Assembly (NCBI RefSeq): GCF_002113885.1 | Contig: NW_018404097.1 | Span: 285,364 to 349,363, forward strand | Direction of reading: 5' to 3' | DNA from: Mizuhopecten yessoensis | Lineage: Eukaryota | DNA: 64,000 bases | Part shown: one piece after another, positions 1-64,000 of the stretch | Numbering within the stretch: position 1 is the first letter of the stretch | Layout: each line of letters starts with the position of its first letter | Translations under genes and position numbers: made by a program | Notes under the pieces: generated by a model | Told to the model about the DNA's origin: nothing | What the model saw: only the letters and a program-made list of their open reading frames with translations | Databases searched by the model: none

Positions 1-36
1 CAACATCAGAGAAGATCGTCAATGTAAACAGCTTAC

Positions 37-118
37 TTTAGAATCCTTTCGCTGACTGGTTTGTTGACAAATCTATCCTTTAACTCCAGGACAGGGGTCA
101 CAGCATTGACCTGTAGAA
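37..118 (-). CDS. DOCK1: DOCK exon 42 ([27 protein letters not shown])
   Basis: Phase 1-2, GTAAGC donor, conserved Q...V.P motif. Confidence 0.88.
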
Positions 119-3100
119 CTGGTCAGCAGTCAAGGTCAACATTCAAAAAAAGCACATTTCAAGGTGACTTTTTTCTCTGAATACCTAACACCTGATTAGA
201 TCTGACCAAATCCGTTATCACAAGAATCAAACGTCATGCCCAAATTAATATGACATAATACACTTATTAAGTGAACCTGCTACAAGTACAACAACAGTTA
301 ATAATGTGTCAACTTCCTTGAGTCAATTCATGAACACTAAATCCTCACTAAGCTTACACTTAACCTGAAAGTCATAAACCTCATATTTGCCTATTCTCCC
401 TATTTAGCAGCGAGACTTCCAATTTTGGACCCTTAAATTTAGTACACTGTATTTTCAACCAGTGAATTTGTTACACTATTCTTATATTCTAATATCTAAA
501 GATGATTTCATCTGAAAAAACAACTTAAAATACGTCATAATGAGTTTAAACGGTCATTTTGTCCCCATGGAGTTTATACACACACTTTGTTTATTTGTTG
601 ATTGTGAGTATGAAGAATCTCCCCCATAGAAGTTTCAAAAAGTTGGCAAGTATGTAAATCTTACTTCAATAAGTCGGTCAGTAAAACTCTGTATATAATG
701 GGGACAAGACACTCTGCCATCACAAGAATGAAAATCTTCCTTCAATAAGTCGGTCAGAAAAACTCTGTATATAATGGGCACAAGACCCTCTGCCATCACA
801 AGTATGTAAATCTTACTTCAATAAGTCGGTCAGAAAAACTCTGTATATAATGGGCACAAGACACTCTGCCATCACAAGAGGTGGTACTGGCATACAAAAA
901 GTAGATGACACGTACAGTGCATGAGCATATAATGTCCCAGATAAAAATACTCATAGTAAACAAGGGCCATAACTCTGTGCAGAGTGGGGCAGGAGATCTT
1001 GTTTTTAGTTTGTGACACTCAACTATCAAAAACAGGTACTCCCATAAAAAAATATCATTTTTAGGTGAAATAGTGTATGAGATATGCCTTGAACTAACTT
1101 TAAATGAAACACTGTCTGACTGACTGGGAGATTAACCGACTGAAGGATAGAGTGCAAACATATATACCCCTCCGGTAGTACTGGTGGAGAAATGATAATG
1201 GAACATACAATTTTCAACATTGACAATGTTCTTCACTGCCTTATTTATAGCATAACTTTATACAAAATCTCAGAATACAATAGTCATTAGCATCACAAAA
1301 CATTCTCAATTAAGTGGAATTATTTCAATACAATGTCTATAAAACCTGTAGCAATTCAGTGATAAGTCTTATTATTAGATATGGGTAACTGCTCTATAAG
1401 TATGACATCATAATGATGATAATGTTACTAAACTGGCCTTGTATAAATTTGATAGGATAAAACATAGTGTGTTCAATGTTGAGATGATAAGCATGAATGT
1501 CAGTGACAGTTGTCATGGTAACAAAGGATACACTGCTTCTTGGATTCCTTCATGTCCTCTGTTGGAGGTGACAGGGACTTCAGGATCTGTAACACAAACA
1601 CAATCAATATCACACTGAAGTCAAACACAAGGTATCAATATCACACTGAAGTCAAACACAAGGTCTCAATATCACACTGAAGTCAAACACAAGGTATCAA
1701 TATCACACCGAAGTCAAACACAAGGTATCAATATCACACCGAAGTCAAACACAAGGTATCAATATCACACCGCAATCAAACACAAGGTATCAATATCACA
1801 CCGAAGTCAAACACAAGGTATCAATATCACACTGAAATCAAACACAAGTTATCAATATCACACTGAAGTCAAACACAAGGTCTCAATATCACACTGAAGT
1901 CAAACACAAGGTATCAATATCACACCGAAATCAAACACAAGGTATCAATATCACACGGAAGTCAAACACAAGGTATCAATATCACACCGAAATCAAACAC
2001 AAGGTATCAATATCACACGGAAGTCAAACACAAGGTATCAATATCACACTAAAGTCAAACACAAGGTATCAATATCACACTGAAGTCGAACACAAGGTAT
2101 CAATATCACACTGAAGTCAAAAACAAGGTATCAATATCACACTGAAATCAAAAACAAGGAATCAATATCACACTGAAATCAAAAACAAGGTATCAATATC
2201 ACACTGAAGTCAAACACAAGGTATCAATATCACACCGAAATCAAACACAAGGTATCAATATCACACCGAAGTCAAACACAAGGTATCAATATCACACCGA
2301 AATCAAACACAAGGTATCAATATCACACTGAAATCAAAAACAAGGAATCAATATCACACTGAAATCAAAAACAAGGTATCAATATCACACTGAAGTCAAA
2401 CACCAGGTATCAATATCACACTGAAGTCAAACACAAGGAATCAATATCACACTGAAGTCAAACACAAGGTATCAATATCACACCGAAGTCAAACACAAGG
2501 TATCAATATCACACCGAAGTCAAACACAAGGTATCAATATCACACCGCAATCAAACACAAGGTATCAATATCACACCGAAGTCAAACACAAGGTATCAAT
2601 ATCACACTGAAATCAAAAACAAGGTATCAATATCACACTGAAGTCAAACACCAGGTATCAATATCACACTGAAATCAAACACAAGGTATCAATATCACAC
2701 TGTAATCAAACACAAGGTATCAATATCATACTGAAATATGAGTAGGAAAGTAGAGTGAAAAAATAAAGAAAGTGTTGGATTTGGGGAGAGATCATTACCT
2801 AAGACTGGTCAGAAAGGGTAAGAGAGGAAAGTTGGAGGAGGAGGTGAAGGTGTAGCAATGATAGGAGAGCTTTGGACCCGATGTAAATATTTCTTTGCAA
2901 ATTTGTAAATGTACAAACATCAATGATCAAACTTATTCATGTTTGTTGTAAATAGGTCAAACAGTGTATAAAATGTGTATCGACTATAACAAATTGCTCT
3001 GTGACACATTCTCTAAGTCACAAATACCCCCAGTGACCTAATTGGTTCAGCATTAAACAGGTTCTTTTGATATTTGGTTACTTACCTCAGCATTTGGAAA

Positions 3101-6100
3101 CATGCTTAACATCCTGGCATTGAAGTCAGACAGCCTCTCATACTCCTTGCCACGGTATATGAACACTTTGTTCTGTACGAATGCGGGGAATCCGCGCCCG
3201 AAGTAGCCGACCCTGAAATACTCGGGGTCTGCTCTCAACTCCTTTATGATACAGCTATACAGGTCGGCCTGTCGGCGCTGTAAATAAAATAACGCAGGGT
3301 ATGTCAATGCTTTAACTAAACCAGTGATGGATAATATGAATGTTGTAATAGGTAGTCATTTATTTAACAATATGTCTGGCTGTGTGCAATCTTACACAGG
3401 CAATACAGGGTATGACTAATACTGTCAACAAAGGTAGTGGACAAGTTTAATTATGTAAATACAGACAGCTAAGGGTTTGAACAATTCTGCTAAATTTTCT
3501 AATGTGAAGTATGTAATTTAATCAATATCTTTTTAAGAGCAAGAAATAAATGAACCATATATATATATATATAGGCATATACAGTAAACTGTGTGATCAA
3601 TAGTATACATTGACTTTATTGACCAGTATCATATTGTACTATACATTGACCAGTACGTATCACACTTAACTGACCAGTGCCACAATGTAAATTACTGACC
3701 AGTATCATATTGTACTACATTGACCAGTACGTATCACACTTAACTGACCAGTGCCAAGCTGTAATATACCGGTACTGACCAGTATCATATTTTACTACAT
3801 TGACCAGTACGTATCACACTTAACTGACCTGTGCCAAGCTGTAATATACTGACCAGAATCCTATTGTACTACATTGACCAGTACATATCACACTTAACTG
3901 ACCTGTGCCAAGCTGTAATATACTGACCAGAATCCTATTGTACTACATTGACCAGAACGTATCACACTTAACTGACCTGTGCCAAGCTGTAATATACTGA
4001 CCAGAATCCTATTGTACTACATTGACCAGAACGTATCACACTTAACTGACCTGTGCCCAGCTGTAATATACTGACCAGTATAATATTGTACTACATTGAC
4101 CAGTACATATCACACTTAACTGACCAGTGCCACGCTGTAATAGCTCGGTACTGACCAGTATCATATTTTACTACATTGACAAGTACGTATCACACTTAAC
4201 TGACCAGTGCCAAGCTGTAATATACTGACCAGTATAATGTTGCACTACATTGACCAGTGACACAATGAAATTACTTACCAGTATCATATTGTACTACATT
4301 GACCAGTACATATCACACTTAACTGACCTGTGCCAAGCTGTAATATACTGACCAGTATAATGTTGTACTACATTGACCAGTGACACAATGAAATTACTGA
4401 CCAGTATCATATTGTACTACATTGACCAGTACGTATCACACTTAACTGACCTGTGCCAAGCTGTAATAGACTGACCAGTATAATGTTGTACTACATTGAC
4501 CAGTGACACAATGAAATTACTTACCAGTATCATATTGTACTACATTGACCAGTACGTATCACACTTAACTGACCAGTGCTAAATTGTAATATACTGACCA
4601 GTATCCTATTGTATTACATTGACCAGTACGTATCCCACTTAACTGACCTGTGCCAAGCTGTAATATACTGACCAGTATAATATTGTACTACATTGACCAG
4701 TGCCACAATATAAATTACTGACCAGTATCACGCTGAGTCTCTCGTAGTCAAACAGCTCGCTCTCGTACAGATGAACCAACTCCTTACACAGCAAGATACC
4801 CTTCTCCCACATCTGTAAGATACAAAAATCATCTCATATATATATTACTATACCCTTCTCCCACATCTGTAAAATACAAAACTCATCTCATATATATATT
4901 ACTATACCCTTCTCCCACATCTGTAAAATACAAAACTCATCTCATATATATTACTATACCCTTCTCCCACATCTGTAAAATACAAAACTCATCTCATATA
5001 TATATTACTATACCCTTCTCCCACATCTGTAAAATACAAAACTCATCTCATATATATATTACTATACCCTTCTCCCACATCTGTAAAATACAAAACTCAT
5101 CTCATATATATATTACTATACCCTTCTCCCACATCTGTAAAATACAAAACTCATCTCATATATATATTACTATACCCTTCTCCCACATCTGTAAAATACA
5201 AAACTCATCTCATATATATATTACTATACCCTTCTCCCACATCTGTAAAATACAAAACTCATCTCATATATATATTACTATACCCTTCTCCCACATCTGT
5301 AAAATACAAAACTCATCTCATATATATATTACTATACCCTTCTCCCACATCTGTAAAATACAAAACTCATCTCATATATATATTACTATACCCTTCTCCC
5401 ACATCTGTAAAATACAAAACTCATCTCATATATATATTACTATACCCTTCTCCCACATCTGTAAAATACAAAACTCATCTCATATATATATTACTATACC
5501 CTTCTCCCACATCTGTAAAATACAAAACTCATCTCATATATATATTACTATACCCTTCTCCCACATCTGTAAAATACAAAACTCATCTCATATATATATT
5601 ACTATACCCTTCTCCCACATCTGTAAAATACAAAACTCATCTCATATATATATTACTATACCCTTCTCCCACATCTGTAAAATACAAAACTCATCTCATA
5701 TATATATTACTATACCCTTCTCCCACATCTGTAAAATACAAAACTCATCTCATATATATATTACTATACCCTTCTCCCACATCTGTAAAATACAAAACTC
5801 ATCTCATATATATATTACTATACCCTTCTCCCACATCTGTAAAATACAAAACTCATCTCATATATATATTACTATACCCTTCTCCCACATCTGTAAAATA
5901 CAAAACTCATCTCATATATATATTACTATACCCTTCTCCCACATCTGTAAAATACAAAACTCATCTCATATATATATTACTATACCCTTCTCCCACATCT
6001 GTAAAATACAAAACTCATCTCATATATATATTACTATACCCTTCTCCCACATCTGTAAAATACAAAACTCATCTCATATATATATTACTATACCCTTCTC

Positions 6101-9100
6101 CCACATCTGTAAAATACAAAACTCATCTCATATATATATTACTATACCCTTCTCCCACATCTGTAAAATACAAAACTCATCTCATATATATATTACTATA
6201 CCCTTCTCCCACATCTGTAAAATACAAAACTCATCTCATATATATATTACTATACCCTTCTCCCACATCTGTAAAATACAAAACTCATCTCATATATATA
6301 TTACTATACCCTTCTCCCACATCTGTAAAATACAAAACTCATCTCATATATATATTACTATACCCTTCTCCCACATCTGTAAAATACAAAACTCATCTCA
6401 TATATATATTACTATACCCTTCTCCCACATCTGTAAAATACAAAACTCATCTCATATATATATTACTATACCCTTCTCCCACATCTGTAAAATACAAAAC
6501 TCATCTCATATATATATTACTATACCCTTCTCCCACATCTGTAAAATACAAAACTCATCTCATATATATATTACTATACCCTTCTTCCACATCTGTAAAA
6601 TACAAAACTCATCTCATATATATATTACTATACCCTTCTGCCACATCTGTAAAATACAAACTCATCTCATATATATATCTTACTATAACCTTCTCCCACA
6701 TCTGTAAGATACAAAACTCATTTCATATATATATTACTATACCCTTCTTCCACATCTGTAAGATACAAAACTCACATGAATATATTACTTAGGTCCACAA
6801 ATTCATTATATCATTACCAGTAATGAGTATAACCAAATGGTCAACATCATGTTGTGTAAATGTGAGTGCAGAATCACCCTGCCATATTGAGACACAAGTG
6901 TGTCATATACTGACCTTGACCTCTCCTATACTGACCTTGTCCTTGTTACACTGACATTGTCCTTGCCATAAACTGACAAAGGTATGTACTGACTTTGCCT
7001 GGTCATATACTCCAATGACCTTACCCTTGTACATTTGTTGTGACCTCTCTGTATCCTTACATTGCCCTTGCCAGATATTGATCTAGATTCTTCATAAACT
7101 GACCTTAGCAATGCCATATACTGACCAAGTCATCGTCTTCTACTAACTGACCACCATCATATACTGACCTTGCCCTTGTCAAAGTAGGAGATGATATCGT
7201 AGTAGAGCATCTCCTTGAGTCCGCGGTGGGTGTGGACGTTCGGGTACCAGTTACTCTGGAGCATGAGGGGCAGGTTATCATCTGACCACTGTAATACAGA
7301 CAGCATTCATAATCATCACCATGTAGTTCAAAATTGTAGTTGACAATAAACATCACTCAATGATTTCATCAGCTAAGGTCATTGATCTTTTGGTATCCCT
7401 CCCACTCCGTAAGTCCAGCCACACACCTGTAGACAGTTAAAATTCCTTCCCAAACAACAACAACAAGCCTTTAGATGGTTAATATCTCTCCCCAACACAA
7501 CCACACACATATAGATGGCTGAGTTGTCTCCCCTGCCCTAGGAACACAATTAAAAGGTTGAAATCCCCTCTCCACAAATCACACCTGTAGAAATTTCGTA
7601 TCCCTCCCGACTTCACCACAAACCTGTAGATTATTATACTATTCCACCAAATCACTCACCTGTAGAAGGTTGACATGTAACATAAGGGTATTAGCTGCCT
7701 CAGTGTAGTTGTCACACTCAATGTGAAGATCACAGAGCTTGTACAGGTAGCGGATGTACATCTCCTGGCGATCAATGTCGTGGTAGAAGTTGAGTAAGTT
7801 CACTATACAGTTCATTCTGTGCTCCTTACTCTCGTACTGAATGATCTTGCGGTACTCCAGGAGGCGCTGCAATAGTCTTTTGATCACATCCACAAATGCC
7901 AGACCCTGCTGCCGCATCCCGTCATTACCATTGCACATTCGATGTAATCTGAAAATGTTCGAACACATGTTGTTATAATATAATTGTTGTTGGATTTCAA
8001 TAGAAGAAATCCTCCACAACAGTTTTAAGACATTGATAAGATACAGCTATACTATGGAGAAATACATCTCATAGATGTTTTGGCATTTAATTCTTGGGGA
8101 ATTCTACCCCCAATCTTATAATAATATTATACATGTAGTATTTTACGACAGTATGTTTCAGCTTCTCTCATATCGTTGAGGGTCTAGCTAACATATTCAG
8201 CTTCTCTCATATCGTTGAGGGTCTAGCCGTAGTCGTTGAATATTCCATTTCTCATGCAGCTTCTCCAGGGTCGCTCGCAGAGTCTAGTAGCTTCTCTGGA
8301 ATCGTCCAGGGTCTAGTTGCTTCTCTGTATCTTTGGAGTCTTGCTCGATCATGTAGCTAGCTACTCTGGGACACCTCAGAGTCCAGATTCTTTAAATTTT
8401 AAATATCCTATTAGTAAGTTTAATCGTTTTGGTATAGAGTGAGTAGCCCCTGATACGCCAAACTTGTAGCTTGTATGTATTATAACTGTAGTAATAAACA
8501 GGTTAAACTGTTCTTGCGTGTTTAGTTGTATATAAAATGATAGTTTGATATTTTAATATTAAACTATAGTTTATATACAATGAGTTTGCCTTGCTGCCTA
8601 TGTTTTCTGTTTTCTGTAATGTAGGTCGTATGTATTTATGTAGTTGCCAATTAGCATGTATGTTAATGAGAGTAGAGGGATGCTGCTGATTGACCAATCA
8701 GCGTCTGCCTGAGGGAATGCCCTGTTAGGGATTTGGAGCCCCCACAGCATAGTTTTCTGAATCATTGAAGGAGATTGTTGTGCATTCCCACCCGCCATCC
8801 CCTTCAGCACCTGTAATTGTACTGTTTATTCATGTAATATATATATATAATCTGTACTTTATATATGATTGTAATACCATATACGTATGCTATAACATTA
8901 CTTTGGTGCTTTGGTTTTGCTATACCCTTAAACTGTCATATGAATGTCATCTCAGTTGGTCTCCTGATTTTGTTTTAATTGTTTGGGCTACTCACTCTTA
9001 ATTTTAAAACATATAGTTTAATTTTGGCATTTAATTCTTGGGGAATTCTACCCCCAATCTTATAATAATATTATACATGTAGTATTTTACGACAGTATGT

Positions 9101-12100
9101 TTCAGCTTCTCTCATATCGTTGAGGGTCTAGCTAACATATTCAGCTTCTCTCATATCGTTGAGGGTCTAGCCGTAGTCGTTGAATATTCCATTTCTCATG
9201 CAGCTTCTCCAGGGTCGCTCGCAGAGTCTAGTAGCTTCTCTGGAATCGTCCAGGGTCTAGTTGCTTCTCTGTATCTTTGGAGTCTTGCTCGATCATGTAG
9301 CTAGCTACTCTGGGACACCTCAGAGTCCAGATTCTTTAAATTTTAAATATCCTATTAGTAAGTTTAATCGTTTTGGTATAGAGTGAGTAGCCCCTGATAC
9401 GCCAAACTTGTAGCTTGTATGTATTATAACTGTAGTAATAAACAGGTTAAACTGTTCTTGCGTGTTTAGTTGTATATAAAATGATAGTTTGATATTTTAA
9501 TATTAAACTATAGTTTATATACAATGAGTTTGCCTTGCTGCCTATGTTTTCTGTTTTCTGTAATGTAGGTCGTATGTATTTATGTAGTTGCCAATTAGCA
9601 TGTATGTTAATGAGAGTAGAGGGATGCTGCTGATTGACCAATCAGCGTCTGCCTGAGGGAATGCCCTGTTAGGGATTTGGAGCCCCCACAGCATAGTTTT
9701 CTGAATCATTGAAGGAGATTGTTGTGCATTCCCACCCGCCATCCCCTTCAGCACCTGTAATTGTACTGTTTATTCATGTAATATATATATATAATCTGTA
9801 CTTTATATATGATTGTAATACCATATACGTATGCTATAACATTACTTTGGTGCTTTGGTTTTGCTATACCCTTAAACTGTCATATGAATGTCATCTCAGT
9901 TGGTCTCCTGATTTTGTTTTAATTGTTTGGGCTACTCACTCTTAATTTTAAAACATATAGTTTAATTTTGGCATTTAATTCTTGGGGAATTCTACCCCCA
10001 ATCTTATAATAATATTATACATGTAGTATTTTACGACAGTATGTTTCAGCTTCTCTCATATCGTTGAGGGTCTAGCTAACATATTCAGCTTCTCTCATAT
10101 CGTTGAGGGTCTAGCCGTAGTCGTTGAATATTCCATTTCTCATGCAGCTTCTCCAGGGTCGCTCGCAGAGTCTAGTAGCTTCTCTGGAATCGTCCAGGGT
10201 CTAGTTGCTTCTCTGTATCTTTGGAGTCTTGCTCGATCATGTAGCTAGCTACTCTGGGACACCTCAGAGTCCAGATTCTTTAAATTTTAAATATCCTATT
10301 AGTAAGTTTAATCGTTTTGGTATAGAGTGAGTAGCCCCTGATACGCCAAACTTGTAGCTTGTATGTATTATAACTGTAGTAATAAACAGGTTAAACTGTT
10401 CTTGCGTGTTTAGTTGTATATAAAATGATAGTTTGATATTTTAATATTAAACTATAGTTTATATACAATGAGTTTGCCTTGCTGCCTATGTTTTCTGTTT
10501 TCTGTAATGTAGGTCGTATGTATTTATGTAGTTGCCAATTAGCATGTATGTTAATGAGAGTAGAGGGATGCTGCTGATTGACCAATCAGCGTCTGCCTGA
10601 GGGAATGCCCTGTTAGGGATTTGGAGCCCCCACAGCATAGTTTTCTGAATCATTGAAGGAGATTGTTGTGCATTCCCACCCGCCATCCCCTTCAGCACCT
10701 GTAATTGTACTGTTTATTCATGTAATATATATATATAATCTGTACTTTATATATGATTGTAATACCATATACGTATGCTATAACATTACTTTGGTGCTTT
10801 GGTTTTGCTATACCCTTAAACTGTCATATGAATGTCATCTCAGTTGGTCTCCTGATTTTGTTTTAATTGTTTGGGCTACTCACTCTTAATTTTAAAACAT
10901 ATAGTTTAATTTTGGCATTTAATTCTTGGGGAATTCTACCCCCAATCTTATAATAATATTATACATGTAGTATTTTACGACAGTATGTTTCAGCTTCTCT
11001 CATATCGTTGAGGGTCTAGCTAACATATTCAGCTTCTCTCATATCGTTGAGGGTCTAGCCGTAGTCGTTGAATATTCCATTTCTCATGCAGCTTCTCCAG
11101 GGTCGCTCGCAGAGTCTAGTAGCTTCTCTGGAATCGTCCAGGGTCTAGTTGCTTCTCTGTATCTTTGGAGTCTTGCTCGATCATGTAGCTAGCTACTCTG
11201 GGACACCTCAGAGTCCAGATTCTTTAAATTTTAAATATCCTATTAGTAAGTTTAATCGTTTTGGTATAGAGTGAGTAGCCCCTGATACGCCAAACTTGTA
11301 GCTTGTATGTATTATAACTGTAGTAATAAACAGGTTAAACTGTTCTTGCGTGTTTAGTTGTATATAAAATGATAGTTTGATATTTTAATATTAAACTATA
11401 GTTTATATACAATGAGTTTGCCTTGCTGCCTATGTTTTCTGTTTTCTGTAATGTAGGTCGTATGTATTTATGTAGTTGCCAATTAGCATGTATGTTAATG
11501 AGAGTAGAGGGATGCTGCTGATTGACCAATCAGCGTCTGCCTGAGGGAATGCCCTGTTAGGGATTTGGAGCCCCCACAGCATAGTTTTCTGAATCATTGA
11601 AGGAGATTGTTGTGCATTCCCACCCGCCATCCCCTTCAGCACCTGTAATTGTACTGTTTATTCATGTAATATATATATATAATCTGTACTTTATATATGA
11701 TTGTAATACCATATACGTATGCTATAACATTACTTTGGTGCTTTGGTTTTGCTATACCCTTAAACTGTCATATGAATGTCATCTCAGTTGGTCTCCTGAT
11801 TTTGTTTTAATTGTTTGGGCTACTCACTCTTAATTTTAAAACATATAGTTTAATTTTGGCATTTAATTCTTGGGGAATTCTACCCCCAATCTTATAATAA
11901 TATTATACATGTAGTATTTTACGACAGTATGTTTCAGCTTCTCTCATATCGTTGAGGGTCTAGCTAACATATTCAGCTTCTCTCATATCGTTGAGGGTCT
12001 AGCCGTAGTCGTTGAATATTCCATTTCTCATGCAGCTTCTCCAGGGTCGCTCGCAGAGTCTAGTAGCTTCTCTGGAATCGTCCAGGGTCTAGTTGCTTCT

Positions 12101-15100
12101 CTGTATCTTTGGAGTCTTGCTCGATCATGTAGCTAGCTACTCTGGGACACCTCAGAGTCCAGATTCTTTAAATTTTAAATATCCTATTAGTAAGTTTAAT
12201 CGTTTTGGTATAGAGTGAGTAGCCCCTGATACGCCAAACTTGTAGCTTGTATGTATTATAACTGTAGTAATAAACAGGTTAAACTGTTCTTGCGTGTTTA
12301 GTTGTATATAAAATGATAGTTTGATATTTTAATATTAAACTATAGTTTATATACAATGAGTTTGCCTTGCTGCCTATGTTTTCTGTTTTCTGTAATGTAG
12401 GTCGTATGTATTTATGTAGTTGCCAATTAGCATGTATGTTAATGAGAGTAGAGGGATGCTGCTGATTGACCAATCAGCGTCTGCCTGAGGGAATGCCCTG
12501 TTAGGGATTTGGAGCCCCCACAGCATAGTTTTCTGAATCATTGAAGGAGATTGTTGTGCATTCCCACCCGCCATCCCCTTCAGCACCTGTAATTGTACTG
12601 TTTATTCATGTAATATATATATATAATCTGTACTTTATATATGATTGTAATACCATATACGTATGCTATAACATTACTTTGGTGCTTTGGTTTTGCTATA
12701 CCCTTAAACTGTCATATGAATGTCATCTCAGTTGGTCTCCTGATTTTGTTTTAATTGTTTGNGGGTACGTACCTATGGTAGGTATTGTATAGTGTTATTA
12801 GGGGTACGTACCTATGGTAGATATTGTAATGCGTAATTAGGGGTACGTACATATGGTAGGTATTGTAAAGTGTTATTAAGGGTACGTACCTATGGTAGGT
12901 ATTGTATAGTGTTATTAGGGGTACGTACCTATGGTAGATATTGTTATGCGTAATTAGGGATACGTACCTATGGTAGGTATTGTACAGTGTTGTTAGGGGT
13001 ACGTACCTATGGTAGGTATTGTATAGCGTTGTTAGGGGTACGTACCTATGGTAGGTATTGTATAGCGTTATTAGGGGTATGTACCTATGGTAGGTATTGT
13101 ATAGTGTTATTAGGGTCACGTACATATGGTAGGTATTGTAATGCGTCATTAGGGGTACGTACCTATGGTAGGTATTGTATAGTGTTATTAAGGGTACGTA
13201 CCTATGGTAGGTATTGTATAGTGTTATTAGGGGTACGTACCTATGGTAGGGATTGTATAGTGTTATTAGGGTCACGTACATATGGTAGGGATTGTAATGC
13301 GTCATTAGGGGTACGTACCTATAGTAGGTATTGTATAGTGTTATTAGGGGTATGTACATATGGTAGGTATTGTATAGTGTTATTATGGGTACATACATAT
13401 GGTAGATATATATATATATATTGTATAGTGTTATTAGGGGTACATATATATGGTAGGTATATATATATATATATTGTATAGTGTTATTAGGGGTACATAC
13501 ATTAGTAGGTATTGTATAGTGTAATTAGGGGTACATACATATGGTAGGTATATATATATATATATATATATTGTATAGTGTTATTAGGGGTACATACATA
13601 TGGTAGGTATATATATATATATTGTATAGTGTAATTAGGAGTACATACATATGGTAGGTATATATATATATATATTGCATAGCGTTGTTAGGGGAATGTA
13701 CATATGGTAGGTATTGTATAGTGTAATTAGGGGTTCGTACATATGGTAGGTATTGTATAGTGTTATTAGGGGTACGTACATATGGTAGGTATTGTATAGT
13801 GTAATTAGGGATACGTACATATGGTAGGTATTGTATAGTGTAATTAGGGGTACGTACATATGGTAGGTATTGCATAGTGTTATTAGGGGTACATACATAT
13901 AGTAGGTATTGTATAGTGTTATTAGGGGTACGTACATATGGTAGGTATTGTATAGTGTAATTAGGGATACGTACATATGGTAGGTATTGTATAGTGTTAT
14001 TAGGGATACGTACATATGGTAGGTATTGTATAGTGTAATTAGGGATACGTACCTATGGTAGATATTGTATAGTGTAATTAGGGGTACGTACCTATGGTAG
14101 GTATTGTATAGTGTAATTAGGGGTACATACATATGGTAGATATTGTATAGTGTTATTAGGGGTACGTACATATCGTAGATGAGATCCATATACTCCTCGT
14201 CTCCATAACCTCCCTCCACCAGGGCATCCAGTTTCATGATGAGCTCGTTTTCCGTCTACAGATAAACAGTTAATACAGTACAGACATAATTTAAACAATA
14301 AGGAACACATAACTATAACATAATGTACAGTAACATAACAATTCATTAAAGGATAGAATATACAGTAGGGAAAAGCTACAATGTATCTTTTGCCCAATAT
14401 TCAATAACTTTGCTTTATCCAGACAATGCCTTTTAATTGTATTGAAATACCTGTACAGATTCTCACCTGGTCAAAGTTGCCTTTGATCTTTCTGGTGACT
14501 GGATCTACCTGTGTAAACTCACACTGCATCATGTCAAAGAAAATAGGAATAGTGGCCTTTCGCAACTCTGGGGGGAAAAAATGAAGAAAAAAAAATAATG
14601 AAAGAAAAAATTCGAAATTTGCTCTCTGCTTTATGTATGATGCATGCTGATAAGTGTTAATTGTAGTGATGGGCTATCGTTTAAAAATCGTAATCGATAA
14701 TTGGTCTATAATCGGAAGTAGTAAAACAATCAATGATCTATTGTTGCATAATCAGTTTATAATTTTATGGGAATGAATACCAAAACAAAGTCTGAACACT
14801 ATTTTCACCACATCAACAGACTGAGTTGTAAACGATACATTAGCTCTCCTTCTTTTATAATGAATGGATATCAAGCATTTTTTATGCATTTTATCAATCA
14901 TATAGTAAAAATCATAAGATTATATGCCTTTCAAAGCATTGTTTACTTTACACAGAAGACATGTAAACACTTTGATCTAATAATGAACCGATTATGTCGA
15001 TTAGGGAATTGCAATCATTAATCGGAGTCAGAAATGGCAAACCAATCGATTTTCGATTGTAATCGATCATCAGCCCATCACCAGTTAATTGTCTAAGACT

Positions 15101-18100
15101 TTCAGGAGTTACCTAGTTCTGGAACCAGCGTCATCTCAAGGATTGGCTCCACTAGAGTAGGGATGAAGTATTTCTTGTTCACTCCTAAAAAAATAAAAAT
15201 ATTGTTACCAATGATAATGTAGATACAGCTTGTGATCACCATTGACTGTGTAATTACAATGTATAATTTCCATTATGACTGATCACCATTAACTGTAATT
15301 ACAATGTATAATTTCCATTACGACTGATCACCACTGACTGTAATTACAATGTATAATTTCCATTACGACTGATCACCATTAACTGTAATTACAATGTATA
15401 ATTTCCATTAAGACTGATCATCTTATATTACTTTAGTTGTTTTAAGGGTATTTCTCCTTACAAGTTTGTACATTCATTGATATAAACAATTGAATTATTC
15501 CACGTTATCAATGGTATGTTTCAGAGAGAAAATTATGTAATAACTTAACAACTAAATGGTTGTTGGTAAAACACATTTACTGCATGTGTATTTTGGGATT
15601 TAAGACTTTTAAAAATCACCTGGAAATGTGAAATTATATCTATACATGTATTAGATAAATATTGCTGACACAAACATTGTATATAACACACACAAAAATC
15701 TTACACACATCTCATAACATCATAAAGTTATAGAATGCTGATCTATTGGTGTTGCCATAGTAACCGGTTGCTTACCTAATCTTGACCACATCTGACGTAT
15801 TTCAAATCCCATTTCACGTCGCATGTCACTGTACCTAAAGAAAACAGCATAACAGAGACAATTTAGCTCATTCATCCCTGAAATTTCATAATGAACTATT
15901 CCAACCTTTGAAATGGAAGAGTTCAAATGTGTCTTCAGGGGTGAATGAGTTTATATATTGAACACAACTGATTGAATACATATCAGTAAGGAATATGAAC
16001 ATGTCAAAATAAAACGCTAACCAGTCCACCACTGTTAGATTAGAGTTCTTAAAGCTTGGTATATGACAGTGTCAGGAGTAAATAACACTTGTGATTAGTT
16101 AATATGCACGGAGATCAACAGGCAGGATATTCATGACCATACTAACTTTTGATTGGATATCAGACACATGATTTTCCCAAACAATCTTTAACAATCTTGA
16201 AAACAATGTTTCAAATAATGTTTTGACAACAGCAAATTGTTACAACATAAATAATGACCTTGAACTTATTTCACCGTAAGATATACTGACCTTGACACAA
16301 TTTTGTTGCGCTTGGAGACGGAGAACTGCTCCAGCTGTAGATGGCGCTGCGTGAGGAAGGCTATTGCACAATGGAAGAAACAGCTCCACAACTGAAACAC
16401 AACAGGTATTGTTATAGGTTGTCAGGCTAACATCATGGAGATGACCGTGAAAATTAGTGAACAAAATGTAAATTAGCACAATCAAGTTTTAATTTGAAAT
16501 TTAAATGACTTGAAGCCAGCAAATGTTCTTAACCTAATCAAATTATCGTATTGATGTTTGACCTAAAATTTTACTGATTGAATTACCTGTTCCTCAAATG
16601 ATGAAGTGAACTTTTCACAGATAGTCTGGGCAAAGAACCTCAAAGCTCGGAGAATGATGCTGTAAAATAGATATAGCAAATATATCATAGGTTCTTTACA
16701 ATCAAATATTTCTTTTACACAATTAGATGCACAATTGACTTGCTCTAGAAAAATGACCAGATATTGGGTAAATAAATATATATCACTTCTTGAAAGACAA
16801 TAACCACAACTGCATGAAATATCATATAAAGAACTGTAGTAATTAAAGGTTTTCTAAAAACATTGTGTGTTACATATTTCTGTGGCAAATATAAACTGTA
16901 TTTTATTTTACCTGTCATAACTGTTGTCCTCAGAAAAAAAGTACTTGTCTTATTCAAAAATCAAATCCTATAGTCAGGACAGGAAAAACCTTTATAAGAT
17001 AATGGGATCTAATTAATATTGAAAACAGAAATACCTACAAATGACTTCTCAACTGTTAATTGTCACTGAAGAAATCACTGACCTGTTCTGAAGCATGATC
17101 ATGGCTAGCCAGTCACGTGCAAACACATTTTCTTTGATGAGGACCTGGAACAGCGTAAGGATCTCCATGAGGAAGTCCTGTAAGTCAGTGAGGAAGGAAA
17201 ACTCCCGGATATAATGAAGGTAGTGGTTCTCTGTCATCTTTCTCAGTATGGACATCAGGACAGCCACACAGCGACTCTGTTTAGATGACACAATTTACAG
17301 ATTTAATTACAGACGTCAGGACAGACACACAATGACTCTGTTTGGACGACACAATGTACAGATTTAATTACAGACGTCAGGACAGACACACAATGACTCT
17401 GTTTGGACAACACAATAGACAGATTTAATTGCAGACGTCAGGACAGACACAACCAGACTCTGTTTGAACGACACAATAGACAGATTAAGTTAGACATCAG
17501 CACAGAAACACATCCACTCTGTTTGGATAACACAATAGTCAGATTTATTTACAGAGGTCAGGACAGACACAACCCGACTCTTTTCGGACAATATGATAGT
17601 CTGATTTGAGCAGACATAAGTTAAGCAACACATTGACCTTAGGATGTGATGGAGAATGTTCAGGGGTCCCGATAGGGGAGGTGTTAAGGTCCTAATGATG
17701 AGGGGCAAAGGTCTTCATAGGGGAGATCAGTGCAAAGGTCCTGAGGGTGAGGGGCAGAGATCCTTATGGGGATGTGCAGGGCTATGTTTATTACTCAGCC
17801 AACAGATAAACATAGACACTTAAAATGAAACAACAAATACATTTATTAAATCTCTTTAAAAAGACAATAAATACCAACACCCTTACACAGTGAAACACTA
17901 GGAGGTGGCATAGCTGACATTTTTTTTCCATCATGAAACAGTCTTTTAACTCAATTTTTTTTTTTATCAAATCTAGATTTATTCAATTTTCATATTTTGT
18001 GCCTATAGTTAAAATTGTCTGTGCATTAAAAAAACCTTATTTTGTTGAAAACATATTAAAATTTTATAAAATTTTGAACTTTAATCGAGAGGTAATTGCC

Positions 18101-21100
18101 AAGCCCTACATATAGAGTGATGTAAACCCACACACATCCACTGACCAGATCTGTATAATGCTTGCTGCACTAGCTATAGTACAGCAACATTGTACAGTCT
18201 CCATGGACTTCTATAACTGTCCAAGATGGCATCTATCACAAAACTTATTTATATAGGCATAGTCTGAGGTTTCTGATAGCTCTCACATACATACATGTAT
18301 ATAGTATAGAGTATAGATTAACTTGAACTGTAAGCCAAAACTAATACCCCCCGCTCTGACATGAAATTGGTCAAACTGGAAATATAGTATACACTGTAAT
18401 GTGTATTCATTGATGTCAGTACTTCTACATACATGGCTTGTTTCATGTATGTTTTGTTTAGTCATGATTTTTTTATGTCAAAAAAATGCACTTAAATGTT
18501 CATGTACATTTTGTATCTTTCTTTGTTGCTTATTACAAAAATATATATATGTGCTTTGGCAGGTCTATTTCCTGTGCTGTGTCCATCTTGATATCATAGC
18601 TAGTCATATGCATCTCTATGCAAGTTGTTGATATATTTATGCTAATGAGTGGGGTAGATTTTGACCAATCAGCATTATCCCCTAGAGGGGTATTAGTATT
18701 GACAGCACCCTATTCATTCTTTGTTTTTGGCGGATTATCATCGTTTGTTTTTATGCACCCACCCACCGTCCCCAGATTCACCTATATGTATTTTATTTTT
18801 TATTTTTTCACATGCTGTGACCTGTCTTTTCCTGTATATTGCATTGTTCCTTATATTGTTAGGTGGGCTACTCACTCTTTGTAATTTATTCTTTAAACCA
18901 GGTTTTAATTCCAGGCTTTTAATTCCAGGCTTTTAATTCCAGGGGAATTTTACCCCCAATACTTTATTAATTGAAATATTATTCATTTACTATGTCAGTA
19001 GCTTCTATATATGTATCATCATCTCCAGGAATTCTTAGAGTCAAGTCGCTTCTCTGCAGCTCAGTAGAGTCAAGTTTCTTCTCTAGGTCTATTCGATTTC
19101 AAGTCTTAGAGTCAAGTCGCTTCTCTGTAGTTCAGTAGAGTCAAGCTTCTCCTCTAGGTAAGAATATTCTATTTCTCATCTTCTCCATAAATTTACTTAA
19201 GAGTCAAGTTGCTTCTGTGGAGTTTCGGCAGAGTCAAGCCTCTTCTCTAGGTGTCTTTTTGGAGTCTTGATGTTAAATTTTAAGTTTAAGTTGTATTAAG
19301 GGTATGTTAATTAGCAAGTAGAGAGTAGCCCCTGATATGCCAAATGTTAATAATGTATACATGTACTTCTTAGTGTATCTTATTCATGTTTTTCGCTAAC
19401 ATGTGTAATAAACAGATAAACTGTTTATCGTGTTTTAGCTGTATATAAATGATTGGTTAGAGCCCCTGCCACGCCCACCTACAGTGAAACATTGACTTGT
19501 TCAGGCAGTACATTTGTAGAAGTAAACTTACTGAGGTATACACATGTATAGGTGGTTTAAATAGTACAGGTGATATAAACCGAAAATTTAAAACATTTGG
19601 AGTAAAGATTGCTGCTCTAATACAATGATAAATGAACGGCTCACATATTGTAGTGTTGAGGTAAGTGAGAACCCACGGCATGCTCACATATAAACAACTA
19701 GTGTAATGCCCTTTAGTACATGTCTGTATATTTAAACCCTTCTGGTTGAAAATGTTCACGTTTATTTTTACGTCATTCATCTTTCATCTAATCCTGTTTT
19801 AACTTCAATGATAACAAACATTATTGTAACTATGACGTGAATAACGTAAGTAGCGACATAATTAACACACTGGAAGTGTTAACGTGAACTGTGTATGGCC
19901 CACACTGATGGTTGACTTATAGCATGCATTTCTTTCACGAAAACATGCATTCCTTACAACCATGATTCTGTAGATGTACATCTGTTTTCATCATTTTGAC
20001 CCCTAACCTCTCATCCCCTGAATATGGCCTTTAACTATACTTTTGACCTTTAACCCTTTCTTTTATGAACTATATTTCTCCTTATGAATTACCCCTGATA
20101 TAAGAATGCAATAATTCAATTTATTATCCATGCATCAAAATTGTTCAGGGCATGATACAATTTATATCATTCCAACATCGTTGTCCCCTCCCTATACACT
20201 TAACCTGTTTTCTTTCGACTCCAACTCGCCTATTAAAAACCATGAGCTGTTATGACCCCTATTCCTCCTGCTTATGACCTCTTACCTTCCTTTTGACCTC
20301 TAGTCCTGTTATAACAGCTAACCAGCCTTATGACCTCTTACCTTCCTTTTGACCTCTAGTCCAGTTATAACAGCTAACCAGACTTATGACCTCTTACCTT
20401 CCTTTTGACCTCTAGTCCAGTTATAACAGCTAACCAGACTTATGACCTCTTCCCTTCCTTTTGACCTCTAGTCCTGTTATAACAGCTAACCAGGCTTATG
20501 ACCTCTTACCTTCCTTTTGACCTCTAGTCCAGTTATAACAGCTAACCAGACTTATGACCTCCTACCTTCCTTTTGACCTCTAGTCCTGTTATAACAGCTA
20601 ACCAGGCTTATGACCTCTTACCTTCCTTTTGACCTCTAGTCCAGTTATAACAGCTAACCAGACTTATGACCTCTCACCTTCCTTTTGACCTCTAGTCCTG
20701 TTATAACAGCTAAACAGACTTATGACCTCTTACCTTCCTTTTGACCTCAAGTCCTGTTATAACAGCTAACCAGACTTATGACCTCTTCCCTTCCTTTTGA
20801 CCTCTAGTCCTGTTATAACAGCTAAACAGACTTATGACCTCTTACCTTCCTTTTGACCTCTAGTCCAGTTATAACAGCTAACCAGACTTATGACCTCCTA
20901 CCTTCCTTTTGACCTCTAGTCCTGTTATAACAGCTAACCAGACTTATGACCCCCTAACCCTTCTCATCACTTTTGAACTACATTCCTTGTGACATATAAC
21001 CTTCCTATTTGACCGCTAATCCTCTTGTTTAAGACTTCTAACACCCAAAGAACTAGTTGTTTTAAAAATTCATACTATAAACCTAGTTATAGTATCACAA

Positions 21101-24100
21101 TATCTTATTAAACCATAGTCAACATGTCAGTTATATCTTATCATTTTCTTTAATCATTAGTAAACACATATAAATAAAGCTGTAACGAATACACATTAGT
21201 GCTTGAGAACAGTGCTCATGTAATAAAACAACATTACCACTAACCAGTACAATGCATTCACATATTAGTTCAGTACTCCTATTCTCCTAAACATGGAATA
21301 CAATACCAATATTTAAGACGATAAAACCAAATAAAAACACCACAATAAAAGTTTCCTCGTCTTTATTACCATACCACTACCGTATAGTGTCGTGTCCTTA
21401 TAACACTCTACAATTGGGTACTGTTAAACATCTAACTCCCATACTGATTTTTATTTTTAAATTTTACCATAAAAGGTTTTTGGATTATCATTGTCTATTC
21501 CACATTCAGAATTACATAAGAAGTTCCAGGTTTGCACAAAAAATGTAATCATACATGATTTCAGTTACGTATACTTCCTCATAAGTAGAAAATGTTCATT
21601 TACCTCATAAGAACAAAGGAATGTTTACAGTTATGTGATCATTATCAAAGAAATGTTTAGTTACCTGATCAGGATCAAAGAAATGTTTAGTTACCTGATA
21701 AAGATCAAAGAAATGTTTAATTTCCTGATGGTATGCAAGAAATGTTAAGTTACCTGATCAACATCAAAGAAATGTTTAATTTCCTTATTGGGATTGAAGA
21801 AATGTTTATTTACCCGACATAATTTCAATGATACCTTTATAAAATGTACTGACTTGTTAACATCATTACCTTGATTTGTTTATATCTGAATTCATATAAT
21901 CTCCTTTACATTAACATGTGTTGTAATATCACGTATCTGTTGATAAAATAGATCAAATATTTGTTATCTGAGAGATAAACAGAAAATAAGAAAACAATTT
22001 TCCTTTTAAGAAAAGCGAGGAACAAAAGCTAAAGGATACAACAGAGACAAAATAGCTGTTTTACCGTGCAGGAATTAGGTTTTTTGCTGCGTTGAAATAA
22101 CAAATTTATTGGCATTGAAATTAGAACTTGAACGGTACAGAAATTAGATGTTTTACAGTGAAGAAAAAGCATCAACAGAAGGCATGCTGGTTAAGTTATG
22201 ACAACCAATCAAATCAGCGATATGTTCTACACTTGTTGACCTTGATCATGACCTTGGAATGGTCTTGTGTTACATTGATCTACCATATATTGACAAATGA
22301 GTAGTTTGCTTGCCATAAACACCACAACATATACAGCTAATGGTGAAAATCTTACCTCGGTTCTTCTCTGAAAGTAATATTATTGTATAGGTAAGTATAT
22401 ACATGCTGAAAAAGTGTTAGTGAAAAGTCTTTATGTAATTGGGACAATCATGGTTCAGGCTTTTATTGGCTAAATGTCAAGTTTGTTTGTACTGACAGAA
22501 TGTGCGGTCTCTCAAAACAGGTCCTATTATACTGATAAAACAGTACTTTCAGAAGACAGGTTCTACTCTCAAGACAGGTACTACCCTATTTAGGGCTGGT
22601 CTCTCAAGACAAGTTTTAAATGTACTACCATATTTATCCTGCAATAGACCCATTCTTAGTAATAATCCCACCAATATATATTACAGTTAGAAAGAAATGC
22701 CAACAAAAGTCTGGTAATAAGCCAATCCCCATGCTTTCAGTCAGAGATTATGTGTTGTCCTGTAATAAGCCCCTCCCCCTACTTTCAGTCAGAGATTATG
22801 TGTTGTCCTGTAAGCCCATCCCCGTACTTTCAGTCAGAGATTATGTGTTGTCCTGTAAGCCCATCCCCTACTGTCAGTCAGAGATTATGTGTTGTCCTGT
22901 AATAAGCCCATCTACTACTTTCAGTCAGAGATTATGTGTTGTCCTGTAATAAGCCCCTCCCCCTACTTTCAGTCAGAGATTATGTGTTGTCCAGTAATAA
23001 GCACATCCCCCTACTTTCAGTCAGAGATTATGTGTTGTGCTGTAATAAACCCATCCCCCTTCTTTCAGTCAGAGATTATGTGTTGTCCTGTAAGCCCATC
23101 CCCGCACTTTCAGTCAGAGATTATGTGTTGTCCTGTAAGCCCATCCCCGTACTTTCAGTCAGAGATTATGTGTTGTCCTGTAATAAACCCATCCCCCTTC
23201 TTTCAGTCAGAGATTATGTGTTGTCCTGTAATAAGCCAGATCCCTACTTTCAGTCAGAGATTATGTGTTGACCCCCTGGCCATGGGCTTATTGCAGGATA
23301 AATACGGTAACAAAATTGGTGGCTCTTTAAGATATATTCTGCTGTCTTGATAGAATGAGTTTAAATCACAATTGTGATCAGAATCTATTATATGTAATGG
23401 TGTACATAAAATTTCATTATCATGTAATCACAAAAAGATCATCTGAAATGTGAAATATAACGTATTACAGAAAAATAAAAGCACTATTTAATATGGATCT
23501 CTCAAAAAACCTCTTTGATTAAAGCCAAGACTGTATGTGCTATGGTGCTTCAGACATCAGAAGTAATCAGTGTACAGATAGTAGTTAGATGTAGTAGGGG
23601 GTTAGCTCAGAATATAGGCGAAATACAGACCATCTCACTAATGCAGTTAATTTTCAAAAACACTAAAAGTATTTAGAAATTAGAACAAGGAAATAATAAC
23701 GGTAATTCTTGTGTCTGATTGAGACAAGGTACTCAATACTGTATCCAACCTAATAAGTGCCCCGATATACGCATCCCATCCCATCACCATAACTTACCAA
23801 CTTGCTCAAGGAAAAAAGGGTTTATCATGGTTATTGTTTGGTAAGTTTGGACAGTTCTGCAATCATTCTTGTTTTCACACATTGTTAAGTGGCCAGGGCG
23901 CTTATTACAAGTAGGCTGAATACAGAAGCTATTTGCATAAACATTCTTACTTACACAAGTAATAGCCTAGTTCTCTACTAAATAAATGCCAGGAACAATA
24001 ATTCTAGTCCTAAGCATACATGACAAATATCAAACTTTTCCTAGACAAGAAATACAGTCCAGAATATGACAATTGGCATTATATAAGCCACTAACAGTAT

Positions 24101-27100
24101 GAACTAACATCTAGTATTTATGGGACAAGTCTACACAGAACTGCGACCTACCGCCTCTTTGGAAGTCTTGTCCATACACACAGCTGAGCGGATCACAATC
24201 CTCAGGTTTTCCTTCATGATCAGACCTATATCATTGCTGTGGGGGCCCTGAAAATACACCAACAGATAACATTTCATCAGCTCTGCTGTTTAAAACTCAT
24301 CTCAGGAGAGATTGAGGGAAGGCAGTTGGAAGGGATAAGGTTGGAGATACATTTATACAAACTTTATTTTGCACTGTAAATTGACAGGTTGAGGGGCCAT
24401 AAGGGGCCAGGATTTGGTTAGACCTGGGAGGAAGATGAGGAAGAGAGGGGATATGTGGAAAAGAAAGATAATCATGCAGGGTGGAGGGGGGGGGGGATTG
24501 AAAAGTGTGAGGTAAGAGGGAGTTAGGGGAAGAGGAAAGGTAGGATTAAGGTGAGGTGTGTGAGGGTGGGAGGTAACAGAGGGGGAGGAGGCGGGAATAC
24601 CTACCGTGCTCTTGTCATGCATCTGATCCATGACATTGCTGAGTACATTTACACAATCCTCCAGTTCCTCCTGATCCTCCAGTAAAGGACCTGTGTGTTT
24701 CAGAATCATAGGCAGCAAGATAGCACGGCAATCTGAAACAAGCATATCCATGGTAACACAGAGACACAAATAGTATCCAGGGTAACATGATATAGAGACA
24801 CTGAACATATTGATCTCCATGGTAATGAAATATACTGAAACTCACTGATCTCCGTGGTAATGAAATATATTGAAACTCACTGATCTCCATGGTAATGAAA
24901 TATACTGAAACTCACTGATCTCCATGGTAATAAAATATACTGAAACTCACCGGTCTCCATGCTAATGAAATATACAGAAACTCACTGATCTCCATGGTGA
25001 AAAGATACAGTGACACTGAAACATTGATCTCCATGGAAACATGATACACTAGAGACTAAACTGTGGATTTCTATGGTAGCTAGATATTAAGAAACAAACA
25101 TTCATCTCAATGATAACACTATATCTGGACAGTTTGAAATACTCATTGGTTTCATTTATTACAAAACAAGATCAATATCAATATATTTGGTCTCCAGTAA
25201 CTCCGAGAACATCTCCAACATTGGTTGTCATAGTTACAAGATCATGTGTCTGAAACGAGGTCACCTTAATTTTTATGTATTGTTTGATGGCCCCTTGTAA
25301 ATTAAAGCATGTTTGGGTAAAAGACTGCGTTAAGCACAATGACGTACCTGCTGATTTAAATAACACACTATATACAAGGTCATCTATACACTTCAACTTC
25401 TGTTTCGTCAGTCGTTCTTTTGGCACATTGTTGATGAATTCTACCATCAATTTACTGAAATGTAAAGTCAATAACATGTTCACAGATTATCTATCTAGTA
25501 ACACTGTTGATTTATATTTATATAGTTACATCCTTATTCTCACAGAGTTTTGTATATTTATGACAATCGTATTAAATGCAAATTCTTTCTAACCATACCT
25601 GCTTTGTATATTCATAGTTATACATATCAACATGTGTGTAAAATGTGTGAGACATACCTGAGCTCCAGTGGGTCAAACACATGCATGATGTCAGGTATAG
25701 CGGAGCACAGGTACTTCAGAGCTGAGCCCTGGTAAAAAATACCAACAAAATAGTAAGTATTAAAACCAACAACATACATGATAAGTGTTAAAATCAAAAT
25801 CAATACTGAGTGTTACAATGTAAGATCAATACTTTGTAAGACAAGGCAAGTTTCTCTTAAACAAGAAATTGCTAATTGATCCCTTTTTATACTTGTCACA
25901 CTCACTGACGAAATAATGAATCAAAGGTTACATCTTACACAGGGTATCATCACACCACACAGGAGGCTAACTCAATGTTGGATGACTTGTTTTCAAAATA
26001 CAAAGAAAACTAGGTTATGAAAGCTTAAATTTCGGCGTTTTATGTGCTTATTTCATACCAAAGAGTTACAGGTACTAAAGAGTTCCAACAAGAACAGTAA
26101 CTGCTGTTTACCTGGGCTAGGAGTGTGTTGTCACTGGTGTATAACATCATACCACTGATGGCCTGGATTAACTGTTTCATCTGTAGCTCAAACAGCTGTT
26201 TACCTCGGCCATCATTCAACCTGAAATATCAATTATCCAAATTAACTTTGCTTAATGGATATTTCTATTCCGTTTACAGAACAGTTACAGTAGAGAATGT
26301 CCAAAAGTATCTCTCTATTTACAGACCAGTTACTGTAGAGAATGTCCAAAAGTATCTCTCTATTTACAGACAAGTTACTGTAGAGAATGTCCAAAAGTAT
26401 CTCTCCATTTATAGAACAGTTACTGTAGAGAATGTCCAAAAGTATCTCTCCATTTACAGACCAGTTACTGTAGAGAATGTCCAAAAGTATCTCTCTATTT
26501 ACACAAAGTATCTCTCTATTTACAGACCAGTTACTGTAGAGAATGTCCAAAAGTATCTCTCTATTTACAGACAAGTTACTGTAGAGAATGTCCAAAAGTA
26601 TCTCTCCATTTACAGACCAGTTACTGTAGAGGATGTCCAAAGGTATCTCTCCATTAACAGAACAGTTACTGTAGAGAATGTCCAAAAGTATCTCTCCATT
26701 TACAGAGCAGTTACTGTAGAGAATGTCCAAAAGTATCTCTCTATTTACAGACAAGTTACTGTAGAGAATGTCCAAAAGTATCTCTCTATTTACAGACAAG
26801 TTACTGTAGAGAATGTCCAAAAGTATCTCTCTATTTACAGACAAGTTACTGTAGAGAATGTCCAAAAGTATCTCTCCATTTACAGAGCAGTTACTGTAGA
26901 GAATGTCCAAAAGTATCTCTCTATTTACAGACAAGTTACTGTAGAGAATGTCCAAAAGTATCTCTCCATTTATAGACCAGTTACTGTAGAGAATGTCCAA
27001 AAGTATCTCTCCATTTATAGAACAGTTACTGTAGAGAATGTCCAAAAGTATCTCCATTTACAGACCAGTTACTGTAGAGGATGTCCAAAAGTATCTCTCC

Positions 27101-30100
27101 ATTTACAGTAACAGGTCTGTAAATGGAGAGATTCTTTTGGACATTCTCTACAGAACAGTTACTGTAGAGAATGTCCAGAAGTATCTCTCCATTTACACAA
27201 AGTATCTCTCTATTTACAGACCCGTTACTGTAGAGAATGTCCAAAAGGATCTCTCTATTTACAGACCCGTTACTGTAGAGAATGTCCAAAAGAATCTCTC
27301 CATTTACAGACCAGTTCCTGTAGAGGATGTCCAAAAGTATCTCTCCATTTATAGACCAGTTACTGTAGAGAATGTCCAAAAGTATCTCTCCATTTACAGA
27401 CCTGTTACTGTAGAGAATGTCCAAAAGTATCTCTCCATTTACAGATCAGTTACTGTAGAGAATGTCCAAAAGTATCTCTCTATTTACAGAACAGTTACTG
27501 TAGAGAATGTCCAAAAGTATCTCTCCATTTATAGACCAGTTACAGTAGAGAATGTCCAAAAGTATCTCTCCATTTACAGAACAGTTCCTGTAGAGAATGT
27601 CCAAAAGTATCTCTCCATTTATAGACCAGTTACAGTAGAGAATGTCCAAAAGTATCTCTCTATTTACAGACTAGTTACTGTAGAGAATGTCCAAAAGTAT
27701 CTCTCCATTTATAGACCAGTTACAGTAGAGAATGTCCAAAAGTATCTCTCCATTTACAGAACAGTTACTGTCGAGAATGTCCAAAAGTATCTCTCCATTT
27801 ACAGACCTGTTACAGTAGAGAATGTCCAAAAGTATCTCTCCATTTACAGAACAGTTACTGTCGAGAATGTCCAAAAGTATCTCTCCATTTACAGAACAGT
27901 TACTGTCGAGAATGTCCAAAAGTATCTCTCCATTTACAGACCTGTTACAGTAGAGAATGTCCAAAAGTATCTCTCCATTTACAGAACAGTTACTGTCGAG
28001 AATGTCCAAAAGTATCTCTCCATTTACAGAACAGTTACTGTCGAGAATGTCCAAAAGTATCTCTCCATTTACAGACCTGTTACAGTAGAGAATGTCCAAA
28101 AGTATCTCTCCATTTACAGAACAGTTACTGTCGAGAATGTCCAAAAGTATCTCTCCATTTACAGAACAGTTACTGTCGAGAATGTCCAAAAGTATCTCTC
28201 CATTTACAGAACAGTTACTGTCGAGAATGTCCAAAAGTATCTCTCCATTTACAGAACAGTTACTGTCGAGAATGTCCAAAAGTATCTCTCCATTTACAGA
28301 ACAGTTACTGTCGAGAATGTCCAAAAGTATCTCTCCATTTACAGAACAGTTACTGTCGAGAATGTCCAAAAGTATCTCTCCATTTACAGAACAGTTACTG
28401 TCGAGAATGTCCAAAAGTATCTCTCCATTTACAGAACAGTTCCTGTAGAGAATGTCCAAAAGTATCTCTCCATTTACAGACCTGTTACAGTAGAGAATGT
28501 CCAAAAGTATCTCTCCATTTACAGAACAGTTACTGTCGAGAATGTCCAAAAGTATCTCTCCATTTACAGAACAGTTACTGTCGAGAATGTCCAAAAGTAT
28601 CTCTCCATTTACAGAACAGTTCCTGTAGAGAATGTCCAAAAGTATCTCTCCATTTATAGACCAGTTACAGTAGAGAATGTCCAAAAGTATCTCTCCATTT
28701 ACAGAACAGTTACTGTCGAGAATGTCCAAAAGTATCTCTCCATTTACAGAACAGTTCCTGTAGAGAATGTCCAAAAGTATCTCTCCATTTATAGACCAGT
28801 TACAGTAGAGAATGTCCAAAAGTATCTCTCCATTTACAGACTAGTTACTGTAGAGAACGTCCAAAAGTATCTCTCCATTAACAGAACAGTTATTGTAGAG
28901 AATGTCCAAAAATATCTCTCTATTTACAGAACAGTTACTGTAGAGAATGCCCAAAAGTATCTCTCTATTTACAGAACAGTTACTGTAGAGGATGTCCAAA
29001 AGTATCTCTCTATTTACAGAACAGTTACTGTAGAGAATGTCCAAAGTATCTCTCTAACGGTTTGTAATGTTATTAATTTCACATGAAACATTTAATTAAA
29101 TATGAATGTCACTTTCAAAACCAGATGCCCTCCAATGAACCATAATTATACTATAGAATTATAGTATGTGATGTTTACAGATCTCATGCAATTTCTCCAC
29201 AATGTCAGAAATCCATCACGCCTTTCTTCCAACACACACATAATGAACAGCTCTAGAACTCAGCGAGGAGCTGGTTTTTAGGGGTTTGTCCAATTGAACA
29301 TAAAAATGTACAAAATGATAGTATCCAAACTGTACAGATTCAGTTACATACACAGAGAAGTGATTCCTAGACTGCACTATGAACTTGAAGAGGTATTCCA
29401 GTGACTTCATGGCTCTAATCAACACTTTCTGATTCACCTCCATGGCCCTGTCAACGTAGTCTCGCAGGATCAACATCAGTTTCCTGTCAACACACATGTT
29501 ATGTTAATGTACTGTTTACTTCTTAGGGCCAATGTTCCTATCCACACATTACTGTTACTGTCAATGTTCCTATCCACACATTTCTGTTACTGTCAATGTT
29601 TCTATCCACACATTACTGTTACTGTCAATGTTCATGTATGTCACATAACTGATAAACTTCTCATAATAAATTCACTTCTAATACTAACAGCATCTAGCTG
29701 AATATTACATTATATTTTAATGAAATCTAAATTGATTAAAAAGATATCATCAAAATAAGATCTAGTTTCTTTAACTCATTTTTAGTTCTCTATACAGTTT
29801 GTTAATGAAATATCCTTACTACATCTTCTTGTCAGTTTTTTACCTTTGCCACAAATGAACAAATTTTTGCAATTAGATTTATCAATGAGCAGCTACACTT
29901 TCAATAAACACATATTTGCCAATTTCATACATACTCATAGGCCATGGCAAAGCTGAATGAGGTGGTTACATAGGCATCCAGAACAGGCCGGAACTGGTGG
30001 TACTTCCTGTCTGAGATCAGGCCAATGATGTGTACCTACAGAAAATACAAGGTCACAAGGTGATAAAGTCAAGGTCACCAACCGATATCTAACATTTTTA

Positions 30101-33100
30101 TTCAAGACATATTGGAACAACAAGATAAATGATACAGGCTGATAACTATTGCTTATAAAAACATGTTTGTTTTAAACTTTTAAAAAAAATCTAACGTTTG
30201 CATTTTTTCCAATTATAAATTTCAGGCTTAGTAAACCACAACATCTAACTGATAAGAGTCCATTTTGAAATCTGAAGGATATAACAGCTCCCTTTCTGTC
30301 TTTTAAAAATGACCAGATATTTTCATGTTTTCCAATTTACATCTTTTATTGATTGAGGATTTTTCAGCTTACCAAGAAAATGTTTTTAAAACACACATAT
30401 GCCCCGGCTCCTGTAGTCTGACCAACTAAATGGAACAAATGCAAAGTCATTAATGTTGCTGGGACACAATCTTGTGATTACACATCTACTCACCAATGCC
30501 TCAAACACCAAGTTATCATACATCTCAGAAATGTTTGTCTCAATCAGAATGTTGAACAAAGAGTCAAGGAGATCCTGTAGGAACTGAAAGGTAAAACACA
30601 CATTATCAGTTTGATGATATATTGTGAAATTACACAAGATTTCCATTTCAAAATTTTGCATTCATCCACTGTTTCAAGACAAGAGACCTTTTAACATAAA
30701 TACACACATATTTCACTTCTTCAATAGACATTTGATGAAATCTAGCCTTTATACAAAATCTGATGAAGTAAATTGAGAACATTTTCAAAAAATTGTGAAA
30801 TTAGTGCCACAGATCAAATTCTTACTTTCAATTTAATGAAACTGCCTGTAGTGAAGTTGCTATAGTTACTGAAATAGTATATGTTGCTATGGTTACTGAA
30901 ATAGTATATGTTGCTATGGTTACTATAACATCAACAGTTGAGTTGATGTACAGCTAATGTACATGTTGCTACTAAATTTGTATATTCTAGCACCTGACCT
31001 TTCCGTGACTTTGATACTGACCTTGACTATTTCCTCTCCATCTACATGCATCAGTTTGTCGAGGTGAGTCCGCAGTACAGACGTGTCGTTCAACATCTCC
31101 TGCCATTTTAACAATCCCAGGAGATCAACTACAGCGACAAGACAGATACAGTGTGTTATAAAACATAGGATCTTAAAGCAGCTTCCATACCTTTGAACTT
31201 AACAATACAAATCTAGAAATTTCTGTTTTGCTGAGTCTTTGCAAACCAAAAAGTATCATAAATGTTGTGTGAAACAGATATGATTTCAAGAAACTTTTAC
31301 CACATGACCAAAATGTGTAAATACTCACCATAAACTTTAATTTTCTGTCATGAAGTATTCACAATCAACATCTTGACTTCATGTTTAATGTCTTAAATGT
31401 GTCAACATGATATGATGTTATGTCCACTGTCTTTAAGATATATCTACCAATATGTGCCCTTCCTCCCCTAGTGACATACCATTATGTGTGAGTTTGGTGG
31501 AGCAGACAAATGTGTTGACCATGAAACTGTCCCTCTGGTTGAGTGTGAAGGGCCCGGAGAACAGTGGTATCTTGCTTCCCTTCTGGATGTCCTGGGAATC
31601 TAGAACATCTCGTGTCGAGGGCAGGTCAAGATATGGGTCACTGTCATCATGTTTTCTCTCAATCTGGAACAAACACCAGAATAAAAGGTTGAAATAGAAG
31701 AGCAATTTCGAAAAGAATCTCACAATGTAAGGTTGAGAAAAATGACATTACATGACTTTTTTTATTGACTGATGAATTCATACCATTACCTCAATGTTGA
31801 GTTCATTGACCAGTACAGTTCAGTAAATAGACTTACCTTATACATCAACTAGTTATAATGTTAGGTTCATTGAATGATAAACTTTATTAGATAGACTTGC
31901 CTTAAACATCAACTGATTACAATCATAATGTTGGGTTCATTGAATGATAAACTTAATGGATCCACTTACCTTATACATCAATTGGTTATAATGTTTGGTT
32001 CATTGACCAATAAACTTCAGTAGATAGACTTACCTTATACATCAATTGGTTATAATGTTTGGTTCATAGACCGATAAACTTCAGTAGATAGACTTACCTT
32101 ATACATCAATTGGTTATAATGTTTGGTTCATAGACCGATAAACTTCAGTAGCTAGACTTACCTTATACACCAACAGGTTATGATCAGTGTCGGCTAATGT
32201 TGTGTGGTTCTTGTTCATCAGTTTCACAAAAGACATAGCAAATGGCCGCTCTGCTCTGTCCTTGTCTGTTAAAATACCCAGATAAATGTCAGATGCATTT
32301 CTCACAGACATAACAATACAATATATGTAGATAATATCCTAATACAACATATGTAGATTATAATATCCTAATCATTAAACACAACATGTGTAGAAAATCT
32401 TCTGATCATTGAATACAAAATATATTATCTATTTCACTTGAAATTAAAGTCTTAAATTATTTGTACCATACTACAAAAACTTACAACAATGTCTTATTAC
32501 AAAGTCTTACTATAATGTCTTACTATGAAAGTCTTACTATAACGCCTTCCTACAAAGTCTTACTATAATGCCTTACTACGAAAGTCTTACTATAATGTTT
32601 TAATTACTACGAAAGTCTTACTATAATGCCTTACTACAAAGTTTTACTATAATGCTTTACCACAAAGTCTTACTATAATGTCTTACTACAAAGTCTTACT
32701 ATAATGCCTTACTACAAAGTCTTACTATAATGCCTTACCACAAAGTCTTACTATAATGCCTTACTACAAAGTCTTACTATAATGCCTTACCACAAAGTCT
32801 TACTATAATGCCTTACTACAAAGTTTTACTATAATGTCTTACTACAAAGTCTTACTAAAATATCTTACTACGAAAGTCTTACAGTGCTATACATACTTTC
32901 ACTTGTTGACTTATGTTTAAACAAGAACTTAAGATGCAATCCTCTAAATTCTTCTTCTGTGGATATAGCCACCTGGAAAAGAAACAAAAAGGCAACTACA
33001 GTATATATATGATAGGTGTTTTAATATTATAACTAAACGTCTGCTGAATTAACTTCTGCTTTGAATGGCACAATCAAAACTATATAAAAAGTTATTAAAA

Positions 33101-36100
33101 TATTTGTGAATATTCATTCCAACATGATCAAATGTCTCCGTATTGTATATTTCTCAAGGTTTAAATCAAACTTCTTTAAATTCCCCTATACCAAAAATCA
33201 AAGATGGCTGAAATTCCTCCAACTACATTTACTGGAGGTTTGAAGATTTGTAGCCTACCTTGACAGTCTCATACCACTTGGGTTTGTCCTCATGGTAGTA
33301 AACCATAGTCCTGTACTCCGTCATCAGTTCCCCTCCACATCCATGGCTGATAACAGCCTACAATGTAAAACATACACAACTCAGTCTTCTGGTTACCTGT
33401 GTATATTGTACCTGTATCTACCTAACTTACAGTACTGGTGTTCAGCCTAACTTGTGTATATTGTACCTGTATCTACCTAACTTACAGTACAGGTGTTCAG
33501 CCTAACCTGTGTATATTGTACCTGTATCTATCTAACTTACAGTACAGGTGTTCAGCCTAACCTGTGTATATTGTACCTGTATCTACCTAATTAACACACC
33601 AGGTGTTCAGACATCACCTGTGTATATTGTACCTGTATCTACCTGATTAACACACCAGGTGTTTAGACATTACCTTTAATTTCTCCAGGTTTTTGTTACA
33701 GACGACCATTGTGACCTCTACATTTTTGTCGGCTGTTTTCGTTGGTCCGCGTGTGAATTCTCCCTGCTTGATTGTGATGTAGATGTCATTTCGTACGTCA
33801 CCTGTATATGTTCAAACCCAAACATGTTTTAGTTAATAAATCTATAGAGCATTACAGAAATGATGTACAGTATCACTATAGGATTCTCCCGTATACCAGT
33901 AGGTTTTCTCTGTAAAGTATTAATCAGACACAAGTACTCACTTACTACCTGACATTAACGTAAGTAATGAAACCTTAAAATATATTGTTAAATACTTCCA
34001 TCAAGTCATTGAACAGTTGACATTTTTCTGAATAACTGTGCTGTGTAAAATACACCATCGACTAAAAGTGATATATTTCTCTACTAAAAGTAATGTGTAA
34101 TTATTTTTGTCATATTACATAACTTGATAACATTTACGACTCACAAAGTAATTACTCCAACACACAACTTCACAAAAGTTATCAATTACAAAAGCTGGTA
34201 TGTAAAAGCAATAATGAAGCAACTCTCCATAATTTTTTTCCACTTTCCCATAAAAATTTTGTGCCAAAGATAAAGACAGAATTAATAAATTTGATACAAC
34301 ATTGAAAACTAATCTCCCACAGATAACTTGTCTATCTGTCCTATAAGAAAACCGTTTTGGCCCCCACCCCTGCTATACCTTGTATGTGCGTGAAAGTGTC
34401 TGAGAAAAACTTGGAGAGATCTGCTCTTTTATTGCGACATTTTTATGGCTTTTTTTTCATAAGCAGGGAAACACTGAACAGTTATATTATGTTAGAACAA
34501 AACTTGAAATAAAACAAACCTATATTTGAAAACACTACTCCCCTAAACAATACTCTGCTTTAGAAAAACAGCATTTGTTGTGAATGGTGACAAAAAGGTC
34601 AAAAGTATTAGAGAAAAAAGGAGCATGAAGAAAGATGCTGAAACTTCAGCTTATAACACACCACCAACTAGCGGTAATATCTGTTTGTACTACCGGTAAT
34701 ATCTGTCTGTACTACCGGTAATATCTGTCTGTACTGGCGGTAATATCTGTTTGTACTGGCGGTAATATCTGTTTGTACTGGCGGTAATATATGTTTGTAC
34801 TAGCGGTAATATCTGTTTGTACTACCGGTAATATCTGTTTGTACTACCGGTAATATCTGTTTGTACTGGCGGTAATATCTGTTTGTACTAGCGGTAATAT
34901 CTGTTTGTACTACCGGTAATATCTGTCTGTACTGGCGGTAATATCTGTTTGTACTGGCGGTAATATATGTTTGTACTGGCGGTAATATATGTTTGTACTA
35001 GCGGTAATATCTGTCTGTACTACCGGTAATATCTGTTTGTACTACCGGTAATATCTGTTTGTACTGGCAGTAATATCTGTTTGTACTGGCGGTAATATCT
35101 GTTTGTACTGGCAGTAATATCTGTTTGTACTGGCGGTAATATCTGTTTGTACTGGCAGTAATATCTGTTTGTACTGGCGGTAATATCTGTCTGTACTACC
35201 GGTAATATCTGTTTGTACTACCGGTAATATCTGTTTGTACTACCGGTAATATCTGTTTGTACTGGCAGTAATATATGTTTGTACTGGCGGTAATATCTGT
35301 TTGTACTGGCAGTAATATCTGTTTGTACTGGCGGTAATATCTGTCTGTACTACCGGTAATATCTGTTTGTACTGGCGGTAATATCTGTTTGTACTACCGG
35401 TAATATCTGTCTGTACTACCGGTAATATCTGTCTGTACTACCGGTAATATCTGTTTGTACTACTGGTAATATCTGTTTGTACTGGCGGTAATATCTGTCT
35501 GTCCAGATCCACAGCCGGTATGGACCACACTGCCATATTACTTATGAGACCTTTATTTATGTGTATAAAACCAATGCAGAACAACAAAATAACAACATCA
35601 AAAGCAAAAGCAACACAATCATTTGATTTGATCATATGTGCCAATTACAACACAATGTATTGCCTGTTGGGAACTTGAAGATGATACTACCTCGTACATG
35701 GATATATAGAAGTAATAACACGCATGGTTGAACAGCAAATGTTTTTTTTTCTTTCAAATATAAGTGACCTTATCAAATTATATTTTAATAGCTATTTACA
35801 ACACATGGGGCCTTAACAGCTCTCCTGGGTGATGTTTCAGGACACATGATAATTACGTACAGGGTATTTCACACAACCGTGTGTAACTTCTCCCCCTTAC
35901 ATATGGTTAATGGGTACCCGTAGATTTACGTACGCATTGTGAAAAGGCAACAAGTTTTTTTAATTTGTAATTGAAAATAGTTGAATATTGTACACGTATA
36001 CAAAAGTAATACAATATATACGGGATATGAACTGAGAACAGGCAGAAATCCCTTTTGGGGCCCAACCCTCTGCACATGGCACATCATTCATTTAATGAAA

Positions 36101-39100
36101 TTAAAATTATTTTACTCACAATAAAAGAATAGGATTTTAAAGATGTTCCTGTATTTCTTCTATTGAACCCTGCCCCTCTCCCCCTAGCAAGACAACATCC
36201 TCTGTTGAAACATTGAGTCAACTTGGCCCAAGGATACTCCACACCAAATCAGCTCAAAATCCTTTTCCCTTATTCAAGGAGCAGTATTTTGAAGATTTAC
36301 CTTTATTTCCCTAATTATTTGGCCTTACTTTCCCTAAAAAAGCCACATCCTCCATTTGTAAAATATAGAGCCTCCTTGGGCCATTTATGTTCTTGTACTT
36401 TTGACATTAGCCTAGGACCAGGCTTTTTGACAACATTTACACATAAATATCAATAAGCAAAAAAGTGAATGATTGATAAAACCTATTCCAACATTGCTAA
36501 GTAAGGACATAAATGGCTAAAAACTCCATAAGGTGCAATGCTACAACATGTAGGATGTAGTAAATGTGGACATGTGGGCTTACCTCCTAGTACGAGTCAA
36601 CAGATAAACATATCAATACAGGTATGTTATACAGGTATTACACAGGTATATTATGATATTACACAGGTATATCACACAGGTGGGAACAACTACAATACAT
36701 CATTCGGTACATCATCGGTCACTGGATCAAATTTGTTATACCAAATTAAAGTTTACAGGTAAGAAATGATTGTAACCACAAGAAAATATGGATATGCTAA
36801 ACGATAAAATTATCCAAAACAGTCAGTTTTATGTTCTGTAAGTTCTAAAACCAGGTTACTTCTTAGAATGAATTTCAAGGTTAGCACTGTCACATATCTC
36901 TAGGTAAACTCTTTCTCTTTGTAAATGTCAAGGAAACACAATCAGTTTTCTTCTAAGTTTCAAACATTACACTCAACATCAGATTTTCTACTTTCTGTCA
37001 GGATATTCCAATACATTAGAGCTTTGAAATGCACCGATACCATTGGTACCTGGATATTACGTACCTGGCATGATGACTTCTGGGAAACCCATCTTACGAG
37101 ACACAGGTGTGTTCTGGCCAACAAGGTGTGGAAAGTCTTCTCGCACCTGTCATACAGAGAAATTTCTGTCTTATGGAGAAATTCTTGTCATATAGAAATT
37201 AAGTAGTCAAACAGAGAGATTAAACACGCATGTTCAAATTGTTACAGAGAAACTCCAGCCATACAGAAATCAAGTGCAGTAAAATCCTGCTATGGAAAAA
37301 ATCTTGTCACAGAAAACAATATACCAGTATATACAGTCATGAAATTTTCTACAGAAGGATAGATGGACCTATGGACAGGGTGATTACTGTACTGAACACA
37401 CGCTCTCAGAATGCCTTAACGACACTACATCTGTCCAAAAACCTCACTTTTCATTATGAAATCTGGAATCTATCTTTCTGGATTAATGCATCATCATTGT
37501 CTTGATGGAAAAAAATACATATTGTTTGGAATATAACCTAACTGAAATGAAATTTTCAACTGTTAAATGTGAACTGACTTGTTTAGGGTCACCAGACAGG
37601 ATCTTCATAGAAACCCATACACCTTGTCCTTTATGGTTAATATCCTTGGCAACGACCACCTTCCGAATCAAGCTTTCCATCGCCTCCTTTTCTCCACACC
37701 TACCAAACACACATAGTTAACATTATACAAGGCATTGACTGTTAGGTATATTGTACATGTTTCCTTAAACTTACAGGCTATCTTATTTGCAAATTTGTGT
37801 ACTTCAAACTTTGACTCTTTTATCATTTAAGTATGTGAACCTACTACTGTATGGATGTTGATAAATCTTGGAAAAAAAGGAATTGCTATAATAATCGAAC
37901 ATTTTACAATTCTTTTGGTTTTGTTTTGTTTTTTAGACGGATCCATGATAAAAACAGGAATCCCAATAGAACTCTTTAAAAAGTAATATGGAAAGATTTC
38001 TTTCAATAGAAACTGTCTTCAGAGATCATTTTTTATACAGTTTTTATTTTGAAAGAAGTAAATGATTGAAAAAGAGAGATTATAAGTTATGAGCAAAACA
38101 AATTACCCATAATTCAACATTGGATAAAATAGACCTTGGATTTGCTGTTGAAATGGTATAAGAGAGATTGTTTCCAAACTTACTGCTGAAATGGTATAAG
38201 AGAGATTGTTTCCAGACTTACTGCTGAAATGGTATAAGAGAGATTGTTTACAGACTTACTGTTGAAATGGTATAAGAGAGAATGTTTCCAGACTTACTGC
38301 TGAAATGGTATGAAATGCTGTGTCTCCTCTGAACACTCCTGTTTGCCATTCATGATTTCTGTTATATCCAGGGCTGAAGTACAAAACATAGACAACTCGT
38401 AAGAACACAATTACATAGCATTGGTGATTTACTGATACAATGGAAGACAAAGCTGCTACTATGGTGATTTACTGATACAATGGAAGACAAAGCTGTTACC
38501 ATGGTGATTTACTGATACAATGGAAGGCAAAGCTGTTACCATGGTGATTTAATGAAACAATGGAAGACAAAGCTGTTACCATGGTGATTTACTGATACAA
38601 TGGGAGACAAAGCTGTTACCATGGTGATTTACTGATACAATGGGAGACAAAGCTGTTACCATGGTGATTTACTGATACAATGGAAGACAAGCTGTTACCA
38701 TGGTGATTTATTGAAACAATGGAAGACAAAGCTGTTACCATGGTGATTTACTGATACAATGGGAGACAACGCTGTTACCATGGTGATTTACTGATACAAT
38801 GGGAGACAAAGCTGTTACCATGGTGATTTACTGATACAATGGAAGACAAAGCTGTTACCATGGTGATTTAGCACTTTCTACGTAATTCAGCAATGCTTTC
38901 AAACCCTTTGGGGAAATTTATGTTTAGGAAATAAATTTTTCATAAAACAGTTGGATTTGTTTTCAATATTTTGCAGTAGTGATCAAAATGGTCTCAAAGG
39001 AAACCTTTTCTGACACGAGATATACCTTGGACCACAGTTGTTCTAATATCATTTTCAATGTTCTAAGGTGTTATTCTGTGTATATTACCTGCTACTCCAA

Positions 39101-42100
39101 ATGGTCGCTTCAGCCCTTTCGTTTGTTTCTTGTCGTCTACATCTTTCGTATCCATGACCCCTGTATCAACAGGAAATGTAAACTTGACGAAGTTCTCAAA
39201 ACCACACAATTTAAATAAAATCAAACATACATATACATGTTTACCTATACATCATTTTGATATACATGTATTACCTATACATCATTTTGATATACATGTA
39301 TTACCTATACATCATTTTGATATACATGTATTACCTATACATCATTTTGATATACATGTATTACCTATACATCATTTTGATATACATGTATTACCTATAC
39401 ATCATTTTGATATACATGTATTACCTATACATCATTTTGATATACATGTATTACCTATACATCATTTTGAAGTGTTTAACTGAACTGTTTTTACAAACTA
39501 AACAGATGTCTCCATTAAGGTTTATCTTGTGCTCAACATCATAAATGCACAATTTCATTTATTTGCTTATCAATATTTTTGATAGAAAATAATATTCATC
39601 TCAAGAATGAAATCATTAAAAGTAACATGATGTAAATATGAGTGGGATTTGAGAATTTAATTGGGGGGTTTTTCCTGGAAAATTTTACCTCAAAAACTTG
39701 CAATGGGAAATATTACGAATAGAAAGGTTGAACTTTCACATGCGCCTCTGTAGTTGATAATGTTAAACATGTACTAGGTAGGTGTTTGAAGTCTTTTTTG
39801 AGATTTTGTCACTCAAGATTTCTACCCATTAAAGTTTGATAGTTTGGCAAGTATGTGTGAAACAGTATATGTACTATGTGTCATAGAATGAGCTAACTTA
39901 CCTATTCTTACAATTTGAAAAACTAAAAATACTTTTTCTCGCTGTCGGTCTTTAGCACCTAAGTCCTGTAAACAGAAGTAAATACATCATTACTGTGTTG
40001 TTGTTACGACTGGCTTTTATATTGGTAAATCAGTGATTCTGAGATTGATCAGGACTACCAACAAGTAACAGGATAACCTTATCAGTTATGTGTGACATGA
40101 AAAGTAAATATAGCCAACACTGAACACCTGTAGGAAGTTCTGGAAATCAGGGAGATCAGAAATGACTATTGTATATATATCCGTTTTCATGTCAAATGTT
40201 CAAGTTCAAATTTCTAAATTATTTATAAGCGTATCACATATTAACATAAACATTGTTTTTATATAGTATAACATATAAACGACTAGTACTTAGTCAAAAC
40301 TACTCACATTTGAAAATATTGATAAGACAAGTGTTTATATACAATGGTTCAGATTGGGATTTGAAATGAGACCCTCTCAATATCAGACAAATCATCTAAA
40401 CAATAATCTTCACAAGTATAAATCTATCAGACTTGTACACACCAGCTACATGTGCTGTATCTGACAGTATACGTACCGTGAACACCACTTTATAATTGTT
40501 CAGCATTTCTAAGTTCTTTGGTACCCCTCCTCCCTTGGCCCATTTCACTACATAATTTTCACTGAAAAGTCAATAATATCACAGTGTTACTTTATTTCAT
40601 TTTTCACATTCGTGTTCAACTTTATTTAAAACAATAACCTTTAATTACACACTCCAGAAAAGTTGTCCACACAAGTATATTTAAGTCTAAGTTTTAAAAG
40701 GTACAAATTCTCACCTGATAAATTTTCCAAATTTGGCATCATAAAGGCTCATCAAGATATCTGCATCCTCGCCGATCCGACAAACAAAATTTCTAAGTTT
40801 GACAAAAAGGTTAAAAGTGTGTGGCCATGTGAGATTGAGTCCTTCCTCCTTGCCAGTGTTTACCTGTAAATCATAAACAACAGTTATACAGGTGTGGCTT
40901 GTAATCTGGTGGAAAGTTCCGTCGATAAACTCCAAATATAACAGATCGGATCAATCTACGTTAAATACAAATTAACCACTGTCTGCCTCATAGTGGCATT
41001 GCAGTTTTATTAATTAGCATTTAATGACACACAATCAAAGTGCCCTTGGCACTGGAGGATTGGCGGCCTGAGTGTGTTTTTCTACAGATTTCAGGCTACT
41101 GTATTCATTCATGCGGAAAGAAATAAAACAAAGCTTGGCCCGTTTCGCTCCTGTTACAAAAGTGACAATAGTGTCTGTTTTACGTTTTACTTTATGACTG
41201 TTTTATACCAAAGTAATACCTGTAGCATACATTAACAACAGTACAATGCAACTTCAATGTCTTTTTTACTTCACACCATATATTCTATTCCGTCTTTACG
41301 TATTGCAGAGTTATCTTCTCTCGTGAGCAGGTATTGATTGTTACGTCATTGGTTTGTGAGAGTAACGTCATCAATTTTTGAGAAAACGACGTAATTTTCT
41401 CACACAAACAAATGGCGTAACAATCAATACCTGCTAACAAGAGAAGATACCTCTGCAATACACAAAGACGGAATACTTCGATTTGACTATGGTATGGTTT
41501 TATCTGGCATGGTTACATCATGGTAATCATCAGCAAATTGATACTCTTAACATTTATGGTAAGTTTCATTATGCTGTAACATAATTATTTTTGAAAACAG
41601 TAATAGATAAGCACAGCCATGTACAGAAAAAGTCCTATATAGAGATGTTTCGAGCTGTTGTGAATTGACATCAATGTTGTATTGTTTCCTGCCATTACTA
41701 TTACCACCTGTAGATTGTATTAATTACAATAGCATGTTTTATACTGTGTTTACCTTTTCTGCTTTGATTCGATCAGCTGCAAGTTCATGCTGAAAAATTA
41801 ACATTAGAAATCTGATATGAACATAAGAACTCCATAATTAGTGACAAACAGATACATAACTACGTAAACTTCTACACAACTGTACAAATTGAGAACATAA
41901 TTTTCTAAGAAGTAAATGTTCATGGCGCAAAAAAATAATCTTTTTGCCAAGAATAAAGAACTTTGACTGTGAAAATATCTGAGTATACAGTAAAATGAAG
42001 ATAAATAGTATTTCAATTTTACAACAGTGAATACAAACTCATTTCTTGAAGACTTGTTTTGATTAAACACTGTCTGATCAGTAAGTCAGGATCTTTGCTT

Positions 42101-45100
42101 ACCCATTACCCAAGGTGTTAGTAAAGGAGGTGGAGTAACACTTGCCTGTTTGAAGAGATTAATAGCACTGGTTGACTCGGGGTCTAGGACATTTCCCTGA
42201 TCGTCTCGGACAACAAGGTCAAGGCCAAGCATGCTAGAAAACAAAAACATTCATAGAAATAACTCAAATAGAATGAATCTACATGTTCTCTCCTTCTGGT
42301 TAGTGACAAATTGTTAAGCTTTTTAATTTATATTTCAGTACATTATTACAGGTTTGTAAAAGTTCCTCTTATTTTCTGATTTTAACTGGTGTTACTCTTC
42401 ATGATTTCAAGAAGTGATGAAACAATTTATTTCAAACCATTCATTTCTTTGTAACCTGAAACCCTGACTTTGTCCAATGGCTGCAGCAGAACAAAGTTTG
42501 GACTGTTCCAAAGACTTACTCGTTCCCCAGATCAATCTTTGACGATATCTTCTGCTGTAAGTCTCGGAGCTCCTCCTGGAAATACAGTGTTTAATCCGTC
42601 AGAAAAAAACACAACCATGAACAGAATCTTCTTTTTCTGTATCTTAATCTTGTAACTTTTTCTTTTTGAAGTGGTCAAACAGACTAAGTAACTAAAAACA
42701 GATGCTTCACTAAGGATAAAAACACTGAATTGTAATGGTGAATACACCATAAAGTCTACCCCACAATGATCATTCACTAATATATAACAATCAGCATCAT
42801 CAAATGAACACTTGATCACAATCAATCCTCATGCTGACCCTGACTAATGAACACTCCCTCATGAGATAACAATCGACGCTCTCTTACCGCGGTCAACTTC
42901 CTCGACATTATTTTGCGTCGCCAGTGAATTAGTTCTTGCATCATCTCCATGATTTTTCCAAAATCCTGATTTCTTTCCTGAAAAATGCAATTAACTAGAA
43001 TGATATAACAACCATTTATATGAGTCAAACGATTAAATACTTACAAATACAGAGATGAAGACACAATGGTGGCTCTCGATAAGTTTATAACGGAGAATGG
43101 ACAAAACTTTAATGATACCACGTCAGAGGCAGTTTCAAATAAACATGTATAAAACAAAAGACATTTTGTTATTTTTAAGCAGTTTTTATGAATTGAATAC
43201 ACTTAGAACAAGTCCCTTATTTATCATATAAAGTAACAGTTTCCCAGGAGTTATTAACAGTGAATCCTTCGACCCCAGTTTATATAAACATACCACAAAG
43301 TACTGTTTCCATATAACGACCCCCGACCCCAGTTTATATAAACATACCACAAAGTACTGTCTCCACATAACAACCCCCGACCCCAGTTTATAGAAACATT
43401 CCACAAAGTACTGTTTCCACATAACGACCCCTAACCCTAGTTGATATAAATATACCACACAGTACTGTTTCCACATAACGACCCCCGACCCCAGTTAATA
43501 TAAACATACCACAAAGTACTGTTTCCACATAACAACCCCCGACCCCAGTTTATAGAAACATACCACAAAGTACTGTTTCCACATAACGACCCCTGACCCC
43601 AGTTAATATAAACATACCACAAAGTACTGTTTCCACATAACTACCCCCTACCCCAGTTTATATAAACATACCACAAAGTACTGTTTCCACATAACGACCC
43701 CTAACCCTAGTTGATATAAATATACCACACAGTACTGTTTCCACATAACGACCCCCGACCCCAGTTATTAAAAACATACCACAAAGTGCTGTTTCCACAT
43801 AACGACCCCCTAGCCCTAGTTTATATAAACATACCACAAAGTACTGTTTCCAAAAACGACCCCTTACCCTAGTTGATATAAACATACCACAAAGTACTGT
43901 TTCCACATAATGACCAATGTCCACAGTTGATATAAACTTACCACAAAGTACTGTTTCCACATAACGCCCCCGACCACAGTTCATGTAAACATACCACAAA
44001 GTACTGTTTCCACATAACGACCCCTAACCTTAGTTGATATAAACATACCACAAAGTACTGTTTCCACATAACAACCCCCCAACCTAGTTGATATAAACAT
44101 ACCACAAAGCACTGTTTCCACATAACGACCCCTAACCCTAGTTTATATAAACATACCACAAAGTACTGTTTCCACATAACAACCCCCGACCACAGTTGAT
44201 ATAAACATACCACAAAGTACTGTTTCCACATAACAACCCTCCGACCACAGTTGAGATAAACATACTACAAAGTACTGTTTCCATATAACGCCCCTCGATC
44301 GCGACCACAGTTGATATAAACATACCACAAAGTACTGTTTCCACATAACGACCCCCGACCCCAGTTTATATAAACATACTACAAAGTACTGTTTCCATAT
44401 AACACCCCCTGATCGCGACTACAGTTGACATAAACATACCACAAAGTACTGTTTCCACATAACAACCCCCGACCCTAGTTGATATAAACATACCACAAAG
44501 TACTGTTTCCACATAACATGCCATTCTCGTAGTACAGAGTTGATCTCCTGGGACAATGGCAGCTCCTTTGGTGCAATGGTCTCAAGTGAGCTGAAAATTG
44601 CAACATGAAAAATTAATTCTGTCATTAATCTAACTCAGCAACAAAACCCATAATTGTCCTATAACATAGCGCTCTAACAATATCTTGTAGTAGTGATATT
44701 TATTGGCAATACATTGTGGTCAATTCAACACACTGACACTGAAAACAGCATTTTGAATGTTAAGGATCCTGGTCCCACTGGTGGTAAGTTTGAATGTTAA
44801 GGATCCTGGTCCCACTGGTGGTAAATCACTAGAGAATTCCAGTGTGGTTTTATGTGCACTAACCTCCCCTACTTTTGTTCTGGATTTAACCGACTGTTGC
44901 ACAATTTAGCTGGGACACTTTCGTTAGCTCAGTTGGTCAAATTTAAAGTAACAGAATAACAATATGAGGCTCAGTGTTTGATTCCTGGTCTATCCCCGCT
45001 GCTTTTTACACTCTAAACACTTCAGTTGTTCATATTTTGTTTATTTCGTCTTCATTATTTTTTATAAAAGCAAGATCTGGTCTTCTTTTCAGCAATGAAT

Positions 45101-48100
45101 TATTAAAGCTATAATAATGCCAGAGGAACAGTTTCCATGGCTAAGTTACAGTTTTTGGCAGTGACACAGGGATCCTAAATTGTTTTTTCAAAAACATGTA
45201 ACGTAACCCTGTGACCTTTACACATAACTCTGCTATATTGATGATAATCAACATAATCCAGATTTGATATGCATGTCATATACATCTTTTCGACTATATT
45301 TATATGTATGCATTAGGATAAGATAAAGGTAGGGCTATGAGTACATTTTTATATATAACCCATGTTGATGTGTTCAAATTTGTACTCAAAAACATTTTTA
45401 TGAATAGCAGCACCGGCGTGGGTTTTATAAATGTTCAGCTTTACTTACAAATGTATCAAGGTCTAGTAACATATAGTATATGTATTTACATATAGATCAA
45501 TTATAACATTAATCATCATGTTATACAAATAACTCATGAGTTGACACCATGCATCTTTTCTCAATAAAACATAATTATTGTATATTTATTTCTATATATA
45601 AAAAAAAAAATTGCCTTTCCTTATGATGTTATAGACTGGTAATATACCGGTAAGGTAATGTACCAGTAAGGTAATGTCAGTCATCCCATATATAGACACA
45701 GTCAAGTTGTATTTTGAGATGACCCCTTATATTACCTGGTAGTAAGTTATATTTTATATTTTGAGATGACCCCTTACCCTGTAGTAAGCACAGCTGCTTC
45801 CTTTATATGTACATAGGTTTTGGGAAATACCCCTCGCTGGTTCTTGTTCCGCGTGGTGTAGCCCCAGTACCATCCTAAAAATAAAAATATTCACACTTAA
45901 CATTCTGAGATGACCTAGATAATCTAAGTATATATTTGCATGTATAAAAACTCAGAGCACATCTGAAGTCAAGTACACGTAATTTATACAAAACACAAGG
46001 AAGTATCATGCTAACCTGGTTCTAAGAAAAAAGAGAATGTTTTCAGAATTGAAATAAACAACAGGGAAACTTTGTATTGATGCAACTTACATTTTCTAAA
46101 GCTGTTGAAATTCTTAATTATAAAACATTTCATTACTGTATCTGTCCTGAGAAAGGTCTTAATTATAAAACATTTCATTACTGTATCTGTCCTGAGAAAA
46201 CCTTGTAAGTCCTCAGAAAGGAGTTATATGATATCTAAATGTTTTCCATTTGTAAGTTAAAAGGAGTGGGCTTATTATTGAACATAGTTATCTATCACTT
46301 TTACAGGGACGTATCACTTGCCCTCATAGATCTTTTTTATTCTATTCTTAATTTTTCGGTTTGGTTTAATAATACAATAATGTAAATGAATTTTATATAA
46401 TATAGGACCTCAGCTACCATGAGTCACGGAACTTTATTGTCAGTCAATCGACATGAGTTTTCCTCCCAAAAAGTTTCATAGCAATCGGTCTGATAGTTTT
46501 AGAGATGTGTACATGTCTGGACATGTACAGTACTCCAAACTCCGCAGCACAAAAAGAGCAATAACTCTTAGAAAACAATTGAAACTAAAAACTTTGCACA
46601 ACTTCATGTACATAAGGAACCAACCATGTGTAAACAGTTTTATTGATGGAATTGTCTGGACATACTTTTCCTACAGACAGATGGGCTGTACATATATAAC
46701 TGTAGTGATAAAGGCTGGGGTGTAACATCCTATTTATGCAATTATACTGTAATGACATGTTGTAGACAAGGAATTAGTGTTCCTGAATACATCCAACCTT
46801 TTCCCCTAACTACAAATGGATACATCCAACCTTTCCCCCTTAACTTCTAATGGATACATCCAACCTTTCCCCCCTAACTACAAATGGATACATCCAACCT
46901 TTCCCCCTAACTTCAAATGGATACATCCAACCTTTCCCCCTTAACTGCTAATGGATACATCCAACCTTTCCCCCTAACTTCAAATGGATACATCCAACCT
47001 TTCCCCCCTAACTACAAATGGATACATGCAACCTTTCCCCCCTAACTACAAATGGATATATCCAACCTTTCCCCCCTAACTACAAATAGATACATCCAAC
47101 CTTTTCCCCCTAACTACAAATGGATACATCCAACCTTTCCCCCCTAACTACAAATGGATGCATCCAACCTTTACCCCTAACTACATCATATGTAATCCTC
47201 CATACATCTCAATCAACTTATCAAATTGTCCTACATGGGGATGGGAGGAAGGCTGTACCTGACCTCTGACCCTATAAATTCTCAGTCTGACAATGAGACC
47301 CAGACCAGTGGTTTACTGACAGATCGACAGAGCATGTAAGATTGAAGATGACACTGTCACAGATCAGCATTGCACAGTCACCACATATACATGTATATAA
47401 AGAAATATATAAGCTCATTAATCATGGCCAGCCTCCAATAATACAAAAAACCTAACACACATGTATACATATGCTCTTAATATGTGTACCAGGAAATCAT
47501 CACATACATGTACTTTCCTATTCTGTTTTAGTAGAATGATACACATATTTCTGGCCTTTTTTGTAAACTTACATGATAAATTATTCAGTCTGTTTAAGTT
47601 GTTAGATGTACGTTTAGGTTCAAGTAAATACAGAAACAAGAATGTTCTGGTTTTATCCTGATTGCTGTTAAACTGTAAATAGGTGCATGTACTTCCTCAT
47701 CAATATGTGTCCACCCTTTCTTTCTGTTCGAACACTATAGAACTGTACATAAAATACTGACAGGATTGTTTTCCTACAGCACTGTATTTAATTGCATTAT
47801 GACAGGTATCCACATGGCTCTCAAATGACAGGTATCAATGTAGCTCTCAAATGTCAGGTATCCATGTAGCTCTCTAATGTCAGGTATCCATGTAGCTCTC
47901 TAGTGTCAGGTATCCACATAGCTCTCTAATGTCAGGTATCAACATGGCACTCCAATGTCAGGTATCAACATGGTTCTCCTATGTCAGGTATCCACATTGC
48001 TCTCTAATGTCAGGTATCCACATGGCTCTCTAATGTCAGGTATCCAATTAGCTCTCCAATGTCAGGTATCCATATAGCTCTCTAGTGTCAGGTATCCACA

Positions 48101-51100
48101 TAGCTCTCTCATGTCAGGTATCCATATGGTTCTCCTATGTCAGGTATCCACATAGCTATAATGTCAGGTATCCACATGGTTCTCTATCCACATAGCTCTT
48201 TAATGTCAGGTATCCACATGACTCTCTAATGTCAGGTATCCACATGGCTTTCAAATGTCAGGTATCACCATGGCTCTCAAATGTCAGGTATCCACATGGC
48301 TCTCAAATGTCAGCTATCCACATGGTTCTCCTATGTCAGCTATCCACATACATGGCTCTCCAATGTCAGGTATCCACATAGCTCTCTAATGTCAGGTATT
48401 CACATGGCTCTCTAATGTCAGGTATCCACATGGCTCTCCAATGTCAGGTATCCACATAGCTCTCCAATGTCAGATATCCACATGGCTCTCTAATGTCAGG
48501 TATCCATATGGCTCTCTGATGTCATGTATCTACAAAGCTTTCATATGTCAGGTATCCACATAGCTCTCCAATGTCAGGTATCCACATAGTTCTCATATGT
48601 CAGGTACATTGTATCTACATAGCTCTTCAATGTCAAGTATCCACATAGCTCTCTAATGTCAAGTATCCACATAGCTCTTCAATGTCAGGTATCCACATAT
48701 CTCTCCAATGTCAGGTATCCTCATAGCTCTTCAATGTCAGGTATCCACATATCTCTCCAATGTCAGGTATCCACATATCTCTCCAATGTCAGGTATCCTC
48801 ATAGCTCTTTAATGTCAGGTATTCACAAAGCTCTACTATGTCAGGTATCCACATAACTCTCCAATTTCAAGTATCCACATGGCTCTCCAATGTCAGGTAT
48901 CCACATAGCTCTCAAATGTCAGGTATTCACAAAGCTCTCCTATGTCAGGTATCCATATAGCTCCCCAATGTCAAGTATCCCCATGGCTCTCCAGTGTCAG
49001 GTATCCACATAGCTCTCCAATGTCAGGTATCCACATATCTCTCTAATGACAGGTATTCACAAAGCTCTCCAATGTCAGGTATCCACATGACTCTCTAATG
49101 TCAGGTATCCACATAGCTCTCTAATGTCAGGTATCCACATGGCTCTCCAATGTCAGGTATCCACATAGCTCTCTAATGTCAAGTATCCACATGGCTCTCT
49201 AATGTCAGGTATTCACAAAGCTCTCCTATGTCAGGTATCCACATAGCTCTATAATGTCAGGTATCCACATGGTTCTCATATGTCAGGTATTCACAAAGCT
49301 CTCCTATGTCAGGTATCCTCATAGCTCTTAAATGTCAGGTATACACAAAGCTCTACTATGTCAGGTATCCACATAGCTCTCCAATGTCAAGTATCCACAT
49401 GGCTCTCCAATGTCAGGTATCCACATAGCTCTCCAATGTCAGGTATTCACATGAATCTCAAATGTCAGGTATCCACATGGTTCTCATATGTCAGGTATCC
49501 ACAAAGCTCTCCTATGTCAGGTATCCACATGGCTCTCCAATGTCAGGTATCCACATAGCTCTCCAATGTCAGGTATCCACATGAATCTCAAATGTCAGGT
49601 ATCCACATGGTTCTCATATGTCAGGTATCCACAAAGCTCTCCTATGTCAGGTATCCACATAGCTCTCCAATGTCAGGTATCCACATAGCTCTCCTATGTC
49701 AGGTATCCACATGGCTCTCCAATGTCAGGTATCCACATGGCTCTCCAATTTCAGGTATCCACATGGTTCTCATATGTCAGGTATCCACAAAGCTCTCCAA
49801 TGTCAGGTATTTACAAAGCTCTCATATGTCAGGTATCCACATAGCTCTATAATGTCAGGTATCCACATAGCTCTATAATGTCAGGTATCCACAAAGCTCT
49901 CCTATGTCAGGTGTCCACATAGCTCTCTAATGTCAGGTATCCACATAGCTCTCTAATGTCAGGTATCCACAATTATAATGATAATTTTTAATCAAGATGA
50001 ACAATCTTTGAAATATAAAGCATGTCTCAGAGTTGATGTTTCTTGTTTAAAAAAACAGTCTCATGTTTCAGGATTAATTATTACTGAGCCTGAGGGAGTA
50101 AGATGTTAGCAAATTTCTATAGGGATGTTTCATGTTACAGGAATGTTTTTGGTGCGTAAGATGAGTATTAGTAAGAGTTTACTCTTACAAATGCAAGTGC
50201 AAAAATCTAACTTGTAGAAAAAATGCAAATACATGTACTGCCAATTTTCTCTGTCTATAATTTTTACTGCAGTCTTCACTGATGAAAATATGCATTGGAA
50301 AATCCATGTGTCATGAATATGAAGCTTGGTACAAGTGTGTCTCCAACTATACTGTATAAAGAAGTTAGGTACACATATCGGTACAGGGTTTATATCCCTA
50401 ACGTGCACTGGGAACTAGAATGTTTGCCACGCGCACCTGTTATTAATCTAACAAATCATCATGTTAAATGGAAAAAACAAGCAATTTTCTCAACTCACTG
50501 ATAAGAGAATAAAGGTAACCATGGAAACGTGAATAACTGATTGATGGGATGTCGCCAGACAGATAACCAACACATTCTCATGGCCCCACTTAAACTCCCA
50601 CAGGACACCAGGATCAATAAGGGATCCTTTTCTAACTTAAAGTTTAAATTTAATTGCATTTTATTGGAGGGAAATCAATAAAGGAGAAAATATAACCAAG
50701 GTAATATGACCAGGGACTCTGGTGAAGTATCCTCATGATCATCAGGTTCATTGATTTATAGTAATTATCTGATGTGTGATATAAATCAGCAAAGCCGGTC
50801 ATCTATGTTACATTGAAACACATTAAATATGTACATTATCAGTGAACAGACTCATTTCAAAAACCTCCTTGGCTTGTGTGATTATTTAGGGTTCATGTAT
50901 TTCCTGGATGTTTTGAGAATAACATGAATAAGAAAGAATCAGCATTATAAATTGATGTGTAAAAATCCATCTTTTTTTCCCTTTATTTTCAAAAAAAAGA
51001 TTAATATTTAAAGTATCTATCATTTTTTTTTTTTATGAGATTTGGTCCTAAACATATGTTTAGGCAAGATATATACAAAGATATGCAATTATATGACATC

Positions 51101-52255
51101 AACTTCAAATTAAGGGAAAACATATTTTTTCATTTTCATTTTTAATTGTTAATCCTATGATGTTGCTTTAGATATTGTAGCATGCATCAGGCCAATCATC
51201 ATTATTGTAAGGTCATTACTGAACTAGCATGCATCAGGCCTGCAATCCTCATTATTGTAAGGTCATTCCTAAAATAGCATGAAATCAAAACTATATATAC
51301 ATATAGGTCATTAATTACTGAAATAGCAAGAAATAGAAATCATAACTATTTATACATATATAGGTCATTACTGAAATAGCAAGAAACCAAAAATATATAT
51401 ACATAGGTCATCACTGAAATAACAAGAAATCATTGATATATTGTTAAGCTAATTTCCCCACAGCCAATTCAATGAATGTATGTGTATACATATATATACA
51501 ATATATATGAATATTGGGATTCCTGTAAGATATGTATTTTATACAAGGTACTTTCAAATTACTATGACAATTTCTTCCCTACCAGAGTATACATATATAT
51601 GTACTCCCGTTCACCTCTGGGTGCCCTACATACACACACTACTTGCTAGGACAAAAGTATTGATCTAAAGCTATTATCGTTTATAGCTTTGTACCACATG
51701 TAACCTCTTCAACAATTTATCAACCATTACATATACCTGCAGTTTTTCCTTTTAAATTCTATACTGACTTCATGTGTGTTTACTACGTATATATATACAT
51801 TGTATATACAACATCAGCGTTTTTATTACCATATCAAAAAGGCATGGTATCTCACTTTTGGACAAATATTAGTATAAAAATAAACAAAGGGCTATAACTC
51901 TGTATTTATCAGGGCATATCCAGTTCACAACTCTCTGCCATCTCAAGAGGTACTCTGATACTGGCGTACAAATTTCACAATGGTAGGTGATAGAACATTC
52001 ACTCTAGGTGGTGAAAGGTGAACAAAGGGTCATAACTGTTTATATATTGGGGCAAACGACTCCCGTATACAACATCCTATGACATACTCCTATACAATAT
52101 TTGGCACTGAAGGTGACAAGCTATTATATGAGATCTACTTGCAATGGAAAAAAAGATTGCAAACTTATCAATATTAGGTTCTCTCCACTCGCTTCTGCAG
52201 GGGACTATAAAAACCTTGAATGATTTTCAATGTTGCGATGTTTATGATTACGAAC

Positions 52256-52294
<39 letters not shown>

Positions 52295-55200
52295 AAAGCT
52301 AGCAGTGGGGCCTTTCAGTTTAATTTGGAACAGAACATAAAACTTTCAGGTTGAGAAATTAAAATTGAGAATGTCTTAAACAATTAAAGTACAGCACAAA
52401 CATATTAAAATTCTGTTTGAATTTTGAAATATATCCTAAAGATTAACTTATAAGGCTGAGATCATCTTAAGTGTTTAATTAAGGTTCCTTGGAGCTAGAG
52501 TACTAGTTCATGCTATAACATATTCATTGAACAAAATACGCCACAAGCCACCAGAACAATGTACATCAGTATATACCACATCATGACCAGGTACAGACAC
52601 AAGCCACCAGAACAATGTACATCTGTATATACCACATCATGGCCAGGTACAGACACAAGCCACCAGAACAATGTACATCTGTATATACCACATCATGACC
52701 AGGTACAGACACAAGCCACCAGAACAATGTACATCTGTATATACCACATCATGACCAGGTACAGACACAAGCCACCAGAACAATGTACATCTGTATATAC
52801 CACATCATGACCAGGTACAGACACAAGCCACCAGAACAATGTACATCTGTATATACCACATCATGACCAGGTACAGACACAAGCCACCAGAACAATGTAC
52901 ATCTGTATATACCACATCATGACCAGGTACAGACACAAGCCACCAGAACAATGTACATCTGTATATACCACATCATGACCAGGTACAGACACAAGCCACC
53001 AGAACAATGTACATCTGTATATACCACATCATGACCAGGTACAGACACAAGCCACCAGAACAATGTACATCTGTATATACCACATCATGACCAGGTACAG
53101 ACACAAGCCACCAGAACAATGTACATCTGTATATACCACATCATGACCAGGTACAGACACAAGCCACCAGAACAATGTACATCTGTATATACCACATCAT
53201 GACCAGGTACAGACACAAGCCACCAGAACAATGTACATCTGTATATACCACATCATGACCAGGTACAGACACAAGCCACCAGAACAATGTACATCTGTAT
53301 ATACCACATCATGACCAGGTACAGACACAAGCCACCAGAACAATGTACATCTGTATATACCACATCATGACCAGGTACAGACACAAGCCACCAGAACAAT
53401 GTACATCTGTATATACCACATCATGACCAGGTACAGACACAAGCCACCAGAACAATGTACATCTGTATATACCACATCATGACCAGGTACAGACACAAGC
53501 CACCAGAACAATGTACATCTGTATATACCACATCATGACCAGGTACAGACACAAGCCACCAGAACAATGTACATCTGTATATACCACATCATGACCAGGT
53601 ACAGACACAAGCCACCAGAACAATGTACATCTGTATATACCACATCATGACCAGGTACAGACACAAGCCACCAGAACAATGTACATCTGTATATACCACA
53701 TCATGACCAGGTACAGACACAAGCCACCAGAACAATGTACATCTGTATATACCACATCATGACCAGGTACAGACACAAGCCACCAGAACAATGTACATCT
53801 GTATATACCACATCATGACCAGGTACAGACACAAGCCACCAGAACAATGTACATCTGTATATACCACATCATGACCAGGTACAGACACAAGCCACCAGAA
53901 CAATGTACATCTGTATATACCACATCATGACCAGGTACAGACACAAGCCACCAGAACAATGTACATCTGTATATACCACATCATGACCAGGTACAGACAC
54001 AAGCCACCAGAACAATGTACATCTGTATATACCACATCATGACCAGGTACAGACACAAGCCACCAGAACAATGTACATCTGTATATACCACATCATGACC
54101 AGGTACAGACACAAGCCACCAGAACAATGTACATCTGTATATACCACATCACGACCAGGTACAGACACAAGCCACCAGAACAATGTACATCTGTATATAC
54201 CACATCACGACCAGGTACAGACACAAGCCACCAGAACAATGTACATATGTATATACCACATCATAACCAGGTACAGACACAAGCCACCAGAACAATGTAC
54301 ATATGTATATACCACATCATGACCAGGTACAGACACTAAACCAGTAACCATCAACCGTGTCAAGTGGACAAACAGCTGACATCATTGAAAACAGTCCGGC
54401 CAACCAGACCAGACACTTATTGATATAATCGTTTATCGATTTTGACACAAACTTTCAGATGGAATATATTTTGTCTGGCCTAAGAACTTCAGCAGCAGGA
54501 CACTAGCTGCAGTTAAAGTTGCTTAAATGAATCTGTTTATTTACAAAGTAACAATTTAACAAAATCTGCAAAAAACATAAATATATTGCCATGTAGTAAA
54601 ACAACAAATAATGTTTTTTTACCTCCAAAGAACATATCCGCAATATATATCAAAAACTGTCTATACACCAAAAAGACAATCGCTAACAGATCAGGGAGGT
54701 TTGGACCGATGGCTGTAAACAGAAAAATCTTCAGTATTGACTGTGGGAGATTTGGACTGATGGCTATAAACAAAGAAATCTTCAGTATTGACAGTGAAAG
54801 GTTTGGACTGATGGCTGTAAACATAGATAAATCTTCAGTATTGACTGTGGGAGGTTTGGACTTCTTCAGTATTGACTGTGGGAGATTTGGACTGATGGCT
54901 ATAAACACAGAAATCTTCAGTATTGACAGTGAAAGGTTTGGACTGATGGCAGTTAACAAGAGAGAAATCTTCAGTATTGACTGTGGGAGGTTTGGACTGA
55001 TGGCTAAAAACAGAGGGAAATCTTCAGTATTGACCCTGGGAGGTTTGGACTGATGACTGTAAACAGAGGGAAATCTTCAGTATTGACTGTGGGAGGTTTG
55101 GACTGATGGCTAAAAACAGAGGGAAATCTTCAGTATTGACCCTGGGAGGTTTGGACTGATGGCTGTAAACATAGAGATGATGGCTATAAACAAAGAAATC

Positions 55201-58200
55201 TTCAGTATTGACAGTGAAAGGTTTTGACTGATGGCTGTAAACATAGAGAAATCTTCAGTATTGACTGGGGGAGGTTTGGACTGATGGCTAAAAACAGAGG
55301 GAAAACTTCAGTATTGACCCTGGGAGGTTTGGACTGATGACTGTAAACAGAGGGAAATCTTCAGTATTGACTGTGGGAGGTTTGGACTGATGGCTAAAAA
55401 CAGAGGGAAAACTTCAGTATTGACCCTGGGAGGTTTGGACTGATGACTGTAAACAGAGGGAAATCTTCAGTATTGACTGTGGGAGGGTTGGACTGATGGC
55501 TGTAAACATAGAGAAATCTTCAGTATTGACTGGGGGAGGTTTGGACTGATGGCTAAAAACAGAGGGAAATCTTCAGTATTGACCCTGGGAGGTTTGGACT
55601 GATGGCTGTAAACATAGAGAAATCTTCAGTATTGACAGTGAAAGGTTTGGACTGATGGCTGTAAACATAGATAAATCTTCAGTATTGACTGTGGGAGGTT
55701 TGGACCGATGGCTGTAAACAGAGAAATCTTCAGTATTGACTGTGGGAGGTTTGGACTTCTTCAGTATTGACTGTGGGAGATTTGGACTGATGGCTATAAA
55801 CAAAGAAATCTTCAGTATTGACAGTGAAAGGTTTTGACTGATGGCTGTAAACATAGAGAAATCTTCAGTATTGACTGTGGGAGGGTTGGACTGATGGCTG
55901 TAAACATAGAGAAATCTTCAGTATTGACTGGGGGAGGTTTGGACTGATGGCTAAAAACAGAGGGAAATCTTCAGTATTGACCCTGGGAGGTTTGGACTGA
56001 TGACTGTAAACAGAGGGAAATCTTCAGTATTGACTGTGGGAGGTTTGGACTTCTTCAGTATTGACTGTGGGAGATTTGGACTGATGGCTATAAACAAAGA
56101 AATCTTCAGTATTGACAGTGAAAGGTTTGGACTGATGGCTGTAAACATAGATAAATCTTCAGTATTGACTGTGGGAGGTTTGGACTGATGGCTAAAAACA
56201 GAGGGAAAACTTCAGTATTGACCCTGGGAGGTTTGGACTGATGGCTGTAAACAGAGGGAAATATTCAGTATTGACTGTGGGAGGTTTGGACGGATGTCTG
56301 TAAACAAAGAAATCTTCAGTATTGACTGTGGGAGGTTTGGACGGATGGCTGTAAACAAAGAAATCTTCAGTATTGACTGTGGGAGGTTTGGACTGATGGC
56401 TAAAAACAGAGGGAAATCTTCAGTATTGACCCTGGGAGGTTTGGACTGATGGCTGTAAACAGAGGGAAATCTTCAGTATTGACTGTGGGAGGTTTGGACT
56501 GATGGCTGTAAACATAGAGAAATCTTCAGTATTGACAGTGAAAGGTTTGGACTGATGGCAGTTAACAAGAGAGAAATCTTCAGTATTGACTGTGGGAGGT
56601 TTGGACTGATGGCTGTAAACAGAGAAATCTTCAGTATTGACTGTGGGAGGTTTGGACCGATGGCTGTAAACAGAGGGAAGTCTTCAGTATTGACAGTGAA
56701 AGGTTTGGACTGATGGCTGTAAACATAGAGAAATCTTCAGTATTGACTGTGGGAGGTTTGGACTGATGGCTGTAAACAGAGAGAAATCCTCAGTATTGAC
56801 TGTGGGAGATTTTGACAAATAGCTGTAAACATAGAAAAATCTTCAGTAATGACTGTGTGGGAGGTTTGGACTGATGGCTGTAAACATAGAGAAAACTTCA
56901 GTATTGACTGTGGGAGGTTTGGACTAATGGCTGTAAACAGAGAGAAATCTTTAGTATTGACTGTGGGAGATTTAGACAGATGGCTGTAAACAGTAATATA
57001 CATTATTGACTGTGGGAGGTTTGGACCTTACTGATCAAAAGTTAATACAGATCAGGGATCCAGTTGGACATAGCTCTATATATATACACTGGCCCACACA
57101 AGTTAATACTTCCTTTGACCCACACCAACTAATGTGTTAATACCAAGATAATGTACTTGAACCCCATGTGTACTTACTGCCCATTTCCTCTGTTTGTATA
57201 CATTGACAGGCTGAAATGATGGTACTTAATACATACAAGGGATGAGGCTATTTCCTCTGTTGTGTGTACAGGGTGATGGATTATACTTAATCTATGTGTG
57301 GGACGAGAACAGTGTAAACCGTTGCAAGACTATATACAGTTATAAGTACCTTCAGTCTCTTCTAAGATGTGCACAGATTCACCCACACTCAGCTTCAGAC
57401 AGGGACGTCGGTCCAGATGGAAGTTGTAGACAGCTAAAACATACAAATTCACATCAAATTATTTGAATATATATGATTATCAGTGTTTTAACTTAACCAA
57501 AGGAGTTATTTACTTCATAGACCAAGTTGTCTCTATTATTTCCTACCATGTGTATGATTTAATAAATATGGTACTGAGGGAAGAAATGTTCTGTAAAATA
57601 GTTCTTTGTAATGAAACATATTTCCTTTATGTCATGTTATCAGTTGTAATAAATAAAATGTTTTTGGTCTATGCAAATTTCAGTAAGTCTATAACGAATC
57701 TGTATTCATAAACCTGTGGTTAGAGTGTGTAAATTCTCAATTCTAAGAATAGATGATCCCGATAAAATAAAAGACAATTAATAATTATCATTGATGAATT
57801 CCACTAAATAGTTTGTAAAATTTCCAAGTCTCTCATCATCATCATATAAAATAAATAGCATAGTATTTTAAAATTGGACTCGGATGAAAGATCAGTTCAT
57901 CCGGTAATAACTTAAAGCTTACTGAATAGTAAGTACAGAAAGGCATTTTTATAATTATATAATATTGATTTGTATGTAAGCATCTTTATTATAACAGATA
58001 TCAGGTTAACTGTGTTTTAGTTTACTATGATCAATATATCTTCTGATTCATTTGCATGCCGTACACCTATGTTGTGACCATGTCAGGTGCCATGACTCAG
58101 AATGGTGTTTCATTGAAATCAGTGAGAGTATATATGTACACTCTGTACATGTGCCTTTATACTATATCATTGATTGACATCTTCACAACAGTACAGGTAG

Positions 58201-61200
58201 TTCTGTTAACAGGCTATACTGTTTTCTACGGTACGATACAGGATGCCACTGCTTGCATGTGCATTGTTGCAAAAACTGCAGCTAGAATGATAGCTTTAAA
58301 TTTATATATATTGAAAAACATTGTGTCTGGTATCAAATGTCAGCTGCTACTTTGACGTTTAAATGCCATTAAAACAAGCTGTCAGCATGCATATGCCAGG
58401 AATATAAACACAGGCAAGTGTCTGCAGCCAGTAAAGATAAACAGTGTGTATATGTTGAAGTTTAATGACTTAAGTGATCATGGCATGCCACCCTGCTACA
58501 GTAGCACATACAGACATCACATATAAAGGTCACTACATATTGTTTATACATGTATAGAGTGGGGTGTGAAACTAAAGCAGTAGATCAAAGCACTCCCAAT
58601 CTTTGTTTAAATTCCTCAGATTTACCACATCTTATGTTTGTTGCCAATCAACTTTATTATCCAAGATAAATATCTATTAATGCATTAATCATTGCTAAAT
58701 ATAAAGATGTAAAAGATAAGTAAATTTCATGGGAAGATTTTAATTTACCCATAGATGAATTTAATTTGGACAGTATGCTTTCATATCTGACTGCACAAAT
58801 TCACATAAATTGACTGCAAAAACACATACAAATGTAGTCAGTCTACACACATACACAAACAATCAAAACATAGACATGTAATGTACAGTCCAAACATAGA
58901 CACACACACAGTCCAAACATAGAAATGTAATGTACAGTCCAAACATAGACATGTAATGTACAGTCCAAACATAGACATGTACAGTCTAAACATAGACACA
59001 CACACAGTCCAAACAGACATGTACAGTCATGTACAGTCAAAACATAGACACACACACAGTCAAAACATAGACACATACATGTTTATATGTCCAGTCAAAA
59101 CATCATGCAGTCAAAACATAGCTCGATCAGTACACAGTCAGCACATGTAGAGAGTCAAGACATAGACTGTCAATCATAGACATTGTCAGCTTGTTTATAT
59201 ACATCAAATGATATATCTGGAATATAAAAATGTCACTGGTGAGTAAGCGATTTTGTGCTATTGATCACTAGCTAGCATGTCATGATCAATATATATACAT
59301 GTATGGTTTGTATACAAACGCAATGTAAATATAAACAGTATACTGTATATGTATGTACACACTGCTAAGATCAAGGCTACACTGCAGTCTCATCCTGTTT
59401 TGAGTACTTGTATTGTTGGTCCTCCATAACGTGGTTGAATTATACAACTTATACTCATTGTCAGTCATATTCACTCTAATGTTTATAATTCCAGCATTTC
59501 CCCTTAACCAATTACAACATTCAAATGTCTGCAGGGGTTCACAATTCCAATAGCCCAATATACCTGGGATTATTAGAATCATAGATCACTATATGATATA
59601 TACAAATAAATGAAATCAAAATACATAAACGAATATGTTTACTTAAAAAATAAGATACAATATTTATATTTGCATAAGTTTTGTCCTTTTATTCATATTG
59701 ATAACATCCAAGATATATAATTATGATGTTACAATATGAAGCTTTTGTAACTTACATATTATTACTGTTAGATCTACTTGAAATAAAAAAAAAAGTGGAC
59801 TTGGTAATTGATGATCACAATATATACCAGTATATATATACCAGACTGAACATGCATTAATATTGTTTAAAACTCAGGGAATTCTAAATAATTACATTAT
59901 ACATATTTAAAAGCTCCCTTTATAAAGATTAAGGTAGACAAATAAAACACAGCTCTTTGGTAATATGTTATGTATGTAGCTTATCATATTAATTATGTAT
60001 ATTTTTTTAATAAGTTAGCCTAATATAATTCAACATGTACTGATATGACTAGCTATAGCTATTTCCTATTTATAATGATGAGGTCAAGGCTGATCTAGTT
60101 AATCGTTCGTCAGACCTGTATAATGTACAGTACAAACTTTTAGTTTACTTATTATTTTAAGTACAATTGTCAGCAAATTATGCATTATGTATTTTACTAG
60201 TATATAAATTATTGCCAACACCCAATATAACAACCATAAGTCACGGACTGTTCGCCATTTAACAGAAGCTGAAATTTTTTCTTCAAGTAGTAATTTACTC
60301 CTCCTTCAGGAGAGATCTCATCCGCTTGATTCCAGGGGTAACAGTGAGGCTTGTGAGAGCAATGCTCATATCATTTTTAATATTTTCTGAGCTCTTACAT
60401 TGACACCAAAAATGCAATGTAAAAGACGTCATTGTTTTTTCAAAGCTCTCAGTAAAGTTTGACCTCTGTTTTATTAGCCCAACACTACCAAATGATCAGC
60501 TAAAGGGAAATTTTCGATTAGCCGAGTCAGTTGGAGGCAACTTGTCTTTTACCAGTGTGACCATATGGCATATTGTTCAATTTACATTCAATTTAAATAA
60601 ATGGGACATAATCAAAACTAAAAGGGAAGTTTGAAGCTTATATCAATACTATACATGTACACATTCAAGTAAAATATTTGTGTTCCCAAATTTAATTGCA
60701 TCATCTAGATATCAGAGATCAGGTTTACGAAATAGACTAGGAGGAATACATTTTCTCTAGCCTGGCACCCAAGGTTACCTCATTTTATGTTCGGCTAGTG
60801 AAAATTTTCCATATTTACTATTAATATATTAGGTTGGGCTAGAACATTTTTTTTCAAAATCAACCTGCAGCTGTGGGCTAGTACTATGAAACAGCAAATC
60901 ATTGAGTCTTATGATAAAAACAACCCATTGGAATGAAAGTGAGACCACACCATCAATGTGAGAGTATGTGTACAATATACACATAGGATTAGAATGAAGT
61001 TTACTTAATGATCCTTAATGCAATTAAAATAAACAAATTATATGGAGAAAATATATGATTTTGGACACTGCTGAATTTTGCTTTGCATGTTATTCTTTAT
61101 GTTAAATGTCTTTTCAACAAAACGTCACAAAGAAAAAAAGAAAAAAATATTATGTCCCTTCCGTGTTATTGTGTATGAAAGTCATTCAATACAAATTCGA

Positions 61201-61524
61201 GCTTTTTAATTTTTTCGAAGTCATGTCAATATTGACTCAGAAATCAATGTTTTAAAAAATAAACAATTGGCGCATAATGAATTGAGGCTATCCACAGAAA
61301 CACAGTAAATGTTTTTTTGTTTACTCGATAAAACACAATAAACAATACCAGGTTCGCGTGTCGGCATTTTGCATTGTGATATCAGCATCACTTTCTCTAA
61401 AGCTGTCTCACTTCCTCGTTTAAAAAATCAAGTTTACTTTGTATTATCCAATTAAAATGTATGTAATTAATAACTTACCGACTCCATATCTGCGACTCCT
61501 ATCGGCTTTGTGCCACTGCATCAT
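37..61524 (-). CDS. DOCK1: DOCK-A subfamily Rac guanine nucleotide exchange factor (DOCK1/2/5, myoblast city-like); spliced, 42 coding exons in window, 3' end outside window
   Basis: Spliced translation starts [20 protein letters not shown] (SH3) and contains [19 protein letters not shown] (DHR-1), [12 protein letters not shown] and [14 protein letters not shown] (DHR-2). All 41 introns are phase-compatible (4289 coding nt). The symbol names the nearest vertebrate subfamily member, not a proven 1:1 orthologue. Confidence 0.95.
119..1531 (-). other. U12-type (minor spliceosome) GT-AG intron
   Basis: 5' site GTATCCTTT; branch ACCTTGAC about 11 nt from the 3' CAG; no polypyrimidine tract. Confidence 0.88.
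1532..1586 (-). CDS. DOCK1: DOCK exon 41 ([18 protein letters not shown])
   Basis: AG acceptor; U12-type donor GTATCCTTT. Confidence 0.9.
1604..2736. repeat. 31-bp tandem array (about 36 copies) next to exon 41 acceptor
   Basis: Unit TCAAACACAAGGTATCAATATCACACTGAAG. Confidence 0.95.
3086..3277 (-). CDS. DOCK1: DOCK exon 40 (..[37 protein letters not shown]), DHR-2
   Basis: DHR-2 signature peptide. Confidence 0.95.
3617..4730. repeat. About 75-bp composite array containing copies of the exon 39 donor
   Basis: Core TACTGACCAGTATCA (minus TGATACTG|GTCAGTA). Confidence 0.9.
4723..4812 (-). CDS. DOCK1: DOCK exon 39 ([30 protein letters not shown])
   Basis: MWE..CKEL..YE..FDY motif. Confidence 0.93.
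4796..6775. repeat. 54-bp array (about 36 copies) containing the exon 39 acceptor plus 17 exonic nt
   Basis: Minus unit ..GTATTTTACAG|ATGTGGGAGAAGGGTATAGTAATATATATATGAG.. Confidence 0.95.
7169..7288 (-). CDS. DOCK1: DOCK exon 38 ([24 protein letters not shown])
   Basis: YFDKGK motif, AG/GT. Confidence 0.93.
7660..7948 (-). CDS. DOCK1: DOCK exon 37 (..[36 protein letters not shown]..)
   Basis: [11 protein letters not shown] motif, AG/GT. Confidence 0.95.
8078..12761. mobile_element. Head-to-tail array of a 944-bp unclassified element (about 4.96 apparently identical copies), ending at an N
   Basis: Period 944 (8078, 9022, 9966, 10910, 11854); homologous to 18395-19483. Confidence 0.85.
12763..14178. 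repeat. 39-bp array (about 35 copies) containing the exon 36 donor
   Basis: Minus unit TACCATAT|GTACGTACCCCTAATAACACTATACAATACC. Confidence 0.93.
14170..14255 (-). CDS. DOCK1: DOCK exon 36 ([28 protein letters not shown])
   Basis: KLD..VEGG.GD motif; donor AT|GTACGT phase 2. Confidence 0.9.
14467..14567 (-). CDS. DOCK1: DOCK exon 35 ([18 protein letters not shown]..)
   Basis: [13 protein letters not shown] motif. Confidence 0.94.
14664..15083. mobile_element. hAT-type MITE (420 bp)
   Basis: TIRs TAGTGATGGGC / GCCCATCACCA with perfect 8-bp TSD GTTAATTG on both sides; subterminal ATCGAT motifs. Confidence 0.88.
15113..15184 (-). CDS. DOCK1: DOCK exon 34 ([24 protein letters not shown])
   Basis: PILEMTL.PE motif. 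Confidence 0.93.
15230..15420. repeat. 45-bp tandem repeat x4
   Basis: ACTGATCACCATTAACTGTAATTACAATGTATAATTTCCATTACG. Confidence 0.9.
15776..15834 (-). CDS. DOCK1: DOCK exon 33 ([19 protein letters not shown])
   Basis: Y.DMRR motif, AG/GT. Confidence 0.93.
16291..16391 (-). CDS. DOCK1: DOCK exon 32 ([33 protein letters not shown])
   Basis: LQLE.FS..KR motif. Confidence 0.93.
16587..16659 (-). CDS. DOCK1: DOCK exon 31 ([24 protein letters not shown])
   Basis: AG/GT, phase 2-0. Confidence 0.9.
17083..17276 (-). CDS. DOCK1: DOCK exon 30 ([34 protein letters not shown])
   Basis: DFLME and DW..M.M.QN motifs. Confidence 0.93.
17256..17605. repeat. 61-bp array (5-6 copies) spanning the exon 30 acceptor
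   Basis: CAGGACAG..ACAC..GACTCTGTTT units at 17256, 17317, 17378... Confidence 0.85.
18395..19483. mobile_element. Diverged single copy of the same ~1 kb element family (possibly LTR-like, TGTA...TACA ends)
   Basis: Shares TTGACCAATCAGC, GGGCTACTCACTCT, GGGGAATT.TACCCCCAAT, GAGTAGCCCCTGATA.GCCAAA, TAATAAACAG and GTATATAAA blocks with the 944-bp unit; boundaries inferred. Confidence 0.65.
20271..20952. repeat. 56-bp tandem array (about 12 copies)
   Basis: CTTATGACCTCTTACCTTCCTTTTGACCTCTAGTCCAGTTATAACAGCTAACCAGA. Confidence 0.93.
21588..21815. repeat. Degenerate 30-bp array (about 7 copies)
   Basis: AAAGAAATGTTTAGTTACCTGATC core. Confidence 0.75.
22356..22367 (-). CDS. Candidate 12-nt alternative microexon (RRTE) of DOCK
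   Basis: TACTTTCAG|AGAAGAACCGAG|GTAAGA in a phase-0 intron; CACTAAC branch-like motif upstream. Confidence 0.5.
22715..23270. repeat. About 47-50-bp tandem array
   Basis: ACTTTCAGTCAGAGATTATGTGTTGTCCTGTAATAAGCCC core. Confidence 0.92.
24152..24247 (-). CDS. DOCK1: DOCK exon 29 ([32 protein letters not shown])
   Basis: AG/GT, phase 0-0. Confidence 0.88.
24605..24732 (-). CDS. DOCK1: DOCK exon 28 ([26 protein letters not shown])
   Basis: CR.ILLP motif, AG/GT. Confidence 0.92.
24745..25080. repeat. 35-bp degenerate array next to exon 28 acceptor
   Basis: GATCTCCATGGTAATGAAATATACTGAAACTCACT. Confidence 0.85.
25348..25454 (-). CDS. DOCK1: DOCK exon 27 ([35 protein letters not shown])
   Basis: AG/GT, conserved peptide. 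Confidence 0.92.
25658..25728 (-). CDS. DOCK1: DOCK exon 26 ([23 protein letters not shown])
   Basis: ALKYL..VFD motif, AG/GT. Confidence 0.92.
26112..26220 (-). CDS. DOCK1: DOCK exon 25 ([36 protein letters not shown])
   Basis: AG/GT, phase 2-0. Confidence 0.9.
26260..29055. repeat. 45-bp array (about 60 copies) filling most of the intron between exons 24 and 25
   Basis: GTTACTGTAGAGAATGTCCAAAAGTATCTCTCCATTTACAGAACA; contains a short inverted segment near 27105-27155. Confidence 0.96.
29352..29483 (-). CDS. DOCK1: DOCK exon 24 ([31 protein letters not shown])
   Basis: [11 protein letters not shown] motif, AG/GT. Confidence 0.93.
29935..30035 (-). CDS. DOCK1: DOCK exon 23 ([33 protein letters not shown])
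   Basis: AG/GT, conserved peptide. Confidence 0.92.
30494..30583 (-). CDS. DOCK1: DOCK exon 22 ([30 protein letters not shown])
   Basis: FLQD.LD.LF motif, AG/GT. Confidence 0.93.
31022..31128 (-). CDS. DOCK1: DOCK exon 21 ([21 protein letters not shown])
   Basis: LLGLLKW motif, AG/GT. Confidence 0.93.
31480..31663 (-). CDS. DOCK1: DOCK exon 20 ([21 protein letters not shown])
   Basis: CSTKLT motif, AG/GT. Confidence 0.93.
31825..32170. repeat. 64-bp array (about 5 copies) spanning the exon 19 donor
   Basis: GACTTACCTTATACA at 32027, 32091, 32155 etc. Confidence 0.88.
32162..32265 (-). CDS. DOCK1: DOCK exon 19 ([34 protein letters not shown])
   Basis: AG/GT, conserved peptide. Confidence 0.93.
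32480..32882. repeat. About 28-bp array next to exon 18 donor
   Basis: AAAGTCTTACTATAATGCCTTACTAC. Confidence 0.9.
32897..32972 (-). CDS. DOCK1: DOCK exon 18 ([25 protein letters not shown])
   Basis: HL.F.F.H motif, AG/GT. Confidence 0.92.
33259..33357 (-). CDS. DOCK1: DOCK exon 17 ([33 protein letters not shown])
   Basis: DHR-1 YY...P.W.ET motif. Confidence 0.93.
33391..33675. repeat. 55-bp array x5 starting at the exon 16 donor
   Basis: TGTGTATATTGTACCTGTATCTAC units at 33398, 33453, 33508, 33563, 33619. Confidence 0.88.
33674..33801 (-). CDS. DOCK1: DOCK exon 16 ([23 protein letters not shown]..), DHR-1
   Basis: DVRNDIY motif, AG/GT. Confidence 0.93.
34667..35502. repeat. 22-bp minisatellite (about 38 copies)
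   Basis: GGTAATATCTGTTTGTACT(GGC/ACC). Confidence 0.95.
37065..37146 (-). CDS. DOCK1: DOCK exon 15 ([27 protein letters not shown])
   Basis: RKMGFPE motif, AG/GT. Confidence 0.93.
37579..37699 (-). CDS. DOCK1: DOCK exon 14 ([40 protein letters not shown])
   Basis: NHKGQG.W motif, AG/GT. Confidence 0.92.
38145..38311. repeat. 38-bp array (4-5 copies) spanning the exon 13 donor
   Basis: GACTTACTGCTGAAATGGTAT units; 14 exonic nt included. Confidence 0.9.
38298..38373 (-). CDS. DOCK1: DOCK exon 13 ([24 protein letters not shown])
   Basis: QHFIPF motif, AG/GT. Confidence 0.92.
38420..38870. repeat. 40-bp array (about 11 copies)
   Basis: ATGGTGATTTACTGATACAATGGAAGACAAAGCTGTTACC. Confidence 0.93.
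39089..39160 (-). CDS. DOCK1: DOCK exon 12 ([24 protein letters not shown])
   Basis: RPFGVA motif, AG/GT. Confidence 0.92.
39231..39470. repeat. 30-bp array x8
   Basis: TTACCTATACATCATTTTGATATACATGTA. Confidence 0.95.
39902..39965 (-). CDS. DOCK1: DOCK exon 11 ([21 protein letters not shown])
   Basis: AG/GT, conserved peptide. Confidence 0.92.
40477..40561 (-). CDS. DOCK1: DOCK exon 10 ([28 protein letters not shown])
   Basis: AG/GT, conserved peptide. Confidence 0.92.
40715..40863 (-). CDS. DOCK1: DOCK exon 9 (..[26 protein letters not shown]..)
   Basis: NFVCRIGED motif, AG/GT. Confidence 0.92.
41288..41473. mobile_element. Palindromic (fold-back) MITE with TA flanks
   Basis: TTCCGTCTTT..GTATTGCAGAG..GCAGGTATTGATTGTTACG mirrored by CGTAACAATCAATACCTGC..CTCTGCAATAC..AAAGACGGAA; TA on both sides. 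Confidence 0.8.
41754..41789 (-). CDS. DOCK1: DOCK exon 8 ([12 protein letters not shown])
   Basis: TTTTCAG acceptor, AAG|GTAAAC donor, continues LF..HE motif. Confidence 0.82.
41790..42145 (-). other. GC-AG intron
   Basis: CAG|GCAAGT donor joins LFKQ to HE without insertion. Confidence 0.75.
42146..42233 (-). CDS. DOCK1: DOCK exon 7 ([29 protein letters not shown]), GC donor
   Basis: LDLVVRD motif; ends CAG|GCAAGT. Confidence 0.88.
42520..42575 (-). CDS. DOCK1: DOCK exon 6 ([18 protein letters not shown])
   Basis: KID.GN motif, AG/GT. Confidence 0.9.
42888..42977 (-). CDS. DOCK1: DOCK exon 5 ([30 protein letters not shown])
   Basis: AG/GT, phase 0-0. Confidence 0.9.
43270..44517. repeat. 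54-bp array (about 23 copies) spanning the exon 4 donor with 24 exonic nt
   Basis: Minus GTTATGTGGAAACAGTACTTTGTG|GTATGTTTATAT.. Confidence 0.94.
44494..44590 (-). CDS. DOCK1: DOCK exon 4 ([32 protein letters not shown])
   Basis: Conserved LREW..W motif, AG/GT. Confidence 0.92.
44911..45010 (+). mobile_element. Degenerate tRNA-derived SINE head / tRNA relic
   Basis: A-box TAGCTCAGTTGG, B-box-like GTTTGATTCC about 50 nt downstream, later T-run; no intact cloverleaf. Confidence 0.4.
45778..45874 (-). CDS. DOCK1: DOCK exon 3 ([27 protein letters not shown]..), SH3
   Basis: SH3 GVFP..YV motif, AG/GT. Confidence 0.92.
46785..47184. repeat. About 33-bp array
   Basis: TGGATACATCCAACCTTTCCCCCCTAACTACAAA. 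Confidence 0.92.
47799..49971. repeat. 26-bp minisatellite (about 80 copies)
   Basis: ATGTCAGGTATCCACATAGCTCTCCA. Confidence 0.95.
52542..54336. repeat. 56-bp homogeneous array (about 32 copies)
   Basis: CACAAGCCACCAGAACAATGTACATCTGTATATACCACATCATGACCAGGTACAGA. Confidence 0.96.
54693..57026. repeat. About 53-bp array with subtypes
   Basis: AAATCTTCAGTATTGACTGTGGGAGGTTTGGACTGATGGCTGTAAACA. Confidence 0.95.
57350..57433 (-). CDS. DOCK1: DOCK exon 2 ([28 protein letters not shown]), SH3
   Basis: AG/GT boundaries, SH3 sequence, phase 1-1. Confidence 0.9.
58845..59175. repeat. Degenerate short tandem repeat
   Basis: ACAGTCCAAACATAGAC cores. Confidence 0.8.
61479..61524 (-). CDS. DOCK1: DOCK exon 1 ([15 protein letters not shown])
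   Basis: ATG, DOCK N-terminus, donor G|GTAAGT. Confidence 0.88.
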
Positions 61525-61559
61525 GCTTTCACAATGTTAAAGCCATATATCTGTAAACT

Positions 61560-61700
61560 TATCTCGGGTAACATTCTCTGGATCATTTTGGATGAAGCTG
61601 ACGGCCATTGATATCACGTGGTTTAATTTTGTTTCCGGAATATGCGCGCGCCCGACGTATCCATGGACATAAACAACATGGAGGACACCAGTGGAAGTTG
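61560..61700. promoter_or_regulatory. Probable bidirectional promoter shared by DOCK and CFAP206
   Basis: CpG-rich patch with CACGTG (61615), TTCCGGAA ETS-like (61633), GCGCGCGC, X-box-like GTATCCATGGAC (61657) and forkhead-like TAAACAA; putative CFAP206 non-coding exon donors at about 61755/61768. Confidence 0.6.
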
Positions 61701-62915
61701 ACTTCCTCAGACACTTTAGAGATATTGTTGTGATCTAGTTTGACTTCCTTTCAGGTATATTGTACAGGTATGTGTAAGCAACTAACAACTAATTGTTAAA
61801 GATGTTATAAAAACTTGCGTATCCTCATTTATTGCAAGTTTGTTTCTATTAATCACCTGCTCCTTGGACTGCTCCAAAAACCTGTAATATTCTGTTCAAT
61901 ATTTTTAGTAATATATATGTATGTTGTACTGTTATATGTATGTCAACTGTCATGTTACATGTGATGTCTATGATCTATTTCCTGAAATAAACATTAATAT
62001 TATAAAAAACAATGCAGATTACTGCTCAATGTCACAATGTAAGTGAATCTACCGCTGCAATTAGTAGCCAGTGTTGATACTGTCATCATAATTTATTCAT
62101 ATCCATGAGAGAGGGTTCAGGAAGTTTTTCTTTCGATAGACGAACTGATAGGAAATATGTGTAACCTACATGTAATGAGCAGACACTCATACACGTGTAA
62201 ACGCTGTTTTATGGTGTTTTATACATTTACATTATGTTTAAATTAGAGTCTTAATAGTATAGTTAATATGCTACATTCTTTACAAAATTAAGTGATGCAG
62301 ATGCCAATTTTCTACATATTGTCAGAGGTCCAGACACAGTGCTTTGATTTTTTTATTGTTGCACATATATACAGCATATGTTTATTGACATGATCGGTTT
62401 GTTGGTGAAGTAAACACTCTGAACCATATTAAAAATGGTGCAAACAACTATGTTCACATCTGGACCATATAAATACAAATACTGTAAAATAACTTTGTTG
62501 CAATGCATTCTTTTCATGACATACTCATAGTATTCCATTTAAAACACTCTCTTACATATTTAACTAAATGGATAAAAGTGATGGTTTTGTTATTAGTGTT
62601 GTGTACCCTACTGAATTGCCACATAGCCTCTGATTATACAAGAAAATAGTGACAAAAGGGCTTTTCTTTGAGAAAATAAAGGTAACACACATGTATGTTG
62701 TATTATATTTTTATACATGTATTCAATTTTTCCGCTGAAAATGGTACAACGTTGTTCGTTAAATTTACTAAATAAATGTCCTATCTGTTGGTAATATCCA
62801 TTGGTAATATCTGTTGGTAATATCCGTTGGTAATATCTACAGATAAAGATACAAAACTGTCATTTCATATGTACTTTTTTCTTCTAATATTCAGGAAGTC
62901 AGATTCAAAGCCAAG

Positions 62916-63623
62916 ATGTCACGAGCACAAGCAGAAAGTGTCATTAAAAACATCATTAGAGAAATTGCTCAAGAATGTGCAAGCAAAGGGCAAGCAGTAT
63001 CAGAGACTCTTGTTGCATTCATGGTAGGTATGGACTCCTGCTTGGCAACTCAGAAAGAAAAAGAAGTTGACATTATTTTACCTTAAAATCAAACGATTTG
63101 TTATTATCAACAAATCAGTTATTATTTATTTGAAATTGATTTAACTTGGTTACTTTTAGAAGTGCTTCGGTTAAGTGGTGTATTTGATTACAATTTTAGG
63201 TGAAAGCTGTTGTGTTGGAACCATCAAATGAGTTTAATGTTGATCGAACATTAACTAAGGATGATGTACAGAAACTTATCAAGGTATAGTAATTATTATT
63301 TGATTTAAAGAGTGAATCCTATTTTTGCAGGATAAGACAGTGATAAATACCATATATGACATGCAAACCGTATTGGTGAATGAATTACAAACAATAGAAT
63401 CAATGTACTATGTATTTACACTACAGTTAAATAAATTGATCATGTAATTGAAAACTTGAACTGTAAAACATGTTCTGTTTTAACAAAATTCAAGGCATAA
63501 TTTTACAAAAAAAAAATTACAATCATTTTCAGTTGTGTGTGGAGCGGCTCATGGACTCCAGGTCTCCTTCCCTTGATACAGTGAAAATGCAGGTGTACTT
63601 TGATATGAATTACACTACTAGAT
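62916..63623 (+). CDS. CFAP206: Cilia- and flagella-associated protein 206, first three coding exons (62916-63023, 63200-63283, 63533-63623); continues beyond window
   Basis: Spliced MSRAQAESVIKNIIREIAQECASKGQAVSETLVAFM|VKAVVLEPSNEFNVDRTLTKDDVQKLIK|LCVERLMDSRSPSLDTVKMQVYFDMNYTTR, recognised as the CFAP206/C6orf165 N-terminus; GT-AG introns. Confidence 0.92.
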
Positions 63624-63811
63624 GTGAGTATAATGAGTCTTTATTAGATTTTCGATAATACTGTATATATCAGCTATTATGATCCGGTTTCTCCCTTAAT
63701 TGTTGTGTTCACTGTGTCTTGAAAAAGGAGGGGATTGCTCCGAAAATTTGACCACCTAAACTTGTCCACACTGTTGGAATTACTTCTTTGCCCCATATCA
63801 GCTATTACCAA

Positions 63812-63974
63812 TATAGTTAACAGTTCAAGTATGGGTATGAGGGATATAGCAAGTTTATGACCCCCGGAGGCCAGGACTATTTCCCAAGGCGAAGCCGAGG
63901 GAAATAGTCCTGGACAAGGGGGATCATAAACTTGCTATATCCCGAAATACCCATACTTCAACTGTTTTATTATA
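63812..63974. mobile_element. Palindromic MITE-like element in CFAP206 intron
   Basis: About 75-bp imperfect arms (AAGTATGGGTAT..GGGATATAGCAAGTTTATGA..CCAGGACTATTTCCC) around a GGCGAAGCC centre. Confidence 0.8.
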
Positions 63975-64000
63975 CCAATACAAACACTCCCTTACAATAT

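Follow-up and report, generated by a model that had tools for sequence, protein, structure and literature searches.

Two diverged members of a non-coding sequence family of about 1 kb, a head-to-tail array with a 944-bp unit and a single copy, are present in the 64,000-nucleotide stretch of Mizuhopecten yessoensis DNA analysed here (the window). The homology of the two is real, as their ordered blocks stand far above chance. Because both members keep these blocks in order and the array holds the end-to-start junction of the unit, a non-autonomous mobile element which forms head-to-tail copies is supported. The unit may best be explained as a non-autonomous, Penelope-like retroelement inserted as a partial tandem, a tentative assignment to which we give a probability of roughly one in three.

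Anatomy of the array and of the single copy

The array extends on the plus strand from 8078 to 12761 with an exact period of 944 (4.96 copies), and its units, compared in all 10 pairs as far as the N, show no difference. It consists of a left-truncated partial copy (8078-8553, plus strand), which reaches from the hairpin block to the 3' end and meets the host intron about 130 nt from the exon, of four full monomers, and of a final partial copy cut by an assembly gap. The first full monomer (8554-9497, plus strand), which shares its phase with the single copy, is T-rich, with an AT skew of -0.21. The gap is represented by the sole N of the window (12762), an assembly join that conceals the right end of the array; beyond it an unrelated 39-bp minisatellite (12763-14178) extends up to the next exon. 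The initial annotation described an identical 5x concatemer. Period and identity of the units hold, but since the array stops at the N, 37 nt before five units are complete, the five units are not a delimited element. The block order was described as circularly permuted. A truncated copy ahead of full copies gives an equal appearance, and it is simpler to read the array as full monomers behind a partial copy that has lost its left part. Inside the array, the end of one monomer meets the start of the next in the phase of the single copy.

The diverged single copy is listed here at 18395-19461 on the plus strand. The initial annotation gave it as 18395-19483, of which the part with homologous blocks, from about 18635 on, stands; the left edge at 18395 reflects T-skew, that is base composition alone, and 19455-19483 lies past the conserved 3' block. 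The latter stretch (plus strand) is GC-rich, a candidate tail, and resembles the right-arm block of the array (1 of 1000 shuffles was as good, in a segment picked after the fact). Three copies of a 14-mer (18903-18944, plus strand) occupy the position equivalent to the left end of the array. In length the single copy corresponds to about one full unit; it has a promoter half followed by a poly(A) half, and its homology to the array unit ends at about the same 3' point in both. It contains no terminal direct repeats and is not bordered by a target-site duplication; a scan of the flanks for direct repeats of at least 6 nt gave six 6-mers, none at its edges. Neither a third family member nor any other dispersed repeat pair was detected within the window.

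The host of both members is a DOCK1-like gene that matches Mizuhopecten yessoensis, and both are intronic. The exon flanking the array intron (7651-7947, minus strand) covers approximately aa 1159-1257. As it is directly preceded by the exon for aa 1130-1158 at 14169-14255, no exon was lost in the gap. ARAGORN found no tRNA genes in the window.

Blocks common to both members

Local alignment of the 944-bp unit with the single copy scores 151.5, a value reached by none of 300 shuffles (mean 37.1, sd 4.5); alignment to the reverse complement, as a control, gave a chance-level score (159 of 300). The spacers between the blocks are mostly unalignable, with 67, 254, 218 and 163 of 300 shuffles scoring as high. 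The earlier description of two copies which differ greatly overall and nevertheless share the same blocks is thus confirmed, as every named block was recovered in both.

All blocks are given on the plus strand, first for the array and then for the single copy. A CCAAT-box block (8690-8702; 18661-18673) is followed by a C-rich, GC-box-like block (8787-8802; 18758-18773), the left arm of a long-range inverted pair (8985-8998; 18865-18878) and a GGGG/CCCC hairpin (9040-9054, and 8096-8110 in the first copy; 18942-18956), whose block is placed at 8086 and 18932. Iterated imperfect-palindrome subrepeats (9101-9335; 19037-19270) lead to the right arm with a conserved 13-nt extension (9380-9406; 19320-19344), the core of which is identical at 21 of 22 positions; this block lies at 8441 in the first array copy, its single-copy counterpart at 19323. 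The 3' block (9435-9485; 19405-19454) comprises AATAAA, an AAACAG/CTGTT hairpin (together at 8491 in the first copy and 19405) and a TATA-like end (8524 and 19437). Its alignment score is 60 against a shuffled mean of 15.9 (0 of 300 shuffles). The CCAAT, C-rich, left-arm, GGGG/CCCC hairpin and right-arm blocks are unique in the window even at two mismatches, apart from the reverse strand of the CCAAT block itself and one 2-mismatch match at 32003, and the AATAAA-AAACAG and TATA blocks are window-unique as exact matches only. The inverted pair had been reported for both copies. It is perfect over 14 nt in the array (8985-8998 with 9380-9393), but the right arm of the single copy is 12 nt long with one mismatch, and the 14-mer was not found there even at two mismatches.

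Junction palindrome and folding

The monomer junction forms a fold-back palindrome (8526-8580, arms 8526-8552 and 8555-8580) which recurs every 944 nt, lies where the single-copy homology ends and was overlooked in the initial annotation. Its arms are complementary in 24 of 27 columns, with a score of 39 against a maximum of 32 in 60 locally shuffled units; the best palindrome in the single copy scores 19.5. It is symmetric down to a 2-nt loop, unlike the tyrosine-recombinase sites described in PMC3212892, which have 11-13-bp arms and a 6-8-bp spacer.

Folding of the array is biased to the plus strand (z -8.7 versus -4.3), whereas the single copy has no strand bias (-4.4 versus -5.0). For covariation the subrepeats are uninformative: in the 7 of 11 listed starts with equal length, 92.9% of the cells are paired, with one G-U change and no compensatory change. 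As the subrepeat hairpin lacks compensatory changes, an RNA stage is conjectural.

Coding capacity and database searches

The longest stop-to-stop frames comprise 82 aa in the array and 94 aa in the single copy and carry no coding signal, and the four element frames tested have no Pfam match, in agreement with the annotated lack of coding capacity. No reverse transcriptase (RT) or tyrosine recombinase (YR) was found among 37 scanned frames, out of 214 frames of at least 60 aa in the window. Protein searches took in 2 of 30 listed element frames: the 73-aa frame, searched at near lengths only, gave one candidate and none at E<=1, and the 94-aa frame had no match among 1.84 billion representatives.

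Rfam (E<=10) returned three and four chance matches for the two members and no ribozyme, and the CUGANGA half-core is absent from both strands of both, which bears out that a canonical hammerhead core is lacking. Scans with core patterns for hammerhead, twister and pistol ribozymes were negative. On their minus strand the array subrepeats contain a hammerhead-like string with one mismatch, which was rejected, being absent from the single copy, as was an HDV-like pseudoknot, whose second helix is not preserved there. The HDV junction pattern is so short and loose that it carries no information. The ICR geometry of DIRS elements was dismissed as well, with long ITRs missing and the candidate halves wrongly ordered, and so was a mitochondrial control-region insert, for which we take a GC skew of about 0.02 to be unsuitable. 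In GTDB genomes the right-arm motif has no match, and the hairpin 19-mer has 7 against 8.7 expected by chance, none longer than 51 nt around the motif. Neither blastn against phage and plasmid sequences nor 12 of 33 files of the Martelossi supplements gave a match. A literature search with six window motifs returned no paper, and no publication describing the family was found.

Copy number and assembly

A short-read assembler that looped round the end-to-start junction, itself real, has probably raised both the copy number and the apparent perfect identity of the units. That the array terminates at the only N of the window favours looping, as do the perfect cores of two other minisatellites in the window, with 30 and 27 copies; seven other long arrays examined are, in contrast, heterogeneous. 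A row of a supplement table in PMC10294476 lists the RefSeq assembly of Mizuhopecten yessoensis as Illumina with a contig N50 of 65 kb, and the window would derive from that Illumina assembly. At the real locus there may be no more than 1.5 units. An assembly artefact had been named in advance as a refuting case; it probably applies to copy number and identity, but not to the family and the junction.

A possible Penelope-like origin and its rivals

The unit would be built only of signals of terminal-repeat type, a promoter-like half with CCAAT and C-rich boxes leading into a self-complementary half which ends in a poly(A) signal. It would most likely be copied by a Penelope-like element (PLE), for example a hammerhead-less Naiad, through the reverse transcriptase/endonuclease which the latter encodes. 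Read-through transcription of tandem copies on the plus strand may yield RNA longer than a unit, on which reverse transcription from the conserved 3' end would halt variably and leave a partial tandem, arranged as a pseudo-LTR; the palindrome now found in each monomer may go back to a previous snap-back at the 3' end. Several observations point in this direction, namely the common 3' block, the left-truncated copy before full monomers, the lack of a target-site duplication and the lack of an ORF. According to Craig et al. 2021 (PMC8557442), PLEs insert as partial tandems truncated at the 5' end; these are often accompanied by a neighbouring inverted copy, likewise truncated, which results in repeats on either side of the unit, and by a tail of 30-40 bp. 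If plus is the sense strand, the truncated copy at 8078-8553 ahead of full monomers is such a partial tandem. The 27-nt inverted arm at the start of every array monomer corresponds to the inverted 3'-terminal fragment; it is not detectable in the single copy. Against a PLE count the candidate tail of the single copy, which at 20-29 nt is GC-rich and below the published length, the full-unit length of this copy, as in a solo repeat rather than a random truncation, and the plus-strand folding bias, which is restricted to the array. The strong upstream promoter motifs presumably fit LTR or split-repeat elements at least equally well. Pfam and protein searches of the element frames detected no PLE protein remnant, and exact-motif searches of the Naiad/Chlamys/Hydra consensus supplement, where line breaks can hide motifs, gave neither a sequence resembling the unit nor a scallop species name. 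Of the originally proposed non-autonomous element with a circular or rolling-circle intermediate, the non-autonomous head-to-tail element remains; the circle is not required, because a truncated copy before full copies looks equally permuted and only one array end is visible.

A close rival, to which we give a slightly lower probability, is that the unit represents the split direct repeats of a Ngaro/PAT-type YR retrotransposon. The block order may resemble the A/B repeats of fish Ngaro elements. The single copy would then be a solo A+B repeat, either the remnant of a recombination or a copy mobilised in trans, the palindrome would be a recombination junction, and the array would be B-A-B multimers which arose through circular AB DNA integrating into an existing B/A junction, or alternatively through assembler looping of a B1-A2-B2 end. 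The unit length of the single copy, its promoter half before the poly(A) half and the missing target-site duplication agree with this. Ngaro elements are described as A1-[ORFs]-B1A2B2 and as leaving solo AB repeats (PMC8547959), the SIRE repeat of Trypanosoma cruzi is given as A2+B2 of VIPER (PMC6681497), and Ngaro and DIRS types are reported from bivalves (PMC10294476). However, Ngaro is given a low copy number in bivalves there, and the array starts within the unit and has host intron and exon directly on its left, which leaves no space for A1 and the gag, RT/RH and YR ORFs. As a solo AB would carry no ORFs, the failure to find RT or YR does not count against the solo reading. The right end agrees between the members, but an inverted half-site was not detected at the left end of the single copy, with an equally high score in 44 of 300 shuffles. 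No 6-8-bp spacer of the YR type separates the arms of the junction, and the A+B lengths seen in the literature are shorter (236+152 bp in Xenopus, 140-675 bp in kinetoplastids).

The remaining alternatives are less probable still. A rolling-circle, Helitron/Helentron-like non-autonomous DNA element, with arrays from skipped termination and the inverted arms as subterminal repeats around central repeats, is unlikely. Self-complementarity on both strands and a minus-strand GC hairpin 18 nt before the visible array end speak for it, and like Cg_HINE/Helentron (PMC7492417) the unit has inverted arms round central repeats, a downstream hairpin and no target-site duplication. A HINE was defined by a 5' subTIR with an inverted repeat 1-12 nt away, a microsatellite and a 3' subTIR with an end palindrome, or by a 3' hairpin with CTRR. 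In the unit, a short inverted repeat 1-12 nt from the left arm is missing, as are a tetranucleotide microsatellite and a palindrome straight after the right arm, and neither visible end reads CTRR; moreover its arms are internal rather than subterminal, with conserved blocks reaching more than 200 nt to the left and 120 nt to the right in both members, so that a Helitron-like assignment is not upheld. A DNA transposon in tandem is quite improbable. In one version the LTDR of a KolobokP-like (LTDR-INT)n multimer would be the arm-bounded 409/467-bp segment; in the other, a 942-bp element would have the 27-nt junction arms as TIRs. KolobokP occurs in M. yessoensis, with multimers, LTDRs of about 450 bp and 11-18-bp TIRs (RR...YY; PMC9587614), and the arm-bounded segments begin with GG and finish with CC, in a likewise tandem organisation. 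Insertions of KolobokP would be bounded by LTDRs with a target-site duplication of 3-5 bp. Against this, the array begins at neither kind of arm but within an arm-bounded segment, the single copy continues as family sequence beyond either arm and has no target-site duplication at them, and a segment of 409 bp falls short of the size to which LTDRs are constrained (about 450 or 660 bp, PMC9587614). Five window motifs had no match among the supplement text covered, the displayed scallop and oyster LTDRs are by eye unlike the unit, and for the 942-bp version the left 27-nt arm is missing from the single copy. Hardly credible is an element with fixed TG...CA ends, be it a solo LTR (Gypsy/BEL) or TRIM-like, of which the array would be a local amplification. 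In its favour, the T-rich single copy has TGTA on its left (18395) and TACA on its right (19480-19483), there are CCAAT, TATA-like and AATAAA motifs, and tandem TRIMs are reported from bivalves (PMC6934838). Yet the flanks, TACAC and GTGAA, contain no 4-6-bp duplication, and the biv-TRIMs described there have repeats of 202-218 bp and an interior of 77-80 bp. The suggested LTR with an amplified interior also fails because the array unit holds both single-copy ends and its junction is a palindrome instead of CA/TG.

Significance and comparison with known systems

The unit is probably an ordinary, so far unclassified retrotransposon passenger. It is very improbable that the long-range stem and its 13-nt extension form an undescribed self-processing or circularisation RNA motif which cuts 1-kb monomers from tandem transcripts. 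The extension is placed as a hammerhead core would be after stem I, round a 400-nt loop. It begins with CUGAU and lacks the guanines equivalent to G8 and G12 in hammerhead numbering. Were such a motif real, the unit would be a retrozyme of a new and larger type, and the processing of tandem RNA in hammerhead-less PLEs might be explained. If ordinary, the unit is another unclassified bivalve repeat; unknown repeats make up on average about 10% of the annotated repeats in molluscs according to PMC10294476. Its classification would improve scallop repeat annotation and would caution against taking perfect arrays at assembly gaps for fresh concatemers. The unit would gain weight if the stem and motif were catalytic, or if Naiad or Ngaro elements, with their poorly defined transposition signals, had in it an abundant non-autonomous partner.

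With the metazoan non-LTR retrozymes described in PMC7761336 the unit shares non-coding tandem monomers and strong self-pairing. The suggested retrozyme membership was rejected, since the unit has no hammerhead, at 944 nt is far above the roughly 150-300 nt of animal monomers and has promoter-like motifs which retrozymes reportedly lack. The split repeats of Ngaro/PAT/VIPER as outlined in PMC8547959 and PMC6681497 resemble it in the non-coding, unit-length solo copy, the B-A-B tandem order and the missing target-site duplication, and differ in having A1 and ORFs, in a shorter A+B and a YR-shaped junction, and in that the array starts within the unit. Compared with the non-autonomous PLEs presented in PMC8557442 (Chlamys, e.g. 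MRC1, and the bivalve Naiad clade), the 1-kb unit stands apart by its CCAAT and C-rich boxes, its position outside a (TA)n microsatellite, its shorter candidate tail and, as far as the motif searches reach, the lack of a sequence link to any PLE 3' end. It is like them in its truncated leading copy and partial tandem, its multicopy head-to-tail form with an inverted terminal fragment, and in having neither a canonical hammerhead nor an evident target-site duplication.

Two members of one repeat family

The family of the 944-bp unit is real and is probably an ordinary non-autonomous transposon family of the scallop; no description of it was found in the literature searched, which says nothing on the content of Repbase or Dfam. 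The head-to-tail array of this unit (8078–12761) and a diverged single copy (about 18395–19461) have seven blocks in common in the same order, as the block conservation proposed in the initial annotation would lead one to expect. Their whole-unit alignment scores 151.5 against 37.1 ± 4.5 for shuffles, none of 300 reaching that value, and the reverse-complement control and most inter-block spacers score at chance level. Blocks conserved amid diverged spacers point to an old family which, judged from sequence, would carry functional signals. The inverted 14-nt pair, also described there, is perfect in the array, but the right arm of the single copy is imperfect. The longest reading frames in either member reach at most 94 aa, and the frames tested gave no Pfam match and no database relatives, in agreement with the reported lack of coding capacity. 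A third member was not found in the window.

The left edge of the single copy is defined by composition only, with T-richness from near 18400 and homology from near 18635. At the place equivalent to the left end of the array it carries a triplicated 14-mer (18903–18944), a site which may be prone to slippage or breakage. The GC-rich stretch 19455–19483 after its 3' block resembles the right-arm block of the array (1/1000 shuffles, in a window chosen post hoc), and on the minus strand shows a GC box, CCAAT and TATA in succession. In the array the CCAAT box forms one arm of a perfect 8-bp inverted repeat (8685–8702), which gives CCAAT-like sites on both strands; that of the single copy is not within such a repeat.

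Period and junctions of the array

The period is exactly 944 across 8078–12761 (3740 matching positions, 4.96 copies). The period holds up to the sole N of the window, on the other side of which lies a 39-bp minisatellite unrelated to the unit. An assembler requires reads that cross a junction, and on this ground both the left and the end-to-start junction very likely represent real sequence. Copy number and perfect identity are doubtful because the array adjoins a gap; of the identical fivefold concatemer originally reported, the exact period stands, and the five identical copies are its most striking yet least reliable feature. A recent genuine amplification would give the same appearance as an assembly product. 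The RefSeq assembly of this species, from which the window may come, is Illumina-only with a contig N50 of 65 kb (PMC10294476, in excerpt). In two other minisatellites, 4944–6585 (54-bp) and 52643–54151 (56-bp), variant outer units flank a perfectly homogeneous core, of 30 copies in the first and 27 in the second, and the remaining 7 long arrays examined are heterogeneous; these identical cores are possibly a product of assembler looping.

Homology between the members ends just past the TATA-like block, at about 8548/9492 in the array and about 19460 in the single copy. Here the array shows a palindrome which is absent from the initial annotation: after the last 27 nt come 2 nt and then the reverse complement of those 27, with pairing in 24 of 27 columns. 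It scores 39; the maximum among 60 locally shuffled units is 32, and the best score in the single copy is 19.5. Read from this junction, the array begins with a left-truncated copy (8078–8553), continues with four full monomers in the phase of the single copy and breaks off at the gap within a further piece. The circular permutation seen in the initial annotation therefore requires only a truncated tandem and no circle. The host sequence directly to the left (8065–8077) forms a small hairpin with 5-bp arms and a 3-nt loop, and is loosely like the unit sequence whose place it takes.

Position in the DOCK1-like gene

The whole window belongs to one gene, with DOCK domains in minus-strand frames (Pfam). 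Residues 1–1434 of the M. yessoensis DOCK1-like protein are spread along its entire length (tblastn), and the exon at 7663–7959 matches this protein with 100% identity across 96% of the query. The intron that separates residues 1158 and 1159 (about 7948–14168) contains the array, and that between about residues 925 and 929 the single copy, both members being antisense to the gene; according to tblastn no exon is lost at the N. The plus strand is T-rich in both members (AT skew -0.21 in the array and -0.26 in the single copy; three flanking stretches give -0.05 to +0.08). The long minisatellites 12763–14178 and 26269–29054 touch exon ends or come within about 50 nt of them, and the 39-bp unit extends into the end of exon 14169–14255 and, on the gene strand, appears to include the splice-donor sequence of that exon.

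Folding and ribozyme searches

In both members the domain between the arms folds better than dinucleotide shuffles, with z-scores of -8.7 (plus) and -4.3 (minus) in the array and -4.4 and -5.0 in the single copy, values which tandem palindromic subrepeats inflate; 10 of 12 background stretches range from -1.8 to +1.6. A strand bias is seen in the array only. Seven subrepeats of equal length (6 distinct) share a 7-pair bulged hairpin: 92.9% of cells are paired, the loops vary, and there is a single G-U change and no compensatory one. This shows self-complementarity and is not proof of RNA as the working form. Elsewhere, the minus strand of 45000–45399 folds better than shuffles (z -4.5), and a search there for inverted repeats of at least 15 nt gave none. 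A 190-bp fold-back element at 41286–41475, with 80-nt arms that are 89% complementary and separated by 30 nt, is probably a MITE.

Rfam and pattern scans detected no ribozyme in either member, which bears out the earlier failure to find a hammerhead core. Both members keep the 13 nt that follow the right arm (21 of 22 identical over the block). These nucleotides open as a hammerhead core does, but the guanines that are catalytic in such a core are missing. On this likeness rests the idea that arm stem and extension form an undescribed self-processing or circularisation motif, which we regard as very unlikely.

Origin of the family

We tentatively read the unit as a non-autonomous passenger of a Penelope-like element (PLE), with a probability of about 0.36. 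A close rival, in itself doubtful, takes array and single copy as the multimeric and solo A+B split repeats of an Ngaro/PAT-type element, whose repeats in fish the unit may resemble. Solo AB copies are documented for such elements (PMC8547959, PMC6681497, in excerpt). However, an A+B pair published from Xenopus is shorter than the unit (236+152 bp; bioRxiv 10.1101/2021.08.05.455354), the left end of the array falls within the unit and borders on host DNA, a left half-site was not detected in the single copy, and the junction is symmetric down to a 2-nt loop, unlike the tyrosine recombinase sites in the excerpts of PMC3212892.

Two options along the lines of the initial annotation fared worse, as for both a defining terminal feature was not found: a rolling-circle element is unlikely, and a solo LTR or TRIM as the source of the single copy is the least probable of all. 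A DNA transposon in tandem, KolobokP included, likewise lacks its defining terminal feature and is quite improbable; some other explanation retains a slim chance. Published descriptions of KolobokP (PMC9587614), TRIM (PMC6934838), HINE (PMC7492417) and retrozymes (PMC7761336) were drawn on in excerpt.

In all these mechanisms, we infer every RNA, enzyme or circle step. Motif searches of the supplement of PMC8557442 gave no sequence link of the unit to any PLE, and the single copy, unlike truncated PLE insertions, has about the length of one unit. According to excerpts of the same source (Craig et al. 2021, PMC8557442), Naiads, which dominate in bivalves, are without a canonical hammerhead, and non-autonomous PLE forms in Chlamydomonas are multicopy and head-to-tail. 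PLE insertions are described there with truncated partial tandems, a neighbouring inverted fragment and a tail, and the array agrees with them in its truncated partial tandem and adjacent inverted fragment.
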